From a virus (lineage: Duplodnaviria > Caudoviricetes): a DNA stretch of 56,250 nt. Below the pieces are notes generated by a model that was given only the letters and a program-made list of their open reading frames with translations, made no database searches and had not been told where the DNA came from. Shown here piece by piece: positions 1 through 56,250 of this stretch (the first letter of the stretch is position 1; each line of letters starts with the position of its first letter). A program made the translations under genes and the position numbers. The DNA is taken from IMG/VR virus record IMGVR_UViG_3300045000_000052, positions 1-56,250 of that record, one strand, 5' to 3'.

Positions 1-2
1 AC

Positions 3-938
3 GTAGAACGGTCTGCGCGCGCCGTCTGTGAGCCCCTGGGTGAGCCACAGCTCATCCTGCTCATCGGGTGCACCCCACACCGCCGAGCACGCCGCACGGA
101 CCCGCTCAGCCGCCTCATCCTCGGACAGGTAGCCCCCGCCGACGTAGCCGCCCAACAAGAACGCCGCGTTCAGCACGGCGGCGCGGCCCCCGCCGGCGCC
201 GTTGACCAGGTTGGTGATCACGGCGAGCTTCTCGGCAATGGCGTGCTCGGCGGCCGCCTGGGCCTGGGGCGGGCGGTTGTTCTGCATCGCGAGCCAGCCG
301 GCCGGTACGTTCTCGGGCGCGCGGGCGATGCCCGGGCTCGAGCTGGCCATCAGCCGGCGCAGCGCCTCGCCGGAGTTGTCGACCCCGGCGTCCATCGTCC
401 AGGCCTCGAGATCTAGCGGCCCGGCCCACCGGTACGGGCGGATGGTCTTGTCCACCTTGCTGGCCTTGGCGGTGGGCGGCAGGAACACGAACCCCCGGCC
501 GCGCCCATCGGGGGCGCCGGCTTGCACGTCGATGCCGGGCAGCACGTTGGTGGCCTTGGCCACGCCGAGCGAGTTGATCCATAGGTGGCCGCCGCCGCTC
601 GGGGTGTCCACCAGTCCGTATGCCCTCGGGGTGGTGCCGTTCATCCGCTCGAGGGAGGCGCCGCCGCCGTTGCGGGGGTCGACATCGAGGACGTCAAGGC
701 CTTGGCCCATCACCGCGCACAGCGCCATACCGGGCCGCCATGAGTCCACCACGGCGGCATCGGGCTCGGTCAGCTGCCACCGGTTCGGCAGCGCGAACCC
801 GGTACTACTCGAGGTATCCGCCGGGGCGACGAACACCGGCACGCCCACCCGGGTGAGACAGCGGGCCAGCTCGAGGGCGGCCGAGGTCTCGGTCTCGCTG
901 AGAGTTTCGGCAGGTTGCGAGCTGATCGGGCCGCTCAT
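3..938 (-). CDS. Bifunctional DNA primase/polymerase (Prim-Pol), continues past the window start
   Basis: Hand translation from ATG 938 (ATGA overlap with upstream gene): VPVFVAP...LDVLDVDPRNGG...TPSGGGHLW...GFVFLPP. These are Prim-Pol motifs (DxD, TPSGGxH). No stop seen before the window edge; not in the ORF track. Confidence 0.85.
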   Translation of the reverse strand, partial: MSGPISSQPAETLSETETSAALELARCLTRVGVPVFVAPADTSSSTGFALPNRWQLTEPDAAVVDSWRPGMALCAVMGQGLDVLDVDPRNGGGASLERMNGTTPRAYGLVDTPSGGGHLWINSLGVAKATNVLPGIDVQAGAPDGRGRGFVFLPPTAKASKVDKTIRPYRWAGPLDLEAWTMDAGVDNSGEALRRLMASSSPGIARAPENVPAGWLAMQNNRPPQAQAAAEHAIAEKLAVITNLVNGAGGGRAAVLNAAFLLGGYVGGGYLSEDEAAERVRAACSAVWGAPDEQDELWLTQGLTDGARRPFY

Positions 939-1519
939 GTGGTTACACTCCGTGTGTTGTTTGGGTAGGACGCTGACCGGTCAGTGAGGCTGCCGGCCAG
1001 CACTTCTGTTGATCGACCCCGATGCGCGGGCGAGGCGCTCGGGCGGCCGGACTTGCGTGATCCCTTCCGAGAGAGGGGATCACGCAATCCCGCGTCCTTC
1101 ACCGAGGCGAACAGGGCGTGTCTCAACCCATCGAGACCGTGGTTGCTCATGCCCTTGGCCACCGTGATCAGCCCGCCGGCGCTCATGCGGATGTCGGTGG
1201 CCCAGGCTTTGACCTCATGCGCCGAGCGGCACCAATACTTGTCCGCGCGCTCGGCGGCCAGCCGTGCGACCGACTCCACTAGTGATCGGGTGAGCGAGGC
1301 GGTGGACCCCTCGCGGGTCAGTCCGGCCACGTACCGCTCGCACGCCACCCCGACGTGCCCGGGGGCGGACTCGATGAGCCCGGCGATCACGGACAGCGCT
1401 AGCCCCGAGTCACACTGCAACACGTGCGCCTCGACCACGCTGGGGGCCCTCGAGTCGAAATCGAGCACCCCGATGCCGACCGTCAGCCCGGGGTCCACAC
1501 CGATAATCCTGATCTTCAT
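935..1519 (-). CDS. RuvC-like Holliday junction resolvase
   Basis: Starts MKIRIIGVDPGLTVGIG (RNase H fold GxDPG), with ACERY, EVKAW and NHGLDGLRHAL; ATGA-coupled to the HNH gene. Confidence 0.75.
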   Translation of the reverse strand: MKIRIIGVDPGLTVGIGVLDFDSRAPSVVEAHVLQCDSGLALSVIAGLIESAPGHVGVACERYVAGLTREGSTASLTRSLVESVARLAAERADKYWCRSAHEVKAWATDIRMSAGGLITVAKGMSNHGLDGLRHALFASVKDAGLRDPLSRKGSRKSGRPSASPAHRGRSTEVLAGSLTDRSASYPNNTRSVTT

Positions 1520-1809
1520 GAGGCTTTCTCCAGTCGGGCCCGGCGGCGTGCCTGGGCCATCAGCCCGCCCTGGCGCGCCTGACACGAGTCACACGCGGGG
1601 CGGATGTTGGTCTTGTCATAGGTGCCGCCGTCACAGCGGGGCACCGGCCAGCAGTCGACGCTGACCGTGTTGATGTCTTGGGGCCGCCCGCACATCGAGC
1701 ACGGCGCGGTGGTGCCGTTGCCGAAGTGGTCCAGCAGCCATTGGCGCCGGCGCCGGCGGTCCGCCGAGTTGCCGCGTTGGTTGCCGTTCGTGTTGCCGCG
1801 GCGGCTCAT
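1516..1809 (-). CDS. HNH endonuclease-like protein
   Basis: CSMC...VDCWPVPRCDGGTYDKTNIRPACDSC; HNH/zinc-ribbon layout, though the canonical His residues appear substituted. Confidence 0.7.
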   Translation of the reverse strand: MSRRGNTNGNQRGNSADRRRRRQWLLDHFGNGTTAPCSMCGRPQDINTVSVDCWPVPRCDGGTYDKTNIRPACDSCQARQGGLMAQARRRARLEKAS

Positions 1810-3692
1810 GCGGCCCGCCTCGCCCCGCCGAGCAGCTCGGCCACGATGCGGGGGTCACCGAGCACCTCACTCAGCGCGCCGGCCTTGGTGCGCAGGATGG
1901 TGCGGATCTTCTGCTCGACCGTGCCGGGCACCATCACGTCGATGACCTCGATGCACTCATGGCGCTCGGACCCGATGCGGTGCGCTCTGTCCTCGGCCTG
2001 GATGGACTCGACCACCGAGAACGGGCGTTGCAGGAACACCTCGAAGCTGGCGGCGGTGAGCGTGATGCCGACCCCGCCGGCCTTGAGCGTGAGCACCATC
2101 AGGTCCAGCTCGCCGGCTTGAAACGCGGCGATGGATCGGTCTCGCTCGCCCTTGCCTTGGTTGCCGATGACGTAGCCGACGCGGCGGCCCGCCTTGGCCG
2201 CCTCCTGCCCGGCCAGCAGCGCCAGCCCCCTGCTCTCGGTGAAGCACAGCCCCGCCTGGGTGGGCCGCTCATCCAGCACCTCGAGCAGCACGTCCACTTT
2301 CCAGCTGGGCAGCTGGGGGTGTAGGCGCTGGCGCATCTCCTGCTCGCCGGTGAATGCGTTGATCACCGGGGCGCCCTCTTTGTCGACCTTGGGCACCAGC
2401 TCGATCCACCCGGCGCAGCTGGCCAGGGTGCACAGCCGGTTGAGCTGCGTGAGCACCGACATGACCTCTAGCTCATCGCCATCGGGCAGCGCGGCGAGCA
2501 TCTCAGATTCCATCTGGTCATAGACCCGGCGCCAGGTCGGTGGGATGTCCACCTCCCGCACCGAGTAGATCTTGGGGGGCAGCTCGGTGAGCACATCGGC
2601 CTTGGCCACCCGCCGCCGGCGGCCCAGGAGGGTCTCGCGGAACTCCGGTTCGGTGCCCGGGTTCATCCCGTAGATCGTCTCTTGATAGCGGCCGCCCCCG
2701 GTCTGTTCTTGGCTGGTAAGGCAGTAACGAGCCACGAACCGCTCACGTGACGGCCAAGCGCCGGGCTCGAGCATCTCGAGCGCGGGCCACCGGTCGGCCA
2801 GGTGGTGCGTGATGGGGGTGCCGCTCAGTCCGATGAACTGCCCGGCCTTGAGCCCGAGGCGCACCGCCGCCTTGGACTGCTCGGCGTTGTGGTTCTTGGT
2901 CATATGGATCTCATCGACCACCACCGAGGCGGGTGCCAGGCGGACCAGGCTGCGGTTATAGCCCTTGTCCCGCTTGGCCTTGGCCCGTGCCTCGCTGGCC
3001 GCATCGCGCACCGCGGTGCCGTAGGTGGTAATGAACACGTCCGCCCGATCGGCGAGCCCGTGCCGCCCGGTGCCGTGCCAGCGGACCACCCGCCACGCCG
3101 GGGCGAGCAGCTCGAACTCGGCCACCCAGCTGCCCAGCACGGACAGCGGCGCGATGACCAGGATGGGCAGCACGGTGTGCCCGGCGGCGGCGCGCTCGAG
3201 CAGCCCGAGCACGGCGGACATCGTTTTCCCAGTGCCCGGATCATGATCGAGCAGGGCGCGGCCGGAGCGCCCGATCATCACGGCGTCCTCGAGCTGGTAG
3301 CTGCGCGGCGCGCGGGCCCCTGAGTAGCCCGCTAGCGGCCCGGCCAAGGGCGCGGTGCGCAGCTCGACCTGTTCACGGATCCAATCCAGCAGCTTGGGCC
3401 CTGGGCGCCAGCGACCGGCGTAGGTGTTGGACAGCTGTAGCAGGGTCGGCCAGGTCAGCGGGCACAACAGCGCGCCCTTGGGGTCCGAGTCGACGTAGTT
3501 GGGGGTGGTGGTGCCGAGCTGGCGGGCGGCAAAGATGCGCTCAGCCTCGGCGCCCTCACTCATGACGATGAGGCGCCGGCCATCGAAGTGGCGCTCAGCT
3601 CTGATCAGCGCGCCGGTGTCGGACGCGCCTCGAACGTAAACGGGTGGTTGACCTTGGGGGTAGGTCGGCCACCCGGGCGGGGGTGGAAACAC
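1806..3692 (-). CDS. SNF2-like (SF2) DNA helicase
   Basis: Walker A DPGTGKT, Walker B VVDEIH, LSGTP, AGGVGITLTAA, QAEDRAHRIG. Confidence 0.92.
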   Translation of the reverse strand: MFPPPPGWPTYPQGQPPVYVRGASDTGALIRAERHFDGRRLIVMSEGAEAERIFAARQLGTTTPNYVDSDPKGALLCPLTWPTLLQLSNTYAGRWRPGPKLLDWIREQVELRTAPLAGPLAGYSGARAPRSYQLEDAVMIGRSGRALLDHDPGTGKTMSAVLGLLERAAAGHTVLPILVIAPLSVLGSWVAEFELLAPAWRVVRWHGTGRHGLADRADVFITTYGTAVRDAASEARAKAKRDKGYNRSLVRLAPASVVVDEIHMTKNHNAEQSKAAVRLGLKAGQFIGLSGTPITHHLADRWPALEMLEPGAWPSRERFVARYCLTSQEQTGGGRYQETIYGMNPGTEPEFRETLLGRRRRVAKADVLTELPPKIYSVREVDIPPTWRRVYDQMESEMLAALPDGDELEVMSVLTQLNRLCTLASCAGWIELVPKVDKEGAPVINAFTGEQEMRQRLHPQLPSWKVDVLLEVLDERPTQAGLCFTESRGLALLAGQEAAKAGRRVGYVIGNQGKGERDRSIAAFQAGELDLMVLTLKAGGVGITLTAASFEVFLQRPFSVVESIQAEDRAHRIGSERHECIEVIDVMVPGTVEQKIRTILRTKAGALSEVLGDPRIVAELLGGARRAA

Positions 3693-3746
3693 GGGTGAGG
3701 CTCCCTCGGGGGTTCGGACAGACTAGCGGCGCGGTCCAGACGTGGA

Positions 3747-3783
3747 ACGGGGCCGAGCCCGATCGACTCGGACTCGGCCCCGT
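3747..3783 (-). terminator. GC-rich hairpin, probable terminator
   Basis: ACGGGGCCGAG...CTCGGCCCCGT inverted repeat just downstream of the SSB-like gene stop. Confidence 0.55.
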
Positions 3784-3792
3784 GTGAGTGAC

Positions 3793-4953
3793 TCAGCCCT
3801 GGGGCGCCCCGCTCAGGCGGCCCATCAGCCCGCTGGCGTACGGGTCACCCTGCTGCGGCTGGCCCTGCGGCGGACCCTGCTGGGCGTACTGCTGACCACC
3901 CTGCGGCGGCCCCTGCTGCCCCGGTGCGTTCGGCCCCGGCCCGGCGTAGCCCGGTGGCACGTTCGCCTGCGGCGGCACACCCCAACCGCCGGGTTGCGCC
4001 GGCGCGCCACCCTGCTGGTACTGCGGCTGCTGCTGGGCCGGCGGACCCTGCTGGGCGTACGCCGGCTGCTGCGGCTGCTGGTACTCCGGCTGCCCCTGCG
4101 GCGGGCCCTGCTGGGGGAACTGCCCCGGCGGCGGGCCCTGCTGGGCGTACTCCGGCTGGCCCTGGGGCTGCTGGTACTGCTGGGCCGGCGGCTGTTGCGG
4201 CGCGGTCTGCTCGACCGGCGCCGGCGGTGCCTGGGCGGGCTGGCCCTGCTGGCCGGGGCGCTGGTACTGCACCTCGTAGATACCCGCCGCGTTGAGCCCC
4301 GGGATCTGGCGCTCACCTGTCTTGCGCACCGCGATGACCGCGCCCGACTCGGGGTAGCCCGAGGGCGCGCCGGCCTGGGCCATGGCCCTGGTCAGCTCAC
4401 CCCACAGCCCACCCGAGCAGTACAGCTGAGCCCGGCCGTCCTTGAATTCTTCATCCGGTGCCACCGAGAGCGGCACCTTGAGCACCAGCTTGCGCCGGCC
4501 GTCCTTGAGCATGGCCGGCATGGTCGAGTTCGGCATGGTCTGCCCCTCGACATCCGCGTCGGACACCTCACGCGCCACCTGACCGACCCGCCAGCTGCCG
4601 AGGCGGTAGCCCTTGTCCGTGGCGAAACTCCACGCCTTGCCGTTGCCCCCGGTGGGTTGGTTGGCGAAGTCGGCGAGGGTGAAGTTTTCCGGCGGCGGCT
4701 GCTGCGGCTGCCCGTACGGCTGCCCGTAGCCCTGCTGGGGCTGCCCGTAGCCCTGCTGGGGCTGCCCGTACGGCTGCTGGTAGCCCGCCGGCGGCCCGTA
4801 GTTGGGTGGCGGCTGCTGGGCGGGCGGCCCGTAGTTCGGCGGCTGCTGATACCCCTGCTGCGGTGGCGGGCCCTGCTGGTATCCACCCTGCTGCGGCGCC
4901 GGCGGGTAGCCGCCCTGGCCCTGCTGGGGGAATCCCTGTTGTGGGTAGTTCAT
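3793..4953 (-). CDS. ssDNA-binding-like protein with long Q/P/G/Y low-complexity tails
   Basis: Start MNYPQQGF. A central folded segment (VGQVAREVSD...KLVLKVPL...AQLYCSG...YEVQY) resembles actinophage OB-fold SSBs; located between helicase and exonuclease. Confidence 0.55.
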   Translation of the reverse strand: MNYPQQGFPQQGQGGYPPAPQQGGYQQGPPPQQGYQQPPNYGPPAQQPPPNYGPPAGYQQPYGQPQQGYGQPQQGYGQPYGQPQQPPPENFTLADFANQPTGGNGKAWSFATDKGYRLGSWRVGQVAREVSDADVEGQTMPNSTMPAMLKDGRRKLVLKVPLSVAPDEEFKDGRAQLYCSGGLWGELTRAMAQAGAPSGYPESGAVIAVRKTGERQIPGLNAAGIYEVQYQRPGQQGQPAQAPPAPVEQTAPQQPPAQQYQQPQGQPEYAQQGPPPGQFPQQGPPQGQPEYQQPQQPAYAQQGPPAQQQPQYQQGGAPAQPGGWGVPPQANVPPGYAGPGPNAPGQQGPPQGGQQYAQQGPPQGQPQQGDPYASGLMGRLSGAPQG

Positions 4954-5005
4954 GATTGTTTTCCACTCTCCACTGTTGACTTCCAACCGGCATCGCGCCG
5001 GTGGT

Positions 5006-5878
5006 CTATGAGCGGGCCAGCTCGGCGCGGTGGCCGATGGTCCCGGGGCACCCGGTGCCGCCATCGCGGGCGGCTTGCGGGCGGTAGAACGGACAGAAAT
5101 AGCAGTCGTTGTCATCCGGCACGGCCGGCACATCCAGCAGCCCGGCCCGGCCGGACAGGATCGCCTCGGCCCACTTGCGCCGGTAGGCGGTGCGGTCGAT
5201 CACCTCGGCGATCAGCGCGTCATCGGCGACCGAGTACGGGTGATCCCAGACGTACATGCCATCGAGCGAGGCGGCGGTGGCCGGGTAGGCGACCAGGGCC
5301 ACCCGATCCACCCGGTAGCCGAGGTTCCGGTACCCCTGGGCGTAAAGGATCATCTGAATTTGGTAGTGGATCGGTGGCCCGTGCGGGCTGCGCACCTTGG
5401 CCATCGACGTCTCGCCCAAGAACTTGTGATCGAGCAGGGCGAACTGCCAGCAGTCATAGAGATCGGCGGTACCCGGCCCGTCCCCGTGCTCGGTGACGAA
5501 CGGGGCCACCTTGCGCTCGGTCAGCCAACGGGGGCGGGCCGGGTCCAGCCCGAGCCGCACGTTTTCCGCATCGAACGCGTCACCCGCGTAGACGTGTAGC
5601 GCGGTGCCCCGGATGCTGGGCCACGGATCCGCCACGTGATTGGTGACCGGCAGCTCGGCCATCTTGCCGGCCACCTGCCGATCACACCGCACGCCCAGCT
5701 CGGACGGGCCGAGGGTGCGCTGCAACGTGCGCGGCGCCACCGCGGCGTGCGCGTGGAACACCCGCCGCAGCTCGGCCCCCTGGCGCTGCGCCCACTCGGT
5801 GTTGCCGCCCAGCGGTGAGGGTGCCGAGTGTTTGAACGCGGCGATCTCGGCGGCCGGGATGCGGGCGGGCGCGGTCAC
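5006..5878 (-). CDS. Cas4/RecB-like PD-(D/E)XK exonuclease
   Basis: GPSELGVRCDRQ, RGTALH, GTADLYD, LLDHK, QIQMILYA and C-terminal CYFCPF...C (4-Cys cluster). Confidence 0.85.
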   Translation of the reverse strand: MTAPARIPAAEIAAFKHSAPSPLGGNTEWAQRQGAELRRVFHAHAAVAPRTLQRTLGPSELGVRCDRQVAGKMAELPVTNHVADPWPSIRGTALHVYAGDAFDAENVRLGLDPARPRWLTERKVAPFVTEHGDGPGTADLYDCWQFALLDHKFLGETSMAKVRSPHGPPIHYQIQMILYAQGYRNLGYRVDRVALVAYPATAASLDGMYVWDHPYSVADDALIAEVIDRTAYRRKWAEAILSGRAGLLDVPAVPDDNDCYFCPFYRPQAARDGGTGCPGTIGHRAELARS

Positions 5879-5883
5879 CCCGA

Positions 5884-6258
5884 TCAGCCCTTGTACCGCT
5901 CGAGGCGCCAGCTGGTGCTCTCGCTCGAGTAGTCGGCATACACCTGGGGGTAGTCCTTGCGTAGCGCCTTAGTGTTCATCCGGCGACTCACCACGCCGAG
6001 CATCCGCAGCGGGATCGAGAGCAGCGGCGAGTCCAGCAGGATGTTGGTCTTGCCGGGGGCGGCCGCCGCTAGCTCGGCCTTGAGCCCGTTGACCACCTCA
6101 TCCAGCTCTTCGGCCGACTCGGTGGCGCGCGCCTTGATTCGTTCGTACCGGTCGGCCAGCTGCTCGAGGCGGCTGCCGGGCTCGGGCCGGATGGTGACCG
6201 GCATGGCCGCGATCTCCTCGGCGGTCAGCGGTGGCGGGGGTGGAAGTTGATCGGACAT
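5884..6258 (-). CDS. Hypothetical protein (coiled coil; C-terminus resembles the tail of YqaJ-type recombinases)
   Basis: GGGAG RBS; ...RMNTKALRKDYPQVYADYSSESTSWRL. Confidence 0.6.
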   Translation of the reverse strand: MSDQLPPPPPLTAEEIAAMPVTIRPEPGSRLEQLADRYERIKARATESAEELDEVVNGLKAELAAAAPGKTNILLDSPLLSIPLRMLGVVSRRMNTKALRKDYPQVYADYSSESTSWRLERYKG

Positions 6259-6266
6259 GAGGCTCC

Positions 6267-6479
6267 CTATCGGTGGTTGGCGAACCGGGCGGCGGCGAGC
6301 ATCACCGACGCGTCCTGCTCGAGCTTTCGGGCGGGCAGGTCGGTGTGTGAGGGCATGCCGGGCGAGTAGACCGCGTCCTCGAAAACGTAGATCTTCTCGC
6401 CGCTGCTCAAGGTCCAGTAGGCCGAGCCGTCCGGGGTGCGCCCCTCGGGCAACGGCAGCTCGATCCGGATGATGTCCAT
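6267..6479 (-). CDS. Hypothetical protein
   Basis: MDIIRIEL start with AGGGAGAG RBS; compact spacing. Confidence 0.55.
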   Translation of the reverse strand: MDIIRIELPLPEGRTPDGSAYWTLSSGEKIYVFEDAVYSPGMPSHTDLPARKLEQDASVMLAAARFANHR

Positions 6480-6556
6480 CTCTCTCCCTGGTCGGGGCGG
6501 TGTAGGTCTAGCACCACCGGCTGACAACCCTTCACGGGCATCAACGAGGTGGGCGC

Positions 6557-6868
6557 TCACTCGGGTGCGGACTTGCGCCGGTTGGCTCGGCGCGCGGCCA
6601 CGGAGCCGTCTTTGCGCAGCGCCTGGTGCTCATCGGTGTGCTCGGGCTCGCGGTTGCACAGCCACCGGATCTTGTGGGCGGTGCGGTCGGTCCAGCGGTA
6701 TCCGCAGTAGGCGGGGTCGAGCGCGCCGAGCGGCGGGTGATCGGGCATGTTCGCCTCGATCTTGTCCAGCTCGGCGCGGGCCCAGGCCACGATGCGGGGG
6801 GAGTCCGGCCGTTCGGGCGGATCCTCCCATGGCGAATCATCAGGCTCGCCGGTTACCATCAGTGACAC
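6557..6868 (-). CDS. Hypothetical protein (C..C..H..H motif)
   Basis: ORF track; YCGYRW...LCNREPEHTDEH. Confidence 0.55.
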   Translation of the reverse strand: MSLMVTGEPDDSPWEDPPERPDSPRIVAWARAELDKIEANMPDHPPLGALDPAYCGYRWTDRTAHKIRWLCNREPEHTDEHQALRKDGSVAARRANRRKSAPE

Positions 6869-6923
6869 CTAGCTCTCGTTCGATTGCATCCTTGGTCGGG
6901 GCGGTCAGCGGATCTTGGTACTG

Positions 6924-7033
6924 GACACCCGCCTCGGGCCTCACACCCCCGGCGGGTGTCTTGCTGTGTGCGACTGGACGAACCCGCTCAGTAAATCACC
7001 GAGCGCAAGGTTCAGGCTACCCCCAACCTTGCG
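6924..7033. promoter_or_regulatory. Divergent control region with two inverted repeats
   Basis: GACACCCGCC/GGCGGGTGTC (6924-6960) and CGCAAGGTT-N12-AACCTTGCG (7004-7033) between divergent gene blocks. Confidence 0.5.
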
Positions 7034-7056
7034 AGACGTGTTTTACTGGGGTGGCC

Positions 7057-7305
7057 ATGACAGACACCGAGCACGTCACCACGTCCGACATCATGCGGAT
7101 GCTCGGCCGAAAAAATCTCGGCAGCGCTCGAGGGTGGATCCACACCCACCGCCTCGAACCGCTGCCGTGGCGCACCGCGAGCGGCGAGAACGTCTACCGG
7201 CTGACCGACGTCCAGGCGGCCATCGACACCGAACCGCGCGGCCGCTACCGCATGCCGCCCCGACCACAGAAACGAGAGACCGATGGCAACACGCGCCAAG
7301 CCTGA
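7057..7305 (+). CDS. MerR/excisionase-like HTH DNA-binding protein
   Basis: VTTSDIMRMLG...ARGWIHTHRLEP...GENVYRLTDV; first gene of the rightward arm. Confidence 0.65.
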   Translation: MTDTEHVTTSDIMRMLGRKNLGSARGWIHTHRLEPLPWRTASGENVYRLTDVQAAIDTEPRGRYRMPPRPQKRETDGNTRQA

Positions 7306-7564
7306 ACCGGACACCCGCGTCCAGGCGAACCCCTTCCTAGCTCGCCAGCTCGCCGCCGGCTGCAACCGCTACGCCGAGCTGCTGGTGCGCGCCGCCGAGG
7401 ACGCGGCCAAGTCTCCGAGCACCTACGACCAGGCCAACGACACCTACGTGGACAGCCCGGCGCCAGCCACCGCGATGGACCTCGAGAGCACCCGGGAGTT
7501 GGCCGACGTGTTCCGCCAGCACGCCGCCGAGCTGCTCGAGGCGCACCGAACGCGAGTCGAGTAG
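7283..7564 (+). CDS. Hypothetical protein
   Basis: ORF track, coupled to neighbours. Confidence 0.6.
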   Translation: MATRAKPEPDTRVQANPFLARQLAAGCNRYAELLVRAAEDAAKSPSTYDQANDTYVDSPAPATAMDLESTRELADVFRQHAAELLEAHRTRVE

Positions 7565-7567
7565 CTC

Positions 7568-7933
7568 ATGCCGATCATCAACCCAACCACCGTGCCCATC
7601 ACCACCACCACGATGGGGCGGCTGTTCATGCTCGCGGCGACGATGACCGCGCTGTCCTGCATGGCGTTGATCTTTGAGGCAGTGCTGGGGCTGCAACAGG
7701 TGCCGGTGCGCTACATCGTTGCCACGCTGCTCTCGGCCGGGTTCGCCGCCGGGTTCACCAACTGGACGCACCAGCGGCTGCTCGACGCCCAGGCTCGGGC
7801 CGATGCCGCCGACCGCGCCGCCGCCAAGGCAGCCGACCACCGGACCCCGCCCGAGTGGCGGCACAAGGGCGACCGGGGCCGCGACGCGGGTAGCGGGGAG
7901 TTCGGCGGGCCCCGCCGCGAGCCGCCGGAATAG
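7568..7933 (+). CDS. Two-TM membrane protein
   Basis: Two hydrophobic segments, then a charged tail with PPEW. Confidence 0.65.
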   Translation: MPIINPTTVPITTTTMGRLFMLAATMTALSCMALIFEAVLGLQQVPVRYIVATLLSAGFAAGFTNWTHQRLLDAQARADAADRAAAKAADHRTPPEWRHKGDRGRDAGSGEFGGPRREPPE

Positions 7934-7967
7934 TTCGATCACGCCATTCTGATTTTGTGAGGGAATC

Positions 7968-8234
7968 ATGAGTTACTGCCCTACCGGTCGGCACAGAAAT
8001 AGCGGTCACGGAGCGTGTTCTTGTGGGCGCTCAAAAGGAACAGGCGGCGCACAGTTCCGCTCGAGTGACGCTCGGTATAAGCGCGCCGGCGGTACGCCAC
8101 GGCGGCCCGCCTCGGGCGGCTTCTCGGCCACCCAACGCAACGCCTCGGCCGGGGGGTGCACCACGATGATCGGGCTGCTCAGCCTCGGTGCCGTGGTGCT
8201 CGCTCGCCTGGCCGGTCGCCGGCGGGGTAGGTAG
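7968..8234 (+). CDS. Small basic protein with GC-TM-RRR C-terminal anchor
   Basis: GAGGGA RBS; ends SAGGCTTMIGLLSLGAVVLARLAGRRRGR. Confidence 0.6.
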   Translation: MSYCPTGRHRNSGHGACSCGRSKGTGGAQFRSSDARYKRAGGTPRRPASGGFSATQRNASAGGCTTMIGLLSLGAVVLARLAGRRRGR

Positions 8235-8251
8235 CCGGCGGCACGGTTGCC

Positions 8252-8791
8252 ATGGGCGAGCACTCCGGACCGTATGAAACTCAGAGCCCCAACAAATCCG
8301 ATGAGGTAATGGATGTTGAGGCTGCGCTGTGTTTCGCGCTGGCCAGGGCCAATTACACGGTGCGCGATATCGCCAAACGGCTCAGCCTGGACGCCATGAC
8401 CGTCTGCCGCAGACTCGATAGATTGATCTTGTTACAAGCGCATCCGGGAAGATCCGTTATGCGCCTGATCGAGGCTGCTCGGGTCGATGACCTGGCCCGC
8501 GCCCTTGACCAGGTGCTGTACGGGCCACCCGGCCCGGACACCGACCCCGAGGCGTTCACCGAGCGCGCGGTGGCGACGCACCTCACGCCGGCGGACGTGG
8601 CCGCGCTGGTGCGCACCGGGCTGGCCGCCAGCGCCGCGCGCCGCGCGCTGTGGGGTCTGGACCACAGCGAGGAGAACAGCGCGGACACTCCACTCGAGCC
8701 CGCGGCTGAGCCCGAGCCCTGGGAGCTGGCCGCCCGCACGCACCGTGACGAACAGGAAGCCAAGATCAACAGGGGAGAGTTCGATGACTGA
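8252..8791 (+). CDS. HTH protein resembling a terminase small subunit
   Basis: N-terminal HTH (ARANYTVRDIAKRLSLDAMTVCRR), then E..R.D.L and AARRALWGLD, the R-R-x-L-x-G-L-D ending seen in actinophage TerS-like proteins. Confidence 0.55.
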   Translation: MGEHSGPYETQSPNKSDEVMDVEAALCFALARANYTVRDIAKRLSLDAMTVCRRLDRLILLQAHPGRSVMRLIEAARVDDLARALDQVLYGPPGPDTDPEAFTERAVATHLTPADVAALVRTGLAASAARRALWGLDHSEENSADTPLEPAAEPEPWELAARTHRDEQEAKINRGEFDD

Positions 8792-9428
8792 TGACGAGTT
8801 GAAGCGAGAGCGGCTGCTGGCCGCCTACGGCGCGCGCTGTGTGCGCCCCGGGTGTGACCACGCGTTCGCCTCGCACGTGCCCGAGCTGCGCCCCGGCTAC
8901 CGCGCGTGCGCCGAGGGGACGTGCGTGTGTGATGACCTGGTCAAGCCGCTGCACCTCACCCAGACTGGGCCGGCGGCGCGCATGCCGTTGGGCCGGCCGG
9001 GGTCCGCCGGTCTGCTGTCTGACCCCCCGGGCGGTGAGTCCACCCAGTTGTGCCCGCACCCGACCAGTACGCACACCGTTGACCACCAGTGGGCGCCCGG
9101 CGGATCGCGCTGCGGCTGCGGTGCGCTGGGCCCCACCGAGGCCATCCGGGCCGCCCGCGAGCGCTACCTGGCCGAGTCGCCCGCCCCCGATCGGTTCACC
9201 TCGGGGCGCCAGCGCTCACACCTGTTGGCCCGGCCGCGCCGTCCCGAGCCCGCCGCGCACGTGCCGGTGGCCGAGATGGTCATCTACCAGCACGCCGAGG
9301 GCGCCGGCAAGCGCGCCGCGCTGAACGTGGCCTACATCGAGGCGGCCGCCGCCGGGGTGCACATCCACGAATACGGGCCCGGCGGTCTCGCTCGGTCTGA
9401 CAACTGCCCGAGGGGATGCCAGCCGTGA
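8784..9428 (+). CDS. Cys/His-rich hypothetical protein
   Basis: MTDDELK; CVRPGCDHAFASH...CAEGTCVC. Confidence 0.6.
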   Translation: MTDDELKRERLLAAYGARCVRPGCDHAFASHVPELRPGYRACAEGTCVCDDLVKPLHLTQTGPAARMPLGRPGSAGLLSDPPGGESTQLCPHPTSTHTVDHQWAPGGSRCGCGALGPTEAIRAARERYLAESPAPDRFTSGRQRSHLLARPRRPEPAAHVPVAEMVIYQHAEGAGKRAALNVAYIEAAAAGVHIHEYGPGGLARSDNCPRGCQP

Positions 9429-9895
9429 CCAACCAACCCGAGGCGCGCCCGTGCGCGTGCGGGCACCTGAGCAACCGGCACAACGCGCTCGTTTCGGGCC
9501 CGTGCCAGCAGCTCGGCTGTGACTGTCCGGACTTCCGCGAGCCCGAGCCCGAAGCCATGTTCGTGGTCTCGGGTCGCCCGATCCGCCGAGGTGCCCATGG
9601 GCTCGACCGGTCGCCGCATGTGGTGGTGGACCGGGAGATGCTCGAGCGGCTCACCGAGGATCGGCGCATGCTCGCCGAGTTCCGCGCCAAGCTCGCCGCG
9701 GCGCTGGGCATGACCCGCACCGTGCCCGATGCCGAGCTGTTGAGCTACGTGCGCGACGCCATCCAGCACGCCCAGGCGTTGCCGGGCCCGGTGCGCTCGG
9801 GGCAGACCGTGACGATGGCGGACCTCGAGATCGGCTCACCGACCGAGGATGAGGCGGCCGCGTGGGCGGGCGACTCACCCGAGTGGACTCAGTGA
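9425..9895 (+). CDS. Cys/His-rich hypothetical protein
   Basis: GTGA coupling; CACGHLSNRH...CQQLGCDC. Confidence 0.6.
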   Translation: MTNQPEARPCACGHLSNRHNALVSGPCQQLGCDCPDFREPEPEAMFVVSGRPIRRGAHGLDRSPHVVVDREMLERLTEDRRMLAEFRAKLAAALGMTRTVPDAELLSYVRDAIQHAQALPGPVRSGQTVTMADLEIGSPTEDEAAAWAGDSPEWTQ

Positions 9896-10188
9896 TGGGC
9901 GGCTACGTGAACCCGGGCCGCCCGACCGGGGTCAAACAGCAGATACCCGGCGACCACTTTCGGCCCGATCTGCTCGAGCCCGAGCGCCCCGGCGATCACA
10001 TCTGGGCGGCCATGGCGCAGTACCGGGTGCGGGTCGAGACGCTGCGCGCCAAGGGGACAGACGGCGGCGCCCCGCTGCACCTGGACAAAGAGAACCTGAT
10101 CGGGGTGGTGATCGGCTGCTATGTGTGCGAGCAGCCCTACTCGGACCGCCTCGGGTACCGGCCATGCCCGGGTGATCCGAATGGGTAA
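9895..10188 (+). CDS. Hypothetical protein (CxxC)
   Basis: MGGYVNPG...GDHIW...GCYVCEQPY...CPG. Confidence 0.6.
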   Translation: MGGYVNPGRPTGVKQQIPGDHFRPDLLEPERPGDHIWAAMAQYRVRVETLRAKGTDGGAPLHLDKENLIGVVIGCYVCEQPYSDRLGYRPCPGDPNG

Positions 10189-10366
10189 GGCCAACGTGGC
10201 CGGGGGCACCATGACCTCCGCGCTGTGCCCTCGGTGCCGGGCGCATCGGCTGTTCCGGGTGCCGCTCTCGCCCGCCCAGTTGGTCACCTCGGGGCGCACC
10301 GCGCAGCTGATGTGCGCTGACCAGGTGCACTGTCTCTACACCGACACGGAGGCGAGCAGACCATGA
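10181..10366 (+). CDS. Small zinc-ribbon protein
   Basis: CPRC...CADQVHC. Confidence 0.5.
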   Translation: MGKANVAGGTMTSALCPRCRAHRLFRVPLSPAQLVTSGRTAQLMCADQVHCLYTDTEASRP

Positions 10367-10620
10367 GCATGCCCAACCCGATGCGTGATGACTTTGAGCC
10401 GCCGGCCCGCTCGGGGTGGGTTCACGATCACCCCATCACCACCGGGCTCGGCATCGCGCTGGTGCTGGCCATCGTGGTGGTGATCATCCTGCTGCTCACC
10501 GGGGGGCTGGCGGCCAACCCGCCGTACTCGACCTGGTGCGACCAGGGCCCCAACGGCAACCGGATCTACGAAAGCCACAGCGGTGACATCGCCGTGGTGC
10601 CGGCGGACAAGACATGCTGA
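10363..10620 (+). CDS. Single-TM membrane protein
   Basis: GLGIALVLAIVVVIILLL hydrophobic run. Confidence 0.65.
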   Translation: MSMPNPMRDDFEPPARSGWVHDHPITTGLGIALVLAIVVVIILLLTGGLAANPPYSTWCDQGPNGNRIYESHSGDIAVVPADKTC

Positions 10621-10838
10621 CCTGGCGGGCGGGCGACGTGGCGCGCAAGGAACGCGCCGAGGATGTGTTTGAGCTGCTCGAGGGTGGCGGCTGGCGCTAC
10701 ATCGGAACCATGGTCAGCGCGGCGCATGCCCGGCGAGCGTGCGCGGTGACCCGGCCGAACCCGTACGTGCCGCACGCGCACGATCTGCCCGCCGGCGGGC
10801 GCGGTGACTGGGAGGACAGCAGGGGGGCGGACGGGTGA
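10614..10838 (+). CDS. Hypothetical protein
   Basis: ORF track, overlapping coupling. Confidence 0.5.
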   Translation: MLTWRAGDVARKERAEDVFELLEGGGWRYIGTMVSAAHARRACAVTRPNPYVPHAHDLPAGGRGDWEDSRGADG

Positions 10839-11131
10839 CGCACCCGGTTGAGTTCGGCGAGTGCCCGGCGTGCGAGCGGTGGGGCCAGCTCGAGTACCGC
10901 CAGGACTGGACGCTCTACGTGCACCACGCCGAGCGCGTGATCCACCTGGTGCCGATCGCCCCGCCGGCGGGCACCGCGCTGTTCACCGCCTGCCCGGATT
11001 GCATGCGCGGTTTCCTGCCCCGGTCCAACGCTCGGCTGGCGGGCAACCGCATCGTGAGTCACACGTCCTTCAATCCGTGCTGGCGCTGCAAAGCCACCGG
11101 CCAGGTGCCCGGGTTCGTGATGCCGGCATGA
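10835..11131 (+). CDS. Zinc-binding hypothetical protein
   Basis: CPAC, CPDC, H...C..C. Confidence 0.55.
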   Translation: MTHPVEFGECPACERWGQLEYRQDWTLYVHHAERVIHLVPIAPPAGTALFTACPDCMRGFLPRSNARLAGNRIVSHTSFNPCWRCKATGQVPGFVMPA

Positions 11132-11268
11132 GGGTGCTCGCCTCGATCGTCGTGCTGCTCGCGCTGCTGTCCGCCGCGAGCGGGTCGATCTGGCCGCTGC
11201 TGTCCGCCGGGTGCCTGATCGTGGTGCTGCTCGAGCTGGGCCGGGGCCGCTGGCGGTGGCCGAGGTGA
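11128..11268 (+). CDS. Small membrane protein
   Basis: MRVLASIVVLLALLSAASG...LIVVLLEL; ATGA/GTGA coupling on both sides. Confidence 0.5.
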   Translation: MRVLASIVVLLALLSAASGSIWPLLSAGCLIVVLLELGRGRWRWPR

Positions 11269-12833
11269 GCCTGTCTGGCCTCGAGCGGTCGCTGTACGGG
11301 GCGACCACCCTGGCGGGCCCGCCGGACTGGGATGGCAGCTGGTACCAGGCTCGGCTCAACAGCGACGCCATCCGGTGGTTCAAAGCCGAGGCGCGCTACC
11401 CCGAGCGGCTGCCCGGTCGGCAGTACCGGCGTGATCTGTGCGAGCACAACCCGCTGCTGTTCATGTTGATCTACCTCACGCACCACCTGCGGACACCGCG
11501 CCTCGGTGGGGCGATCGTGCTGTCTCGGTTCCACCTGGACGCGCTGCACTACTGCCGGCGCTGGGCGTATCAGGACTGGGGGATCGGGGAGTGCCGCGAC
11601 GGGTGGCTGACCGCGCGCAAGGGCGGCAAGTCCACGGTGTTCCTGGTCGGGCTGCTGCTGTGGGCGCTGGCCTATGAGCATCGCCGGTTCGCCCTGGTCA
11701 TCGCGCACACCGGCAACATGGTCAGCAAACACATGGTGACCTTGCGCCAGGAACTGCGTAACAACGCGCACCTACGCGCCGATTTCCCCGAGTTGTGTAC
11801 CCCGCTCAAACAGCGTGGCCGGGCGGTGATGGACAACGCCGAGGGCTACATAGCGGCCAGCGGGGTGATGTTCATGGTGATGGGGTTCGGTCGGGCCGCC
11901 CTCGGTATCAAGGTCGGGGTCGAGCTGCCCGATCTGATCTTGGTTGATGACGGTGAGGGGCATGAGGAGAAATACTCCCTGCACCAGAAAGGCCAGCGGC
12001 TCAAGACGCTGCGCCAAGCCATCCTGCCGATGAATGAGTACGCCGTGGTCAACCTGATCGGCACCACGGTGCGGCACGGCTCGATCATGCATGACGTGGC
12101 CCGGGGCGCCGCCTGGGTGCAGTCCGAGCAGATCCGGGCGCACCACTATCCGGCGCTCGAGACCGACCCCGACACCGGCGAGCGGCGCTCGGCGTGGCCG
12201 GCGCGGTGGCCCCTGGGCTGGCTACTGGCGCACGAGATGGAACGCGGGTTCGCCCTCAACTACCTGTGTGACCCCCTAGCCCCGGGCGAGGGTAGCTACT
12301 GGTCGGATGAGATGTTCACCTACCCGAGCCCGTCGATCCGGGTGGGCGTGACCAGCCGGGCCCTGAGCATCGACCCGACCGACCTGGCCAACGCCGATCA
12401 CAACGACTGGACCGGCATTGTTCAGGGCGCGTTCGCCGCCCCGTACGGCAAGGCGATCATCGAGCACTCGGTGGGGCTCAAGCCGAGCGAGGCGGAATTG
12501 CGGGATCGGGTACACCGGATGATCCGCAACTCGCCGGAGGATTGCCCGATTACCTATGCGTTGATCGAGATGAATAAGGGCGGCAGCCTGGTCAAACAGA
12601 TCTGTTCGCCGCTGCCCCGGGGGGTGAAATGGGTCGAGGTGTTCGCCACCGAGCACAAGCTGTCCCGCCTCGGCCGGGCCGCCGACCGGTTCAGCCGCGG
12701 TGAGGTGTTCCTGGGCGATACCCTGCCGTCCCTACAGCGCCAGCTCAAAGCGGTGCCGAATGGTGATCATGACGATGAGGCGGACGCGATGGCCCAGTAC
12801 CTCGATGACGTGCTGCCGGACGAGTACACCTAA
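11265..12833 (+). CDS. terL: Second terminase large subunit (ATPase + RNase H-like nuclease)
   Basis: Walker A ARKGGKST, Walker B DLILVDDGE, IGTTVRH coupling motif, WPARW, SIDP, EMNKGG, HDDEADA. Confidence 0.85.
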   Translation: MSLSGLERSLYGATTLAGPPDWDGSWYQARLNSDAIRWFKAEARYPERLPGRQYRRDLCEHNPLLFMLIYLTHHLRTPRLGGAIVLSRFHLDALHYCRRWAYQDWGIGECRDGWLTARKGGKSTVFLVGLLLWALAYEHRRFALVIAHTGNMVSKHMVTLRQELRNNAHLRADFPELCTPLKQRGRAVMDNAEGYIAASGVMFMVMGFGRAALGIKVGVELPDLILVDDGEGHEEKYSLHQKGQRLKTLRQAILPMNEYAVVNLIGTTVRHGSIMHDVARGAAWVQSEQIRAHHYPALETDPDTGERRSAWPARWPLGWLLAHEMERGFALNYLCDPLAPGEGSYWSDEMFTYPSPSIRVGVTSRALSIDPTDLANADHNDWTGIVQGAFAAPYGKAIIEHSVGLKPSEAELRDRVHRMIRNSPEDCPITYALIEMNKGGSLVKQICSPLPRGVKWVEVFATEHKLSRLGRAADRFSRGEVFLGDTLPSLQRQLKAVPNGDHDDEADAMAQYLDDVLPDEYT

Positions 12834-12848
12834 GACCACCCGATCGTG

Positions 12849-12944
12849 CGTACCGCTTGTCTTTCAACTGTTTGGAAAAAGCCCAAAGAGTGCGGTAGGG
12901 TGACGGAGCACGACAAGAACCGCCCCGACCAGCTAAGGGATCAC
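12849..12944 (+). promoter_or_regulatory. Promoter/operator/leader cassette, copy 1
   Basis: TTGGAA-N18-TAGGGT overlapped by ACTGTTTG-N9-CAAAGAGT; closely similar to 18446-18536. Confidence 0.7.
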
Positions 12945-14117
12945 ATGACCACCTCGCCCGCCCCCCGCACCCGCTCAGCCGCCGCGCGCATCGCCGAGGG
13001 CATCCGCCGCATCGACACCGCTCGCGACTACCGCCGTGTCTGCTCGATGGCCCGCGGCGCCAAGTTCGACCACGCCGAGCCGATCGGCCCTGATGACTCG
13101 GGCGAGCGTTTCGAGCTGAACTACACCGAGTCCGCCCCCCGCCAGACCGCCGCCGATGAGGCTTACGCCGCTTACGTCACCGGCTGCGCGTGCGACCTGA
13201 CCGACCACCGCCACACCGCCGAGTGCTCCGCGCGCTGGGATGCCGCCGCCGAGGCTGCCGAGGTCGAGCAGGACGCGCCGGTGTTCGAGGTCGGTCAGCG
13301 GGTCCGCTTCACCGCCGACATCGGCAGCCCCGAGCTGGTGCACGTCACCGGCGTCATCGCCGAGGTTGGCCCCCGCGAGTCCGTGGTCACGCTGGACGCC
13401 AAGGTGCTCGGCTACTCGCCCGAGCTGCGGTCGTTCAACCGCTACATCGAGCCCGTGCCCGAGGTGGACCCCACCGAGCTGACCGCCGTGGAAGCGGTCC
13501 GCCTGGTCACCCGCCGGTCCCAGGCCATCACCGCCGATAAGGCTGAGCGGGCCACGCGGCGCCGGGTCGAGCACGGGCGCCTGTACCGGGCCGAGCTGCG
13601 CGCGTACGGGGTGCCGGTCGCCCAGCTGCTGTACCCCGAGCCGGCGGGCCCGATCACCCCCGAGGTGGCCGCGTGGCTCGGCATCGGCCCCGCCGAGGTG
13701 CCCACCAAGGCGCAGCTTGAGGCGGCCGAGTACGCCGCCGCGCTGCGCACCCTGGCCGACATCGTGGAAGCGACCCCCGAGGTGCACCGGTACAACGATT
13801 TCTACGCGTGGTACGGCGGCAGCCGCGCCGACCTGGCCGCCGTCACCCGGGCCGCGCTGGCCGCCGGCGCGACCGTGGCCAAGGACATCGACGAGACGAG
13901 TTACAACGTTGAGCTGCGCATCGGCCCGCTCAAGGTCTCGGCGCTGGCCAGCCGGCGCAACGTCTGTGAGCGCGTCGTCCTCGGTACCGATGAGGTGACC
14001 CGGACGGTGCCAGACCCGGCCTACGTGGCCGAGCCGGTGCCCACCATCGAGGTCACCGAGACCGTGGAGCGCATCGAGTGGCGCTGCACGCCGCTGCTGG
14101 CCGAGGGCGGCGAGTAA
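12945..14117 (+). CDS. Hypothetical multi-domain early protein
   Basis: AAGGGA RBS, strong GC3 bias; FEVGQRVRF SH3-like segment. Confidence 0.75.
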   Translation: MTTSPAPRTRSAAARIAEGIRRIDTARDYRRVCSMARGAKFDHAEPIGPDDSGERFELNYTESAPRQTAADEAYAAYVTGCACDLTDHRHTAECSARWDAAAEAAEVEQDAPVFEVGQRVRFTADIGSPELVHVTGVIAEVGPRESVVTLDAKVLGYSPELRSFNRYIEPVPEVDPTELTAVEAVRLVTRRSQAITADKAERATRRRVEHGRLYRAELRAYGVPVAQLLYPEPAGPITPEVAAWLGIGPAEVPTKAQLEAAEYAAALRTLADIVEATPEVHRYNDFYAWYGGSRADLAAVTRAALAAGATVAKDIDETSYNVELRIGPLKVSALASRRNVCERVVLGTDEVTRTVPDPAYVAEPVPTIEVTETVERIEWRCTPLLAEGGE

Positions 14118-14160
14118 GACTCGGGCCCGGGCGGTCGATCCCACCACCCCGGCCCTGCCC

Positions 14161-14214
14161 GAGATCGGTGGGTGCGGTGCGCACTGGGGAGCGGGTAGCG
14201 CGCCCACCGATCTC
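14161..14214 (+). terminator. Long hairpin, probable terminator
   Basis: GAGATCGGTGGGtGCG...CGCGCCCACCGATCTC followed by CCTTTA. Confidence 0.55.
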
Positions 14215-14268
14215 CCTTTACCCAACCAACGAGATCAACAGTCATAGGAAACGGAGGCATGGCCCACC

Positions 14269-14601
14269 ATGCTGATCAATCACGCGAGATGCCACCACGG
14301 ACCGGGCGCCGGCGGTGATCTGTGCCGGATGAAAGCCAAGCGGCTGCCGCTCGGGGCCATCCGGTGGGTGACCGGTTACGCCCGGTTCTCCCGCCCCACC
14401 ATCGGCGTGGTGGTCCAGCACCCAGTGTCCTCGCCGCGCCCCCTGGTCGGCATCCACCGCCGCGACATGGCCGGGCATTGGCTGCCCGCGTCGATGCTCG
14501 AGCTGACCCCCGAGCAAGCCGCTCAGCTGGGCGCCGCGCTGGTCGAGGCGGCCGCCGCGGCACTGGACTCGGCCGAGGCGGACCGGGCGGGGTGCGCATG
14601 A
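14269..14601 (+). CDS. Hypothetical protein
   Basis: GGAGG upstream; start uncertain. Confidence 0.55.
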   Translation: MLINHARCHHGPGAGGDLCRMKAKRLPLGAIRWVTGYARFSRPTIGVVVQHPVSSPRPLVGIHRRDMAGHWLPASMLELTPEQAAQLGAALVEAAAAALDSAEADRAGCA

Positions 14602-14858
14602 TGACGATGAGCCGCTGTCCGTACCCCCAGTGCCGCCAGGACTTCACCGACCGGGCCGAGCTGGATGAGCACCTGATCACCGTCACCCGCCACGATGACC
14701 CCGACCACCGGGCGTTTCCGGACGGGGGGCTGCGCACCCGGTGTGCGGACATGCGGCCCAGTCACCACCACTGCGAGCACGGGCACGCCAACGACTGCCC
14801 GGACCCCGGCGAGTGCATACCGCTACCGGCCGGGGGCAAGCGGTGGGGCCAGCGATGA
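14598..14858 (+). CDS. C2H2-like zinc-finger protein
   Basis: CPYPQCRQDFTDRAELDEHLITVTRH, plus a second Cys/His cluster. Confidence 0.6.
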   Translation: MMTMSRCPYPQCRQDFTDRAELDEHLITVTRHDDPDHRAFPDGGLRTRCADMRPSHHHCEHGHANDCPDPGECIPLPAGGKRWGQR

Positions 14859-15034
14859 GCAACGCCGAGGGCTACCAGGCGCCGTCTGAGCTGGCCGAGC
14901 GGATCCGGGATGTTGTCCGCAAAGCGCACGAACCCTGCCCTCAACAGGGCTGCGCGTTGTCGGTCATCTGGGCCAGCGATGTGCAGGAGATCCTCGACAT
15001 CCGTGACCAGCTGCTCGGTGAGGCCACCCAGTGA
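14855..15034 (+). CDS. Hypothetical protein
   Basis: ATGA coupling. Confidence 0.5.
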   Translation: MSNAEGYQAPSELAERIRDVVRKAHEPCPQQGCALSVIWASDVQEILDIRDQLLGEATQ

Positions 15035-15201
15035 CCGCCGTGCCACCGGTGCCCGCCCGGGCCCGCAACGCCCACCACGCCGAGCACTCGCCGAGCCAGG
15101 TGGTGCTGTGGTGGCGCCACGTCCGCTACTTGTGGCGTGAGCGCCGCAACCGCCACTGAACCGACCGCCCCGACCAAGTTCGCACGTGAGGAGATCAGGA
15201 G

Positions 15202-15480
15202 ATGGGTTTCATCCGCCGCGCCATCGAGCGTGACCAGGCAGCGCACGCCGCGTTCGTCGCGCCGCCGCCCTACATCGAGAACGCCCGGCAAGCTCGGGAA
15301 GCGGCCAAGGCCGACCGAGACCAGCAGACCGCGCGGGAGCAAGCGCACCAGCGGGCCAAGTTCGCGGCCCGGGCCGAGCGGGAGAACGCCGAGCGCGCCG
15401 AGCGGGCCCAGGCCGAGCAGGACGCGCACACCCGCCGCCTGGCCGCCGCCGTGGTGGACGAGATCGTGCGCCGGCGGTGA
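15202..15480 (+). CDS. Coiled-coil hypothetical protein
   Basis: AGGAG RBS; A/E/R-rich. Confidence 0.65.
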   Translation: MGFIRRAIERDQAAHAAFVAPPPYIENARQAREAAKADRDQQTAREQAHQRAKFAARAERENAERAERAQAEQDAHTRRLAAAVVDEIVRRR

Positions 15481-15752
15481 GCGCCAAGGCGATGAACGCG
15501 CGGCTGCTCGAGCTGGTCACGGTAGTCATCCCGGTGCTCGTCAAGGCCGAGGGCGGCGCCACCCAGGAACAGCTCAACCCCCTGGCCAGCGTGGTCAAGT
15601 ATCTGGGCCTGGACGCTGACTCGGACGCTGACCTCGCTCTGTTGGCCGGCGCGGTCGAGGTGGCCCGGTGGGTGATGCTCAACGCCGAGCTGGCACAGAG
15701 CGAACCCGCCGACGTCTGGGCCCGCTACTGCTGGGGGGCCACTCATGGGTGA
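15477..15752 (+). CDS. Hypothetical protein
   Basis: GTGA coupling. Confidence 0.6.
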   Translation: MSAKAMNARLLELVTVVIPVLVKAEGGATQEQLNPLASVVKYLGLDADSDADLALLAGAVEVARWVMLNAELAQSEPADVWARYCWGATHG

Positions 15753-16002
15753 GTGGCTGACCCCCGGGTGGGAAGCGACCGGCCGAGAGCGGCGCCAGCG
15801 CCTCGCACAGATCGAGGCCACCGAGCGCCGGCTGAAAGGCAACCCGGCCGCGCTGCGCCAGTTCCACCGTGACCAGGCGCGGGCGCTCGAGGCCACCAAG
15901 CGCAGCTACCAGGCGTCGCACCCGGGTGAGGGTTGCTTCACGCTGATCGGCCTGCTCGGGCTGCTCGGCGTGCTGCTGGCCCGCGTCCTCCGGCGGCGCT
16001 GA
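15745..16002 (+). CDS. Small basic protein with GC-TM-RRR C-terminal anchor
   Basis: Ends PGEGCFTLIGLLGLLGVLLARVLRRR. Confidence 0.65.
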   Translation: MGEWLTPGWEATGRERRQRLAQIEATERRLKGNPAALRQFHRDQARALEATKRSYQASHPGEGCFTLIGLLGLLGVLLARVLRRR

Positions 16003-16079
16003 TGGCCTGGCGCCCGCACCGGCACCGCGCCTGGCGCCGGCGCATAAGTTGCCCGCCCCAACAAACAGGAGAGCCTCAC

Positions 16080-16910
16080 ATGACTGATCAACCGAACGTA
16101 GAACCGCCCGGCGCCGAGCTGGGCATCACCCTCGAGCAAGCGCGCGCCAACATCGGCCGCCAGGTCGAGTACGTGGCCGGTGATCTACCGGACCGCGTCG
16201 CGTTCATCGAGCGCGGCCGCCTCACCGGCATACCGCCGAGCGAGGACGGCGCTAACGCGTTCGTCACGTTCGACAACGCCGAGGGCGCCAAGGCGACCCC
16301 ACTCGAGCGGCTGCGGCTGCTCGAGCGGCCGCGCTCGCTGGCCGAGCTGGCCGATCAGCTCGATGAGATCGAGGCGCGGCACCCGGCGCCGGCGCCCGAG
16401 CCCACCTTGAGCGGGTTGGCCGCCGCGCTGCACAACGCCGCCGAGGATCCGCACAACGATCACTGCGGCGAGTATGAGGGGCTCACCGAGGGCGATGCCG
16501 AGTTCCTGGCCCAGGTGGCGCGCGTCTGGATGGACAGTCAGGTCAAGCCGGCGCCGCCCACCGGTACCCCCTGGGCGCCGATGCAACCGGCGATGCCGTA
16601 CCCGATGCAGTGGGGCGACCAGCCGCCGCCCTGGGGCCAGCCGCCGGCCGTGCCCGCCGAGGTGCCGGACCTGATCGAGCAACGCGAGTGGCTGCCGGTG
16701 GTGACCCCCCATGTGGCCGGTGAGCGCGTCATCTACCGGGGCCGCCCGATGGACCCGGCGCTGCTGGCCATCGTGGTCTCGGTCCAGCAGAACCCCTCGG
16801 GCGTGGTGGCGGTGTGTCAGTACACCGTGCGGGTTCCCTACCTCGGCCAGACACTCGGCGCGTACGCCGATCAGCTGGCGCCCTGGTATGCGCCTGAGCC
16901 GGACTTCTGA
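16080..16910 (+). CDS. Hypothetical protein
   Basis: AGGAGAG RBS, MTDQPNV start. Confidence 0.65.
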   Translation: MTDQPNVEPPGAELGITLEQARANIGRQVEYVAGDLPDRVAFIERGRLTGIPPSEDGANAFVTFDNAEGAKATPLERLRLLERPRSLAELADQLDEIEARHPAPAPEPTLSGLAAALHNAAEDPHNDHCGEYEGLTEGDAEFLAQVARVWMDSQVKPAPPTGTPWAPMQPAMPYPMQWGDQPPPWGQPPAVPAEVPDLIEQREWLPVVTPHVAGERVIYRGRPMDPALLAIVVSVQQNPSGVVAVCQYTVRVPYLGQTLGAYADQLAPWYAPEPDF

Positions 16911-17110
16911 TGGGCCGGCGGCTGTACCCGCTGCCCTGGGGCTACCGGTTCGGGTGGGCGCTGGTGCTGCTCGGGTGCGCCGCCCTCGCGGTGGCGCTCT
17001 CGCTGGGGCTGCGCGCGGCGGGTCTGACCGTTGCCCAGGTGGTGCTGTTCGTGGTGGTCGCCGGCGGCGCCCTGGCCTGGTCGGTCTGGGTGTGGCGGGG
17101 GCCCCGGTGA
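16910..17110 (+). CDS. Two-TM membrane protein
   Basis: Hydrophobic segments, TGATG coupling. Confidence 0.6.
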   Translation: MGRRLYPLPWGYRFGWALVLLGCAALAVALSLGLRAAGLTVAQVVLFVVVAGGALAWSVWVWRGPR

Positions 17111-17448
17111 AGCTGCTCGGGGGCTGGTCGGTCGGCGCCGATCTGCCTCTGCTCACCCTGGCCGACGTGCCGCCGGTCGCACGCCGCGATGACTCGGTGG
17201 CCGAGTGGCGAGCCCTGGCGGGACTGGACGCCGCGGCCAAGCTGGCCTCGGCGGGCATCACCCCGGCGCCGCCGCCTCGGCCGTGCGAGTGCCGCCGCAT
17301 CCTGGTCGACACCGGGCACCTCGGCGCGCCGGCCTGGCACCTCGAGCACGACTGGCTTGACGATGGCCGGGTGTGCTGCCTCGAGCGGGCCGCCTGGAAA
17401 GGTCAGCTGTGCTGGTGCCGGGCGAGTCAGTGGGTGCCGAATGAGTAG
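17107..17448 (+). CDS. Cys-rich hypothetical protein
   Basis: GTGA coupling; CEC...HLEH...CC...CWC. Confidence 0.5.
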   Translation: MKLLGGWSVGADLPLLTLADVPPVARRDDSVAEWRALAGLDAAAKLASAGITPAPPPRPCECRRILVDTGHLGAPAWHLEHDWLDDGRVCCLERAAWKGQLCWCRASQWVPNE

Positions 17449-17659
17449 CCGCCCGGACAGCTGGCGGCCAGGGCCCGGGGCGCGGCGGCCCTACTGGGAG
17501 GCCAGGTTCACCGGTGAGTGTGAGGCATGCCCGAGCCCGATCGAGGTGGGCCAAGAGATCATGCGGGCGGACGCCGGCGGCTATGTGCACGTGACGTGTC
17601 CGGTGGCCCCCAAGGCCGACAAGTTCGACGGTACCGATGACAAGTCGATGGGATTCTGA
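17441..17659 (+). CDS. Small zinc-binding protein (CxxC...HxxC)
   Basis: ARFTGECEACPSPIEVGQEI...HVTC. Confidence 0.6.
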   Translation: MSSRPDSWRPGPGARRPYWEARFTGECEACPSPIEVGQEIMRADAGGYVHVTCPVAPKADKFDGTDDKSMGF

Positions 17660-17982
17660 TGAGCGAGAAAGGTGCGGCCAGCCGGGCAACCTCGGCGCAG
17701 CGCCGCGAGTGGGCGGCCCACTATGACGCGCAGGTCCGCGCCGGCGCCCGGGTGAACCGCTCGGGCGGGATGCGGCGCATCCAGGACGCGGACGGGGATT
17801 GGTTTCAGCGCAACGCCAACAGCTGCAACGGCTCGGGCTGGCACTCCCTGGCCGACAAGCCGGACATGCGCAAGCCGCCCAGCATCAACCGGCAGTCGGC
17901 CAGCTCGGGATGTTTCGGCCTGATGTCGCTCGGCCTGGTCGCCGTGACCGCGCTCGGGCTGGCGCTGGGCCGGCGGCGATGA
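17659..17982 (+). CDS. Small protein with WAAxYD domain and GC-TM-RRR anchor
   Basis: Ends SASSGCFGLMSLGLVAVTALGLALGRRR; N-terminus similar to 22334-22735. Confidence 0.65.
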   Translation: MSEKGAASRATSAQRREWAAHYDAQVRAGARVNRSGGMRRIQDADGDWFQRNANSCNGSGWHSLADKPDMRKPPSINRQSASSGCFGLMSLGLVAVTALGLALGRRR

Positions 17983-18266
17983 TCACCAAGCTGCCGCTGA
18001 TCACGCTCGAGGACGAGAATGATTTCCAGTGGCTGGCCATCGGGGCGGTGGGCATGCTGATCATCGTCATGATGGTGGTGCTGGTGGCCATGCTGCGCCG
18101 GTACCGCCACCTCGAGCGCCAAGCCGAGCGGATGGAACGCCGCCCGGACCCGCTGCGCCCGGTGACCGCCGAGGACATCCGCAACGACGCGCTCTCGGCC
18201 GAGCGGCTGCGATCGGCCGCGCGCCGCGAGCCGCCCGAGTGGCAGCGCTACGGGGGCCCAGGGTGA
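17979..18266 (+). CDS. Single-TM membrane protein
   Basis: ATGA coupling; WLAIGAVGMLIIVMMVVLVAML; RREPPEW. Confidence 0.6.
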   Translation: MITKLPLITLEDENDFQWLAIGAVGMLIIVMMVVLVAMLRRYRHLERQAERMERRPDPLRPVTAEDIRNDALSAERLRSAARREPPEWQRYGGPG

Positions 18267-18445
18267 AGCTCACGCGCTGGGAACTCGCCGCCGTCATCCT
18301 GGCCGCCTGGGCGCTGGGCATGGCCACGTTCGCCGGCCTGGCCATCCTCTCGGGGTTGTAGGCGGCCGGGCCGGGGGGGCAACGCCTCATATGTGCTGAT
18401 AGATGGGCGAACCCTCGCCGGCCCACGCGAATCACCCAAATAGAC

Positions 18446-18536
18446 GTACCGCTAGTCTTTTGACTCTTTGGAAAAAGCGCAAAGAGTGGGTTAGGATCGA
18501 GGCGTTCCACCAGCCCCGACCACCAAAGGGATCCAC
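18446..18536 (+). promoter_or_regulatory. Promoter/operator/leader cassette, copy 2
   Basis: TTGGAA-N18-TAGGAT with perfect inverted repeat ACTCTTTG-N9-CAAAGAGT. Confidence 0.7.
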
Positions 18537-18806
18537 ATGACCAGCTCGCCCACCGCCCCCGCCCCGTCCGCCGCCGCCATCGAGGCCATGTACCGCTATC
18601 CCATCGTGCGCCAGGCGGCCGAGGTGCTCGTTGAGCAGGGCTGGGCGCCCGGCGACATCGACTACGGCCTGGACGCGGTCACGGATGAGCGCGGCTTTAA
18701 CGGGTGGGTGCTGTGGTACCTGCTGGACTGCACCCGGGCCGAGGTCGAGAGCTGGTACGCGGACCTCACCCCGCCGGGCGTGTCCGAGATCCGCTCGAGC
18801 ATCTGA
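18537..18806 (+). CDS. Hypothetical protein
   Basis: AAGGGA RBS; followed by a GCGGGCCC/GGGCCCGC hairpin. Confidence 0.65.
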   Translation: MTSSPTAPAPSAAAIEAMYRYPIVRQAAEVLVEQGWAPGDIDYGLDAVTDERGFNGWVLWYLLDCTRAEVESWYADLTPPGVSEIRSSI

Positions 18807-18884
18807 TCACCGAGCGGGCCCGCCACCACGGGGGCCCGCTTCCTACCCGCCCCCATCAACCCACCCGCCAGGGAGCCTCGCACC

Positions 18885-19427
18885 ATGAACGCCACCACCA
18901 CCCCGAGCACACCGGCCGTCGCGTCGGACTACTTCGCTGACCCCGACATCAACCCCGGCCGGGATCTCTCCCTGTTGCGCCCGCTGATCACGGCGGCCAA
19001 GGACGAGATCTCGATCGACATCGCCGAGGGGCTGGTGCCCGAGACCGTTGGGTCGTTCGGTGAGCTGCACGACTACGTGGACGCCAACGAGTACGCCCAG
19101 AGCGATGACCTGGACCCCGATGGCGGCTACGCCGAGTGGAACTACATCAGCGATGTGCTCGACCGCTGGCTAGTCGTTGGCCGCCCGGACTCCCGCGCCC
19201 AGTTCGCCCTCAACCGGATGGCCGCCAACGGGTGGGAGCCGGTCGGGCTGAACGGCTACGTCTGGGTGACGCTGCCCGCCAGCCTCGGCGACCCGGTGGT
19301 CAAGATGCCCGGCGTCAAGGTCGAGCGCGCCAGCACCGAGCGCCGCTCGCCGGGCATGCCGTGGCGCCGCTACTCGATGCCGCTGTCCCTGGTCGCTGAC
19401 TTCTGGGCTGCCTGGGTGTCGGCATGA
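18885..19427 (+). CDS. Hypothetical protein
   Basis: GGGAG RBS; VPETVGSFGELHDYVDANEY. Confidence 0.7.
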   Translation: MNATTTPSTPAVASDYFADPDINPGRDLSLLRPLITAAKDEISIDIAEGLVPETVGSFGELHDYVDANEYAQSDDLDPDGGYAEWNYISDVLDRWLVVGRPDSRAQFALNRMAANGWEPVGLNGYVWVTLPASLGDPVVKMPGVKVERASTERRSPGMPWRRYSMPLSLVADFWAAWVSA

Positions 19428-19681
19428 TCGGCGAGCGCGCCGGGTGGTCCCGACTCAGCCGAGAGCGCTGGGAGAGCCGCCGCGGCGAGGGCTCCCTACT
19501 GGTGGTCAAGCCGGCTGCCGGCACCGCGCGCACCGAGCACGGCACCCCGTACAGCTGGGTCTTCGCCTGGTACGGGCCCGCCGGCGGCGTGATCCACGGC
19601 TACAGCCGCACCGAGTTCTACAACTCGGCCGAGCGGGCGATGGACGCGGCCGAGGCGCACATGCGCCGGACGCTGTCATGA
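19424..19681 (+). CDS. Hypothetical protein
   Basis: ATGA coupling at both ends. Confidence 0.6.
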   Translation: MIGERAGWSRLSRERWESRRGEGSLLVVKPAAGTARTEHGTPYSWVFAWYGPAGGVIHGYSRTEFYNSAERAMDAAEAHMRRTLS

Positions 19682-20433
19682 GCGCCCCGGTGTGCGTGGA
19701 CTTCTGCTCGGGCGCCGCCGGGTCGGCCACCGGGTACGCCCGGGCCGGGTTCGAGGTGATCTGTGTGGACGTGAAGCGCTGGCGTTGCTTCCCGCATGAT
19801 CGTTTCGAGTTCATTCAGGCGGACATCCGCGAGATGGGTGTGGCCGGGATGGTCGAGCTGTGCCGGGCTCGGGGCGCCGCCCTGGTGACCGCGAGCCCGC
19901 CGTGTAAGACGCACTGCGACATGGCGCATTTCGCGGACCCGAGCCACGTCGATCTCATCCCGCTGGTGCGTGAGGCGCTGGCCGCCACCGGGCTGCCGTC
20001 GATCATCGAGAACGTCACCCCTCGGCCGCTCATCGACCCGGTGAAGCTGTGCGGCTCGAGTGCCGCGTTCGACCTGGGTGTCCAGCGTGAGCGATTCTTT
20101 GAGGCCAGTGGGGGGATCACCCTGACCGGCACCGAGTGCGACCACGCCCGGCAGGCCGAGCGGGCGCCGCTGCTGCCCGGCTACACCGAGCGCGGCTACC
20201 CGATCCGCCGGTACCACGATCTCAAGGACGGGCAGCCTTACCGCACCATCATGAGCCCGGTCATCGGTGTCTACGGCGGCGGGCAGGGCCTCGGGCCGGG
20301 CGAGACCGAGCTGTGGGCCCGGGCGATGGGCATCGACTGGATGAGCCGCCGCGCGATGGCCGAGGCGATCCCACCGGCCTACACCCAGTACCTCGGGCGC
20401 CAGGTGCTCGAGCAGATCGGAGCCTCGCTGTGA
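19678..20433 (+). CDS. DNA (cytosine-5) methyltransferase
   Basis: Motif I DFCSGAAG, catalytic SPPC, IIENV, QRERFF, AEAIPP. Confidence 0.88.
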   Translation: MSAPVCVDFCSGAAGSATGYARAGFEVICVDVKRWRCFPHDRFEFIQADIREMGVAGMVELCRARGAALVTASPPCKTHCDMAHFADPSHVDLIPLVREALAATGLPSIIENVTPRPLIDPVKLCGSSAAFDLGVQRERFFEASGGITLTGTECDHARQAERAPLLPGYTERGYPIRRYHDLKDGQPYRTIMSPVIGVYGGGQGLGPGETELWARAMGIDWMSRRAMAEAIPPAYTQYLGRQVLEQIGASL

Positions 20434-20738
20434 CCCCCCGCCTGCCCACCATCATGACCCCGCACGTGCCGCTCATCGCCCGCCCGGTGGTGCACGTCGA
20501 TGAGGACGGGGTGATCTACGTGCACGCCGAGCGGGGCCCGTGCCTGGCCCTGACCGTGGACCCCGCCGGGCACCTGGTGGTTCTCGGGCTGCGGCACCGC
20601 CTGGCCCGGGCCACTGACCCCGAGCTGCTCACCCGCCGGGAAGCGGCCACCGAGCTGGCCGAGGTGCTCGAGGGCATCGGCATGAGCAAGACAGCACGCA
20701 AAGCCGTCGACCACGTGATCAACGAATACGGGAGTTGA
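20430..20738 (+). CDS. Hypothetical protein
   Basis: GTGA coupling. Confidence 0.55.
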   Translation: MTPRLPTIMTPHVPLIARPVVHVDEDGVIYVHAERGPCLALTVDPAGHLVVLGLRHRLARATDPELLTRREAATELAEVLEGIGMSKTARKAVDHVINEYGS

Positions 20739-21241
20739 GCCCCATGCCCACCAACCCGCCGCCCCGCCCAGCGCCTCGGCGCCCAGCGCACAACGCCGAG
20801 CCCGGCATCACCGCCGCGTGGCTCAGTGATCTGCTGGCCGGTCGGATCTCGGTACCGCCGGGGGAGTACACCGTGCCCGCCAAGCCGGCGGTGCGCCGAG
20901 AGATGCTGCTGGGCGCCGAGGTCGAGATCACGCCGAGGGGCTACCGCGTGGTGAAGCCGGCGCCGAGCAAAGCCCATCTCTATCCGGACTGGCCCGAGGT
21001 CCCGCCGTGCCTGGACGATGCCGAGCCCCTCGCGGTGGACGCCATCGTGCCGGCCGTGGTGGACGTGCTGAACGCCATCACCGCGCGGCTCGAGCAGCTG
21101 CGCGACGGTGGGCACCCCGAGCGCGCGGACGGGGTCACCGAGGGCGAGCAAGCCGCGTGGCGGGCCGGGCTCAACCGGGCCATCACGCTGACCGCCAGCT
21201 CGGCGCTCATCGCGTCCGGGGTCGGGCGGGGGCGTGCGTGA
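20735..21241 (+). CDS. Hypothetical protein
   Basis: ORF track, coupled. Confidence 0.55.
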   Translation: MSPMPTNPPPRPAPRRPAHNAEPGITAAWLSDLLAGRISVPPGEYTVPAKPAVRREMLLGAEVEITPRGYRVVKPAPSKAHLYPDWPEVPPCLDDAEPLAVDAIVPAVVDVLNAITARLEQLRDGGHPERADGVTEGEQAAWRAGLNRAITLTASSALIASGVGRGRA

Positions 21242-21353
21242 TGGACTACGGATTGATCTTGTTAGGGGCGCTGCCAGGGCTGTTCATCGGCTACTGGGCC
21301 GCCATCATCAAAGTCAAGTTCGGCCGCGCTGGCCGGGGATGGAACAGACCGAC

Positions 21354-21818
21354 ATGAGCACCACCACCCAGAAACCACCCGCCGGTGAACGCCTCGGCGA
21401 GGATGACCTGAAGCGGGCCGAGACCTTTCGGTCGGGGCTCACGTCCAGCCCGGCGGCCGCCGAGTGGATCCGCGTGCTGATCGCCGAGTGCCGGGCCCGG
21501 GCGATCGAGGGAGCCGGGGAGGTCACCGACGTAGAGCGCGAACTGGCCACGGCATATCGGCGGGTCGGCGAGCTGGACTGGGCGCTGCGGAAACACGGCG
21601 TCAACCCCACCACGATCACCGCCGAGCAGCCCGCCGGCCGGCGCTACCCCCAAGGCTCGGGCCACCCGGACAAGCTGACCCCCCGGCAGATCGCCGCCGC
21701 GCTGGACGGTGGCCCAGACCCTGAGATCGCCGCGATGGCCACCGGCCTGGACGCGCTATTCCCGCTCGAGGTCGAGGCGCAGCGGCGCGTGCTGCGCTGG
21801 CTCGGCGAGCGTCTGTGA
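21354..21818 (+). CDS. Hypothetical protein
   Basis: MSTTTQKP start; ends AQRRVLRWLGERL. Confidence 0.6.
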   Translation: MSTTTQKPPAGERLGEDDLKRAETFRSGLTSSPAAAEWIRVLIAECRARAIEGAGEVTDVERELATAYRRVGELDWALRKHGVNPTTITAEQPAGRRYPQGSGHPDKLTPRQIAAALDGGPDPEIAAMATGLDALFPLEVEAQRRVLRWLGERL

Positions 21819-21941
21819 AGTGGCCGACGTGCCCCGAGTGCCGGCGGGACATGTGGCAGGCCTGGACCGACCGGCACCGCCTCGGCTGCTCACATTGCGG
21901 CCTGATCCTCGAACCCCAACCGGTGAAGGACATAGAGCAGG

Positions 21942-22337
21942 ATGATCAACATGACCAAGCCCGACCCGCCGGAGTACATCCGGGCAGCGCGGCGCACCGC
22001 GGCTGAGATGGCGGCTACCGAGTTCGGCGAGCTGCTCGGCACCCCGCGTTACCCGGTCGGGGCCAAGATCGCCGCCGTGCGGGAGATCCGTGACGCGTGC
22101 GGCGTGTCGGACTCGACCGCGTATGAGGCGCTCAAGATCCTAGAAATCCGCCGGCGGCTGTCCGTTCAGCACGGCATGCGCTCGGTCGTCCTCGAGCCAC
22201 CCACCCCCGAGCTGGCGCCGGCCCGGGCCGAGCAACTGAGCTGGGTGCGCAACGCCTACGAAATGCTCGGCGATGCCCTCGAGCGACTCGAGGCGGCCGA
22301 AGTCATCAAGCCGGCCGAGGGCGAGGGCGAGTCATGA
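21942..22337 (+). CDS. GntR-like winged-HTH regulator
   Basis: YPVGAKIAAVREIRDACGVSDSTAYEALKILE...VQHGMRSVV fits the GntR wHTH pattern. Confidence 0.7.
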   Translation: MINMTKPDPPEYIRAARRTAAEMAATEFGELLGTPRYPVGAKIAAVREIRDACGVSDSTAYEALKILEIRRRLSVQHGMRSVVLEPPTPELAPARAEQLSWVRNAYEMLGDALERLEAAEVIKPAEGEGES

Positions 22338-22735
22338 GCGGGGGGTGGGCCGCCGAGTATGACCGCCGGGTGGCCGCCGGCGCGCGCACCCGGCCGGCGG
22401 GGGACCTCGGCAACTACCAGGTTCAGGATGATCGGGGAAATTGGTTCCACCGGGCGCCCGGCAACATCGACTGCCCGTGCGGGCGAGACGCCAACGGCAA
22501 CCGGGTGGATCCGTGGATCGCGGCGCCGTCCGAGGCATTCGAGTGGATCAACGGGCATTACGTGCCGTTCTGGCGCCTGGATGAGGCGCGGGCCGAGCAG
22601 GCAGCTGAGCTGGCTCGAGCCGAGGCGGCCGCTCTGATCGAGCCCGAGCCAGCACCGGCGCTGTACCTGGTGGCGCCCGAGCCCGACTACCCGAGCCCTA
22701 CCGGCGTACCTGGCCAAGTGACGCGCGCCAGCTGA
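22334..22735 (+). CDS. Hypothetical protein with WAAxYD domain
   Basis: Paralogous N-terminus to 17659-17982. Confidence 0.6.
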   Translation: MSGGWAAEYDRRVAAGARTRPAGDLGNYQVQDDRGNWFHRAPGNIDCPCGRDANGNRVDPWIAAPSEAFEWINGHYVPFWRLDEARAEQAAELARAEAAALIEPEPAPALYLVAPEPDYPSPTGVPGQVTRAS

Positions 22736-22797
22736 GATCCACTGTCCACTGATCGACTACTACTCAAGAGCCCACAACACAGAACAGGTGAAACACC

Positions 22798-23382
22798 ATG
22801 CCACCACGCAAGCGCGCTGCCAACCCGGAAACCAACGGGTCGCACCCGGCCCGGCCGGTCTACCCGCCGTTCAACCCCGAGGCGTACTGCACCAAATGCA
22901 ACGGCACCGACATTGCCTCGAGCTACCACGCCGCGAACACGCGCCCCGGGCCCGGCGATGAGGTGCACAGCTCGGCCGGCTATCCCGAGTGGCTGCGCCG
23001 CTACTGCACCGGGTGTGACTACAGCTGGCCGGAGATGTGCGCCGATGCCCAGGACGAGTACGCCCGGCAGATCCGGGAGGCGGTCCGCGCGGCCGGGGTG
23101 CTGCCCCAGTTCGGGCTGCCCACCAACGCCACCACGCTCTACCTGACCGCCGATGGCACCGAGCTGGCCAAGTGGCACGACTACGAACCGGCGCGCCTCG
23201 ATGGGGTCGGGCGCTGGCCCGAGATCGCCGAGGTGGTGGTCATCGTCTGGTCAAGCGCCGAGGGGGGAGCCGAGCCGCACGAGATCCGGGTGCCGAGCCC
23301 GTACCTGGTCGCCGGCGCGCCGGCCACCCCGCCGTCCGCCGCGCCGGCGCCGGCCCAGGGAGGGCAGGGCGATGGCAACTGA
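22798..23382 (+). CDS. Zinc-ribbon hypothetical protein
   Basis: CTKC...CTGCDYSW. Confidence 0.6.
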   Translation: MPPRKRAANPETNGSHPARPVYPPFNPEAYCTKCNGTDIASSYHAANTRPGPGDEVHSSAGYPEWLRRYCTGCDYSWPEMCADAQDEYARQIREAVRAAGVLPQFGLPTNATTLYLTADGTELAKWHDYEPARLDGVGRWPEIAEVVVIVWSSAEGGAEPHEIRVPSPYLVAGAPATPPSAAPAPAQGGQGDGN

Positions 23383-23977
23383 GCCCGTGCCCGCGTGCTG
23401 CGGCGAGTGGCGGTGCACGCGGAGCCAACCGATCCGGGTGGCGCGATCGGAACTGACCGGCAGGTGGTACGCGGTCACCGCGCACGCCGAGCGGGCCGGC
23501 GGCGGTTTCGAGTCGATGCAGAAACACGCGGTGCACCCGGCCGATGCGGAGCAGCTCGAGGCGGCGCATCAGGCGCTGCTGGCCCAGCTGGCCCCGCTCG
23601 GCATCAAAGAGATGGCCGAGCCCGATCTGGTGCGGGAGTACGCGGCGAACCCCGAGCGCGGCAAGGTGGCGCCCACCGAGGCGCCCGAGGTGGCGGCGGT
23701 CGAGGCCAAGTGCCGGTACTGCGGCGAGCCCCTGCACCGGGGCGCCAACAGCCTGTACTACGGGCCGGGCGGCGCGGCGGTCTGCCCACAATTCGGCTCG
23801 GGCAACCCCATCGCCACCCATGAGCCCGAGGTGCCGTGCCGGTGGTGCGGCGAGCCCCTGCACCTCGGCCGGGGCAACATGTACCGCGACCGGGCTAACA
23901 AGTCGGTCTGCCTCGGCAGCGGTGACCGCCCGCCGGAGAGCGTCGTCCATGAGCCGCGGGCGGCGGTCAGTGGCTGA
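23372..23977 (+). CDS. Hypothetical protein with two tandem CxxCGEPLH...C...HEP repeats
   Basis: CRYCGEPLHRG and CRWCGEPLHLG. Confidence 0.6.
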   Translation: MATEPVPACCGEWRCTRSQPIRVARSELTGRWYAVTAHAERAGGGFESMQKHAVHPADAEQLEAAHQALLAQLAPLGIKEMAEPDLVREYAANPERGKVAPTEAPEVAAVEAKCRYCGEPLHRGANSLYYGPGGAAVCPQFGSGNPIATHEPEVPCRWCGEPLHLGRGNMYRDRANKSVCLGSGDRPPESVVHEPRAAVSG

Positions 23978-24233
23978 GCGGCACGGGGCGGCGTGCGAGC
24001 AGCTGCGCGTCATCGTCGCGCTCACCGAGGCGGCGATCACGCACCAGACTGGGCGGCCCGGCGGGGTGATGGCCCTGGCCGAGCTGCACGCCGCGCTGCT
24101 CAAGCTGCACTCGGCCGAGCGGCTGGTGCACTTCGCCCAGTGCCCGCTCGAGACCGAGACGCGCCGGCCCAGCTGGATGCCGGAGCCGCCGGCCGAGCTG
24201 GTCATCAGGTGGCGCACCCGGGAGATCACCTGA
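23970..24233 (+). CDS. Hypothetical protein
   Basis: GTG start overlapping the previous stop. Confidence 0.45.
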   Translation: MAERHGAACEQLRVIVALTEAAITHQTGRPGGVMALAELHAALLKLHSAERLVHFAQCPLETETRRPSWMPEPPAELVIRWRTREIT

Positions 24234-24322
24234 TCGAGTGACGTGACTTTGTAACGCCCACCTCGTTAGTCCCGATGAAACGAACGAACCGCAACTTTCA
24301 GCCTCACAACACGGAGCCTCAC

Positions 24323-24886
24323 ATGATCAAGTCTCTCTCGTTCATCGCCGCCTCGATGGCCGTGCTCGGCATCGGCCTGGCCGCCTGCTCGACCCCGACC
24401 GCGCCCGCCCCGGTCGCCGCCAGCTCGAGCTACGTCGCCCCGGTGGTGCCCGCGCAGCTGCCGGCCAGCGCGTACTACACCGAGCCCACCGCCGCCCCCG
24501 TCGCGGTCGAGCCCGCCCCACTGGCCCCGGCCCGCGCCATCACCGACCGCCAGTGGGCGCTGATCGCCAAGGCGCCGGCCAGCCACGTCGGTGACCGGGT
24601 GATCGTGTTCGGCAAGGTGACTCAGTTCGATGCCGCCACCGGCACCGCCGGGTTCCGCGCCAACGTCGGCGGGGTCAAGCTGCCCGTGAGCTACGGGTTC
24701 GTGAACTACCCGACCAACACCATGCTGACCGGCGATGAGGGCGGCCTGGCCACGCTGGTAGAGGGCGACATTTTCCGCGCCGAGGTGACCGTGATCGGCC
24801 CGTACTCCTACGACACTCAGATCGGTGGCTCGACCACCGTGCCGGCGCTGACCGTGACCGCGTACAAAGTCATCGGCCACGTCTGA
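24323..24886 (+). CDS. Lipoprotein with OB-fold-like domain
   Basis: Signal peptide + LAAC lipobox; P..HVGDRVIVFGKVTQ...LVEGD...YSYDTQIGGSTTVP. Confidence 0.8.
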   Translation: MIKSLSFIAASMAVLGIGLAACSTPTAPAPVAASSSYVAPVVPAQLPASAYYTEPTAAPVAVEPAPLAPARAITDRQWALIAKAPASHVGDRVIVFGKVTQFDAATGTAGFRANVGGVKLPVSYGFVNYPTNTMLTGDEGGLATLVEGDIFRAEVTVIGPYSYDTQIGGSTTVPALTVTAYKVIGHV

Positions 24887-24935
24887 GCTAGCCTGGACAC
24901 CGCTACTGCTCGACCGAATCGCCCGCACGACACAG

Positions 24936-24964
24936 CGCCCCTCACCGTCCGTAGGTGGGGGGCG
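24936..24964 (+). terminator. Hairpin terminator after the lipoprotein gene
   Basis: CGCCCCTCACC/GGTGGGGGGCG stem. Confidence 0.55.
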
Positions 24965-25024
24965 TTGCCATGTCACCGGGTCGAGTGACGTGACCCGGCG
25001 GTAACCCGCTCGTTGAACGCTAAG

Positions 25025-25172
25025 GTCAGCCCGCCCGCGCGATGCGTGCCCAGGCCATGGGGAGCGCCGGGCGACCGCGCGGACGGGCTGACTCCTCGCA
25101 TCCGGGCGCCGGCGGGAGCCTCAATTCCCCGTACCCGGACAGCGTCAGGCTACGGCTTACCCCCGGCGCCCG
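25025..25172 (+). ncRNA. Candidate structured RNA (two long stems)
   Basis: Stem 25025-25041/25076-25092 and stem 25103-25112/25163-25172, downstream of a promoter-like motif at 24990-25014. Confidence 0.35.
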
Positions 25173-25175
25173 ACA

Positions 25176-26045
25176 TCAACCCGTCAGGGCCAGCACGCGG
25201 CTCGGGGCCCGGTAGCCGAACACCCGCTGGCGCTGCACATAGAGACCGCTCGGGCGGCGTTCTAGCTCATCCTCGTGGTGCCCAGGGGCCCGGAAAAACG
25301 GCAGGAACTTGCCGGTGGTCGAGGCGGCCGGCGCGGCCGGTATCGCGATGGTGTAGACGTCGAAGATCGAAATGTGGTTGGTGGTGATCGTCGCGGTGTC
25401 GACCGCGCCGATCCGATCGCAAACGATCATGCCCACGTTGAACTTGCCGGTCACGTTGGAGATGTAGCTGCCCCGCGCGGTCCAGCTCGCCGGCGCCGTG
25501 GTCGAGAAAGTCTTGCCGGTGCCGGTGGCGTCATCGCCGGACATGTAAACCCGCAGCACGTAGTCAGTCGCGGCCACCGAGGTGGGGTTGGCCGGCGCCT
25601 GGCACGCCGCGTTGGCCGCCGTGGTGACGCTGCCGGCGCCACCGCCGTGCGCCAGCCCGACATCGGCGGACACCGGGTTGAGGTTGGTGGGCGTGGTGTT
25701 GGAGAACGTCGGGGCCCAGGCGGGGTCCACCCCGGTGATCCGAGCGCACGCCGCAATGTTCGGTTGGTTGCCGGTGGCGCCGCTGTTTTTCATCGCGTAC
25801 GACGTCGTGCCGGCCACGTCACCCGAGGTGGCGAACCGGTAGAACATCGCCGAGCCGATGTCGGATGCCACCGCGCTCGGGTTGGCCAGCGGGAGGAACC
25901 CGGCCGGGGTGAGGTAACCGAACGGCTCATCGTTCAGGCCGAAGATAACCAACAGATCGTTGGTCGCGGTGCCGGCCGGACACAGCACGTTGGCCTGCTG
26001 CTGGGCGACCAGGGTTGAGACGGCGATGGATCCGAATGCGGGCAC
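25176..26045 (-). CDS. Minor tail / virion-associated beta-rich protein
   Basis: PAGTATNDLLV, T/A/G-rich; last gene of the late block. Confidence 0.6.
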   Translation of the reverse strand: MPAFGSIAVSTLVAQQQANVLCPAGTATNDLLVIFGLNDEPFGYLTPAGFLPLANPSAVASDIGSAMFYRFATSGDVAGTTSYAMKNSGATGNQPNIAACARITGVDPAWAPTFSNTTPTNLNPVSADVGLAHGGGAGSVTTAANAACQAPANPTSVAATDYVLRVYMSGDDATGTGKTFSTTAPASWTARGSYISNVTGKFNVGMIVCDRIGAVDTATITTNHISIFDVYTIAIPAAPAASTTGKFLPFFRAPGHHEDELERRPSGLYVQRQRVFGYRAPSRVLALTG

Positions 26046-26048
26046 CGC

Positions 26049-27374
26049 TCAGGCTTCCTGGCCGGTGGCGATAACGTCCCACTTGGTATCCGCGGCGTTC
26101 CACACCGTGCCGATATAGAGCGTCTTAGAGATCACCGTCGTGGTCGGCAGCGTGACCCCGAGGGCGCGGAACTGCGAGCCCGACCAGGTGAACGCCCGGG
26201 CGGTGCCGTTGTCCTTGAATCGGTACATCAACATCTGCCCATCGGTGGGTGTGCCGGTGGGGTTGGCCATCGCGATGGCGGCCGCCTGGGCGGTGACGTT
26301 GTACTGATCGTGGGCATCCGCGTCGGCGGTGATGGTCGCGCTGCTCGCCGTGGTCCCGATCCGCTTGGTGATCCGAGCATTGGTCAGCGTCCGGGTCGCC
26401 GCGCGCTCGGTGGCGTTCGAGGTGTTGTCCACCGAGCCGAGCCCGACGTCCGAGGCGACCAGGCCGAGCGCCGTTTTCAGCTGGGCGTAGGTCTTGCGAA
26501 TCCAGCCCGCCCCATCGGTGACCAGCGCCCCGGCGGTGGCCGAGTCCAGCGCGGCAATGGTGGTGATATCGCCATCGGCGAACGTCGGGTTCGGGTAGCT
26601 GCCGGCCAGCACGCCGCCGGCGGTGCCGTTGGGCGCCCTCGAGTCCGAGAGTCGCGCGTCGTTGCCGGCGGTGGCCTGGGCCGCCCCGGTGCCCAGGGTG
26701 CGCAAGCTGGCGGTGCCGGCGGCCGCGTCCTTGATGCCGGCCGCTATCTCGGTGCCCCCGACCGCGCCGGCCGCGATGGACGGGTTGGGGTAGCTGCCGC
26801 CGAGCGAGCCCCCAGCGGCCCCGTTGGGCGCGCGTGAGTCGGTGGTACTGGCGTGGTTGCCCGGCAGCGCCTGGGCGGCCCCAGTGCCCAGCGTGCGCAG
26901 CCCGGCGGTACCGGCCACCGGATCCTTGACCGCCGCCGCTATCTCGGTGCCGGTGATCGCGCCGGCGGCGATGGTGGGGTTGGGGTAGCTGCCGGCCAGG
27001 CTGCCGCCGGCGGTGCCGTTGGGCGCCCTCGAGTCGGTGAACCGGGCATCGTTGCCCAGGGCCACGGTGGTGCCGGTCGAGCCGGTGGGGATCTGGGCGA
27101 TGCCGAACACGCCCGAGGTGATGTCACCGGCGACCAGCCCGAGCGCCGTTTTCAGCTGGGCGTAGGTCTTGCGGATCCACCCCGAGCCGTCCGTGGCCAT
27201 GGCGCCGGCGGTGGCCGAGTCGAGCGCGGCCATGGCGGTGAGGTCAGCGTCCAAGGGCTGTTTGCCGGCCAGCGCCGAGGTGGTGGCCGAGCCGTCCGCC
27301 TTGGCCGCCAGGTCGGTCGGCAAGTTGACGATGTCGGCCTGGGGGACCTGGCCGAATAGCGCGTGCGTACCCAC
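26049..27374 (-). CDS. Tail fibre-like protein with internal repeats
   Basis: KQPLDADLTA; three DSRAPNGxAGGxLxGSYPNP repeats; C-terminal NPTGTPTDGQ...WDVIA. Confidence 0.75.
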   Translation of the reverse strand: MGTHALFGQVPQADIVNLPTDLAAKADGSATTSALAGKQPLDADLTAMAALDSATAGAMATDGSGWIRKTYAQLKTALGLVAGDITSGVFGIAQIPTGSTGTTVALGNDARFTDSRAPNGTAGGSLAGSYPNPTIAAGAITGTEIAAAVKDPVAGTAGLRTLGTGAAQALPGNHASTTDSRAPNGAAGGSLGGSYPNPSIAAGAVGGTEIAAGIKDAAAGTASLRTLGTGAAQATAGNDARLSDSRAPNGTAGGVLAGSYPNPTFADGDITTIAALDSATAGALVTDGAGWIRKTYAQLKTALGLVASDVGLGSVDNTSNATERAATRTLTNARITKRIGTTASSATITADADAHDQYNVTAQAAAIAMANPTGTPTDGQMLMYRFKDNGTARAFTWSGSQFRALGVTLPTTTVISKTLYIGTVWNAADTKWDVIATGQEA

Positions 27375-27937
27375 TACGCGGCCTTGTTGACCAGCACGCG
27401 GAACTGATTCGCGGTGGGCACGGTCGAGCCGAAGTCAATGCCGACCGTGTTGGTGCCGGGCCGGGTGATGACCGGGTGCACAGTCTGCCCGTCCGAGATC
27501 CGGTACACGGTGCAGTGCACGTCCTTGGTGGCCAGGTTATGCGTCACGGTGTAGGTCGAGGCGGCCCCGTCGCCGATGCTGGCCACGTACCCGCCGGCGG
27601 ACCCCCCGGCCGCCTCGAGCGCGGTGATCCGGGTGCCGTGGTTGCCCAGCGTGGTGGCTGTGGTGGCCGCGTAGTTCGGGTCATCGCCCAGCGCGGCGGC
27701 CAGCTCGTTGAGGGTGTCCAGGGTGGACGGTGCCCCGGCGATGTCGAGCACCGTGGAGATCCGCCCGTCCACGTAGGACTGGGCGTCGCTGATCGTGGAG
27801 ATTGTCTGGGTGCCGGTGTGGTTGGCCCGGTTCTCGGCGGTGGCCACGGCGGCATCCAGCTGGGATTTGATCACCCCGTCCGTGCTGGCGGTACCCGCCT
27901 CATGACTGATCTTTCCGTAGAACTGGTCGGTTGCCAT
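27374..27937 (-). CDS. Tail fibre-associated protein
   Basis: NRANHTGTQ, APSTLDTLNELAAALGDDPN, VTHNLAT motifs. Confidence 0.75.
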   Translation of the reverse strand: MATDQFYGKISHEAGTASTDGVIKSQLDAAVATAENRANHTGTQTISTISDAQSYVDGRISTVLDIAGAPSTLDTLNELAAALGDDPNYAATTATTLGNHGTRITALEAAGGSAGGYVASIGDGAASTYTVTHNLATKDVHCTVYRISDGQTVHPVITRPGTNTVGIDFGSTVPTANQFRVLVNKAA

Positions 27938-27946
27938 GTGTGCCCC

Positions 27947-28585
27947 TTAGGAGAGCCGGACTACGCCGGTGAAGTCAGACGGGAAATCCAGACGCACCTC
28001 GGCGCCGGGGGTGGTGTAGGTCAACAGCGGGTGGTGCGTGTCGCCGTTGGTATGCAGTGCCTCGACCCCGGCCGGGTCGAACCCGAGTTCGTGGGTGATG
28101 ATCGCCACGGTGGTCGGGTCGTTGACCGAGTACAGGAACCCGAGCGCGATGAACCCGCCGCCGCCGGCCGGGGGCAGCTGCCCGGCGGGCACCTTGCCGT
28201 CCAGCCCGAGGGTGGCCGTGCCGCCGGGTACGCCCAGCTCGGCCCGGGTGAGGTACAGGCTCGGGTTGAGCGTGACCGGGTTGAGCGTGTCGGGGTCGAC
28301 CTGGTGCGCGTCCGCCTCGATCACGGTCGTCGGGTCGGGCGGCGAGGGCACGTCCACATAGATGCTCGAGCTACGCCACACCCGGATCTTGGTGGCCACC
28401 CCGTAGCCGGCGGTCGGGGGGAGCCGGAGTTCCCAGTTGCCCTCGTTGTCGGTCACCGTGGAGTCGACCCCGCCGGTGATGGGTGGCACCGCGGCGCCGA
28501 GCGGCCACAGCGCGGCGGTCACCAGCCGGCCGGTGATCGGGTCGCCCGACTCGGGGTCGACCGCCACGCCGTGAACACGCGTCAT
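27947..28585 (-). CDS. Minor tail protein
   Basis: TDNEGNWELRL, GTATLGLDGKVPAGQLP, ITHELG. Confidence 0.7.
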   Translation of the reverse strand: MTRVHGVAVDPESGDPITGRLVTAALWPLGAAVPPITGGVDSTVTDNEGNWELRLPPTAGYGVATKIRVWRSSSIYVDVPSPPDPTTVIEADAHQVDPDTLNPVTLNPSLYLTRAELGVPGGTATLGLDGKVPAGQLPPAGGGGFIALGFLYSVNDPTTVAIITHELGFDPAGVEALHTNGDTHHPLLTYTTPGAEVRLDFPSDFTGVVRLS

Positions 28586-28595
28586 CTCGGGCCTC

Positions 28596-28754
28596 TCAGT
28601 AGTACCAGCGGCGCGGGCCGACCGGGCGGCCCGCCACGGACAGCAGCATCAGCACCAGCCCCACGATGAGCAGAATCCAGCCGATCACCCACAGCGGGTA
28701 GATCGGCAGGGCCAGGTAGTAGACCAGCAGGAAGATCAACCCCAGGATGATCAT
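28596..28754 (-). CDS. Small hydrophobic membrane protein (DUF6131-like)
   Basis: Hand translation MIILGLIFLLVYYLALPIYPLWVIGWILLIVGLVLMLLSVAGRPVGPRRWYY; ATGA-coupled to the holin; below the ORF-track cutoff. Confidence 0.7.
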   Translation of the reverse strand: MIILGLIFLLVYYLALPIYPLWVIGWILLIVGLVLMLLSVAGRPVGPRRWYY

Positions 28755-29041
28755 GACGTGTACCCCTCGGGGTAGTCAGCGGTGCCGGTGCCCAGGGGGC
28801 CCGGGATGGTGCCGTAATCCTCGGGGCGCGGCTGGTGCGGGGCGGCGTACCCGGCGACCCCGGGCAGCCCGCCGCCGGCCAGCACGCCGAGCACGATGGA
28901 CAGCCACGTCGGTACCCCGGGAAAGATCGTGGGGTCGCCGAGGATGACGGGCAGCCCGGTGAGGATGAGCCCCACCAGCGCGCCCACCAGGGCGGCCCAC
29001 TTGACTTTGGGCGCAACGGGCGCCGAGGTGTCATCGGCCAT
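28751..29041 (-). CDS. Holin
   Basis: Two TM segments (PKVKWAAL...AGYAAPHQPR) directly after the endolysin. Confidence 0.75.
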   Translation of the reverse strand: MADDTSAPVAPKVKWAALVGALVGLILTGLPVILGDPTIFPGVPTWLSIVLGVLAGGGLPGVAGYAAPHQPRPEDYGTIPGPLGTGTADYPEGYTS

Positions 29042-29053
29042 GGTCGAGGCTCC

Positions 29054-29806
29054 CTACTTTTTCGTGGTTGCCATGCCGGCCACTACTCCGGCCAACAGGG
29101 TTTTGATGTCATCCAGCTGCTGCTGAATGGGCTTGGCGCCCTTGGTCGGGGCGGTCGGTGCGTGCTCGGGATCTCCCACGCCGAGCGCGGACAGCGTTTG
29201 GTTGCGGGCCCACCCGACGTCATCGCGGCGGGCCAGCGCGGCCAACTCCTCACGGACCACGGCGCGCACCTCATCGAGTGTTGGCATGTCGTCCTCCTGC
29301 TCGGTCGAGGCGCCGGCCAGCCGAGCGCGCCAGGTGTTGTATTTGGTCATCGCGTCGGCGGCGTACGCCTCGGCGGCCGGGCCGCTGCCGTTGTAGGCGC
29401 GGAACCCATCGCGCAGCCCCTTGGCCTTGATGAGGGCGGCCAGGGCGGTGAACCCGGTGCGCACGTTGGCCCGCCAATCCCAGCAGCCGCCGGCGCGGTC
29501 GGCGAGATCTTGGTATCCGCCGTAGGTCAGCTGGGTCGGCCCGCATCCTTGGCGCCCGGCGCGGCCAGCGACCACGGCGGCCCGGTACGCCAGGTAGGCG
29601 GACTGGGTGACGGCGGCGCCCTTGGTATAGGTGCCCGGCGCGATGGACACCGCATCCGAGCCCCAGACGTTGCGGCCGCCACCGGACTCTTTGATCAGCA
29701 TCGTCGCCGCGGCGGCCAGGTCCAGTGACGTGGCGGCGGCCAGCTCGATGACCTCGGCCGGGCGCAGGATTCCGCCGGCGGCCAGGATCTCGGCGGCGCT
29801 GGCCAT
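29054..29806 (-). CDS. Endolysin (lysozyme-like / lytic transglycosylase fold)
   Basis: MASAAEIL start; KESGG (catalytic E), GCGPTQLT, RAYNGSG; EDDM linker; followed by holin. Confidence 0.8.
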   Translation of the reverse strand: MASAAEILAAGGILRPAEVIELAAATSLDLAAAATMLIKESGGGRNVWGSDAVSIAPGTYTKGAAVTQSAYLAYRAAVVAGRAGRQGCGPTQLTYGGYQDLADRAGGCWDWRANVRTGFTALAALIKAKGLRDGFRAYNGSGPAAEAYAADAMTKYNTWRARLAGASTEQEDDMPTLDEVRAVVREELAALARRDDVGWARNQTLSALGVGDPEHAPTAPTKGAKPIQQQLDDIKTLLAGVVAGMATTKK

Positions 29807-30549
29807 CAGACGTAGATGTTCTTGCCGGGCCGCCCGAGCAGCCGTTGCCCTGAGCGGGAGTAGGCCGAGCGCTTGCGGGTCCGCACCCACTCGGGCAGCT
29901 CGGCGCCGAACACCTGATCGACCTTGCCGGCGCGCCACCGCACGTAGTAGCCGCCCTTGGTCATCGTGAACGGTTTCGAGATCTTGCCGAGCCAGTCCAG
30001 GGTCTGGCCCTTGATGGCCTCGGCGTTGAACCATGAGGCGGTGACAAAGCTGGACACCGACACGGAGCCGATCACGTAGAAATCGGACTGCACCGGGTCG
30101 CACACCTCGGCGCACACCATGAACCCCCGGCCGGTGTCGCACCAGGTGGCGCAGAACGGGTCCACCGCCAGCTCGCACACCTCATGGGAGAGCACCGAGC
30201 TGACCGAGAACGCGCCGGTGGTCGCCTTGGCGCCGTTCTCGAGGCACACCTTGACCCCGATGATGCCGCTGACTAAGCCGGTGCGGCCGTCCACGGTGTG
30301 ATAGCCGAGCGCGTCGGGCTCGTCCATCTCGTCGGCCAGGGTGATCACCCGGGCGCCCCGGGGCAGTACCTCGGTGACCTTGGCGTAGCGGACCGCCACG
30401 GGGGTGAGCCCCCAGCACGGCGCCAGGTCTGATGTCACCTGGGTGGCGCACGCGGCCGTCATCGCCTGGGCTTGGGTCTCGGTGATCAGCTTGGACTTGT
30501 TGATCACGTAGATGGCAGGGTCGGGGAGCACGAGTTTTACCGGGGCCAT
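29806..30549 (-). CDS. Putative zincin-like metallopeptidase (HExxE)
   Basis: ALGYH, SHEVCELAVDP, EVCDPV, VSSFV. Confidence 0.6.
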   Translation of the reverse strand: MAPVKLVLPDPAIYVINKSKLITETQAQAMTAACATQVTSDLAPCWGLTPVAVRYAKVTEVLPRGARVITLADEMDEPDALGYHTVDGRTGLVSGIIGVKVCLENGAKATTGAFSVSSVLSHEVCELAVDPFCATWCDTGRGFMVCAEVCDPVQSDFYVIGSVSVSSFVTASWFNAEAIKGQTLDWLGKISKPFTMTKGGYYVRWRAGKVDQVFGAELPEWVRTRKRSAYSRSGQRLLGRPGKNIYV

Positions 30550-30578
30550 GGTCTCCTCATCGGGGGTGAGGGGGCGGG

Positions 30579-30621
30579 CGCCGGGCCGACCAGTCGGGGG
30601 GGTTGCCTGGTCGGCCCGGCG
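30579..30621 (-). terminator. Hairpin closing the sortase unit
   Basis: 15-bp perfect inverted repeat CGCCGGGCCGACCAG/CTGGTCGGCCCGGCG. Confidence 0.6.
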
Positions 30622-30632
30622 ATCACATGATG

Positions 30633-31064
30633 TCAGCCCTCGGGACTGGAGAGGGTCGGGTCCAGCCCGTCACCCGGGGTGCCGCCGCTGTCGTCCACCG
30701 GCACCGGGTTCTCGGGGTCGGCGGCCAGGTCCCGCATTCGGGTCGATGCCGCGCGCATGCCGTCCAGCGCGTTGGCCACCTCGGTGCGCAGCTGGCCAGC
30801 CTCGGCCGAGCCTGGCTCGGCGTTGGCCAGCGCCTCGGTGAGCCGCTCGATCTCGGCCGTGTTGGCATCGAGCTTGTCGGCCACCCCGTTGGTCGCGTCG
30901 TTGAGTTCCGATACGGCGTCGTCTACTTCACTCACCTGGTCACTCACTCTCTCTAGTGCTCGCGTGATCCTTTGTTCCGCCGCCGCCAGGTCCGCCCTGG
31001 TCGCCGGACGATTCGGGTTGCGTTGCCACCACCGGCCCAGCACTTCGCTCAGCCTTTCGCTCAT
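30633..31064 (-). CDS. Acidic coiled-coil protein (start could be GTG 30947)
   Basis: Heptad D/E/A-rich helix with Pro/Asp tail. Confidence 0.6.
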   Translation of the reverse strand: MSERLSEVLGRWWQRNPNRPATRADLAAAEQRITRALERVSDQVSEVDDAVSELNDATNGVADKLDANTAEIERLTEALANAEPGSAEAGQLRTEVANALDGMRAASTRMRDLAADPENPVPVDDSGGTPGDGLDPTLSSPEG

Positions 31065-31311
31065 CGCCACCTCTCTGTTTCGGCAGCGCCGCCTGGGCCC
31101 ACCGGCTGACCAGCTGCGCCGCCTCGGTTGCCAGCAGCTGTATCTGACAGGGCCAGGGTGCCGCCCAGGATTCCGAGTCGCACACCGCGCACCGGCCGTA
31201 GTCGTTGGCCACGTGCGCGGCGAGCAGCGCGTCATAGAGCTGGTGGGTGGCCAGGAACAGCACGGCGTTGGCGTCGTCACCCGGGTCCGAGGCATCGCGG
31301 GTGACCGCCAC
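30940..31311 (-). CDS. Hypothetical protein (H...CxxC...WPC)
   Basis: LAAH...GRCAVCD...PWPC. Confidence 0.5.
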   Translation of the reverse strand: MAVTRDASDPGDDANAVLFLATHQLYDALLAAHVANDYGRCAVCDSESWAAPWPCQIQLLATEAAQLVSRWAQAALPKQRGGDERKAERSAGPVVATQPESSGDQGGPGGGGTKDHASTRESE

Positions 31312-31312
31312 G

Positions 31313-31927
31313 TCACCCGGCGCCGCGGTCCGGGCTGGCGTAGATGATGTTGCTATCGACGTAGGTATCTGCCCGATGATCGAATCGGCCGCCACAAGTG
31401 ATCAGAGTAAGGCGAGACACCGGCTGGTCACCGAAAACGCGGTCAAACGGAAACGCGGCTTTCTTGATCTGTTGCTTTCCGGTGATCACGTAGCGGTGCA
31501 CCGCGCCGGCCCGGTTGGTGACCTCGACCCGATCTCCCTTGCGTAGCTCGGCGAGGTGGCCGAACGCGGCGAGGCTGCCGCCCCAGTCGACGTGTCCCAC
31601 CATCACGCTCGGGCCGACGTCGCCGGGCTGCTGGGTGTAGCAGTACCAGCCGGCCAGCAGCGGGCGCCGATCGAGGGGCACCAGGTTGATGTCATCGGCG
31701 GCGGTGAGCCCCACCCGGGTGACGTCGACCCGTAGCCCCTGGCTCGGAAAGGCCAGGCGCATCGGGTCGTTCGGACTATCCGGGGCGCTCTCACAGTTGT
31801 CACCGGTGGGGAGCTGGCTCGCCGGGCTGCCGCCCACGGTGCTCGGCGAGCCAGCCTGGCACCCGACCAACGCCGCTAGCGCCAGCAGCGTGGCGGCCAG
31901 GGCCAGTCCTAGCGGCCGCGCAGCCAC
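31313..31927 (-). CDS. Class F sortase
   Basis: N-terminal anchor (LVGC lipobox-like), AGWY...PGDVGPSVMVGHVD, FGHLAELRKGDRV, KAAFP, LTLITCGGRFD...YVDSNIIYA. Confidence 0.9.
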   Translation of the reverse strand: MAARPLGLALAATLLALAALVGCQAGSPSTVGGSPASQLPTGDNCESAPDSPNDPMRLAFPSQGLRVDVTRVGLTAADDINLVPLDRRPLLAGWYCYTQQPGDVGPSVMVGHVDWGGSLAAFGHLAELRKGDRVEVTNRAGAVHRYVITGKQQIKKAAFPFDRVFGDQPVSRLTLITCGGRFDHRADTYVDSNIIYASPDRGAG

Positions 31928-32517
31928 AGCCGGCCCACATAGACCGCCGCGGTGACACCGACGCTCAGCAGGGCGTACAGCGCCATCACGGGGGCGAGCG
32001 AGTTGTCCGTGTCGAACTGCTCAGCCGAACCGAGGCTCGAGCCGTCACCGGTCTCGGGGGCCCGGGCCGGGCGGCGGTGCGTCTGGCGGTCCTGGGTGGC
32101 CGAGCCGCTCGAGCTGGACGGGGCGCTCGAGGTGCTCGAGGGCGGCACCACCACGATCACCTCATCGGCGCACTCGGTGGCCACCCGATCCTCGGCCAGC
32201 ACCTTGGCCGCCTTGAGCGTGAGCACGGCGCGGATCCGGGCCACCGCGTCCTCGTTGGCCACCGCCGGGGTGCCCACCAGGGTGCCCAGGCCGAGGCGGC
32301 GGGTGAGTTCATCGACCGTGGCGGTGACCCCGTCCAGGCGGCCCAGGGCATTGTTGAGGTCGGTGGTGACGGCGCCCAGGCTCAGCCGGGCATCGGCGCA
32401 GAGACTCGCCGAGACCGCCGGCGCCGGGGTGGCGGCGTGCGCGGCCGGGGCGCCGAGCAGCGCGATGCCGGCGGTGAGCACCACGCCGAACGCGGCCGAG
32501 GCGATGGGGGATCGCAT
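31909..32517 (-). CDS. Secreted cell-wall-anchored protein (sortase substrate, APETG)
   Basis: Sec signal ending PAAHA|A, helical core with two Cys, S/P linker, PARAPETGDGS, TM segment, basic tail RLWLRGR. Confidence 0.8.
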   Translation of the reverse strand: MRSPIASAAFGVVLTAGIALLGAPAAHAATPAPAVSASLCADARLSLGAVTTDLNNALGRLDGVTATVDELTRRLGLGTLVGTPAVANEDAVARIRAVLTLKAAKVLAEDRVATECADEVIVVVPPSSTSSAPSSSSGSATQDRQTHRRPARAPETGDGSSLGSAEQFDTDNSLAPVMALYALLSVGVTAAVYVGRLWLRGR

Positions 32518-32542
32518 GAGGTGTGCTCCCTGCTGGTCGGGG

Positions 32543-32669
32543 GGTTGACACCGATCTAACGAGTGCCGCCCGAGCCCGTTACTCCTGCCAACCGCGGCTA
32601 CCGGTTCACAGGTCACGGCAGGCGCGGCGCGTCGGGGTTGAGTAACGGGCTCGGGCGTGTGACTCAACC
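32543..32669 (-). promoter_or_regulatory. Large inverted-repeat element containing an ECF-type promoter motif
   Basis: 18-bp perfect inverted repeat 32567-32584/32640-32657; GTAAC-N16-CGTT on the minus strand at 32582-32558. Confidence 0.5.
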
Positions 32670-32734
32670 GGGCGGGGTCCGGGGCCGGTTGCCTTACCTA
32701 GGGGAGCGGTACGTGCCGAACGCTGACAGATTTC

Positions 32735-33925
32735 TCAACCGCCGAGCAAGCCGCCCAGTAACCCGGGGTCGGTGGGCGTAGTGCTCGGTGCGGTGGGCTG
32801 CTCAATGGGCGCACTTGGCCCAGGCTGAACGGTCGGACTGGGCTGTTCGGTGGTAGGTGGCGGCTGATCGGTGGCGGGCGGCGGCTGTTCGGGGGTAGGC
32901 GTCGGGGTCGGTGCCGGTTCGCCGGTTGAGCCACCCGGGCAGGCGCCGTCACCGGCCGGCGCCCGGTCGGCGGTGCCATCGGTGTAGGTGACAACCGACT
33001 CGCACGCACCCTGGGCATTGCGCTGAAAACGCGGGCCGGTCGCCACCCCCCGACCCACCGCACCAGGTTCACCATTCTTGCCGGCCTCACCGGGGCTGCC
33101 CTGAAACTCGGCCCGGTGCGCGGCGATGTAGGCGGCCACGGCGGCGGTCACCTGAGCCTCGGTGGCCACCCCCTGCGGACCCATCGGCCCCCGGAACAGC
33201 AGGGGGTTGGACTCGATCACCGCCCGGGCCGCCTCGGTCACCGACTCGACCGAGGGGCGGTACAGGTTCGGGTGGCTGGTGAAGTAGTCCGCGATCAGCC
33301 GGGTGATCTCGGCATCGGTCGGCCCGGTGTCGGTCACGGACGGCACTTGGTTGGCCTTGACCGCGACATCGCACGCGCCGCGGGCCTGTAGCTGCTGGGC
33401 GAGCTGGTCGCCGCCGGCGCACAGCGCCAGGGTCTGTGACTTGACCGCGCCGTCCTGCTGCGCGGAATTCTGGGCCGAGCGGGACGTGGCCGGGCCGAGC
33501 AACGCGGCGGCCAGGATGCCGAGCACCAGCAGCGCGGCCCCGCCGATGAGCACCCAACTGGCCGGGAAATCCACCGCCTTGACGCGGGCCCACGCACCGC
33601 CGGCGGCGCTACTCAGACCAGTCCGGGCCGCGCGCAGTCGGGCCCCAGTCCGCCCCTTTTTCGGCGGGCTCGCCGAGGCGGTGCCGAGCGGGCGGGGCGG
33701 TTGCTGATGCGCGCTGAACCGGCGTTTGGTCTTCACGGTCGGGCGCCACGGCTGCTCGGGGATCCGCTCGGTTCGGTACCCCGGCGCCGGCGGATCGGAT
33801 GGTGCGGACGGGCTGCTCGCCGAGGTTGCCGATGCCGAGGGGGCGGGTGTCGAGCTGGGCGACCGGTCGCGCCGCGCGTGCCTCGTTGGCTTCTCGGTCC
33901 CGTTCGGTGTCGGTGTCTTGTTCAT
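32735..33925 (-). CDS. Membrane protein with collagen-like Gly-X-Y segments
   Basis: TM segment WVLIGGAALLVLGILAAALL; GPMGPQG, GSPGEAGKNGEPGAVGRG; Pro-rich tail; start uncertain. Confidence 0.7.
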   Translation of the reverse strand: MNKTPTPNGTEKPTRHARRDRSPSSTPAPSASATSASSPSAPSDPPAPGYRTERIPEQPWRPTVKTKRRFSAHQQPPRPLGTASASPPKKGRTGARLRAARTGLSSAAGGAWARVKAVDFPASWVLIGGAALLVLGILAAALLGPATSRSAQNSAQQDGAVKSQTLALCAGGDQLAQQLQARGACDVAVKANQVPSVTDTGPTDAEITRLIADYFTSHPNLYRPSVESVTEAARAVIESNPLLFRGPMGPQGVATEAQVTAAVAAYIAAHRAEFQGSPGEAGKNGEPGAVGRGVATGPRFQRNAQGACESVVTYTDGTADRAPAGDGACPGGSTGEPAPTPTPTPEQPPPATDQPPPTTEQPSPTVQPGPSAPIEQPTAPSTTPTDPGLLGGLLGG

Positions 33926-34163
33926 CCTCGCCCCCCAGCGCGGGCATGGGTGGTGCGTCCAGCCCGTTGGCGGCCAGCAGCACCCGGATACGGAATCCCC
34001 ACCTACTGACTAACGCGGCGTACTCGCGGAGGTCACGCAACTCTTTCTCTGCCTCGCGTTGCCGCCGGGTCAGCCGGGCGCCCACGAACGCCATCACCCC
34101 GCCGAGCCCGGCCACCAGCGTGGTCAGCGCCGTCATCAGCTGGGTCAAATCGGTGGTGCTCAC
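33609..34163 (-). CDS. Single-TM membrane protein (lysis-region type)
   Basis: LTTLVAGLGGVMAFVG, then a coiled coil and LLAANGLDAPPMP. Confidence 0.65.
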   Translation of the reverse strand: MSTTDLTQLMTALTTLVAGLGGVMAFVGARLTRRQREAEKELRDLREYAALVSRWGFRIRVLLAANGLDAPPMPALGGEDEQDTDTERDREANEARAARPVAQLDTRPLGIGNLGEQPVRTIRSAGAGVPNRADPRAAVAPDREDQTPVQRASATAPPARHRLGEPAEKGADWGPTARGPDWSE

Positions 34164-34858
34164 CGCGCCGGGCGGGGCGGTGGCGGGGGCCGGCGGTCGT
34201 CGGTGGGTGGGCCGCCCAGCAGCCGATCGGCCAGCGCCTCGGCGCTCTCGCGGTCCGGCATGCTCTGGGTGTCGCGGGCGGCCTGTTTGGTGGCCGCGTC
34301 CAGGTCGACCAGCTCGACCGTGTTGCGCCCGGCCCGGGCGGCCCGCAACGCGTTACGCCGGCGCCGGGTGAACTCCTGTTTCACCCGCATGTGCTCGGCC
34401 GAGATCGGCGCGGTGGCCTTGATGAACTCGAGGGGGTCGACCGCGCCGGAGTTGGTCAGCGCGGTGGCCTCGCCGATGGTGGCGGCCAGGTGCCGCGAGT
34501 TGCCCCGCTTGCCGGTGAGGCGCCCCTTGCCGCGGCGGGCCTTGACCGCCTTGAGCGCGGCCCGGCGCGCCTCGGCCACGGTCGGGGCGTTGAACAGGTG
34601 CTCGGGGTCGGCCAGTTGATCCTCGCTGCTCTGCTCGAGGTACCGCTCATAGATCACCAGGTGCACTAGGTCGTCCCACCCGGATGCCGTGCTCGGGTCT
34701 ATGCCGTACTCGGCGGCGCGGGACTCGAACGTGTCCACCGGCGTGATCCGGGCCATGGTCTCGGTCCGGCCGTCATCGTGGGTGAGGTTGAGCGTGAGCA
34801 CATACACCTGGGTGCCGCCCAGGGTCGACAGTTCCACGTGCTCGATCTCGATGTCCAT
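34160..34858 (-). CDS. Hypothetical tail-region protein
   Basis: MDIEIEH start coupled to the upstream stop; FESRAAEYGID. Confidence 0.7.
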   Translation of the reverse strand: MDIEIEHVELSTLGGTQVYVLTLNLTHDDGRTETMARITPVDTFESRAAEYGIDPSTASGWDDLVHLVIYERYLEQSSEDQLADPEHLFNAPTVAEARRAALKAVKARRGKGRLTGKRGNSRHLAATIGEATALTNSGAVDPLEFIKATAPISAEHMRVKQEFTRRRRNALRAARAGRNTVELVDLDAATKQAARDTQSMPDRESAEALADRLLGGPPTDDRRPPPPPRPAR

Positions 34859-36558
34859 CAGAGCGGCATGCTCAGCTCGGTGAGTGTGCGGAACACCCAC
34901 GCGCGGATCTTCATCGTTTTGCTCGCGGGCAGGGCCGGCGCCATGCCGACCGCCGCCGGGCTGGCCCCGTTGTTATTGAGCCCGAACCGGATGCCCATAC
35001 CGGTCAGTGAGTTGCCCTCATCGCGGATCGAGTACATCGGCTCGGCCGAGGTGAGGATGCCATGGGACAGCATCGGGGCCATGGTGGTGGACATGGTGAT
35101 GCCGTAGTCCAGGCTCACCCCGGTGACCGCGCTGGCCCCGGCGATAACCGAGATGTTCATGACCCAAATCGCCGCGTTGGTATAGGGCTGGGTGTAGTTG
35201 GCCCACCAGCCGCGCATGTCCAGCTCGCCGGTATCCCAGCAGAACAGCCCGGTCTCGGCGCCCGCGATGGTGGTAATGCCGAACTGGCCCGAGTCCTCGG
35301 ACAGCCGGACCCGCCCGCCCCGGCCCACCGCGTCGCTGGCCGCGTCGGTGAGCCCCAGGAAGATGTCATCCGGGGCCATCACCAGTCGGGGTGTCACGTT
35401 GGTCTGCACCGAGTTGATGGCCCGGATCTCGAGGTTCACATCGTCGGGGAAATCGAGCGGCTGATAGGAGAACAGCCGGGCGAATTTGGTTTCGCTGAGC
35501 GCGGGAAAGAACCGGATCTCGTTGTCCGGGCCGGAGAGCAGGATGCGCCGGCCCGAGGTGCCGGTCTGGATCGAGATGTCCGCCAGCACCTCGCCGGCCC
35601 GGATCTTGTCGGCGGTGATCGCGCCGGCCGCGATGGCGCCGGCGGTGACCGCGTTGGCGGCGATTTTGTCACCGGTGATGGCCAGGGCCAGGATTTTCTC
35701 GGCGGTGACCGCCCCGGCGTCGATGGCGCCGGCCTGGATGGCCCCCGCCGCGATGTTGACCGCCTGGATGGCGTTGGCGGCGATGGCCAGCGCGGTCACC
35801 GAGCCGGCGCCGAGGTGCCCGGCGGCGATGGCCCCGGCGATCAGCTGCTCGCCGCCCACCGAGTTGGCGGCCAGGTGCTCGAGGTCAACCACCTGCTCGC
35901 CGATCTGGATGGACCCGACCGCGCCGGCGGCGATGTTGGCGGCGGTGACCGCCTCGGCGGCCAGCTTGAGCGTGGTGACCGCGCCGTCCAAGATGTCGGT
36001 GCCCACCACCACGGTGGGGGTGGCTTGCACAGCGGTCGAGTAATCCGACTCGGTGCCCGATTGGTTGACCGAGGTGAGCCACACCCGGTAGCCGGTGGGG
36101 CTGAGCCCGGCGATGACGAACGCGGACGGGTTGAGCCCGATCACGTTGCCGACCACCACCCCGGCCTCTAACGGGGTGCCGTCACCGGGGATGCCCTTGG
36201 CGAGCCAGATATTTGTGTGGCTGTAGTCCCACATCCACTTGCCGTTGCTCGGCCCGTGCGTCTCGACCTTGAGCGTGCCGAACCCGGGCACCACGGTGGG
36301 CGGGTTGGGCACGATCGGCGGTGTCGGATTGTTGACGCTGCGGCCCCCGACGTATGAGCCGTCGTCCTGTTTGCCGATGATCGAGCGGGGGTTGCCGTTG
36401 GCGTCGTAGACCGTCATCGAGCCGTCCTCGAGCGAGGATTGGCCGAGTTGGTTAGTGTTCGCGCCTAGCTCGAGCTGATCAATGCGGCGCTGTAGCTTGG
36501 CCAGCTCGGCGGCCATGCCGGCCACGGAGCGGGCATCAGCGTCGATCGGTGTGCTCAT
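34858..36558 (-). CDS. Minor tail protein (FN3-like domain + ITAxKI repeats)
   Basis: MSTPIDAD start; YRVWLTSVNQSGTES; A/G/I decamer repeats. Confidence 0.8.
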   Translation of the reverse strand: MSTPIDADARSVAGMAAELAKLQRRIDQLELGANTNQLGQSSLEDGSMTVYDANGNPRSIIGKQDDGSYVGGRSVNNPTPPIVPNPPTVVPGFGTLKVETHGPSNGKWMWDYSHTNIWLAKGIPGDGTPLEAGVVVGNVIGLNPSAFVIAGLSPTGYRVWLTSVNQSGTESDYSTAVQATPTVVVGTDILDGAVTTLKLAAEAVTAANIAAGAVGSIQIGEQVVDLEHLAANSVGGEQLIAGAIAAGHLGAGSVTALAIAANAIQAVNIAAGAIQAGAIDAGAVTAEKILALAITGDKIAANAVTAGAIAAGAITADKIRAGEVLADISIQTGTSGRRILLSGPDNEIRFFPALSETKFARLFSYQPLDFPDDVNLEIRAINSVQTNVTPRLVMAPDDIFLGLTDAASDAVGRGGRVRLSEDSGQFGITTIAGAETGLFCWDTGELDMRGWWANYTQPYTNAAIWVMNISVIAGASAVTGVSLDYGITMSTTMAPMLSHGILTSAEPMYSIRDEGNSLTGMGIRFGLNNNGASPAAVGMAPALPASKTMKIRAWVFRTLTELSMPL

Positions 36559-37343
36559 ACGGGCTCGCTCGGGTTGTCGGCATAGACGTGATAGCCGTAC
36601 ACGAACTGCTCGCTGCGCCGGGTGGTGGCGGTGACCCGGTTGGCGTCCGGTTTCCAGGTGAACGACAGGATGCGGTGCCACAGCTCGATGTGCCCGGCGT
36701 AGGGGATGTCGCCAATGATCAGAATGTCATCGCCGGCCACGTAGCTACCCAGGGGCATGTTGGGGTGATCGGCATCCAGCTCGATGGTTCCGATGGTGAT
36801 GGCGGCCCGGCTACGGAGCAGCTCATCGCCGGCGGCGCTGTTGGCCATCGCCGGGGTGCTGATCGTCTGATCGGTGGCCACCTTGACTCGGCGGATGCGG
36901 TGCGGGTCCGCCGAGCCCGCGTAGCCGCGCACCGCGTCGCGGCCCTCGCCCTTGCCGCGGTACATGACCTGACTGGCGTAGCTGCCGGGATCCTCCTCGA
37001 GCTTGAATGCGGCCAGCATGTTTTCATCCAGGGCGCAGCGCAGGTCGAACCGCTTGCGCCCGATGCGGGGATAGCCCAGCTCAACGTGCTGCACCACGGC
37101 GGTGTGCGCGGCGTTCCACGCCCAGGATTCGCGATAGTCGATCAGGAACGTTTTCGCCAAGTTGTCGATCTCCCGACCGCAGTCGATGTCGGAGTACCAG
37201 GCCAGCACGTAGGGCTTGGCTTCTACGATGCGCGGCGTGCGGATGGTTTGGCTGCCGTCGTCATAGACGATGGTGATCACCCCGGTTTCGGGGTCGGTGT
37301 CCGAGGACACCGGTTGCTTGGGCGGCGGCGTAGTCGTGGTCAC
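36555..37343 (-). CDS. Minor tail / hub protein, C-terminal portion
   Basis: DYRESWAW, LGYPRIGR, GKGEG, GSYVAGDDI. Confidence 0.7.
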   Translation of the reverse strand: MTTTTPPPKQPVSSDTDPETGVITIVYDDGSQTIRTPRIVEAKPYVLAWYSDIDCGREIDNLAKTFLIDYRESWAWNAAHTAVVQHVELGYPRIGRKRFDLRCALDENMLAAFKLEEDPGSYASQVMYRGKGEGRDAVRGYAGSADPHRIRRVKVATDQTISTPAMANSAAGDELLRSRAAITIGTIELDADHPNMPLGSYVAGDDILIIGDIPYAGHIELWHRILSFTWKPDANRVTATTRRSEQFVYGYHVYADNPSEPV

Positions 37344-37346
37344 TCG

Positions 37347-38912
37347 TCACCCCTCATCAGGCGGTGGATCGGCTGGCGGGGTCTCGGGGGTCGGGGCGGC
37401 TATCTCCTCATCGTCATACAGCAGCTCTCCGGTGACGGGGTCAAAGTCTTGGTAGGCGGGGATGCCGAGGCGCCCCGGGCTCACCGTGTCGCTGATCGTG
37501 GGGTCCACCCCGGCATCGGGGTAGCTGGTGAGGTGGTCCCATATCAGCCGGATTACATCGCACGGGTCGGTGTCGAGTAGCTGCTCATCGCCCAGGAACG
37601 GCAGCCCCTGGGGGTAGCCGGTGATGCCGATGGCGGTCAGCGCGTAGGTCTCGTCCTCGACCCCGGTCGGTTGCAGGATGCCCGAGGCGAGGATCTGATC
37701 ATCCGCCTCGACGTGGATCCACGTGGCCCAGGGATCCACGTTCAGCTCGGCCAGGGAGGTGAACTCCGGTTTGAGGTTGGCCTGGATGATGGTGGCGCCG
37801 CTCAGCGTGTAGGTGATCTCGGGGTCAATGAGCGGCAGGTCCCAGTCGAGCCAGCGCCTGGTGCGGATGTCCTGGGCGATGAACCGCAGCGGCGAGCGGG
37901 GCGCCGGCCGGGCCGGGGCGGTGAGCAGCTCGATGTCCGGCGGCGGGTAGTCAATGTCGCCCTCGATGTGCGCATAGGCGATTGACTGAACGCTCATCTC
38001 GGTCACCGCCTGGGCGCCGAGCGTGTAGTGCCGGGCATCGTTGAACTGCGGCGGGTCGAGCGCGGTGACCGTCTGGGCGGACTGGTATCGGCTCGCCGAG
38101 GTGGTGGACACCGGGCTCGGGCGGGTGGTCGTTTTCATCACCTTGTGGGCCGCCGGGGTGGTGCTCACCGGGCCGGTGTTGGTGACCGTGACACCCTTGC
38201 CGATCTTGCGGGCGAGGGGGGTCGAGCTGACCGGGCCGGTGTTGCTGACCGTGGCGCCGGAGCGAAACGGCGGGGCGAACGCGCTAGCGAATCCGGCGCC
38301 CGCGAATTCCACCCACCCGGGTTGGGTGGTCACCGCGGTGGATCCGGCGATCAGGTCCGAGGCGGTGCCGCCGTAGTACAGCGTGCCGGTGTAGCTGGTC
38401 GCTACGGTGTTCTGAGCGCGGTAGCCCAGCTCGACCACCACTCGGTCACCGGGCTGCGCGGCCACGGCGGTCAGCGCCGCCACCGTGACCACCTGGCCCG
38501 AGGCGCCGCTACCGCTACCGGCGATGGCCCCGGGGAATGACCACTCAGCGCCGCCGCCCAGGGCCAGCCCGGTCAGCGCGCCGCGCACTACGTCGGTGCT
38601 GCCCACCGTGACGTAAAGGTGCAGCTGAAAGATCATGTTGGCGGCCGCGTTGGACTCGAGGCTGCCCAAGCCCATCGAGAGCGCGCCGTCCAGGGTGGCG
38701 GCATTGTTGAGCGGCGCCGAGACGAACCGGCGCAGGAGAACCGCCCAGGTGTTCGAGGTGGACGTCTCGGCCTTGGCCTGGGAAGCGCCGGCGCCGGTCT
38801 TGCGGGTGATCAGCGCCGAGGCGCCGGTGAGCGTCTTATCCGACCAGGTGCCCCGGATGGTCGGCGGCGTGTAGCCGGCGGCCGAGTTGGTCAGATAGAG
38901 GCGGGTCGCCAT
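37347..38912 (-). CDS. Minor tail protein fused to the N-terminal portion of the hub protein
   Basis: MATRLYL...QPGDRVVVELG domain, then RFIAQDIRTRRWLDWDLPL...ASGI...DPCDVIRLIWDHL. Confidence 0.7.
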   Translation of the reverse strand: MATRLYLTNSAAGYTPPTIRGTWSDKTLTGASALITRKTGAGASQAKAETSTSNTWAVLLRRFVSAPLNNAATLDGALSMGLGSLESNAAANMIFQLHLYVTVGSTDVVRGALTGLALGGGAEWSFPGAIAGSGSGASGQVVTVAALTAVAAQPGDRVVVELGYRAQNTVATSYTGTLYYGGTASDLIAGSTAVTTQPGWVEFAGAGFASAFAPPFRSGATVSNTGPVSSTPLARKIGKGVTVTNTGPVSTTPAAHKVMKTTTRPSPVSTTSASRYQSAQTVTALDPPQFNDARHYTLGAQAVTEMSVQSIAYAHIEGDIDYPPPDIELLTAPARPAPRSPLRFIAQDIRTRRWLDWDLPLIDPEITYTLSGATIIQANLKPEFTSLAELNVDPWATWIHVEADDQILASGILQPTGVEDETYALTAIGITGYPQGLPFLGDEQLLDTDPCDVIRLIWDHLTSYPDAGVDPTISDTVSPGRLGIPAYQDFDPVTGELLYDDEEIAAPTPETPPADPPPDEG

Positions 38913-38915
38913 CGG

Positions 38916-39266
38916 TTACGTAGCACCCTGAACGATCTTGTTTGACAGTTGGTACTGGCCTGCCACCGAGTACACCTCGGTGCCGGGGAGCGGGCCGCCG
39001 GTCAGGAACACACCGCCGGTGCTGGCCGACCAGCGGCCGAAAAACATGAAAGTCGAGGTGGCCGGGATGTCGTGCAAGGTGCCGGTGTTGGTCGCCTCGC
39101 CGGCGGCGGCGGCCGGGTAGCCGCCGAGCTTGCGCGGGGAGCCGGCCAGCTCGTTGGCCCCGATGGCGCCGGGGTCGGCGGTATGCAGTGAGAACCAATC
39201 GGCGCCACCATTGACCCCGATCGAATCAACGATCTTGTTCCGGGCCAGCGTGGAATAGCTGGTCAT
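38916..39266 (-). CDS. Minor tail protein
   Basis: WFSLHTADPG..GANE...WSASTGGVFL. Confidence 0.7.
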   Translation of the reverse strand: MTSYSTLARNKIVDSIGVNGGADWFSLHTADPGAIGANELAGSPRKLGGYPAAAAGEATNTGTLHDIPATSTFMFFGRWSASTGGVFLTGGPLPGTEVYSVAGQYQLSNKIVQGAT

Positions 39267-39275
39267 GAGGCTCCC

Positions 39276-40328
39276 TTAGCTCGCGGTCTCGGGGCGTTGT
39301 TTGAAGTGAATGCTCGCGGTGATCGTGGTCGACTCAGTGCTGATCAACTTGCCCACCCCGAGCCCCGATTTCATCCGGTTGGTCAGCTTCCAATGCTGGG
39401 TGGTGCCCCGGATGGCCGGCGGCACCGGCTTGTTGGAGAACGTCAGCGGCAGGTGGTGGCGGAATGTCTGGCCGCCCCAGTTGGCAAACCACGACTGCTC
39501 GCCCTGCTGCACCGCGCCGATCAGCAGCCCGAGCCAGCCGCCGATGGACCCGAGGCGCACCTGGGCGTTCTTGACCTCGATCTCGGCATCGAAATGCGTC
39601 GCCCAGTCGGGGATCTGGACGTCCCACGCGGCGGTGAAAGGCCACGGGATCGTAGTGGTTTGGTTCGCCGGGATGACATCGCCGCTGTCATTGTCACCGT
39701 CATCACCGCCGCCGCCGGGGCAGACCACCGGGGGCGGGTTGCCGGTGCCCTCGCCGCCGCCGTTGTCCGCCGGCTGAGTGCCGCCGGTGAGCGGGTTGAC
39801 CACCGTGCGCAGATCTTTGATCATGGCCTGGGTGATCGTGCCGGTGCTGGCCGGCAGGTCGATCCGGGCCAGCGTGATGGCCGAGTAGCCGAGGTTGAGA
39901 TCGTGCACCGAGCGCACCCCGGTGCCGACGTTCTCGATGATCCTGGTGAAGATGTAGGGCCCGTGCGCGATGTCCGCCGGCTGCTCCCAGGGCTCGCCGG
40001 AGATGTCGGGGTTCTCCACCCGGGCGATCACCAGGTCACTGCGGCCGCCGCCGGCGCCGGACGGGTTGGAGTCAACCGTGTCCTGGGTGAACAGCCGCTG
40101 GATGTAGGCCTCTTTGCTGGCGTTCACCGCCCGGTTGAGTATCGAGCAGGAACCGGGCATCACCCGGACCCCGGCGCCGGGGATGGCCAGGGCCTGGACC
40201 TGTAGGTCGACCGAGGAGAACACACCCTCTTGACCGCCGGTGCACATCCAGCCGAGCAACCGCGCGATCGCGTCGGTGACCTCGGCGCCGCCCCCGATGG
40301 CCCACGGCACACCCTCATCCCAAGCCAT
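39276..40328 (-). CDS. Minor tail (baseplate) protein
   Basis: DLQVQAL...VRVMPG...RSDLVIARVEN...LARIDLPAST. Confidence 0.75.
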   Translation of the reverse strand: MAWDEGVPWAIGGGAEVTDAIARLLGWMCTGGQEGVFSSVDLQVQALAIPGAGVRVMPGSCSILNRAVNASKEAYIQRLFTQDTVDSNPSGAGGGRSDLVIARVENPDISGEPWEQPADIAHGPYIFTRIIENVGTGVRSVHDLNLGYSAITLARIDLPASTGTITQAMIKDLRTVVNPLTGGTQPADNGGGEGTGNPPPVVCPGGGGDDGDNDSGDVIPANQTTTIPWPFTAAWDVQIPDWATHFDAEIEVKNAQVRLGSIGGWLGLLIGAVQQGEQSWFANWGGQTFRHHLPLTFSNKPVPPAIRGTTQHWKLTNRMKSGLGVGKLISTESTTITASIHFKQRPETAS

Positions 40329-40340
40329 GCGTTCTCCCTC

Positions 40341-41222
40341 TCACGGTGACACCCAGGTCTCACGCCACGCCGTGGTGAATGAGGCGGTGCCGGTGTCGTC
40401 CTGGCCGGTCAAAACGATCTCATAGGTATCTGGGTCCAACTTGACCTGACTCAGGCTCGGCGAGCCCGGCAGTAGCGTGCCGCCGAGGTTGGCCCCGGTG
40501 TTGGTGCGGATGCCCCTCGACCAGGGCCGGGCGTCGATGCCCACCCACTCACCGGCCTGCAAGATCAGGTTCAGCCCGATCGACCAGTGCCCCACCACCC
40601 GGATCTTGGGGCGGGTGATCGGGCCCCGGATCATGAACACCATCCAGGCGGGCTCGTCCCCTTTGATCTTGACCACGCCCGGCGCGTAGCTGATGCCCAC
40701 CGAGCCCCAGGGAAAGCTCGCCGGGAAGCTGAACCCGCCCGGGGTCGGCGGCACGATCGTCAGCGTGTTGGACAGCTCGCCGTCGCTGTAGAACGAACCA
40801 TCGACCGCTTGAAAGTCGCACGTCACGAACGTGTTGCCCATCGAGTCCTCGCCGAGCGTGGGCGAGAACCGGCGGGGCCGGCCGTACACGCGCCGGGTGC
40901 GGCCGGCCCGACCCATCCGCAGCGTGCACACCTGCCCGGACTGGGCGCGGACCGCGCTGGCCCGCCACGCTTGGCGCAGCCGCGAGTAGGCGGCCATCTG
41001 ATCAGGGCCCGGGATGTCCAGCCCGGTGATCTTGAATGTGATGATCTGGCCGCCGTGGAAATCCCGGCCGAACCGCATGCCGTCCGCCCGGGGGTTGGGC
41101 GTGTCGTTGGTGATGATGTCGCCCTGGTCGTAGGAGATGTCCTGCACCAGAAACGGCGTGTCCGGGGTACCGAAGTAGTAGCCGTCCAGCTCACACCCGT
41201 ACTCCGGCAACTCAGCGATCAC
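40341..41222 (-). CDS. Distal tail protein (Dit)
   Basis: Follows the tape measure; RADGMRFGRD, YGRPRR, IRGPITRP, WRETW. Confidence 0.8.
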   Translation of the reverse strand: MIAELPEYGCELDGYYFGTPDTPFLVQDISYDQGDIITNDTPNPRADGMRFGRDFHGGQIITFKITGLDIPGPDQMAAYSRLRQAWRASAVRAQSGQVCTLRMGRAGRTRRVYGRPRRFSPTLGEDSMGNTFVTCDFQAVDGSFYSDGELSNTLTIVPPTPGGFSFPASFPWGSVGISYAPGVVKIKGDEPAWMVFMIRGPITRPKIRVVGHWSIGLNLILQAGEWVGIDARPWSRGIRTNTGANLGGTLLPGSPSLSQVKLDPDTYEIVLTGQDDTGTASFTTAWRETWVSP

Positions 41223-44200
41223 TGTGCACCCCTCGGCGGTAATGACGCATCTTAAAGATCACTTCGTTGGCCACGGCCGAGGGGCCGATGGAATTCGGCG
41301 GCGCCACGTTCAGGGTGCCGATGGTCGGGGCGGTGGCCCCGGTCGAGGCTTTCGCCCCGCCGGGCACGGTGGCCGCGTTGCGCACCTCGGTGGACAGCCG
41401 GGTCAGCGCCAGCCCCTGGCCCTGGGCCGCCGAGATGCCGCCCTCGGCGTATTTCCTGATCAGGTCGAACCCCATCCGCTGCGCGGCGATGAGCAACAGC
41501 ATCCTCGAGCGGGCCGAGCGGTTGATCGGGATGAACGCCTCATCGTCGCGGGATCGGTCACCGATCAGCCGGAACCGCCGGGGCGGCACGATCTGCCCAT
41601 AGTTGGCCCGCATCGGCCGAGCCCCGGCGAGCCCGCCCTTGGCGTACTTCTCCACGATGCCGCCGGCGGCCAGCCCGCCGGTAGCCAGGATCGGGATCCT
41701 GATCTGTTTGCCCTGCTGGGTCTGAATGAACGCGTCGATCTGTTGGATGGCCTGCTCAACATCGGCATCGACCGTGATCGCGGCCTTGAGCCCGTCCGTG
41801 TATTGCTTCAGCTCATCGGCTTTTTGCTTACCGGGGTCGGTGTTGGCGTCACCGATCATGAGCCCGGTCATCGCGTCGATCAGGCTCTTGAGTTGGTTGG
41901 CCTTGTCGGTGCCGGGTTGGATGTTGAGGTCACCTTGCATGAGCGCGGTCAGCTGGTCGATGTAGGCCTTGAGCTGATCGCCCTTCTGAGTGCCGAGGCT
42001 GGCGTCCGCGTCGATCTTGGCTACGCCGAGGATGCCGTTCAGTGACGTTTTCAGCCCGTCGACCTTGGCCCGGGCGAGCGCGTCGTTGGCGTCGATCGAG
42101 ATCTCGACCTTGCCGTTACCAAGATCCTTGATGGCGAAACCAAGATCCTTGAGCCGCTGCTGGGCGTCGGCGGTGGGCGCGTTGATCACAATCGTTTTCG
42201 TGCCGGGTACCTTGTTGAACTCGGCGACCACCCCGGCGATCTGCTGGGTGACGGTGGGCGCGTTGGTGGTGAAGTCGGTTGCCGCCTTGGCCGGTATCAG
42301 CCCGATCTTGTCGGCCAGCGCGTTGGCCGCGTCCGCCGAGCCGAGCGCCTTGGTAGCCACCTCGACAAACGCGTCTCTCAGTTCCTGCATCTTGGCCGAG
42401 GCTGCCGCGGCGCCGGCCGCGTTGCCGCCGATGGCCGCCGCCGCGTCGCCGGCTTTCTGCGCCGTGGTGGCGGCCGTGGCGCCGAGCCCGGCAAGGGCTG
42501 TGTTCATCGCGGCGGTCGGGGCTACCCCGTTCTTGAGCCCGCCCAGCGCCGGCCCGATCAGGGCGAGCGAGTCGCTGAAATTCTTGCTCGCCTCGGCGGC
42601 CAGGGCCTGCTCGGCCTGCAACTTCTGCACCTCGGGCACGCTCAGCCCGATGGCCTTGGCCAGGTTGGCGGCCGGCGCGGCGGCATCCATCAGCGACTGA
42701 ACCAAGCCTTGGTAGTGCTGCTGGGCCTCGAGCGAGGTCCCGCCGGCGGTGCGCACCGCGTCGTTCACCGCGTTGATGGCGGCCGGGTTGCCGAGCGCGG
42801 CCTGGGTCAGCGTCTCGAGGCTGAGCCCCAGTGCCTGGATAGCGCCGGTGTTCTGGGTGTAGGCGGGGCTCGCGGCGATCAGCGACTGGGTGTGCGCGGC
42901 CAGCTGGGCGTTGACCGAGGTCATGGCGCCGGACTCGCCGAGCATGGCTTTCACGTAGTCGTTAGTGTTGATGTTGAGGTCTTTGACCTTGGCTAGGGTG
43001 CCGTCCTTGGCCAGCTCATTGGCCTTGGTATTGATCGTGTCCTGGGTGATCGCCCCGTTCAGGGTCGAGAGGGTGCCGCGCAGGGTCTCGAGCGAGGCTT
43101 TGTGCTCGTCGGCCTTTTTCTTGGCCTCCTCTTGTTTCGCGCCGAGCAGCGCCAAGGCCACACCGGCGCCGGCCAGGGCGACACCCCACGGGCCGCCCAG
43201 GAAGCTCACCAGCGAGCCGAGACCGCTGGTGATGGTCTTGCCCACCCCGGCGGCCAGCCCGGCCGTGGTCTTGAATCTGGTAGCCCCGGCGGCGGCGGTG
43301 TCGAACGCTTTCGCGATGCCACCGATGGCGGTCTCGGGGTGGGACTCGGCTAGGGCTTTCATGGTGGCCTGTAGCCCGGTCAGCGGGGCGGCGCCGGCGG
43401 CCACGCTGGCCTTGATGGCGCCGAGCGCTGTGGTGAAGCCACGGACCGCCGTCACGGCCGGGTTGGCCGAGGTGGCGAACGCGGCATGCGCGGCGCCGGC
43501 GGTGGTGAGGTTCTTGCCGTAGCCCTGGGCCAGCGCGGACTGCACTTTCATCTCGTCGCCGAAGGACTTGACGGCGGTGCCCGCTGTCTTGACCCCCGAG
43601 ACCACGGCGGCCACTGGCGCGGTGATGGCCCGGAATGCCGAGCCGACCGTGCCAAGCACCTTGCCCGTCTTGCCGCCCTCGGTGTTGGTGCCCCGGAACC
43701 CGGCGGTCAGCCCGGACAGGATCGCCGGCCCGACCTTGAGCGCCACCAGGGCCAGCACGGCGGACTGGATGGGCCCGGGCAGCCCGGCGAACACGGTCAG
43801 CAGCCCGCCGACCAGGCTGGCCAGGGGGCCGATGATGACCGAGGCGCCGGTCAGCGCATCGCCGAGCAGCTTGACCGCGCCGGCCACCACGCCGAGCCCG
43901 GTACCCGAGGTGACCACGGCACCGATGCCATCGGCCACCGGCTTGAGTGACTTGACCACGTTCAGGAACCCGGTAGCCAGCGGGGTGAGCACCGTCTTGG
44001 CCTGGGTGCCGAGGCGGCCGAGCGTGTCGGCCACCTTGGGGATGTTGGTGGATGCCTGGGTCACGAATGAGGTCAGCGGGCCCTGGATCTTGTCGAACAG
44101 CCCGAGGGCGACCGTTTCGAGCTGGCTCTTGAGCCCTTCCCAGGCGCCGCCGAGCCCCTTGGTTTTGGCCGCCGCGACATCCGCCGCGCCGCCGGACTTG

Positions 44201-45141
44201 CCGACCGCGGTCGACATCTTGTCCCAGTCGCTGCTGCTGGTGCGGGCCGCGATACCGGCGAGGCGCGCCGCGTCGCTGCCGAACGCGATGGATGCGGCGG
44301 CCGCGTACTGCTCGGGAGTCATCCGCTTGGACGCGGCGTTGAGCTGGTCGAAAATCGCCGGCAGCCCCACGAACTGACCTTGCGCGTTGAACGCGTTGAC
44401 CCCGAGTTCCTTGAGCGCCACGGCGCCCTGTTTGCTCGGGCTGGCCAACGCCAGTAGCGCGGACTTGAGCAGGGTGCCCGCGTCGCTGCCCTTGATGCCG
44501 GAGTTGGCGAACAGCCCCAGGGCGGTGGCGGTGTCCTCGATCGAGATGCCGAACTGGGCCGCCACCGCGCCGCCGGCTTGCAACGCGGCGGCAAAGTCGG
44601 TGATCTCACCCGAGCTGGCGTTGGCCACGTTGGCCAGCACATCGGCGACCCGGCCCGCGTTGTCCGCCGAGAGCCCGAACGTGTTCAGGGCGTTGGTCTG
44701 GATCTCGGCGGCTTTCGCGCCGTCGATCTGGGCGGCCGCCGCGAGCTGCAAGGTGCCCTTGGCCGCCGTCATCGACTGCTCGACCGTGAGCCCGCCCTTG
44801 GCGAGTTCGGTCATGGCGGCGGCGGCATCGGCGGCCGAGGTGGCCGGCAGCGAGAGGTCCGAGCCAAGCGCGGTGGCGGTCTGGCCCACCCGGGCCATCT
44901 GATCGGCGGTGGCGCCGGTGACGGCCTGCAAGGTGTTCATGCTGTTCTGGTACTGAATGCCCAGGTCGATGACCTGTTTAAAGCCAACCGCCGCCACGGC
45001 GGTGCCAGCGGCCAGGGCGGTGCCGATAAGGCGGCCCGCGTTGCCGGCGGCCCCCGTGGCGCCGGACAGCCCGGCCTGGAGTTTCTGCGGAAAGCCGGTG
45101 AAATCCGGATCGACCAGGATCGAGACTTTGCCACCGGCCAA
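41212..45141 (-). CDS. Tape measure protein (TP901-type core)
   Basis: 1309 aa, Ala-rich; MTELAKGG, LAAAAQID, GIKGSDAGTLLKS; C-terminal AxGG motifs. Confidence 0.95.
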   Translation of the reverse strand: MAGGKVSILVDPDFTGFPQKLQAGLSGATGAAGNAGRLIGTALAAGTAVAAVGFKQVIDLGIQYQNSMNTLQAVTGATADQMARVGQTATALGSDLSLPATSAADAAAAMTELAKGGLTVEQSMTAAKGTLQLAAAAQIDGAKAAEIQTNALNTFGLSADNAGRVADVLANVANASSGEITDFAAALQAGGAVAAQFGISIEDTATALGLFANSGIKGSDAGTLLKSALLALASPSKQGAVALKELGVNAFNAQGQFVGLPAIFDQLNAASKRMTPEQYAAAASIAFGSDAARLAGIAARTSSSDWDKMSTAVGKSGGAADVAAAKTKGLGGAWEGLKSQLETVALGLFDKIQGPLTSFVTQASTNIPKVADTLGRLGTQAKTVLTPLATGFLNVVKSLKPVADGIGAVVTSGTGLGVVAGAVKLLGDALTGASVIIGPLASLVGGLLTVFAGLPGPIQSAVLALVALKVGPAILSGLTAGFRGTNTEGGKTGKVLGTVGSAFRAITAPVAAVVSGVKTAGTAVKSFGDEMKVQSALAQGYGKNLTTAGAAHAAFATSANPAVTAVRGFTTALGAIKASVAAGAAPLTGLQATMKALAESHPETAIGGIAKAFDTAAAGATRFKTTAGLAAGVGKTITSGLGSLVSFLGGPWGVALAGAGVALALLGAKQEEAKKKADEHKASLETLRGTLSTLNGAITQDTINTKANELAKDGTLAKVKDLNINTNDYVKAMLGESGAMTSVNAQLAAHTQSLIAASPAYTQNTGAIQALGLSLETLTQAALGNPAAINAVNDAVRTAGGTSLEAQQHYQGLVQSLMDAAAPAANLAKAIGLSVPEVQKLQAEQALAAEASKNFSDSLALIGPALGGLKNGVAPTAAMNTALAGLGATAATTAQKAGDAAAAIGGNAAGAAAASAKMQELRDAFVEVATKALGSADAANALADKIGLIPAKAATDFTTNAPTVTQQIAGVVAEFNKVPGTKTIVINAPTADAQQRLKDLGFAIKDLGNGKVEISIDANDALARAKVDGLKTSLNGILGVAKIDADASLGTQKGDQLKAYIDQLTALMQGDLNIQPGTDKANQLKSLIDAMTGLMIGDANTDPGKQKADELKQYTDGLKAAITVDADVEQAIQQIDAFIQTQQGKQIRIPILATGGLAAGGIVEKYAKGGLAGARPMRANYGQIVPPRRFRLIGDRSRDDEAFIPINRSARSRMLLLIAAQRMGFDLIRKYAEGGISAAQGQGLALTRLSTEVRNAATVPGGAKASTGATAPTIGTLNVAPPNSIGPSAVANEVIFKMRHYRRGVHSDR

Positions 45142-45161
45142 CGGGTCACCTCCCTGGGTTT

Positions 45162-45710
45162 CTAGATCCCTAACATGGCGTCGAACACGTCACTTGTGAC
45201 CAGCCGCTTACCGTGGCCGAGGTCGAGCCCTTCCCCGTCCTTGGCCAGCGCGGCGGCCGGGGTGAGCTTCTCGCCGTAGTACTCGAGCAGCTCGGCGTAC
45301 TGCTGTTGGTAGAGCTTGGCCAGGCTCGGCGGCCGGGCCGCCACGGGCTCGACCAGGGGCACCGGCGGCGGGCGCTGGCCGGCTTTCTTGCGCCGCTCGA
45401 GCATTTTCTTGACCTCGGGGTCATCGGGGTCGGTGGTCCACTTGGTGTACTCGGAGCGGAGCCAGTAGCTCATCAGGTCCACCAAATCGGCCAAGTTGGT
45501 GGCGATCAGCGACCAGTCCGCCATGTCTCCCATCTCGGCGCGCCCGGTGGCCGAGCCGGGCGGTAGCTGGCGGATCAGCTGCGCCAGCGTGATGGCTGGC
45601 ACGGTGTCGAGCGCGGTGTCCAGGTCGAGGCTGTAGTAACGCTGTAGGTCAGCGCGGATCGCATCCTGACGAGTGGCCAGCCCGCCGGCCAGGATGCTCA
45701 GGCTTCCCCC
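45162..45710 (-). CDS. Tail assembly chaperone, -1 frameshift extension
   Basis: AIRADLQRYY...LIRQLPPGS; entered through GGGGGAA at 45710-45704. Confidence 0.75.
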   Translation of the reverse strand, partial: GGSLSILAGGLATRQDAIRADLQRYYSLDLDTALDTVPAITLAQLIRQLPPGSATGRAEMGDMADWSLIATNLADLVDLMSYWLRSEYTKWTTDPDDPEVKKMLERRKKAGQRPPPVPLVEPVAARPPSLAKLYQQQYAELLEYYGEKLTPAAALAKDGEGLDLGHGKRLVTSDVFDAMLGI

Positions 45711-46153
45711 AGGGCCCCCCGCATCGCCCCGCCGAGCCCGGCCGCCACGCCGAACTGAGTCACCACGGCGTTGGCCTTGGCCATCGCCAGGGTCTCGATG
45801 TACTCGGTGAGGCGCACCGCATCCTCGGCGCCCACGATCTGTGACCACCACGCCACCGATGCCTCGGGGGACTCGTCGGCGGCGGCGGCCGTGTTCACCA
45901 GCTTGTTGGCCTCGGGGGCGGTGAAGTCGCGGCGCACCAGGTAGGTGTGCCCATCGAGCAGGATCGGTTGCGGTGAGGTGTCGATCCGGGCGAGCTGCTC
46001 GTCCAGATTGATCACGTTGGTGGGGGCCGGCGGTCCACCGAGCCGATAGCCGTTCGGGGCCGGCGGCTCGGTGGACTGCTGGGCCATGGCCGCCGCTACA
46101 GCGGCCATGATCTCGGGGCTGATCTCGGGGGCTGGGCTGCCCTGCTCTGTCAC
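45698..46153 (-). CDS. Tail assembly chaperone
   Basis: Between major tail and tape measure; ends LGEA at the slippery site. Confidence 0.8.
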   Translation of the reverse strand: MTEQGSPAPEISPEIMAAVAAAMAQQSTEPPAPNGYRLGGPPAPTNVINLDEQLARIDTSPQPILLDGHTYLVRRDFTAPEANKLVNTAAAADESPEASVAWWSQIVGAEDAVRLTEYIETLAMAKANAVVTQFGVAAGLGGAMRGALGEA

Positions 46154-46166
46154 GGTGAGGCTCCCC

Positions 46167-46736
46167 TTACGTCAGTGGGTTTTCGGTCAGGAACTTGCGC
46201 ACAGCCTTGCCGCCGCCGGTCGGGGCCAGCGGGCCGATCTCGAGGTCGAACCCCTCGACATCGTCATCAGCACCCATGGTCTCCTCGGGCACGTTGGTCA
46301 GCTCACTCTTGGCGATGTAGTACGCCTTCTGGTGCGCGCCGTCGACCACCCGGAGCACAATGGCGAACTGTTCAACATCACCCTCGATCAGCTCGAACAT
46401 CCCCGAGCTGGTCGCGGTCTCAGCGACCGAGCCACCACGGAGCAGCGTGAGCACGGTGGCCTTGGAGTAGTCCACCGGGCGCAGCGCGATCGAGGGGGAC
46501 GGCGGTTGCTTGATGCGCTTATAGGGCGCGCCGCTCTTGTTGTTCCACACATCGACGTCAGTCGTGTCCTGACTGACCGTCAGCGTGAACCCCGCCTTGA
46601 TGCCACCGAACGGCACCCAGGCGGTCTCGAGGGTGTCCGCGAAAATATCCACCGGCAGCACTGTGCCCGCCGGTGCCCGCCACGCATCACCGTCCAGCCA
46701 CAACCGGGCCTTATCCGGGTTCGCGAAATCCGACAT
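46167..46736 (-). CDS. Major tail protein
   Basis: WRAPAGT..P, WVPFG, VDVWN, AIVLRVVDG; GGAGG RBS. Confidence 0.85.
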   Translation of the reverse strand: MSDFANPDKARLWLDGDAWRAPAGTVLPVDIFADTLETAWVPFGGIKAGFTLTVSQDTTDVDVWNNKSGAPYKRIKQPPSPSIALRPVDYSKATVLTLLRGGSVAETATSSGMFELIEGDVEQFAIVLRVVDGAHQKAYYIAKSELTNVPEETMGADDDVEGFDLEIGPLAPTGGGKAVRKFLTENPLT

Positions 46737-46780
46737 CTCACCATCCTCCAGATATGTTGATCTTTCGGGCTGCCGGGGTT

Positions 46781-46829
46781 CCGCCCCCGCCGGGCAGGGC
46801 AGCCCACCACCGTGTTCCGGCGGGGGCGG
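46781..46829. other. Intergenic hairpin upstream of the major tail gene
   Basis: CCGCCCCCGCCGG/CCGGCGGGGGCGG 13-bp inverted repeat. Confidence 0.5.
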
Positions 46830-46838
46830 TCTGTGGGC

Positions 46839-47336
46839 TCACTGGGCTTTCACGCGCAGCTCGGCGCGCACCAGGCAGCCGTAAAGCGGCGCGTCCTCGC
46901 CCCTGGTCTTGTCCAGGACGGGCAACGGGCCATCGGTGACCCGAGACAGCGACCAACGCGAGATCGACCCGTCAGCGTCCTCCCAGGCCACATTGCGGGC
47001 CCGGGCTAGCACACCGGCGGCCCGGGCGGCGATGGCCCAGGCGATCACCTCGGGCTCGACCCCGTTGCCCGGGGCGCACCACCCGTTGATCTGCACCAGG
47101 GGCAGCCACGCGCCGGCCGAGGCATCGGCGGGGAATCCGCCGGGCGCCTGGCACACCGCGTAGGGCCGGGTGACGTCGCGGGGCGAGCGGGCGGTGTAGC
47201 AGCGCCCGCCGACCAGCTCGGTGAACCCGGTATCGGCCAGCAGCCACGCGCGCACCAGGGCCGGCACGTAGGGCAGCACCGGGGCGCTGGGCGCCGAGGT
47301 GAACCCGGGGCCGAGCCCGAGCGGCTCGAGGCTCAT
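46839..47336 (-). CDS. Tail terminator
   Basis: MSLEPL start; VRAWLLAD...VGGRCY...VQINGW; synteny. Confidence 0.75.
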   Translation of the reverse strand: MSLEPLGLGPGFTSAPSAPVLPYVPALVRAWLLADTGFTELVGGRCYTARSPRDVTRPYAVCQAPGGFPADASAGAWLPLVQINGWCAPGNGVEPEVIAWAIAARAAGVLARARNVAWEDADGSISRWSLSRVTDGPLPVLDKTRGEDAPLYGCLVRAELRVKAQ

Positions 47337-47656
47337 CGCGGCTGCATACCGGTGTACTTGCCGAACTTGCGCGCCGCGTTGGTCATGGTCGCGTGCGCCG
47401 GGGTGTCCGAGGTGCCGTACTCGATGTAGATCGACCGCTCGTCGCCGGCCTCGGCGTAGACCTTGTCGCCGGCCGAGGTGACCGTCATCGAGTCGCGGAA
47501 ATCGCCGGTGTCGACCGGGGCGCTGCCGCGGGCGTCGTCCACGATTGCCTGGGCGATGGCCTCGAGCCCGGCCTTGGTGCCCAGCTTGGCCTCGGCGATG
47601 GCCAACGCGGCGTACACCTCGATCCGGACCCTGCCACCAACTCCGCGAGCCATCAT
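47333..47656 (-). CDS. HK97 gp10-family tail-completion protein
   Basis: APVDTGDFRDS, YIEYGT. Confidence 0.85.
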   Translation of the reverse strand: MMARGVGGRVRIEVYAALAIAEAKLGTKAGLEAIAQAIVDDARGSAPVDTGDFRDSMTVTSAGDKVYAEAGDERSIYIEYGTSDTPAHATMTNAARKFGKYTGMQPR

Positions 47657-48030
47657 GCCCCCTGTAGGTCGGAGATCCGCCGGAGCGCGGCGGCTTGGTA
47701 GTACGGCTTGGCGCCGCCGGGGTACGGGCTGCGCGCCCGGGCCGCCGGGGAGCCCTCAACCTCATAGCGGAACCCGTCCGAGTCCTCGATCACCGAGACG
47801 GGCAACAGCGGCGCGCCGGGCGGCACAATCAGCGTGTAGAGCGCCACCACGGTGGTCTGTTCGCCGGAGATCTCGATAGCGCTCGAGAGGTTTTCCACCG
47901 GGCGCTGAGACAGATACGCGCGGGTCACCGTGCGCACCGGGGCGCCGGCCACCTCGTTGCCCGTGGTGGGTGAGGTGGTCGGCGGGCCCGGGTTGATCAG
48001 AGTGACCTTATGCGGGAGTCGGGGCGCCAC
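47653..48030 (-). CDS. Head-to-tail stopper
   Basis: Synteny; VTLINP...YEVEGSP. Confidence 0.7.
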   Translation of the reverse strand: MAPRLPHKVTLINPGPPTTSPTTGNEVAGAPVRTVTRAYLSQRPVENLSSAIEISGEQTTVVALYTLIVPPGAPLLPVSVIEDSDGFRYEVEGSPAARARSPYPGGAKPYYQAAALRRISDLQGA

Positions 48031-48211
48031 TGTCGGCAGACTCGTCGGGCTGCTCGTCAGCCACGTCCTCGGCGGTGGCCCCGCCGGCCTCGAGCTTGCG
48101 CTGAGTCGCCGAGCCCCGGGCGGTGAAGTGGACCCGCCCGTCCTCGTCTGTCAGCGATACCACGGGCGACTCAGAGCTAGCCGAGTCGTCTGACTTGCGC
48201 TTGGTTGCCAT
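48008..48211 (-). CDS. Small hypothetical neck-region protein
   Basis: GAGG RBS, coupled to neighbours. Confidence 0.55.
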   Translation of the reverse strand: MATKRKSDDSASSESPVVSLTDEDGRVHFTARGSATQRKLEAGGATAEDVADEQPDESADSGAPTPA

Positions 48212-48218
48212 GCCTGCC

Positions 48219-48632
48219 TCACATCGCCGGGGTGACTGAGAATGCTTTGCCCCAGGCCAGCCCCTCGCCGGCCGGGGTGATCATTTTGAGCTCGTCGGGC
48301 TCGAGCCGGAGCCCGGCCTTGGCTATCTGGGAGTACTGGACGCTGTATTCCGGATGCGACTCGCCCACGATCGCGATGCCGCCCCGGTCCACACTGGACA
48401 GTGCCCTGATGAGCACCTGACTGGCCACGGCTTGCACCATGGCCGCCGAGACCCGCCCGGCGCCGATCCACGTGTCGATGCTCGGGCGTAGCGAGCGGAT
48501 GAGCGCCGAGGTGTCGTCACAGAGCGCCTCGACCTGGGCCAGCTCGCCGTCATCCTCCCAAGTAGTCCGGAGCCTGGCCGCGATGTCCTCGGGGGTTACC
48601 AGTGGCTCGAGGCCAGGGTCCGGACCGCTCAT
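48219..48632 (-). CDS. Head-to-tail adaptor
   Basis: VTPEDIAARL...CDDTSALIR...ESHPEYSVQY...LEPDEL. Confidence 0.8.
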   Translation of the reverse strand: MSGPDPGLEPLVTPEDIAARLRTTWEDDGELAQVEALCDDTSALIRSLRPSIDTWIGAGRVSAAMVQAVASQVLIRALSSVDRGGIAIVGESHPEYSVQYSQIAKAGLRLEPDELKMITPAGEGLAWGKAFSVTPAM

Positions 48633-48638
48633 CGCGAC

Positions 48639-48893
48639 CTACTTTCGGGCCGCCGGCCGGGCCGCCGGCTTGGCCGGGGCGGAATCCTTCTCCGCGTCCT
48701 CGGCTGCCTTGGCCCGAGCCTCCTGAGCCTCGAGAGCGGCATCCTCGGCCGCCTGGATCTGCTCGGCCGGGGTGGGCTGCTCGTCCTCCTCGAACGCGCG
48801 CTCGTTTTCGACCTTGACCCCATCGGGCAGCTCGGTGCCGGCCGGGTAGACAACCCCGTCCACCGAGACAGTCTTGCTGAGCGTCTTACCCAT
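48639..48893 (-). CDS. Small capsid-associated hypothetical protein
   Basis: AGGAG RBS after the capsid gene. Confidence 0.65.
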   Translation of the reverse strand: MGKTLSKTVSVDGVVYPAGTELPDGVKVENERAFEEDEQPTPAEQIQAAEDAALEAQEARAKAAEDAEKDSAPAKPAARPAARK

Positions 48894-48904
48894 GATCGAC
48901 TCTC

Positions 48905-49942
48905 CTAGGCCACGTCGGCAACGAGGGTGAGATCGGGGTTACCCAGGATCGGCAGGCCGATGGCCGAGCCGATCGTGAGCACCCTGATCGGGGTGGGCTT
49001 GTTGATGAAAGCACCGACCACGATGCCGCCGAGATCCTGCCCGCCGGCCAGCCCGTACTCGGGCTGCTGGCTTTCCAGGGTGGCGCCGTAGGTGGTCTCG
49101 CCGAGCTTCTGCCCCGGGGGCGGCAGGAACAGCAGCTTGTCATCGGCGATGTAGCGCCGCGACACGTTGAGCTGGTCGATCGCCCGGGCGTCGTATGCCC
49201 GCAGCGGCGGCAACCCGAAGTCGCTCAGCACGTCGTTGACGTTGTTGGGCCGCACGGTCCCGACGTTCACCGTGCCGTTGGGGTAGACCGAGGACAGGAA
49301 CTGGGCGTTACGGCACAGCAGCCGGATAACCCGGGTCGAGGTCCAAATCTGCCCCGGCAGCGTGCCGTTGGTATCGACGTAGATGTCGGCCCAGGCCTGG
49401 AGATCGTCAATCGGCACCGAGGTGGACGTGTTCGACCACAGCGCGCCGGCCGGGGTCACCGAGTGCTCGGCTTTGCGGCCAAAGTTCACGGTGGCCATGA
49501 CGCCGTTGTCCGCGATGGTCACGGAGCCGTTGACCAGGGCATCGGCCCGGGCGAATTCCATCCGCACATCAATCGAGCGGACAATGCGCACCGTGTCGCG
49601 GAGCAGCACATCGCGGACCTCTTGGTCAGCGTTGCGCAACCGCAGCTGCGAGTACTCATCGAGTACATACTGCTGCCCGATGGCCGGCAGCTCGCCGGTG
49701 ATCCGCATGAACCCGTCCCGCTTGCCGAAGGTGGGCTCAGCGTCGTAGCTGCGGAAATTGGCGGCCGAGATGAGCCCCGCATCGGTGCCCCGGTTGAACC
49801 GGTACATCAGGTCATTGACCGGGGTGTCCGGGAGCAGCTCGGAGAGCACCAGGGCGTTCTCGGGGCGGTCCGCGATGGCCGCCCGGGCGTACCCGGTCAG
49901 CTCGGCGGGGGTGATGTGATCATAGAAAATGTCGAGCGCCAT
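48905..49942 (-). CDS. Major capsid protein
   Basis: FRSYDAE, GELPAIG, R.EFARADAL..G, WS...PIDDL, LGETTYG; GGAGAGG RBS. Confidence 0.9.
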   Translation of the reverse strand: MALDIFYDHITPAELTGYARAAIADRPENALVLSELLPDTPVNDLMYRFNRGTDAGLISAANFRSYDAEPTFGKRDGFMRITGELPAIGQQYVLDEYSQLRLRNADQEVRDVLLRDTVRIVRSIDVRMEFARADALVNGSVTIADNGVMATVNFGRKAEHSVTPAGALWSNTSTSVPIDDLQAWADIYVDTNGTLPGQIWTSTRVIRLLCRNAQFLSSVYPNGTVNVGTVRPNNVNDVLSDFGLPPLRAYDARAIDQLNVSRRYIADDKLLFLPPPGQKLGETTYGATLESQQPEYGLAGGQDLGGIVVGAFINKPTPIRVLTIGSAIGLPILGNPDLTLVADVA

Positions 49943-49957
49943 GATCTACACCTCTCC

Positions 49958-50335
49958 CTAGTAGAACAGGATGCGGCCGGCGGCCGTACCCTGCCCGGTT
50001 GCGTCCACGGCGAACGGCAGCTTGGTTGCGATGACCTTGCAGTGGTCCAGCATCGCCGCGGCGACATCGACCGTGTTGACCAGCGGCGCGGGCACCCCGG
50101 CGAACAGGAACCCGGCCAGCGCCTTGGTGGTCGCCCAGGGCTCATACATCTTGCTGGTGCTGTTGTAGGTCAGCGCGATGCCGGCCAGGAACATGCCGTT
50201 TGGGTAGTGGGTACCAGGGGTAAAGGTGCTGGTATCCAGGGTGACGGAGCGTGCCTCCATGATGCCGTGGCGGCTTGCCAGCCACGACATGTCATCAGAG
50301 ACAAAGCTCTCGCTTGTCTGCTGTAGGAAAGACAT
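49958..50335 (-). CDS. Head decoration protein
   Basis: WLASRHG...SVTLD...HYPNG...LAGFLF; between scaffold and capsid. Confidence 0.8.
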   Translation of the reverse strand: MSFLQQTSESFVSDDMSWLASRHGIMEARSVTLDTSTFTPGTHYPNGMFLAGIALTYNSTSKMYEPWATTKALAGFLFAGVPAPLVNTVDVAAAMLDHCKVIATKLPFAVDATGQGTAAGRILFY

Positions 50336-50346
50336 CGGACAGCCTC

Positions 50347-50979
50347 TCAGCTGGGCTTGGGGTTTCTGCTCTGATACAGCGCTCGCCCGGCGGCTACCGT
50401 CGCGGTAGCTGGCGGTGTCCCGTTACCGGCCGACTGGGCCGGGTTGGGGGCGAATGTAGGCGGCGCCGTCGCGGCTGCCCGTCCCGCGTTGATCGCCACC
50501 AGCCTAGCGGCCTGGGCGGTCAGCTCATCCTCGGTGGTGCCGGTGAGCAAGATCAGGTCATCGGCACCGATGCTGTGTTGCGTGGCGATCTGGAGTCGCA
50601 ATCGCTGCGATTCGCTCGCCTGATACCTGGCCTGCCAGTCCGCCGCCTCGGCCTTGGCTTTGTCGGTCTCGGACAGGTTGGCGCGCTCGATGGTGTCGAG
50701 CTTGGCCTTGGCCGCCGCTAGCTCACGCTCGGCCTTGGCCGCCCGGTCCCGCTCGGCCTTGAGCGCTTTTTCCCCGTTCGGCCCCAGTGCCGGATCGCCC
50801 GGCGGGTTCGGTGGCGTTGGCGGGGTGGGTGGCGCACCGGCACTAGGGGGCGGTGTCGGGGCGCCGGGCGCCGGTTGACTATCCGGGGGAGTAGTCGGCG
50901 GCGTTGCCGGCGGGGTGCCCGGCCCGTTGGCGGGCGGGGGCGCCGGCGGTACTGCTGGGTTTCCTGTGGGTGTCGACAT
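50347..50979 (-). CDS. Scaffolding protein
   Basis: LGPNGEKALKAER, ERANLSETDK, LTGTTEDEL. Confidence 0.85.
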   Translation of the reverse strand: MSTPTGNPAVPPAPPPANGPGTPPATPPTTPPDSQPAPGAPTPPPSAGAPPTPPTPPNPPGDPALGPNGEKALKAERDRAAKAERELAAAKAKLDTIERANLSETDKAKAEAADWQARYQASESQRLRLQIATQHSIGADDLILLTGTTEDELTAQAARLVAINAGRAAATAPPTFAPNPAQSAGNGTPPATATVAAGRALYQSRNPKPS

Positions 50980-51021
50980 CGCGTCGGCATTCCTTTCTCC
51001 CCGAGCATCGCGCCCAGGTCG

Positions 51022-51948
51022 TCAGACGATGTATCCATACCGGTAGAGCGCCGCGAGAGTCTCCTCACGGGTCCAGCCACCCGCCTCGGCCTGGGCCATG
51101 ATCTCATCAGGCAGTAGCCGAGCCTGGCCATTGAGCCGCGAGCCCGCGAGCCCGCGTTTGGTGGTGCCGGTGGTGGTCACGCCGGCCACCGTGGTGACCC
51201 CGTCGAACGCGTTCACCGACTGGGCGATGTTCGCGCCGGCCCGGATGGCGGCGGCCGCCCCGCCGAATACGGCGTCCTGCCCGGCGGCGCCCAGGCGGTT
51301 GAAGTACGCCCGGGGGTTGGTGGTCCAGTCGCCCGGGGAGTCCTCGGCCGAGGGGATCATGTAACAGTCGCACTGCGGATGGCGCAGGAACGCCGAGCGC
51401 CGGTAGTGCCGCCCGGCCAGCACGGCGCACCGGGCGCAGGACACACCGCGCAGCGCCCGCACGTAGGACTTGGCGGCCCGGCGGGTGAACATGCCCACCG
51501 AGACCGCCGAGCGCGCCATGTCCCGCATGCCGGCCGTAGTGACCGCCGCCGCCACGTAGCGCCCTCGAGCGGTGGCCAGGCTCGAGCCAGCGCCGGCGGC
51601 GATGGCGTCGCTGTAGGCCGAGGTCGGGGCGTAGACCAGGTTGCGCAGCCATGAGCCGCCGCCATCGGTCTGATCGACGAACGTGCCGGCGGCGATCTTG
51701 GCATCAGCGGCCGGGTCGGCCCCCTGGGCGGTGAGCACATCGTCTAGGTAGCCGTCCGCCTGCTCGACCCCGGCGCGCTGTAGGTCCAGCAGCACCGGCG
51801 CCGCGTCGGTCACGGCGGCGAGCCAGCGGTCCGAGTTGCCGAGCGCCCCGCTGGCCGCGTCCACCTGGCCGGCGGCATAGCTGGTGAGTAGCTCGAGGTC
51901 GTTGGAGTAGCCGGTCGCGATGTCAGCGACCAGCGCCGGCGGCGGCAC
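51022..51948 (-). CDS. MuF-like minor capsid / maturation protein
   Basis: SCARCAVLAG...FLRHPQCDC...RLLPDEI...LYRYGYI. Confidence 0.75.
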   Translation of the reverse strand: MPPPALVADIATGYSNDLELLTSYAAGQVDAASGALGNSDRWLAAVTDAAPVLLDLQRAGVEQADGYLDDVLTAQGADPAADAKIAAGTFVDQTDGGGSWLRNLVYAPTSAYSDAIAAGAGSSLATARGRYVAAAVTTAGMRDMARSAVSVGMFTRRAAKSYVRALRGVSCARCAVLAGRHYRRSAFLRHPQCDCYMIPSAEDSPGDWTTNPRAYFNRLGAAGQDAVFGGAAAAIRAGANIAQSVNAFDGVTTVAGVTTTGTTKRGLAGSRLNGQARLLPDEIMAQAEAGGWTREETLAALYRYGYIV

Positions 51949-53464
51949 CGTTGCCCCCCGGGTTGGGCGGCCCAGCTGGCGCCGGCGGCTGCTGGCCCTG
52001 GGCCGGCGGCTGCTGGCCGCCCGGCGGCGGTGGGATGGCGGCGCCGCCGGCGGCCACGCCGAGCCCCTTGAGCCCGTTGAGGATGTTGGACGTCCGGGCC
52101 GCGTCGCTGCCGCCCCGGGCGTTCATCAGGGCGCGCTGCGCCGGGGTGTAGCCGCAATCTTCCTGGGCCTGTTCCTTGTCGATGATGCCGGCGGCGGTCA
52201 GCTTGACCGCGCGGTCCGCGATCGCCGAGGCGGTCGGGGTGGACGGGTCACGCCAGACGGTTTCCATCCGGTTGCCCTCGTCGGGGTTGCGGTCCATCAT
52301 CGCCAGCGCAATGCGCATCGCCCGTTCCCAGGCGCCGCCCTTGCCGCGCTGGTGCCGCTCGGCCCGCTTGACCAGCCGGGCCTCGCTCGAGCGGATGGCG
52401 TCCGCGCTGGCCGGGTTTTCGCTCGAGTACCCGAGGTAGTGCGGTGGGAGCCCGTACTTGGACGCGGCCAGGGTCGAGATCTGGCGAATCACCGCGATGT
52501 AGTTATTGAGGTCGCTGGCGGTGAACTGGCCGATCTGGGGCCGGTCGCCCTCACCGGCCGGGATGCGCCGGCCGTCCTCATCGACCGGCGGCGGCACCGC
52601 CCAGAGGTAGCCGGCGGCGACCTGCCAGGCCTTGAGTTGGTTGCCCTGCTCGTCGGTGAACATCGCCGGGTCGAGGTTGATTGCCCACCGCCGGGGCAGG
52701 GCGTGGTGCTCGACCCCGGCGAGCATGTTGGTGGCGGTCTGATTGACCGCGTCGACCAGCGGCATGACGTCTTTCAGCTCGCTGTAGCCGAGCCCTCGGC
52801 GCGGCCGGTTCAGCATCGGCACCACCGGCACCAGCGGGGATGTCTGATGCGCCTCGAGCTGTTTCGCCCACCCGTCGGTGGTCTTGTCCTCCACTTTCAT
52901 GCCCTTGGCGCCGTGCTGCCAGGTGATCGAGCGCCCGGGTAGGAACAGCTGCGCCATGTCGTTGACGGTGAGCAGATCGTCCGATTTCCACTCTTTGAGC
53001 CCGGCGATGACTCGGCGGGTGGCCGGGTCCACCTCAACCGCCACCTGGTCGGAATACTCGACCGTGACCACCGGGGTATCGGTGTCCGCGGTCGGCGCGG
53101 CCGGGCCGAGCATGATGAACGCCTGGCCGGTGACCATGCTGGCCACGTGCGCCTCGCCGGATGACTCGTCAAGGTCGTTGTCCTGCCAGACGTGCGCAAG
53201 ATCCTCATCGACGTCATCGGCGCCGGCCAGGCGGAACCCCTCGACGTCTAGGCGCTCCTCGACCGCCGCCACGATCAGCTCGGACCAATTGACCCGCAAC
53301 GGCGGGAACCGGTCGCCCTGCTCCTGCAAGATCCGCGCCACGTAGGCAAGGGGCTGCTCGTTGTCGTAGTACGCCCACAGCTTGGCGTGCTCCTGCTCCT
53401 GGGCGGCGCGCTTGCGCTGTAGCCGAGCCAGCCACTCGTCATCGGTCTGATCGAGCAACGCCAC
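51923..53464 (-). CDS. Portal protein (SPP1 gp6-like)
   Basis: YYDNEQPL, NWSELIV..VEERL, VPVVPMLNR, NPASADAI, WRDPSTPT. Confidence 0.95.
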   Translation of the reverse strand: MALLDQTDDEWLARLQRKRAAQEQEHAKLWAYYDNEQPLAYVARILQEQGDRFPPLRVNWSELIVAAVEERLDVEGFRLAGADDVDEDLAHVWQDNDLDESSGEAHVASMVTGQAFIMLGPAAPTADTDTPVVTVEYSDQVAVEVDPATRRVIAGLKEWKSDDLLTVNDMAQLFLPGRSITWQHGAKGMKVEDKTTDGWAKQLEAHQTSPLVPVVPMLNRPRRGLGYSELKDVMPLVDAVNQTATNMLAGVEHHALPRRWAINLDPAMFTDEQGNQLKAWQVAAGYLWAVPPPVDEDGRRIPAGEGDRPQIGQFTASDLNNYIAVIRQISTLAASKYGLPPHYLGYSSENPASADAIRSSEARLVKRAERHQRGKGGAWERAMRIALAMMDRNPDEGNRMETVWRDPSTPTASAIADRAVKLTAAGIIDKEQAQEDCGYTPAQRALMNARGGSDAARTSNILNGLKGLGVAAGGAAIPPPPGGQQPPAQGQQPPAPAGPPNPGGNGAAAGAGR

Positions 53465-53482
53465 GCGCTCACCCCTTCCTAG

Positions 53483-55183
53483 TCAGTTCATCACCACGAC
53501 ACGCCGCCGGGTGACCGCGCGCCCCTCGCCGGCGGCCACGGCGTCGCACCGGGCCTCATGCGCCAGGGCGGCGCACATCGCAAGGTCGATCTTCATGTGC
53601 TCTTTCGGCTTGCCGAGAATGTAGCGCTCGCCGGGTCGCGCCAACTTGCGCGCGTTGCCGACGTGGAGTGCCGCCAACGGATCACCATCGTGGGTGAGCG
53701 TGCCCTCGGCCAAATCCGCCACCACCCGCACCAGGCACTCATGCATGGCCGAGATCCGGTTGGTGGCCCACTCGAACACGATCTTGCCGCCGTAGCGCAG
53801 CGCCCAGGCCTCGATGTCGGTAGCCCAGTCGCGGGGGTCGCAGTACATCCGGACCACCCGGTAGCGGGTCATCAGCTCGTCCACCGCCGCCGCGATCTCG
53901 GTGTGTGGAATGCGCCCGTTGTGCTCGGCCGGGTTCCACACGGTCGGGCGTTGGTCGGGCCCGTAGCGCGGCGTGAACCCGTAGCCGTCGATGGTCTCGG
54001 CGCGAATCGCGGTCCAGTCCTCGGACTCGGAGCCATCGAACCCGAGGCAGATCCGGGTGCCCTTGGCGATGTCACGGTGGGCGGCCCGCGATTCCCATAA
54101 CCCGTCCGGTAGCCAGCTGCCCACCCCGGCCTTGGGGCGGTTGCCGAAGAACCGCTCAGCCTCGACCGGGTCCGTGCTCAGCAGCTCGAACGCCTCGGCC
54201 TCGATGGCGTCCAGGTCGATGTGCCCGCCCCGCTCGCGCAGACTCGAGCCGTAGACGTAGCGGTGGATCCGGCGGCGCTCTCGCTTGTCGGTGTAGCTCA
54301 GGTGCGCCGGGGCGAGGGGGTGGAACCGGAACACGTCCCGGCCGGCGCCCAGCTCGGTGCGCTGCTCGGGGGCCACGGTGTGCGGATCCCAGGCCGAGAC
54401 CGATTCGGCGGTGGCTTGCGCCGTGGTGTCCTCGGTGGGATCCCACGCGTTCGAGGTCTCCTCGGCCCGGCCACCCATGCCGGCCAACCCCCGGCGCTGG
54501 GTGGTGGCGAGGCGGCGCATGCCGTTGGCGCGGCCCCAGATACCCACCTCATCCTGGGGGGCGAACGTGACGGGGTTGCCGAGGCGGGACTGGGCGCTCG
54601 AGGCCACCGCGTCGATCCGCCCGCCACCGGGCAGCCGGATGAACTCCTCGCTCACCCGGGGGATCACCGAGGCCAGCGGGCCGCGCTCGATCATCGGGCG
54701 CAGCCAACCGAACACGTTGTCGGTCTGCTCCTGCGAGTACGCGGTCACCTGGATGAGCGGGGTGGGCCAGTGCAACCCCATCGCCTCGCCGGGCTGATAC
54801 GGGTACTCCCACCCGCACGGGCAGCCGTGCTCGGCGCAGCTGTAACCGTCATCGCGCCCGGCCCACCCACCGAACAGCGCCGGCCCAGCGCCCTCGAGAC
54901 ACACATGCGCGGCGGTGTAGGGCCCCTTGCCGGCTTTCTGCGGCAGCACGATCTGGGCGCGCCGGTAGTGGAACGCGGGCGCCAGCACCGGATCATCGGG
55001 CACCCACTCGGCCGAGGTCTTCACCCGGTAGAAGTTGGCCAGACACCACGCCTGCCACTGCAACAGGGCGAACGGGGCGCCGCGGCGGAACCCGTCCGGG
55101 ATGACGCAATGCGCCTCGGTCCAGTCGATCGCCACATACAGGCACGGGAAGTCGACCAGGAACCCGGCCTCGGGGGACTTCAC
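53483..55183 (-). CDS. terL: Terminase large subunit (packaging operon)
   Basis: PQKAGKG, QDEVG, LGFDGS, YCDP, KIDLAM; directly upstream of the portal. Confidence 0.92.
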   Translation of the reverse strand: MKSPEAGFLVDFPCLYVAIDWTEAHCVIPDGFRRGAPFALLQWQAWCLANFYRVKTSAEWVPDDPVLAPAFHYRRAQIVLPQKAGKGPYTAAHVCLEGAGPALFGGWAGRDDGYSCAEHGCPCGWEYPYQPGEAMGLHWPTPLIQVTAYSQEQTDNVFGWLRPMIERGPLASVIPRVSEEFIRLPGGGRIDAVASSAQSRLGNPVTFAPQDEVGIWGRANGMRRLATTQRRGLAGMGGRAEETSNAWDPTEDTTAQATAESVSAWDPHTVAPEQRTELGAGRDVFRFHPLAPAHLSYTDKRERRRIHRYVYGSSLRERGGHIDLDAIEAEAFELLSTDPVEAERFFGNRPKAGVGSWLPDGLWESRAAHRDIAKGTRICLGFDGSESEDWTAIRAETIDGYGFTPRYGPDQRPTVWNPAEHNGRIPHTEIAAAVDELMTRYRVVRMYCDPRDWATDIEAWALRYGGKIVFEWATNRISAMHECLVRVVADLAEGTLTHDGDPLAALHVGNARKLARPGERYILGKPKEHMKIDLAMCAALAHEARCDAVAAGEGRAVTRRRVVVMN

Positions 55184-55662
55184 TCGTCCGGGTCGGGTTC
55201 CGGTGGGCTGGCGAACCGCTCACGCGACGAACGCCGGATCGGGGTGACCGAGCCCGCGCCGGCGCCGGCGGCGACCAGCTTGGGCGCCTCAACCACGATT
55301 TTCCAGCGATGCATGCGCATGCCCGGCAGGCTCACCCCGATGGCCTCGCCGAGCTGGCGGTACATCGTGCGGGCCGCCAGCGAGGCGCCGGGCTGTTCCG
55401 CCTCGGTGAACACCCGGATGTAGTGCGCTAGGTCGTCGGCCATGCCGAGGCGTTCCCACATGATCGCCTGCGGCTTGCGCCAGTAGCGGGCCCACAGCTC
55501 GCGCTCGCGGCGGGTGGCCCGGGGCTCGAGCGGCCAGGCGGGCAGCCGTTTGCCCACCCGCCCCTCGGCCGGCAGGAGGATCCAATCCCCGCCCTGGCCT
55601 TTCGCGCTGCGGATGCTGTCCGGTTCGGGCCGGCGGCCGGCATTAGCTCGAGGGCTTCCCAT
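55180..55662 (-). CDS. terS: Terminase small subunit
   Basis: LPAEGR...PAWPL...WRKPQAIMW...IGVSLPGM..HRWKI; coupled to TerL. Confidence 0.85.
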   Translation of the reverse strand: MGSPRANAGRRPEPDSIRSAKGQGGDWILLPAEGRVGKRLPAWPLEPRATRRERELWARYWRKPQAIMWERLGMADDLAHYIRVFTEAEQPGASLAARTMYRQLGEAIGVSLPGMRMHRWKIVVEAPKLVAAGAGAGSVTPIRRSSRERFASPPEPDPDE

Positions 55663-55709
55663 TGTTTCTCCCGATATCGCATCGGCCGGGGCATCGCGCC
55701 CCGATGGTG

Positions 55710-55898
55710 TTATTTCTTTTTGAACTTGCGAGCGTTCTTGGCGAACACCGCCCGCTTTCTGGTGGTCGGATTCTTAGACTTGGCCAGCTTATCCAGCGTG
55801 GCCGCCGGGATCTTTTTTCCTTTTTTGGCCCCGGCCGCTTTCCGCAATTTCCCGGCATTCGATTTCTTTATCGAGATGCCCGATTTCTTTTTAGCCAA
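55710..55898 (-). CDS. Small Lys-rich basic protein
   Basis: TTG start with GGAGG RBS; (M)AKKKSGISIKKSNAGKLRKAAGAKKGKKIPAATLDKLAKSKNPTTRKRAVFAKNARKFKKK. Confidence 0.65.
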   Translation of the reverse strand: MAKKKSGISIKKSNAGKLRKAAGAKKGKKIPAATLDKLAKSKNPTTRKRAVFAKNARKFKKK

Positions 55899-56128
55899 TG
55901 GTGTTCGCCTCCCGCCGCCATTATTCTGGTCTCCATTATCCGGCGCTCCCGCTTGCAGAATGCGCCGGGGTCGAGCCCCCACCGGTCAGCGTCCCACTCG
56001 GTGGCCAGTAGAAGATCAGCGGCCAGCCGGTCTAGTTGATCATCCAGCTGGGCCGGGGTGGCCGCCAAGTTGATCAATCGTTTCAGCTGGTCAGCGTGCC
56101 AGGCCAGGCTATCCACGGAGCAGCCCAT
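55868..56128 (-). CDS. Hypothetical protein
   Basis: GGGAGAG RBS upstream of ATG. Confidence 0.45.
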   Translation of the reverse strand: MGCSVDSLAWHADQLKRLINLAATPAQLDDQLDRLAADLLLATEWDADRWGLDPGAFCKRERRIMETRIMAAGGEHHWLKRNRASR

Positions 56129-56250
56129 CGTCTCTCCCCATCGTTTCCGCTGGTCAGGGGCTTGCGGTTGATCACGGTCAGCGGCCGGGCCGCCGGTTGT
56201 CGAGCCGTTGATCTTGGTGAGCTTGAAAACCGCCGCACCAACAGCCGCCC

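Follow-up and report, generated by a model that had tools for sequence, protein, structure and literature searches.

Introduction

The closest described relatives of the accessory terminase reported here (small subunit TerS2, large subunit TerL2) are those of the Microbacterium phage OscarSo, of the Streptomyces phages Dryad, Yara and Zuko and of the satellites MiniFlayer and MulchRoom, in which both subunits belong to the same protein families as ours. We call the portal-adjacent clade to which they belong group A, and its deep sister clade, which holds TerL2, group B. The group A large subunits (TerL) are 29-37% identical to TerL2 over 87-88% of its length (34-37% for the packaging TerLs of OscarSo, Dryad and Yara) and have the same catalytic residues, and their small subunits (TerS), of the phrog_645 type, are related to TerS2 by profile. 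In group A, however, the TerL gene is followed by the portal gene and the protein ends in a basic tail of 22-39 residues, neither of which applies to TerL2. A group A TerL is also the only one detected in its own genome in searches with phrog_9 and phrog_2 (0/20 contigs with another), whereas the genome of TerL2 has two, and TerL2 lies across the deepest supported split from group A.

Terminases are also drawn into conflicts between viruses. Satellites and prophages redirect or block them, as described for the TerS of SaPIs, the ICP1 packaging-motor satellite and Listeria TERi (PMC10690885; bioRxiv 10.1101/2024.04.22.590561; 10.1101/2025.02.27.640495), and the last of these reports, on a prophage defence against the terminase of a rival, sets a precedent for the role in conflict proposed below. 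In such systems the packaging step is a battleground of co-resident viruses, as it may be for our pair; they employ a TerS alone or small inhibitors and reside in satellites or prophages, whereas here a full catalytic TerS-TerL pair is found in a phage with a terminase of its own. 'Terminase-like' proteins have in addition been described in the non-structural arms of mycobacteriophages, namely gp72 and gp85 of Adephagia and Pham3880 of cluster C1 (PMC11373665, PMC5050341). As described, they resemble TerL2 in having a terminase-like fold and in being encoded by actinophages away from the packaging operon; in the cited texts their names come from structure or profile hits only.

Results

The two large terminases

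The window, i.e. the whole stretch of 56,250 nucleotides of soil phage DNA that was analysed, contains two TerL genes on opposite strands:

11265..12833, plus strand: TerL2, accessory large terminase (ATPase and nuclease) of group B, identified by phrog_38, fold and catalytic residues
53483..55183, minus strand: TerL1, canonical portal-adjacent large terminase, identified by phrog_19179 (6.6e-144), phrog_21277 (2.9e-80) and phrog_9 (5.3e-41)

An earlier note on this DNA had taken the first of these for a second intact TerL dissimilar to the packaging one, and both parts of that description were borne out. The reading frame (11211/11265-12833, with alternative starts at 11211 and 11256) matches phrog_38, 'terminase large subunit', over residues 35-514 (E 7.1e-41), and its translation contains the named motifs in ARKGGKST, LILVDDGE, LIGTT, LSIDP and HDDEADA. 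BLASTP found no similarity to TerL1 (best E 1.6), which contains PQKAGKG and GFDGS, is about 52% identical to Arthrobacter phage TerLs and has matches in 2017 phage records. At E <= 0.01 no Pfam family was found for either protein, and NCBIfam gave a sub-threshold match alone for TerL2. The AlphaFold (AF2) model of TerL2 (mean pLDDT 85.9, pTM 0.72) had 61 Foldseek matches at E <= 0.001, led by the TerL of PhiV-1 (8dgc_E, E 2.8e-17) and then the terminases T4 gp17, D6E, HK97 and Sf6; the TM-scores of 0.31-0.41 are low, which is no surprise in a protein whose two domains can move about a free hinge. Assignment to a non-terminase ATPase family, which the note had listed as a refuting outcome, is contradicted by the phrog_38 match and by terminases being the best structural matches. 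By family match, motifs and two-domain fold, TerL2 is an intact large terminase.

The ATPase residues R118, K122, D228, D229, E231 and G266-T267 are invariant in all nine members of the window's own clade and in 91/91 portal-linked relatives. The acidic nuclease residues D370, D381, E435, D503, D504 and D507, which are the presumed metal ligands by alignment to TerLs, are likewise kept in 9/9 members of the clade. Throughout group B the catalytic residues of both domains are kept almost without exception, the one variable position being the nuclease Glu, which among 23 further members is kept in 19 and replaced by Asp in 3 and by Ala in 1. This bears on the suggestion that TerL2 is a decoy or sponge for terminase-sensing immunity of the Avs type, with no enzymatic role. 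Its fold is of the kind that Avs-type sensors recognise, since the structure it matches best is that of a TerL bound to Avs3. Conserved catalytic residues would, however, be of no use to a passive decoy, and the invariance of Walker A/B, the catalytic Glu and the acidic nuclease residues therefore fits it poorly; the TerS partner is also retained, and an extra TerL would be expected to trigger such sensors rather than blind them. We regard a decoy as very improbable.

The small subunit and the gene run

TerL2 lies at the end of a run of abutting or overlapping small genes (8252-12833), the coupling, strand and HTH gene 2.5 kb upstream that the earlier note had described being reproduced by GC3-frame gene calls:

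8252..8791, plus strand: TerS2, small-terminase homologue with HTH, helical region, RRALWGLD motif and conserved acidic C-terminus, identified by profile homology
8784..11268, plus strand: the eight short genes, touching or overlapping one another, that separate TerS2 from TerL2, among them genes for Cys-rich/Zn-ribbon proteins and two predicted membrane peptides
12900..14117, plus strand: 405-aa protein directly downstream of TerL2, not a portal

The HTH protein and its motif exist as described, but its 'ending' in RRALWGLD is inaccurate, because the motif occupies residues 130-137 of 179 and about 40 conserved acidic residues come after it. Its TerS-like character was upheld. Direct matches are weak (Pfam HTH_23, E 0.0071; phrog_645, E 0.0048); alignment by hhalign of the TerS2 family (A4) with the ORFs upstream of canonical TerLs (A3) gave a probability of 97.7% and E 2.5e-12 over 161 columns. 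The A3 profile matches TerS2 (9.8e-11), Zuko gp6 (9.1e-35) and a protein with a small-terminase annotation, OscarSo gp4 (5.7e-11). A profile of the TerS2 family (P0016-P0022) matched 13 ORFs of canonical loci, each of them upstream of TerL and sharing its strand. Judged by these profiles, TerS2 is a homologue of the small subunit found with this type of TerL. The two genes are on the same strand, 2.5 kb and eight genes apart; in canonical loci of this terminase family the TerS-TerL gap reaches 3.4 kb.

For the eight intervening genes no PHROG, PADLOC or NCBIfam family was found, the product of 10835-11131 having a Zn_ribbon match below cut-off (E 7.5e-4). They are partly conserved in three related contigs (G001, L084 and L086) and have no homologues in canonical TerL loci. 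The 405-aa protein, likewise without a Pfam, PHROG, PADLOC or NCBIfam family, was considered as a portal and rejected, having no match to a profile built from 57 portals; it is 58-69% conserved in G001 and absent downstream of TerL2 in L084 and L085. PADLOC-DB at E <= 0.01 returned no family for TerL2, TerS2 and eight neighbouring or other window proteins. A capsid-forming satellite of the MiniFlayer/MulchRoom type (cf-PICI) was rejected as well: such a satellite would be a small element without replication genes and with a TerS-TerL-portal-capsid block of its own, whereas TerL2 has neither a portal nor a capsid gene next to it, and the flanks are phage genes collinear in G001.

The arm that carries the pair diverges from genes for a RecE-like protein/exonuclease, an SNF2 helicase and PrimPol-PolA, from which place early expression would be expected. 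The same position favours a role in the phage's own DNA metabolism, where site-specific breaks would start recombination-dependent replication or resolve concatemers, or host DNA would be degraded, and TerL nucleases can cut DNA in vitro without a portal. Other group B pairs, however, adjoin lysis, tail or lysogeny genes and not replication genes, and bulk degradation of host DNA needs no TerS partner; we consider this role quite unlikely.

Portal, probable genome end and probable packaging terminase

Towards the opposite end of the window lie the following features:

51923..53464, minus strand: portal protein, identified by PF05133 (1e-22) and phrog_104 (4.7e-118), adjoining TerL1
55180..55557, minus strand: TerS1 candidate, from its position directly upstream of TerL1
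56240..56250, strand not assigned: probable physical genome end, beside TerS1/TerL1

A six-frame search with portal profiles found this one portal in the window, 39 kb from TerL2, and none in the TerL2 arm, in line with the claim that no portal lies nearby. The TerS1 candidate matches phrog_226, labelled 'minor tail protein', and did not match the A3 TerS profile (E 1.9). The window and an independent contig, G001, end within 2 nt of each other at a homologous position beside TerS1, and because this genome end adjoins them, TerS1/TerL1 probably fill the heads of this phage.

Group B and its genomes

Phylogenetic placement of TerL2, which had been proposed as a check, put it outside the portal-adjacent clade: a branch with SH-aLRT 99 divides all 51 portal-adjacent TerLs from all 16 portal-distant ones, the tree also containing 15 group B proteins whose gene context is not known. 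A portal is found just downstream in 89/89 relatives outside the window's own clade in the first two scans and in 16 of the 17 from bacterial genomes, against none of 13 loci with short-tailed or tail-unmeasured TerLs, and no group B member of known context adjoins a portal. Membership of TerL2 in group A was thus rejected on the absence of a downstream portal, its tail of 14 residues (net charge -4) and its place in the tree. The C-terminal tail is 10-20 residues long in group B and 22-36 in group A. In phages T3, lambda, SPP1 and P22 the portal is bound by this end of TerL, according to the cited text (PMC13595956); the short tail tells the two groups apart but does not prove that portal binding has been lost.

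In 12/12 further group B loci TerL is preceded by a TerS-like gene. The neighbourhoods are accessory in character (immediately after the endolysin, or adjacent to an integrase and repressor or to DUF6879/DUF5753 genes), and in most contigs 21-36 kb separate the TerL from the portal; in one contig (G012) the pair lies within the head-gene block, between portal and protease. The extra pair is present in a dozen other uncultured phages, and no group B member was found in 50,697 isolate phage records. TerS2/TerL2 is not a one-off, a point that the earlier note had missed, but belongs to an old clade whose terminase pairs are not linked to a portal.

A TerL of the phrog_9 or phrog_2 type occurs elsewhere in 12 of the 13 group B contigs and in none of the 20 group A control contigs, and abuts the portal in all seven group B contigs inspected. 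The sole exception, in which no second TerL was found, is 53% complete (G016); the count leaves out two group B records, that of L203 and a second record carrying the L213/L214 sequence. The resident portals of these genomes fall into three PHROG families (phrog_104, 2662 and 64) and the resident TerLs into two, so that a conserved docking partner for group B is unlikely.

These observations bear on the main rival to a role in conflict, a second packaging motor, in which TerS2/TerL2 would bind to procapsids of the phage itself and fill them with another kind of DNA. This could be host DNA, giving transduction, a dependent element, or the phage genome taken from a different site or replicative form; the pair might also serve as a back-up if TerS1/TerL1 were blocked. 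Conservation of all translocase and nuclease residues, retention of the cognate TerS, the pair inside the head module of G012 and a window portal that is SPP1-like, as group A portals are, speak for such a motor. The diversity of accompanying portals and primary TerLs, the distance to the portal, a C-terminal tail that is both short and different from that of TerL1, and contig ends that map beside TerS1 speak against it, and on balance we think it unlikely.

Conservation and selection

G001 is a second, independent viral contig of 64 kb, collinear with the window and containing both terminases, with identities of 78% for TerL2, 68% for TerS2, 80% for TerL1 and 86% for the portal; the TerL2/TerS2 arrangement recurs in three further fragments. 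The search for relatives with both genes and the dN/dS analysis that the earlier note had recommended gave 0.14-0.37 for TerL2, 0.28 for TerS2, 0.24 for TerL1 and 0.20 for the portal, and the two domains of TerL2 are conserved to an equal degree. Purifying selection acts on TerL2 and TerS2 as it does on TerL1 and the portal. Because the window is a metagenomic contig (CheckV 76% complete) in which, of 84 genes called, none has a GC3 as low as that of TerS2, one might suspect a chimeric assembly, or a captured packaging module of which a decaying remnant is left. Both are hardly credible given the repeated arrangement, the collinearity with G001, intact reading frames, dN/dS values like those of essential genes, which speak against neutral decay in relatives, and a deep and conserved clade.

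Discussion

Overall, our data show that TerS2 and TerL2 constitute a complete and intact second terminase, kept by selection apart from portal and capsid genes, and that group B lives in genomes which already have a different, portal-adjacent terminase. As a dozen further uncultured phages have the same extra pair, this classic packaging enzyme would seem to have a task that has gone unrecognised. Our preferred reading, which we put forward tentatively, is that TerS1/TerL1 pack and that TerS2/TerL2 cut DNA without a portal, at a guess in conflict between viruses. TerS2 would recognise a DNA site and TerL2 would bind ATP and cut, as in terminase chemistry, without docking on a portal. As regards its use, the pair could act on co-infecting phages or satellites with a group A terminase and a related TerS, cutting or jamming their DNA. 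It is tempting to speculate further that in group B a whole terminase was long ago exapted, TerS and TerL together, into a DNA weapon that is guided by sequence and needs no portal, in the service of Actinomycetota phages and prophages and aimed at the packaging sites of rivals carrying group A and cutting or stalling their DNA, an idea that we hold to be possible but doubtful.

Several observations count against a role in conflict. ATPase motifs as strictly conserved as these point most simply to translocation, i.e. packaging; TerS2 bears no sign of an arms race, its dN/dS being like that of housekeeping genes; the G012 pair lies among head genes, and PADLOC finds no defence family.

That a tailed phage has one terminase, next to the portal, is a rule on which annotation, the typing of packaging strategies and phylogenies are based. 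The clade of portal-unlinked terminases is a new result of this work, and the rule is broken repeatably by a portal-free, intact TerS-TerL pair (12/13 contigs vs 0/20 controls), so that surveys using TerL as a marker can miscount or misplace such phages. If the pair is a second packaging route, it bears on the making of transducing particles or dependent elements. Were its role to lie elsewhere than in packaging, a very well-studied motor would have gained a new use, and there would be a testable entry to phage-phage and phage-satellite conflict in soil Actinomycetota, and if the weapon reading is true, it would be a virus-encoded immunity made from the packaging enzyme itself.

Layout of the window and gene calling

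The window is linear, with a GC content of ~70% and a completeness of 76% (CheckV). ORF lists were noisy at this GC and genes were therefore called by third-position GC, which gave 84 genes that were annotated with PHROGs and Pfam; the gene calls are our own, and the PHROG labels are those of the library. The features of relevance here are:

3-6868, minus strand: replication/recombination arm, with a RecE-like gene, an exonuclease, a SNF2 helicase, an HNH gene and a truncated PrimPol start
7051-24886, plus strand: plus-strand arm, orphan genes almost throughout
8252-8791, plus strand: TerS2
11265-12833, plus strand: TerL2
25176-55557, minus strand: structural arm, with the TerS1 candidate, TerL1, portal, protease, major head protein, tape measure and tail genes
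51923-53464, minus strand: portal, in the structural arm
53483-55183, minus strand: TerL1
55180-55557, minus strand: TerS1 candidate

The window has no tRNA genes, and no integrase was found among the 75 window proteins scanned at E <= 1e-4. Megablast of window positions 1-25000 against isolate phages gave no match, and the sequencing-run matches consisted of only four soil-metagenome runs from one study (word share <= 0.14), none of them an RNA run. Where the replication arm and the plus-strand arm diverge, in an intergenic region of 180 bp, there is an operator-like inverted repeat of 24 nt (6989-7048; 79% complementarity, spacer of 12 nt). In G001, an independent viral contig of 64 kb, a single minus-strand ORF of 1560 aa (locus L107, 1935-6617) joins Prim-Pol, DUF5906 (helicase-like), 3'-5' exonuclease and family A DNA polymerase, and the truncated first ORF of the window (3-938, minus strand) is the Prim-Pol start of this fusion. 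Within the plus-strand arm, conservation between the window and G001 is highest (82%) for a DNA methyltransferase-like gene (19678-20433, plus strand; phrog_363, E 2e-18) and the gene next to it on the upstream side.

Two dissimilar large terminases

All TerL motifs that the earlier note had read in the plus-strand ORF at 11265-12833 are present. TerL2 matches phrog_38, 'terminase large subunit' (E 7.1e-41). It shares 34-37% identity, across 87-88% of its sequence, with the annotated packaging TerLs of OscarSo (Microbacterium) and of Dryad, Yara and PHTowN (Streptomyces), and 30-34% with the satellite TerLs of MiniFlayer and MulchRoom. An AlphaFold model built on an alignment of 16 sequences had a mean pLDDT of 85.9, and its top PDB matches by Foldseek were large terminases only (PhiV-1, T4 gp17, D6E, HK97 and Sf6). 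The PDB sequence search with TerL2 returned one chance-level match only, Pfam held no family for either TerL, the NCBIfam search gave a sub-threshold match only and the PADLOC search none. TerL1, with its PQKAGKG and GFDGS motifs, belongs to a very common actinophage TerL family (phrog_19179, E 6.6e-144; matches in 2017 isolate phage records). The marked dissimilarity of the two enzymes, proposed in the earlier note, is in line with BLASTP, which found no match between them (best E 1.6).

Integrity, selection and the genome end

An assembly chimera is unlikely, since the independent contig G001 (74% complete) carries both terminases and is collinear with the window across the entire plus-strand arm, with identities of 68% for TerS2, 78% for TerL2, 80% for TerL1 and 86% for the portal. 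TerL2 was also found in three further short metagenome contigs (71-91% identity), and members of its clade in the protein database are 57-91% identical. Neutral decay, which the earlier note had named together with the chimera as an objection, does not fit either, and TerL2 is unlikely to be a remnant: its dN/dS is in line with that of TerL1 and the portal. Pairwise values for TerL2 were 0.14-0.37 (Nei-Gojobori). The TerL2 value between the window and G001, 0.27, compares with 0.20 (portal), 0.24 (TerL1), 0.26 (methyltransferase) and 0.28 (TerS2) for the same two contigs; strong GC3 bias inflates these absolute values, so that the within-genome comparison serves as the control. The ATPase and nuclease domains of TerL2 are equally conserved.

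The window and G001 stop at most 2 nt apart at a homologous position, ~600 bp past TerS1 (window 55500-56250; locus L082, 3500-4155). This shared stop is probably a physical (cos-type) genome end made by TerS1/TerL1. From the coinciding contig ends and the position of these genes next to the portal, we infer that TerS1/TerL1 package the window's genome. The last ~280 bp of the window are ~80% identical to G001 and may encode a small minus-strand gene.

TerS2 and the surrounding small genes

The sequence family of TerS2 itself comprises seven proteins, all of the window's phage lineage. A profile of this family matches 13 ORFs at the loci of canonical relatives, and all 13 lie on the same strand and upstream of TerL. 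A profile of ten of these ORFs, here called A3, matched that of the TerS2 family along its full length of 161 columns (probability 97.7%, E 2.5e-12). Further matches of the A3 profile are Dryad gp1 (1.3e-8) and OscarSo gp4 (5.7e-11), which carries the annotation terminase small subunit, and the motif 'RRAKLLGLDA' of the A3 family is the counterpart of the RRALWGLD that the earlier note had read in the HTH protein at 8252-8791. The suggestion that this protein is TerS-like is thus upheld by its full-length profile match to ORFs upstream of canonical TerLs, and this homology, extending to the annotated OscarSo gp4, is the reason for the name TerS2. Third-position GC is lower in TerS2 (0.79) than in any other of the 84 called genes (median 0.90), and it is also low in the G001 copy (0.80); that of TerL2 is unremarkable (0.88; 0.90 in G001).

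All ten A3 ORFs match phrog_645, which PHROGs labels 'Rnase E', and Zuko gp6, directly upstream of the Zuko terminase, bears the same label. At dozens of loci, a phrog_645 gene precedes TerL in the place of the small terminase, and the family matches the annotated OscarSo TerS; the label (also on Zuko gp6; entry L106, 3466-4020) looks wrong. In a similar way, the gene in the TerS1 position (55180-55557) matches phrog_226, labelled 'minor tail protein'.

TerS2 and TerL2 are 2.5 kb apart within a single run of abutting genes. Neither the eight small genes between them nor the 405-aa gene that follows TerL2 could be assigned to a family, and canonical loci do not share them. Co-captured cargo was rejected as an explanation of the small genes, which have no homologues at canonical loci, and so was a degenerate portal for the 405-aa protein, which has no portal match. 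The 320-bp 'gap' upstream of TerS2 is not a conserved non-coding site, since it holds a conserved small ORF (7968-8234, plus strand) that is kept in G001 and whose product is Cys-rich at the N-terminus, with a membrane helix at the C-terminus (…MIGLLSLGAVVLARLAGRRR); the product of 15745-16002 ends in a similar helix. The promoter/terminator scan of 6200-15200 performed no better than on shuffles, and the repeats found in 6500-13000 did not form a convincing pac-like array.

Portal linkage, C-terminal tail and phylogeny

Relatives of TerL2 were compared at 92 loci from two scans, with six partial matches excluded and one locus (L088) having no downstream sequence. A portal gene lies directly downstream on the same strand at 89/89 loci outside the window's clade (57 recognized by Pfam, a further 15 by our own portal profile and 17 by six-frame search), and at none of L002, L084, L085 and the window within it. 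Among relatives in Actinomycetota bacterial genomes and MAGs, the portal is downstream in 16/17 and an A3-type TerS upstream in 12/17. Viral-contig scans with the single proteins TerL2, P0006 and P0005 and a genome-contig scan with clade-specific patterns gave no match, and the nearest outgroups (P0005-P0007, P0023 and P0027) are known as protein sequences without genomic context.

TerLs of the window's clade end in an acidic tail of 12-15 residues past the last nuclease motif, and the tail of portal-linked relatives is 23-39 residues long and mostly basic (91/91). The review PMC13595956 describes portal binding through the C-terminus of TerL for T3, lambda, SPP1 and P22, and the short tail was for this reason at first read as a recent loss of portal docking. 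This reading was rejected. An exhaustive profile search of 1.84 billion representative proteins gave 1972 matches at E <= 1e-3, in which the window's clade is a single representative (1094 bits, the next match having 423 bits), and among the best 150 of the 1972 matches tails of at most 19 residues occur in 32 of the 116 measurable representatives. A short tail is therefore a mark of group B as a whole (the deep clade of TerL2) and not of the window's clade alone. A viral-contig scan seeded with short-tailed proteins gave 25 informative loci: a downstream portal was present at 12/12 loci with tails of at least 23 residues, and a portal within 6 kb at 0/13 loci with short or unmeasurable tails.

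In a tree of 82 TerLs (quick IQ-TREE search, midpoint root, no AU test), a branch with an SH-aLRT of 99 separates 51 portal-adjacent sequences from a side that holds all 16 portal-distant TerLs, among them the window's clade, and 15 short-tailed sequences without genomic context. Tail lengths of group B, with 23 further members, and of group A, its portal-adjacent sister clade, do not overlap (10-20 vs 22-36 residues). Catalytic residues are invariant in the window's own clade (9/9). In the 23 further members (12 of known context, 11 without), the Walker A Lys, the first Walker B Asp, the catalytic Glu and the nuclease Asps are each present in 23/23, the second Walker B position is Asp in 22 and Glu in one, and the nuclease Glu position is E in 19, D in three and A in one. 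The earlier note's alternative of a passive decoy is unlikely. A TerS-like gene lies upstream at 12/12 further group B loci, eight recognized by the A3 profile and four by BLAST clustering with those. On this sequence evidence TerS2/TerL2 constitute a complete terminase of a distinct old clade, with intact catalytic residues and under purifying selection.

In six group B lineages, though not in the window, the TerS-like gene is directly preceded by a gene of a further family of unknown function:

L213, 3-542: upstream gene family
L215, 2447-3061: upstream gene family
L216, 3340-3918: upstream gene family
L217, 2017-2310: upstream gene family
L218, 3176-3490: upstream gene family
L219, 1130-1474: upstream gene family

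In TerL family members of 850-1030 aa (P0025, P0026, P0039, P0101, P0103 and others) the TerL profile matched in two or three stretches, and the phrog_9-type TerL of contig G013 lies within a 909-aa open frame (29825-32398); these are probably intein-bearing terminases.

Group B beside a canonical terminase

A second, different TerL is present in 12/13 tested group B contigs, a count that leaves out two group B records (that of L203, and a second record carrying the L213/L214 sequence). It is of phrog_9 type in nine (the window, G001, G011, G013, G014, G015, G017, G019 and G020) and of phrog_2 type in three (G012, G021 and G018), and G016, 53% complete, showed none. In the control, TerLs of these types were found in 0/20 long group A contigs, eight of them at least 90% complete, and the positive controls matched. 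The other TerL abuts the portal in 7/7 group B contigs inspected, the portals belong to three PHROG families (phrog_104, phrog_2662 and phrog_64), and the distance of the group B gene to the portal or other TerL is 21-36 kb, with G012 as the exception. The pair is thus unlinked from portals and present alongside a different canonical terminase. The diversity of portals (three families) and primary TerLs (two families) and the short tail lead us to infer that TerS2/TerL2 act without a conserved portal partner.

No TerL2-like gene was found in nine phages with a TerL1 45-60% identical to that of the window (G001 as positive control), and group B is therefore accessory, with no fixed tie to the TerL1 family. 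Its carriers are uncultured contigs only; it is absent from 50,697 isolate phage records, where the best matches are group A (<=37% identity). In other contigs the group B genes occupy typical accessory-gene positions, with neighbours such as an endolysin and tail genes of a converging arm (L217 and L213), a serine recombinase together with an HTH_3 protein (L197), or HTH_31-DUF5753 and DUF6879 genes (L221). The window's pair is near the start of the arm diverging from the replication genes.

Possible function

In the main rival explanation, the pair would provide a second route for packaging into the resident procapsid. This explanation is favoured by the strict ATPase conservation and by the arrangement in G012 (locus L210), a complete contig with direct terminal repeats in which the group B pair is inside the head module (59.4-68.2 kb), in the order phrog_2 TerL, portal, ~4 kb, TerS-like gene, group B TerL, head protease, scaffold and major head protein, the group B gene thus being 4.6 kb from the portal, between portal and head protease. 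The pair may also serve the replication of the phage itself or the breakdown of host DNA. Full-text searches of the open-access literature brought up no description of a conserved TerS-TerL pair that lacks a portal and accompanies a canonical terminase, and 'two terminase genes' in print were mostly split genes (PMC10773633).

Our preferred reading, offered as a guess, is that of a TerS-guided, ATP-dependent enzyme of conflict. It is based on the homology between group A and group B TerS, the accessory-gene locations and the precedent of packaging as a target in phage-phage and phage-satellite conflict, as described in PMC10690885, 10.1101/2024.04.22.590561 and 10.1101/2025.02.27.640495. TerS2 would guide TerL2, and the ATP-dependent cutting or jamming that follows may be directed at rival phages or satellites which use a related group A TerS/TerL.
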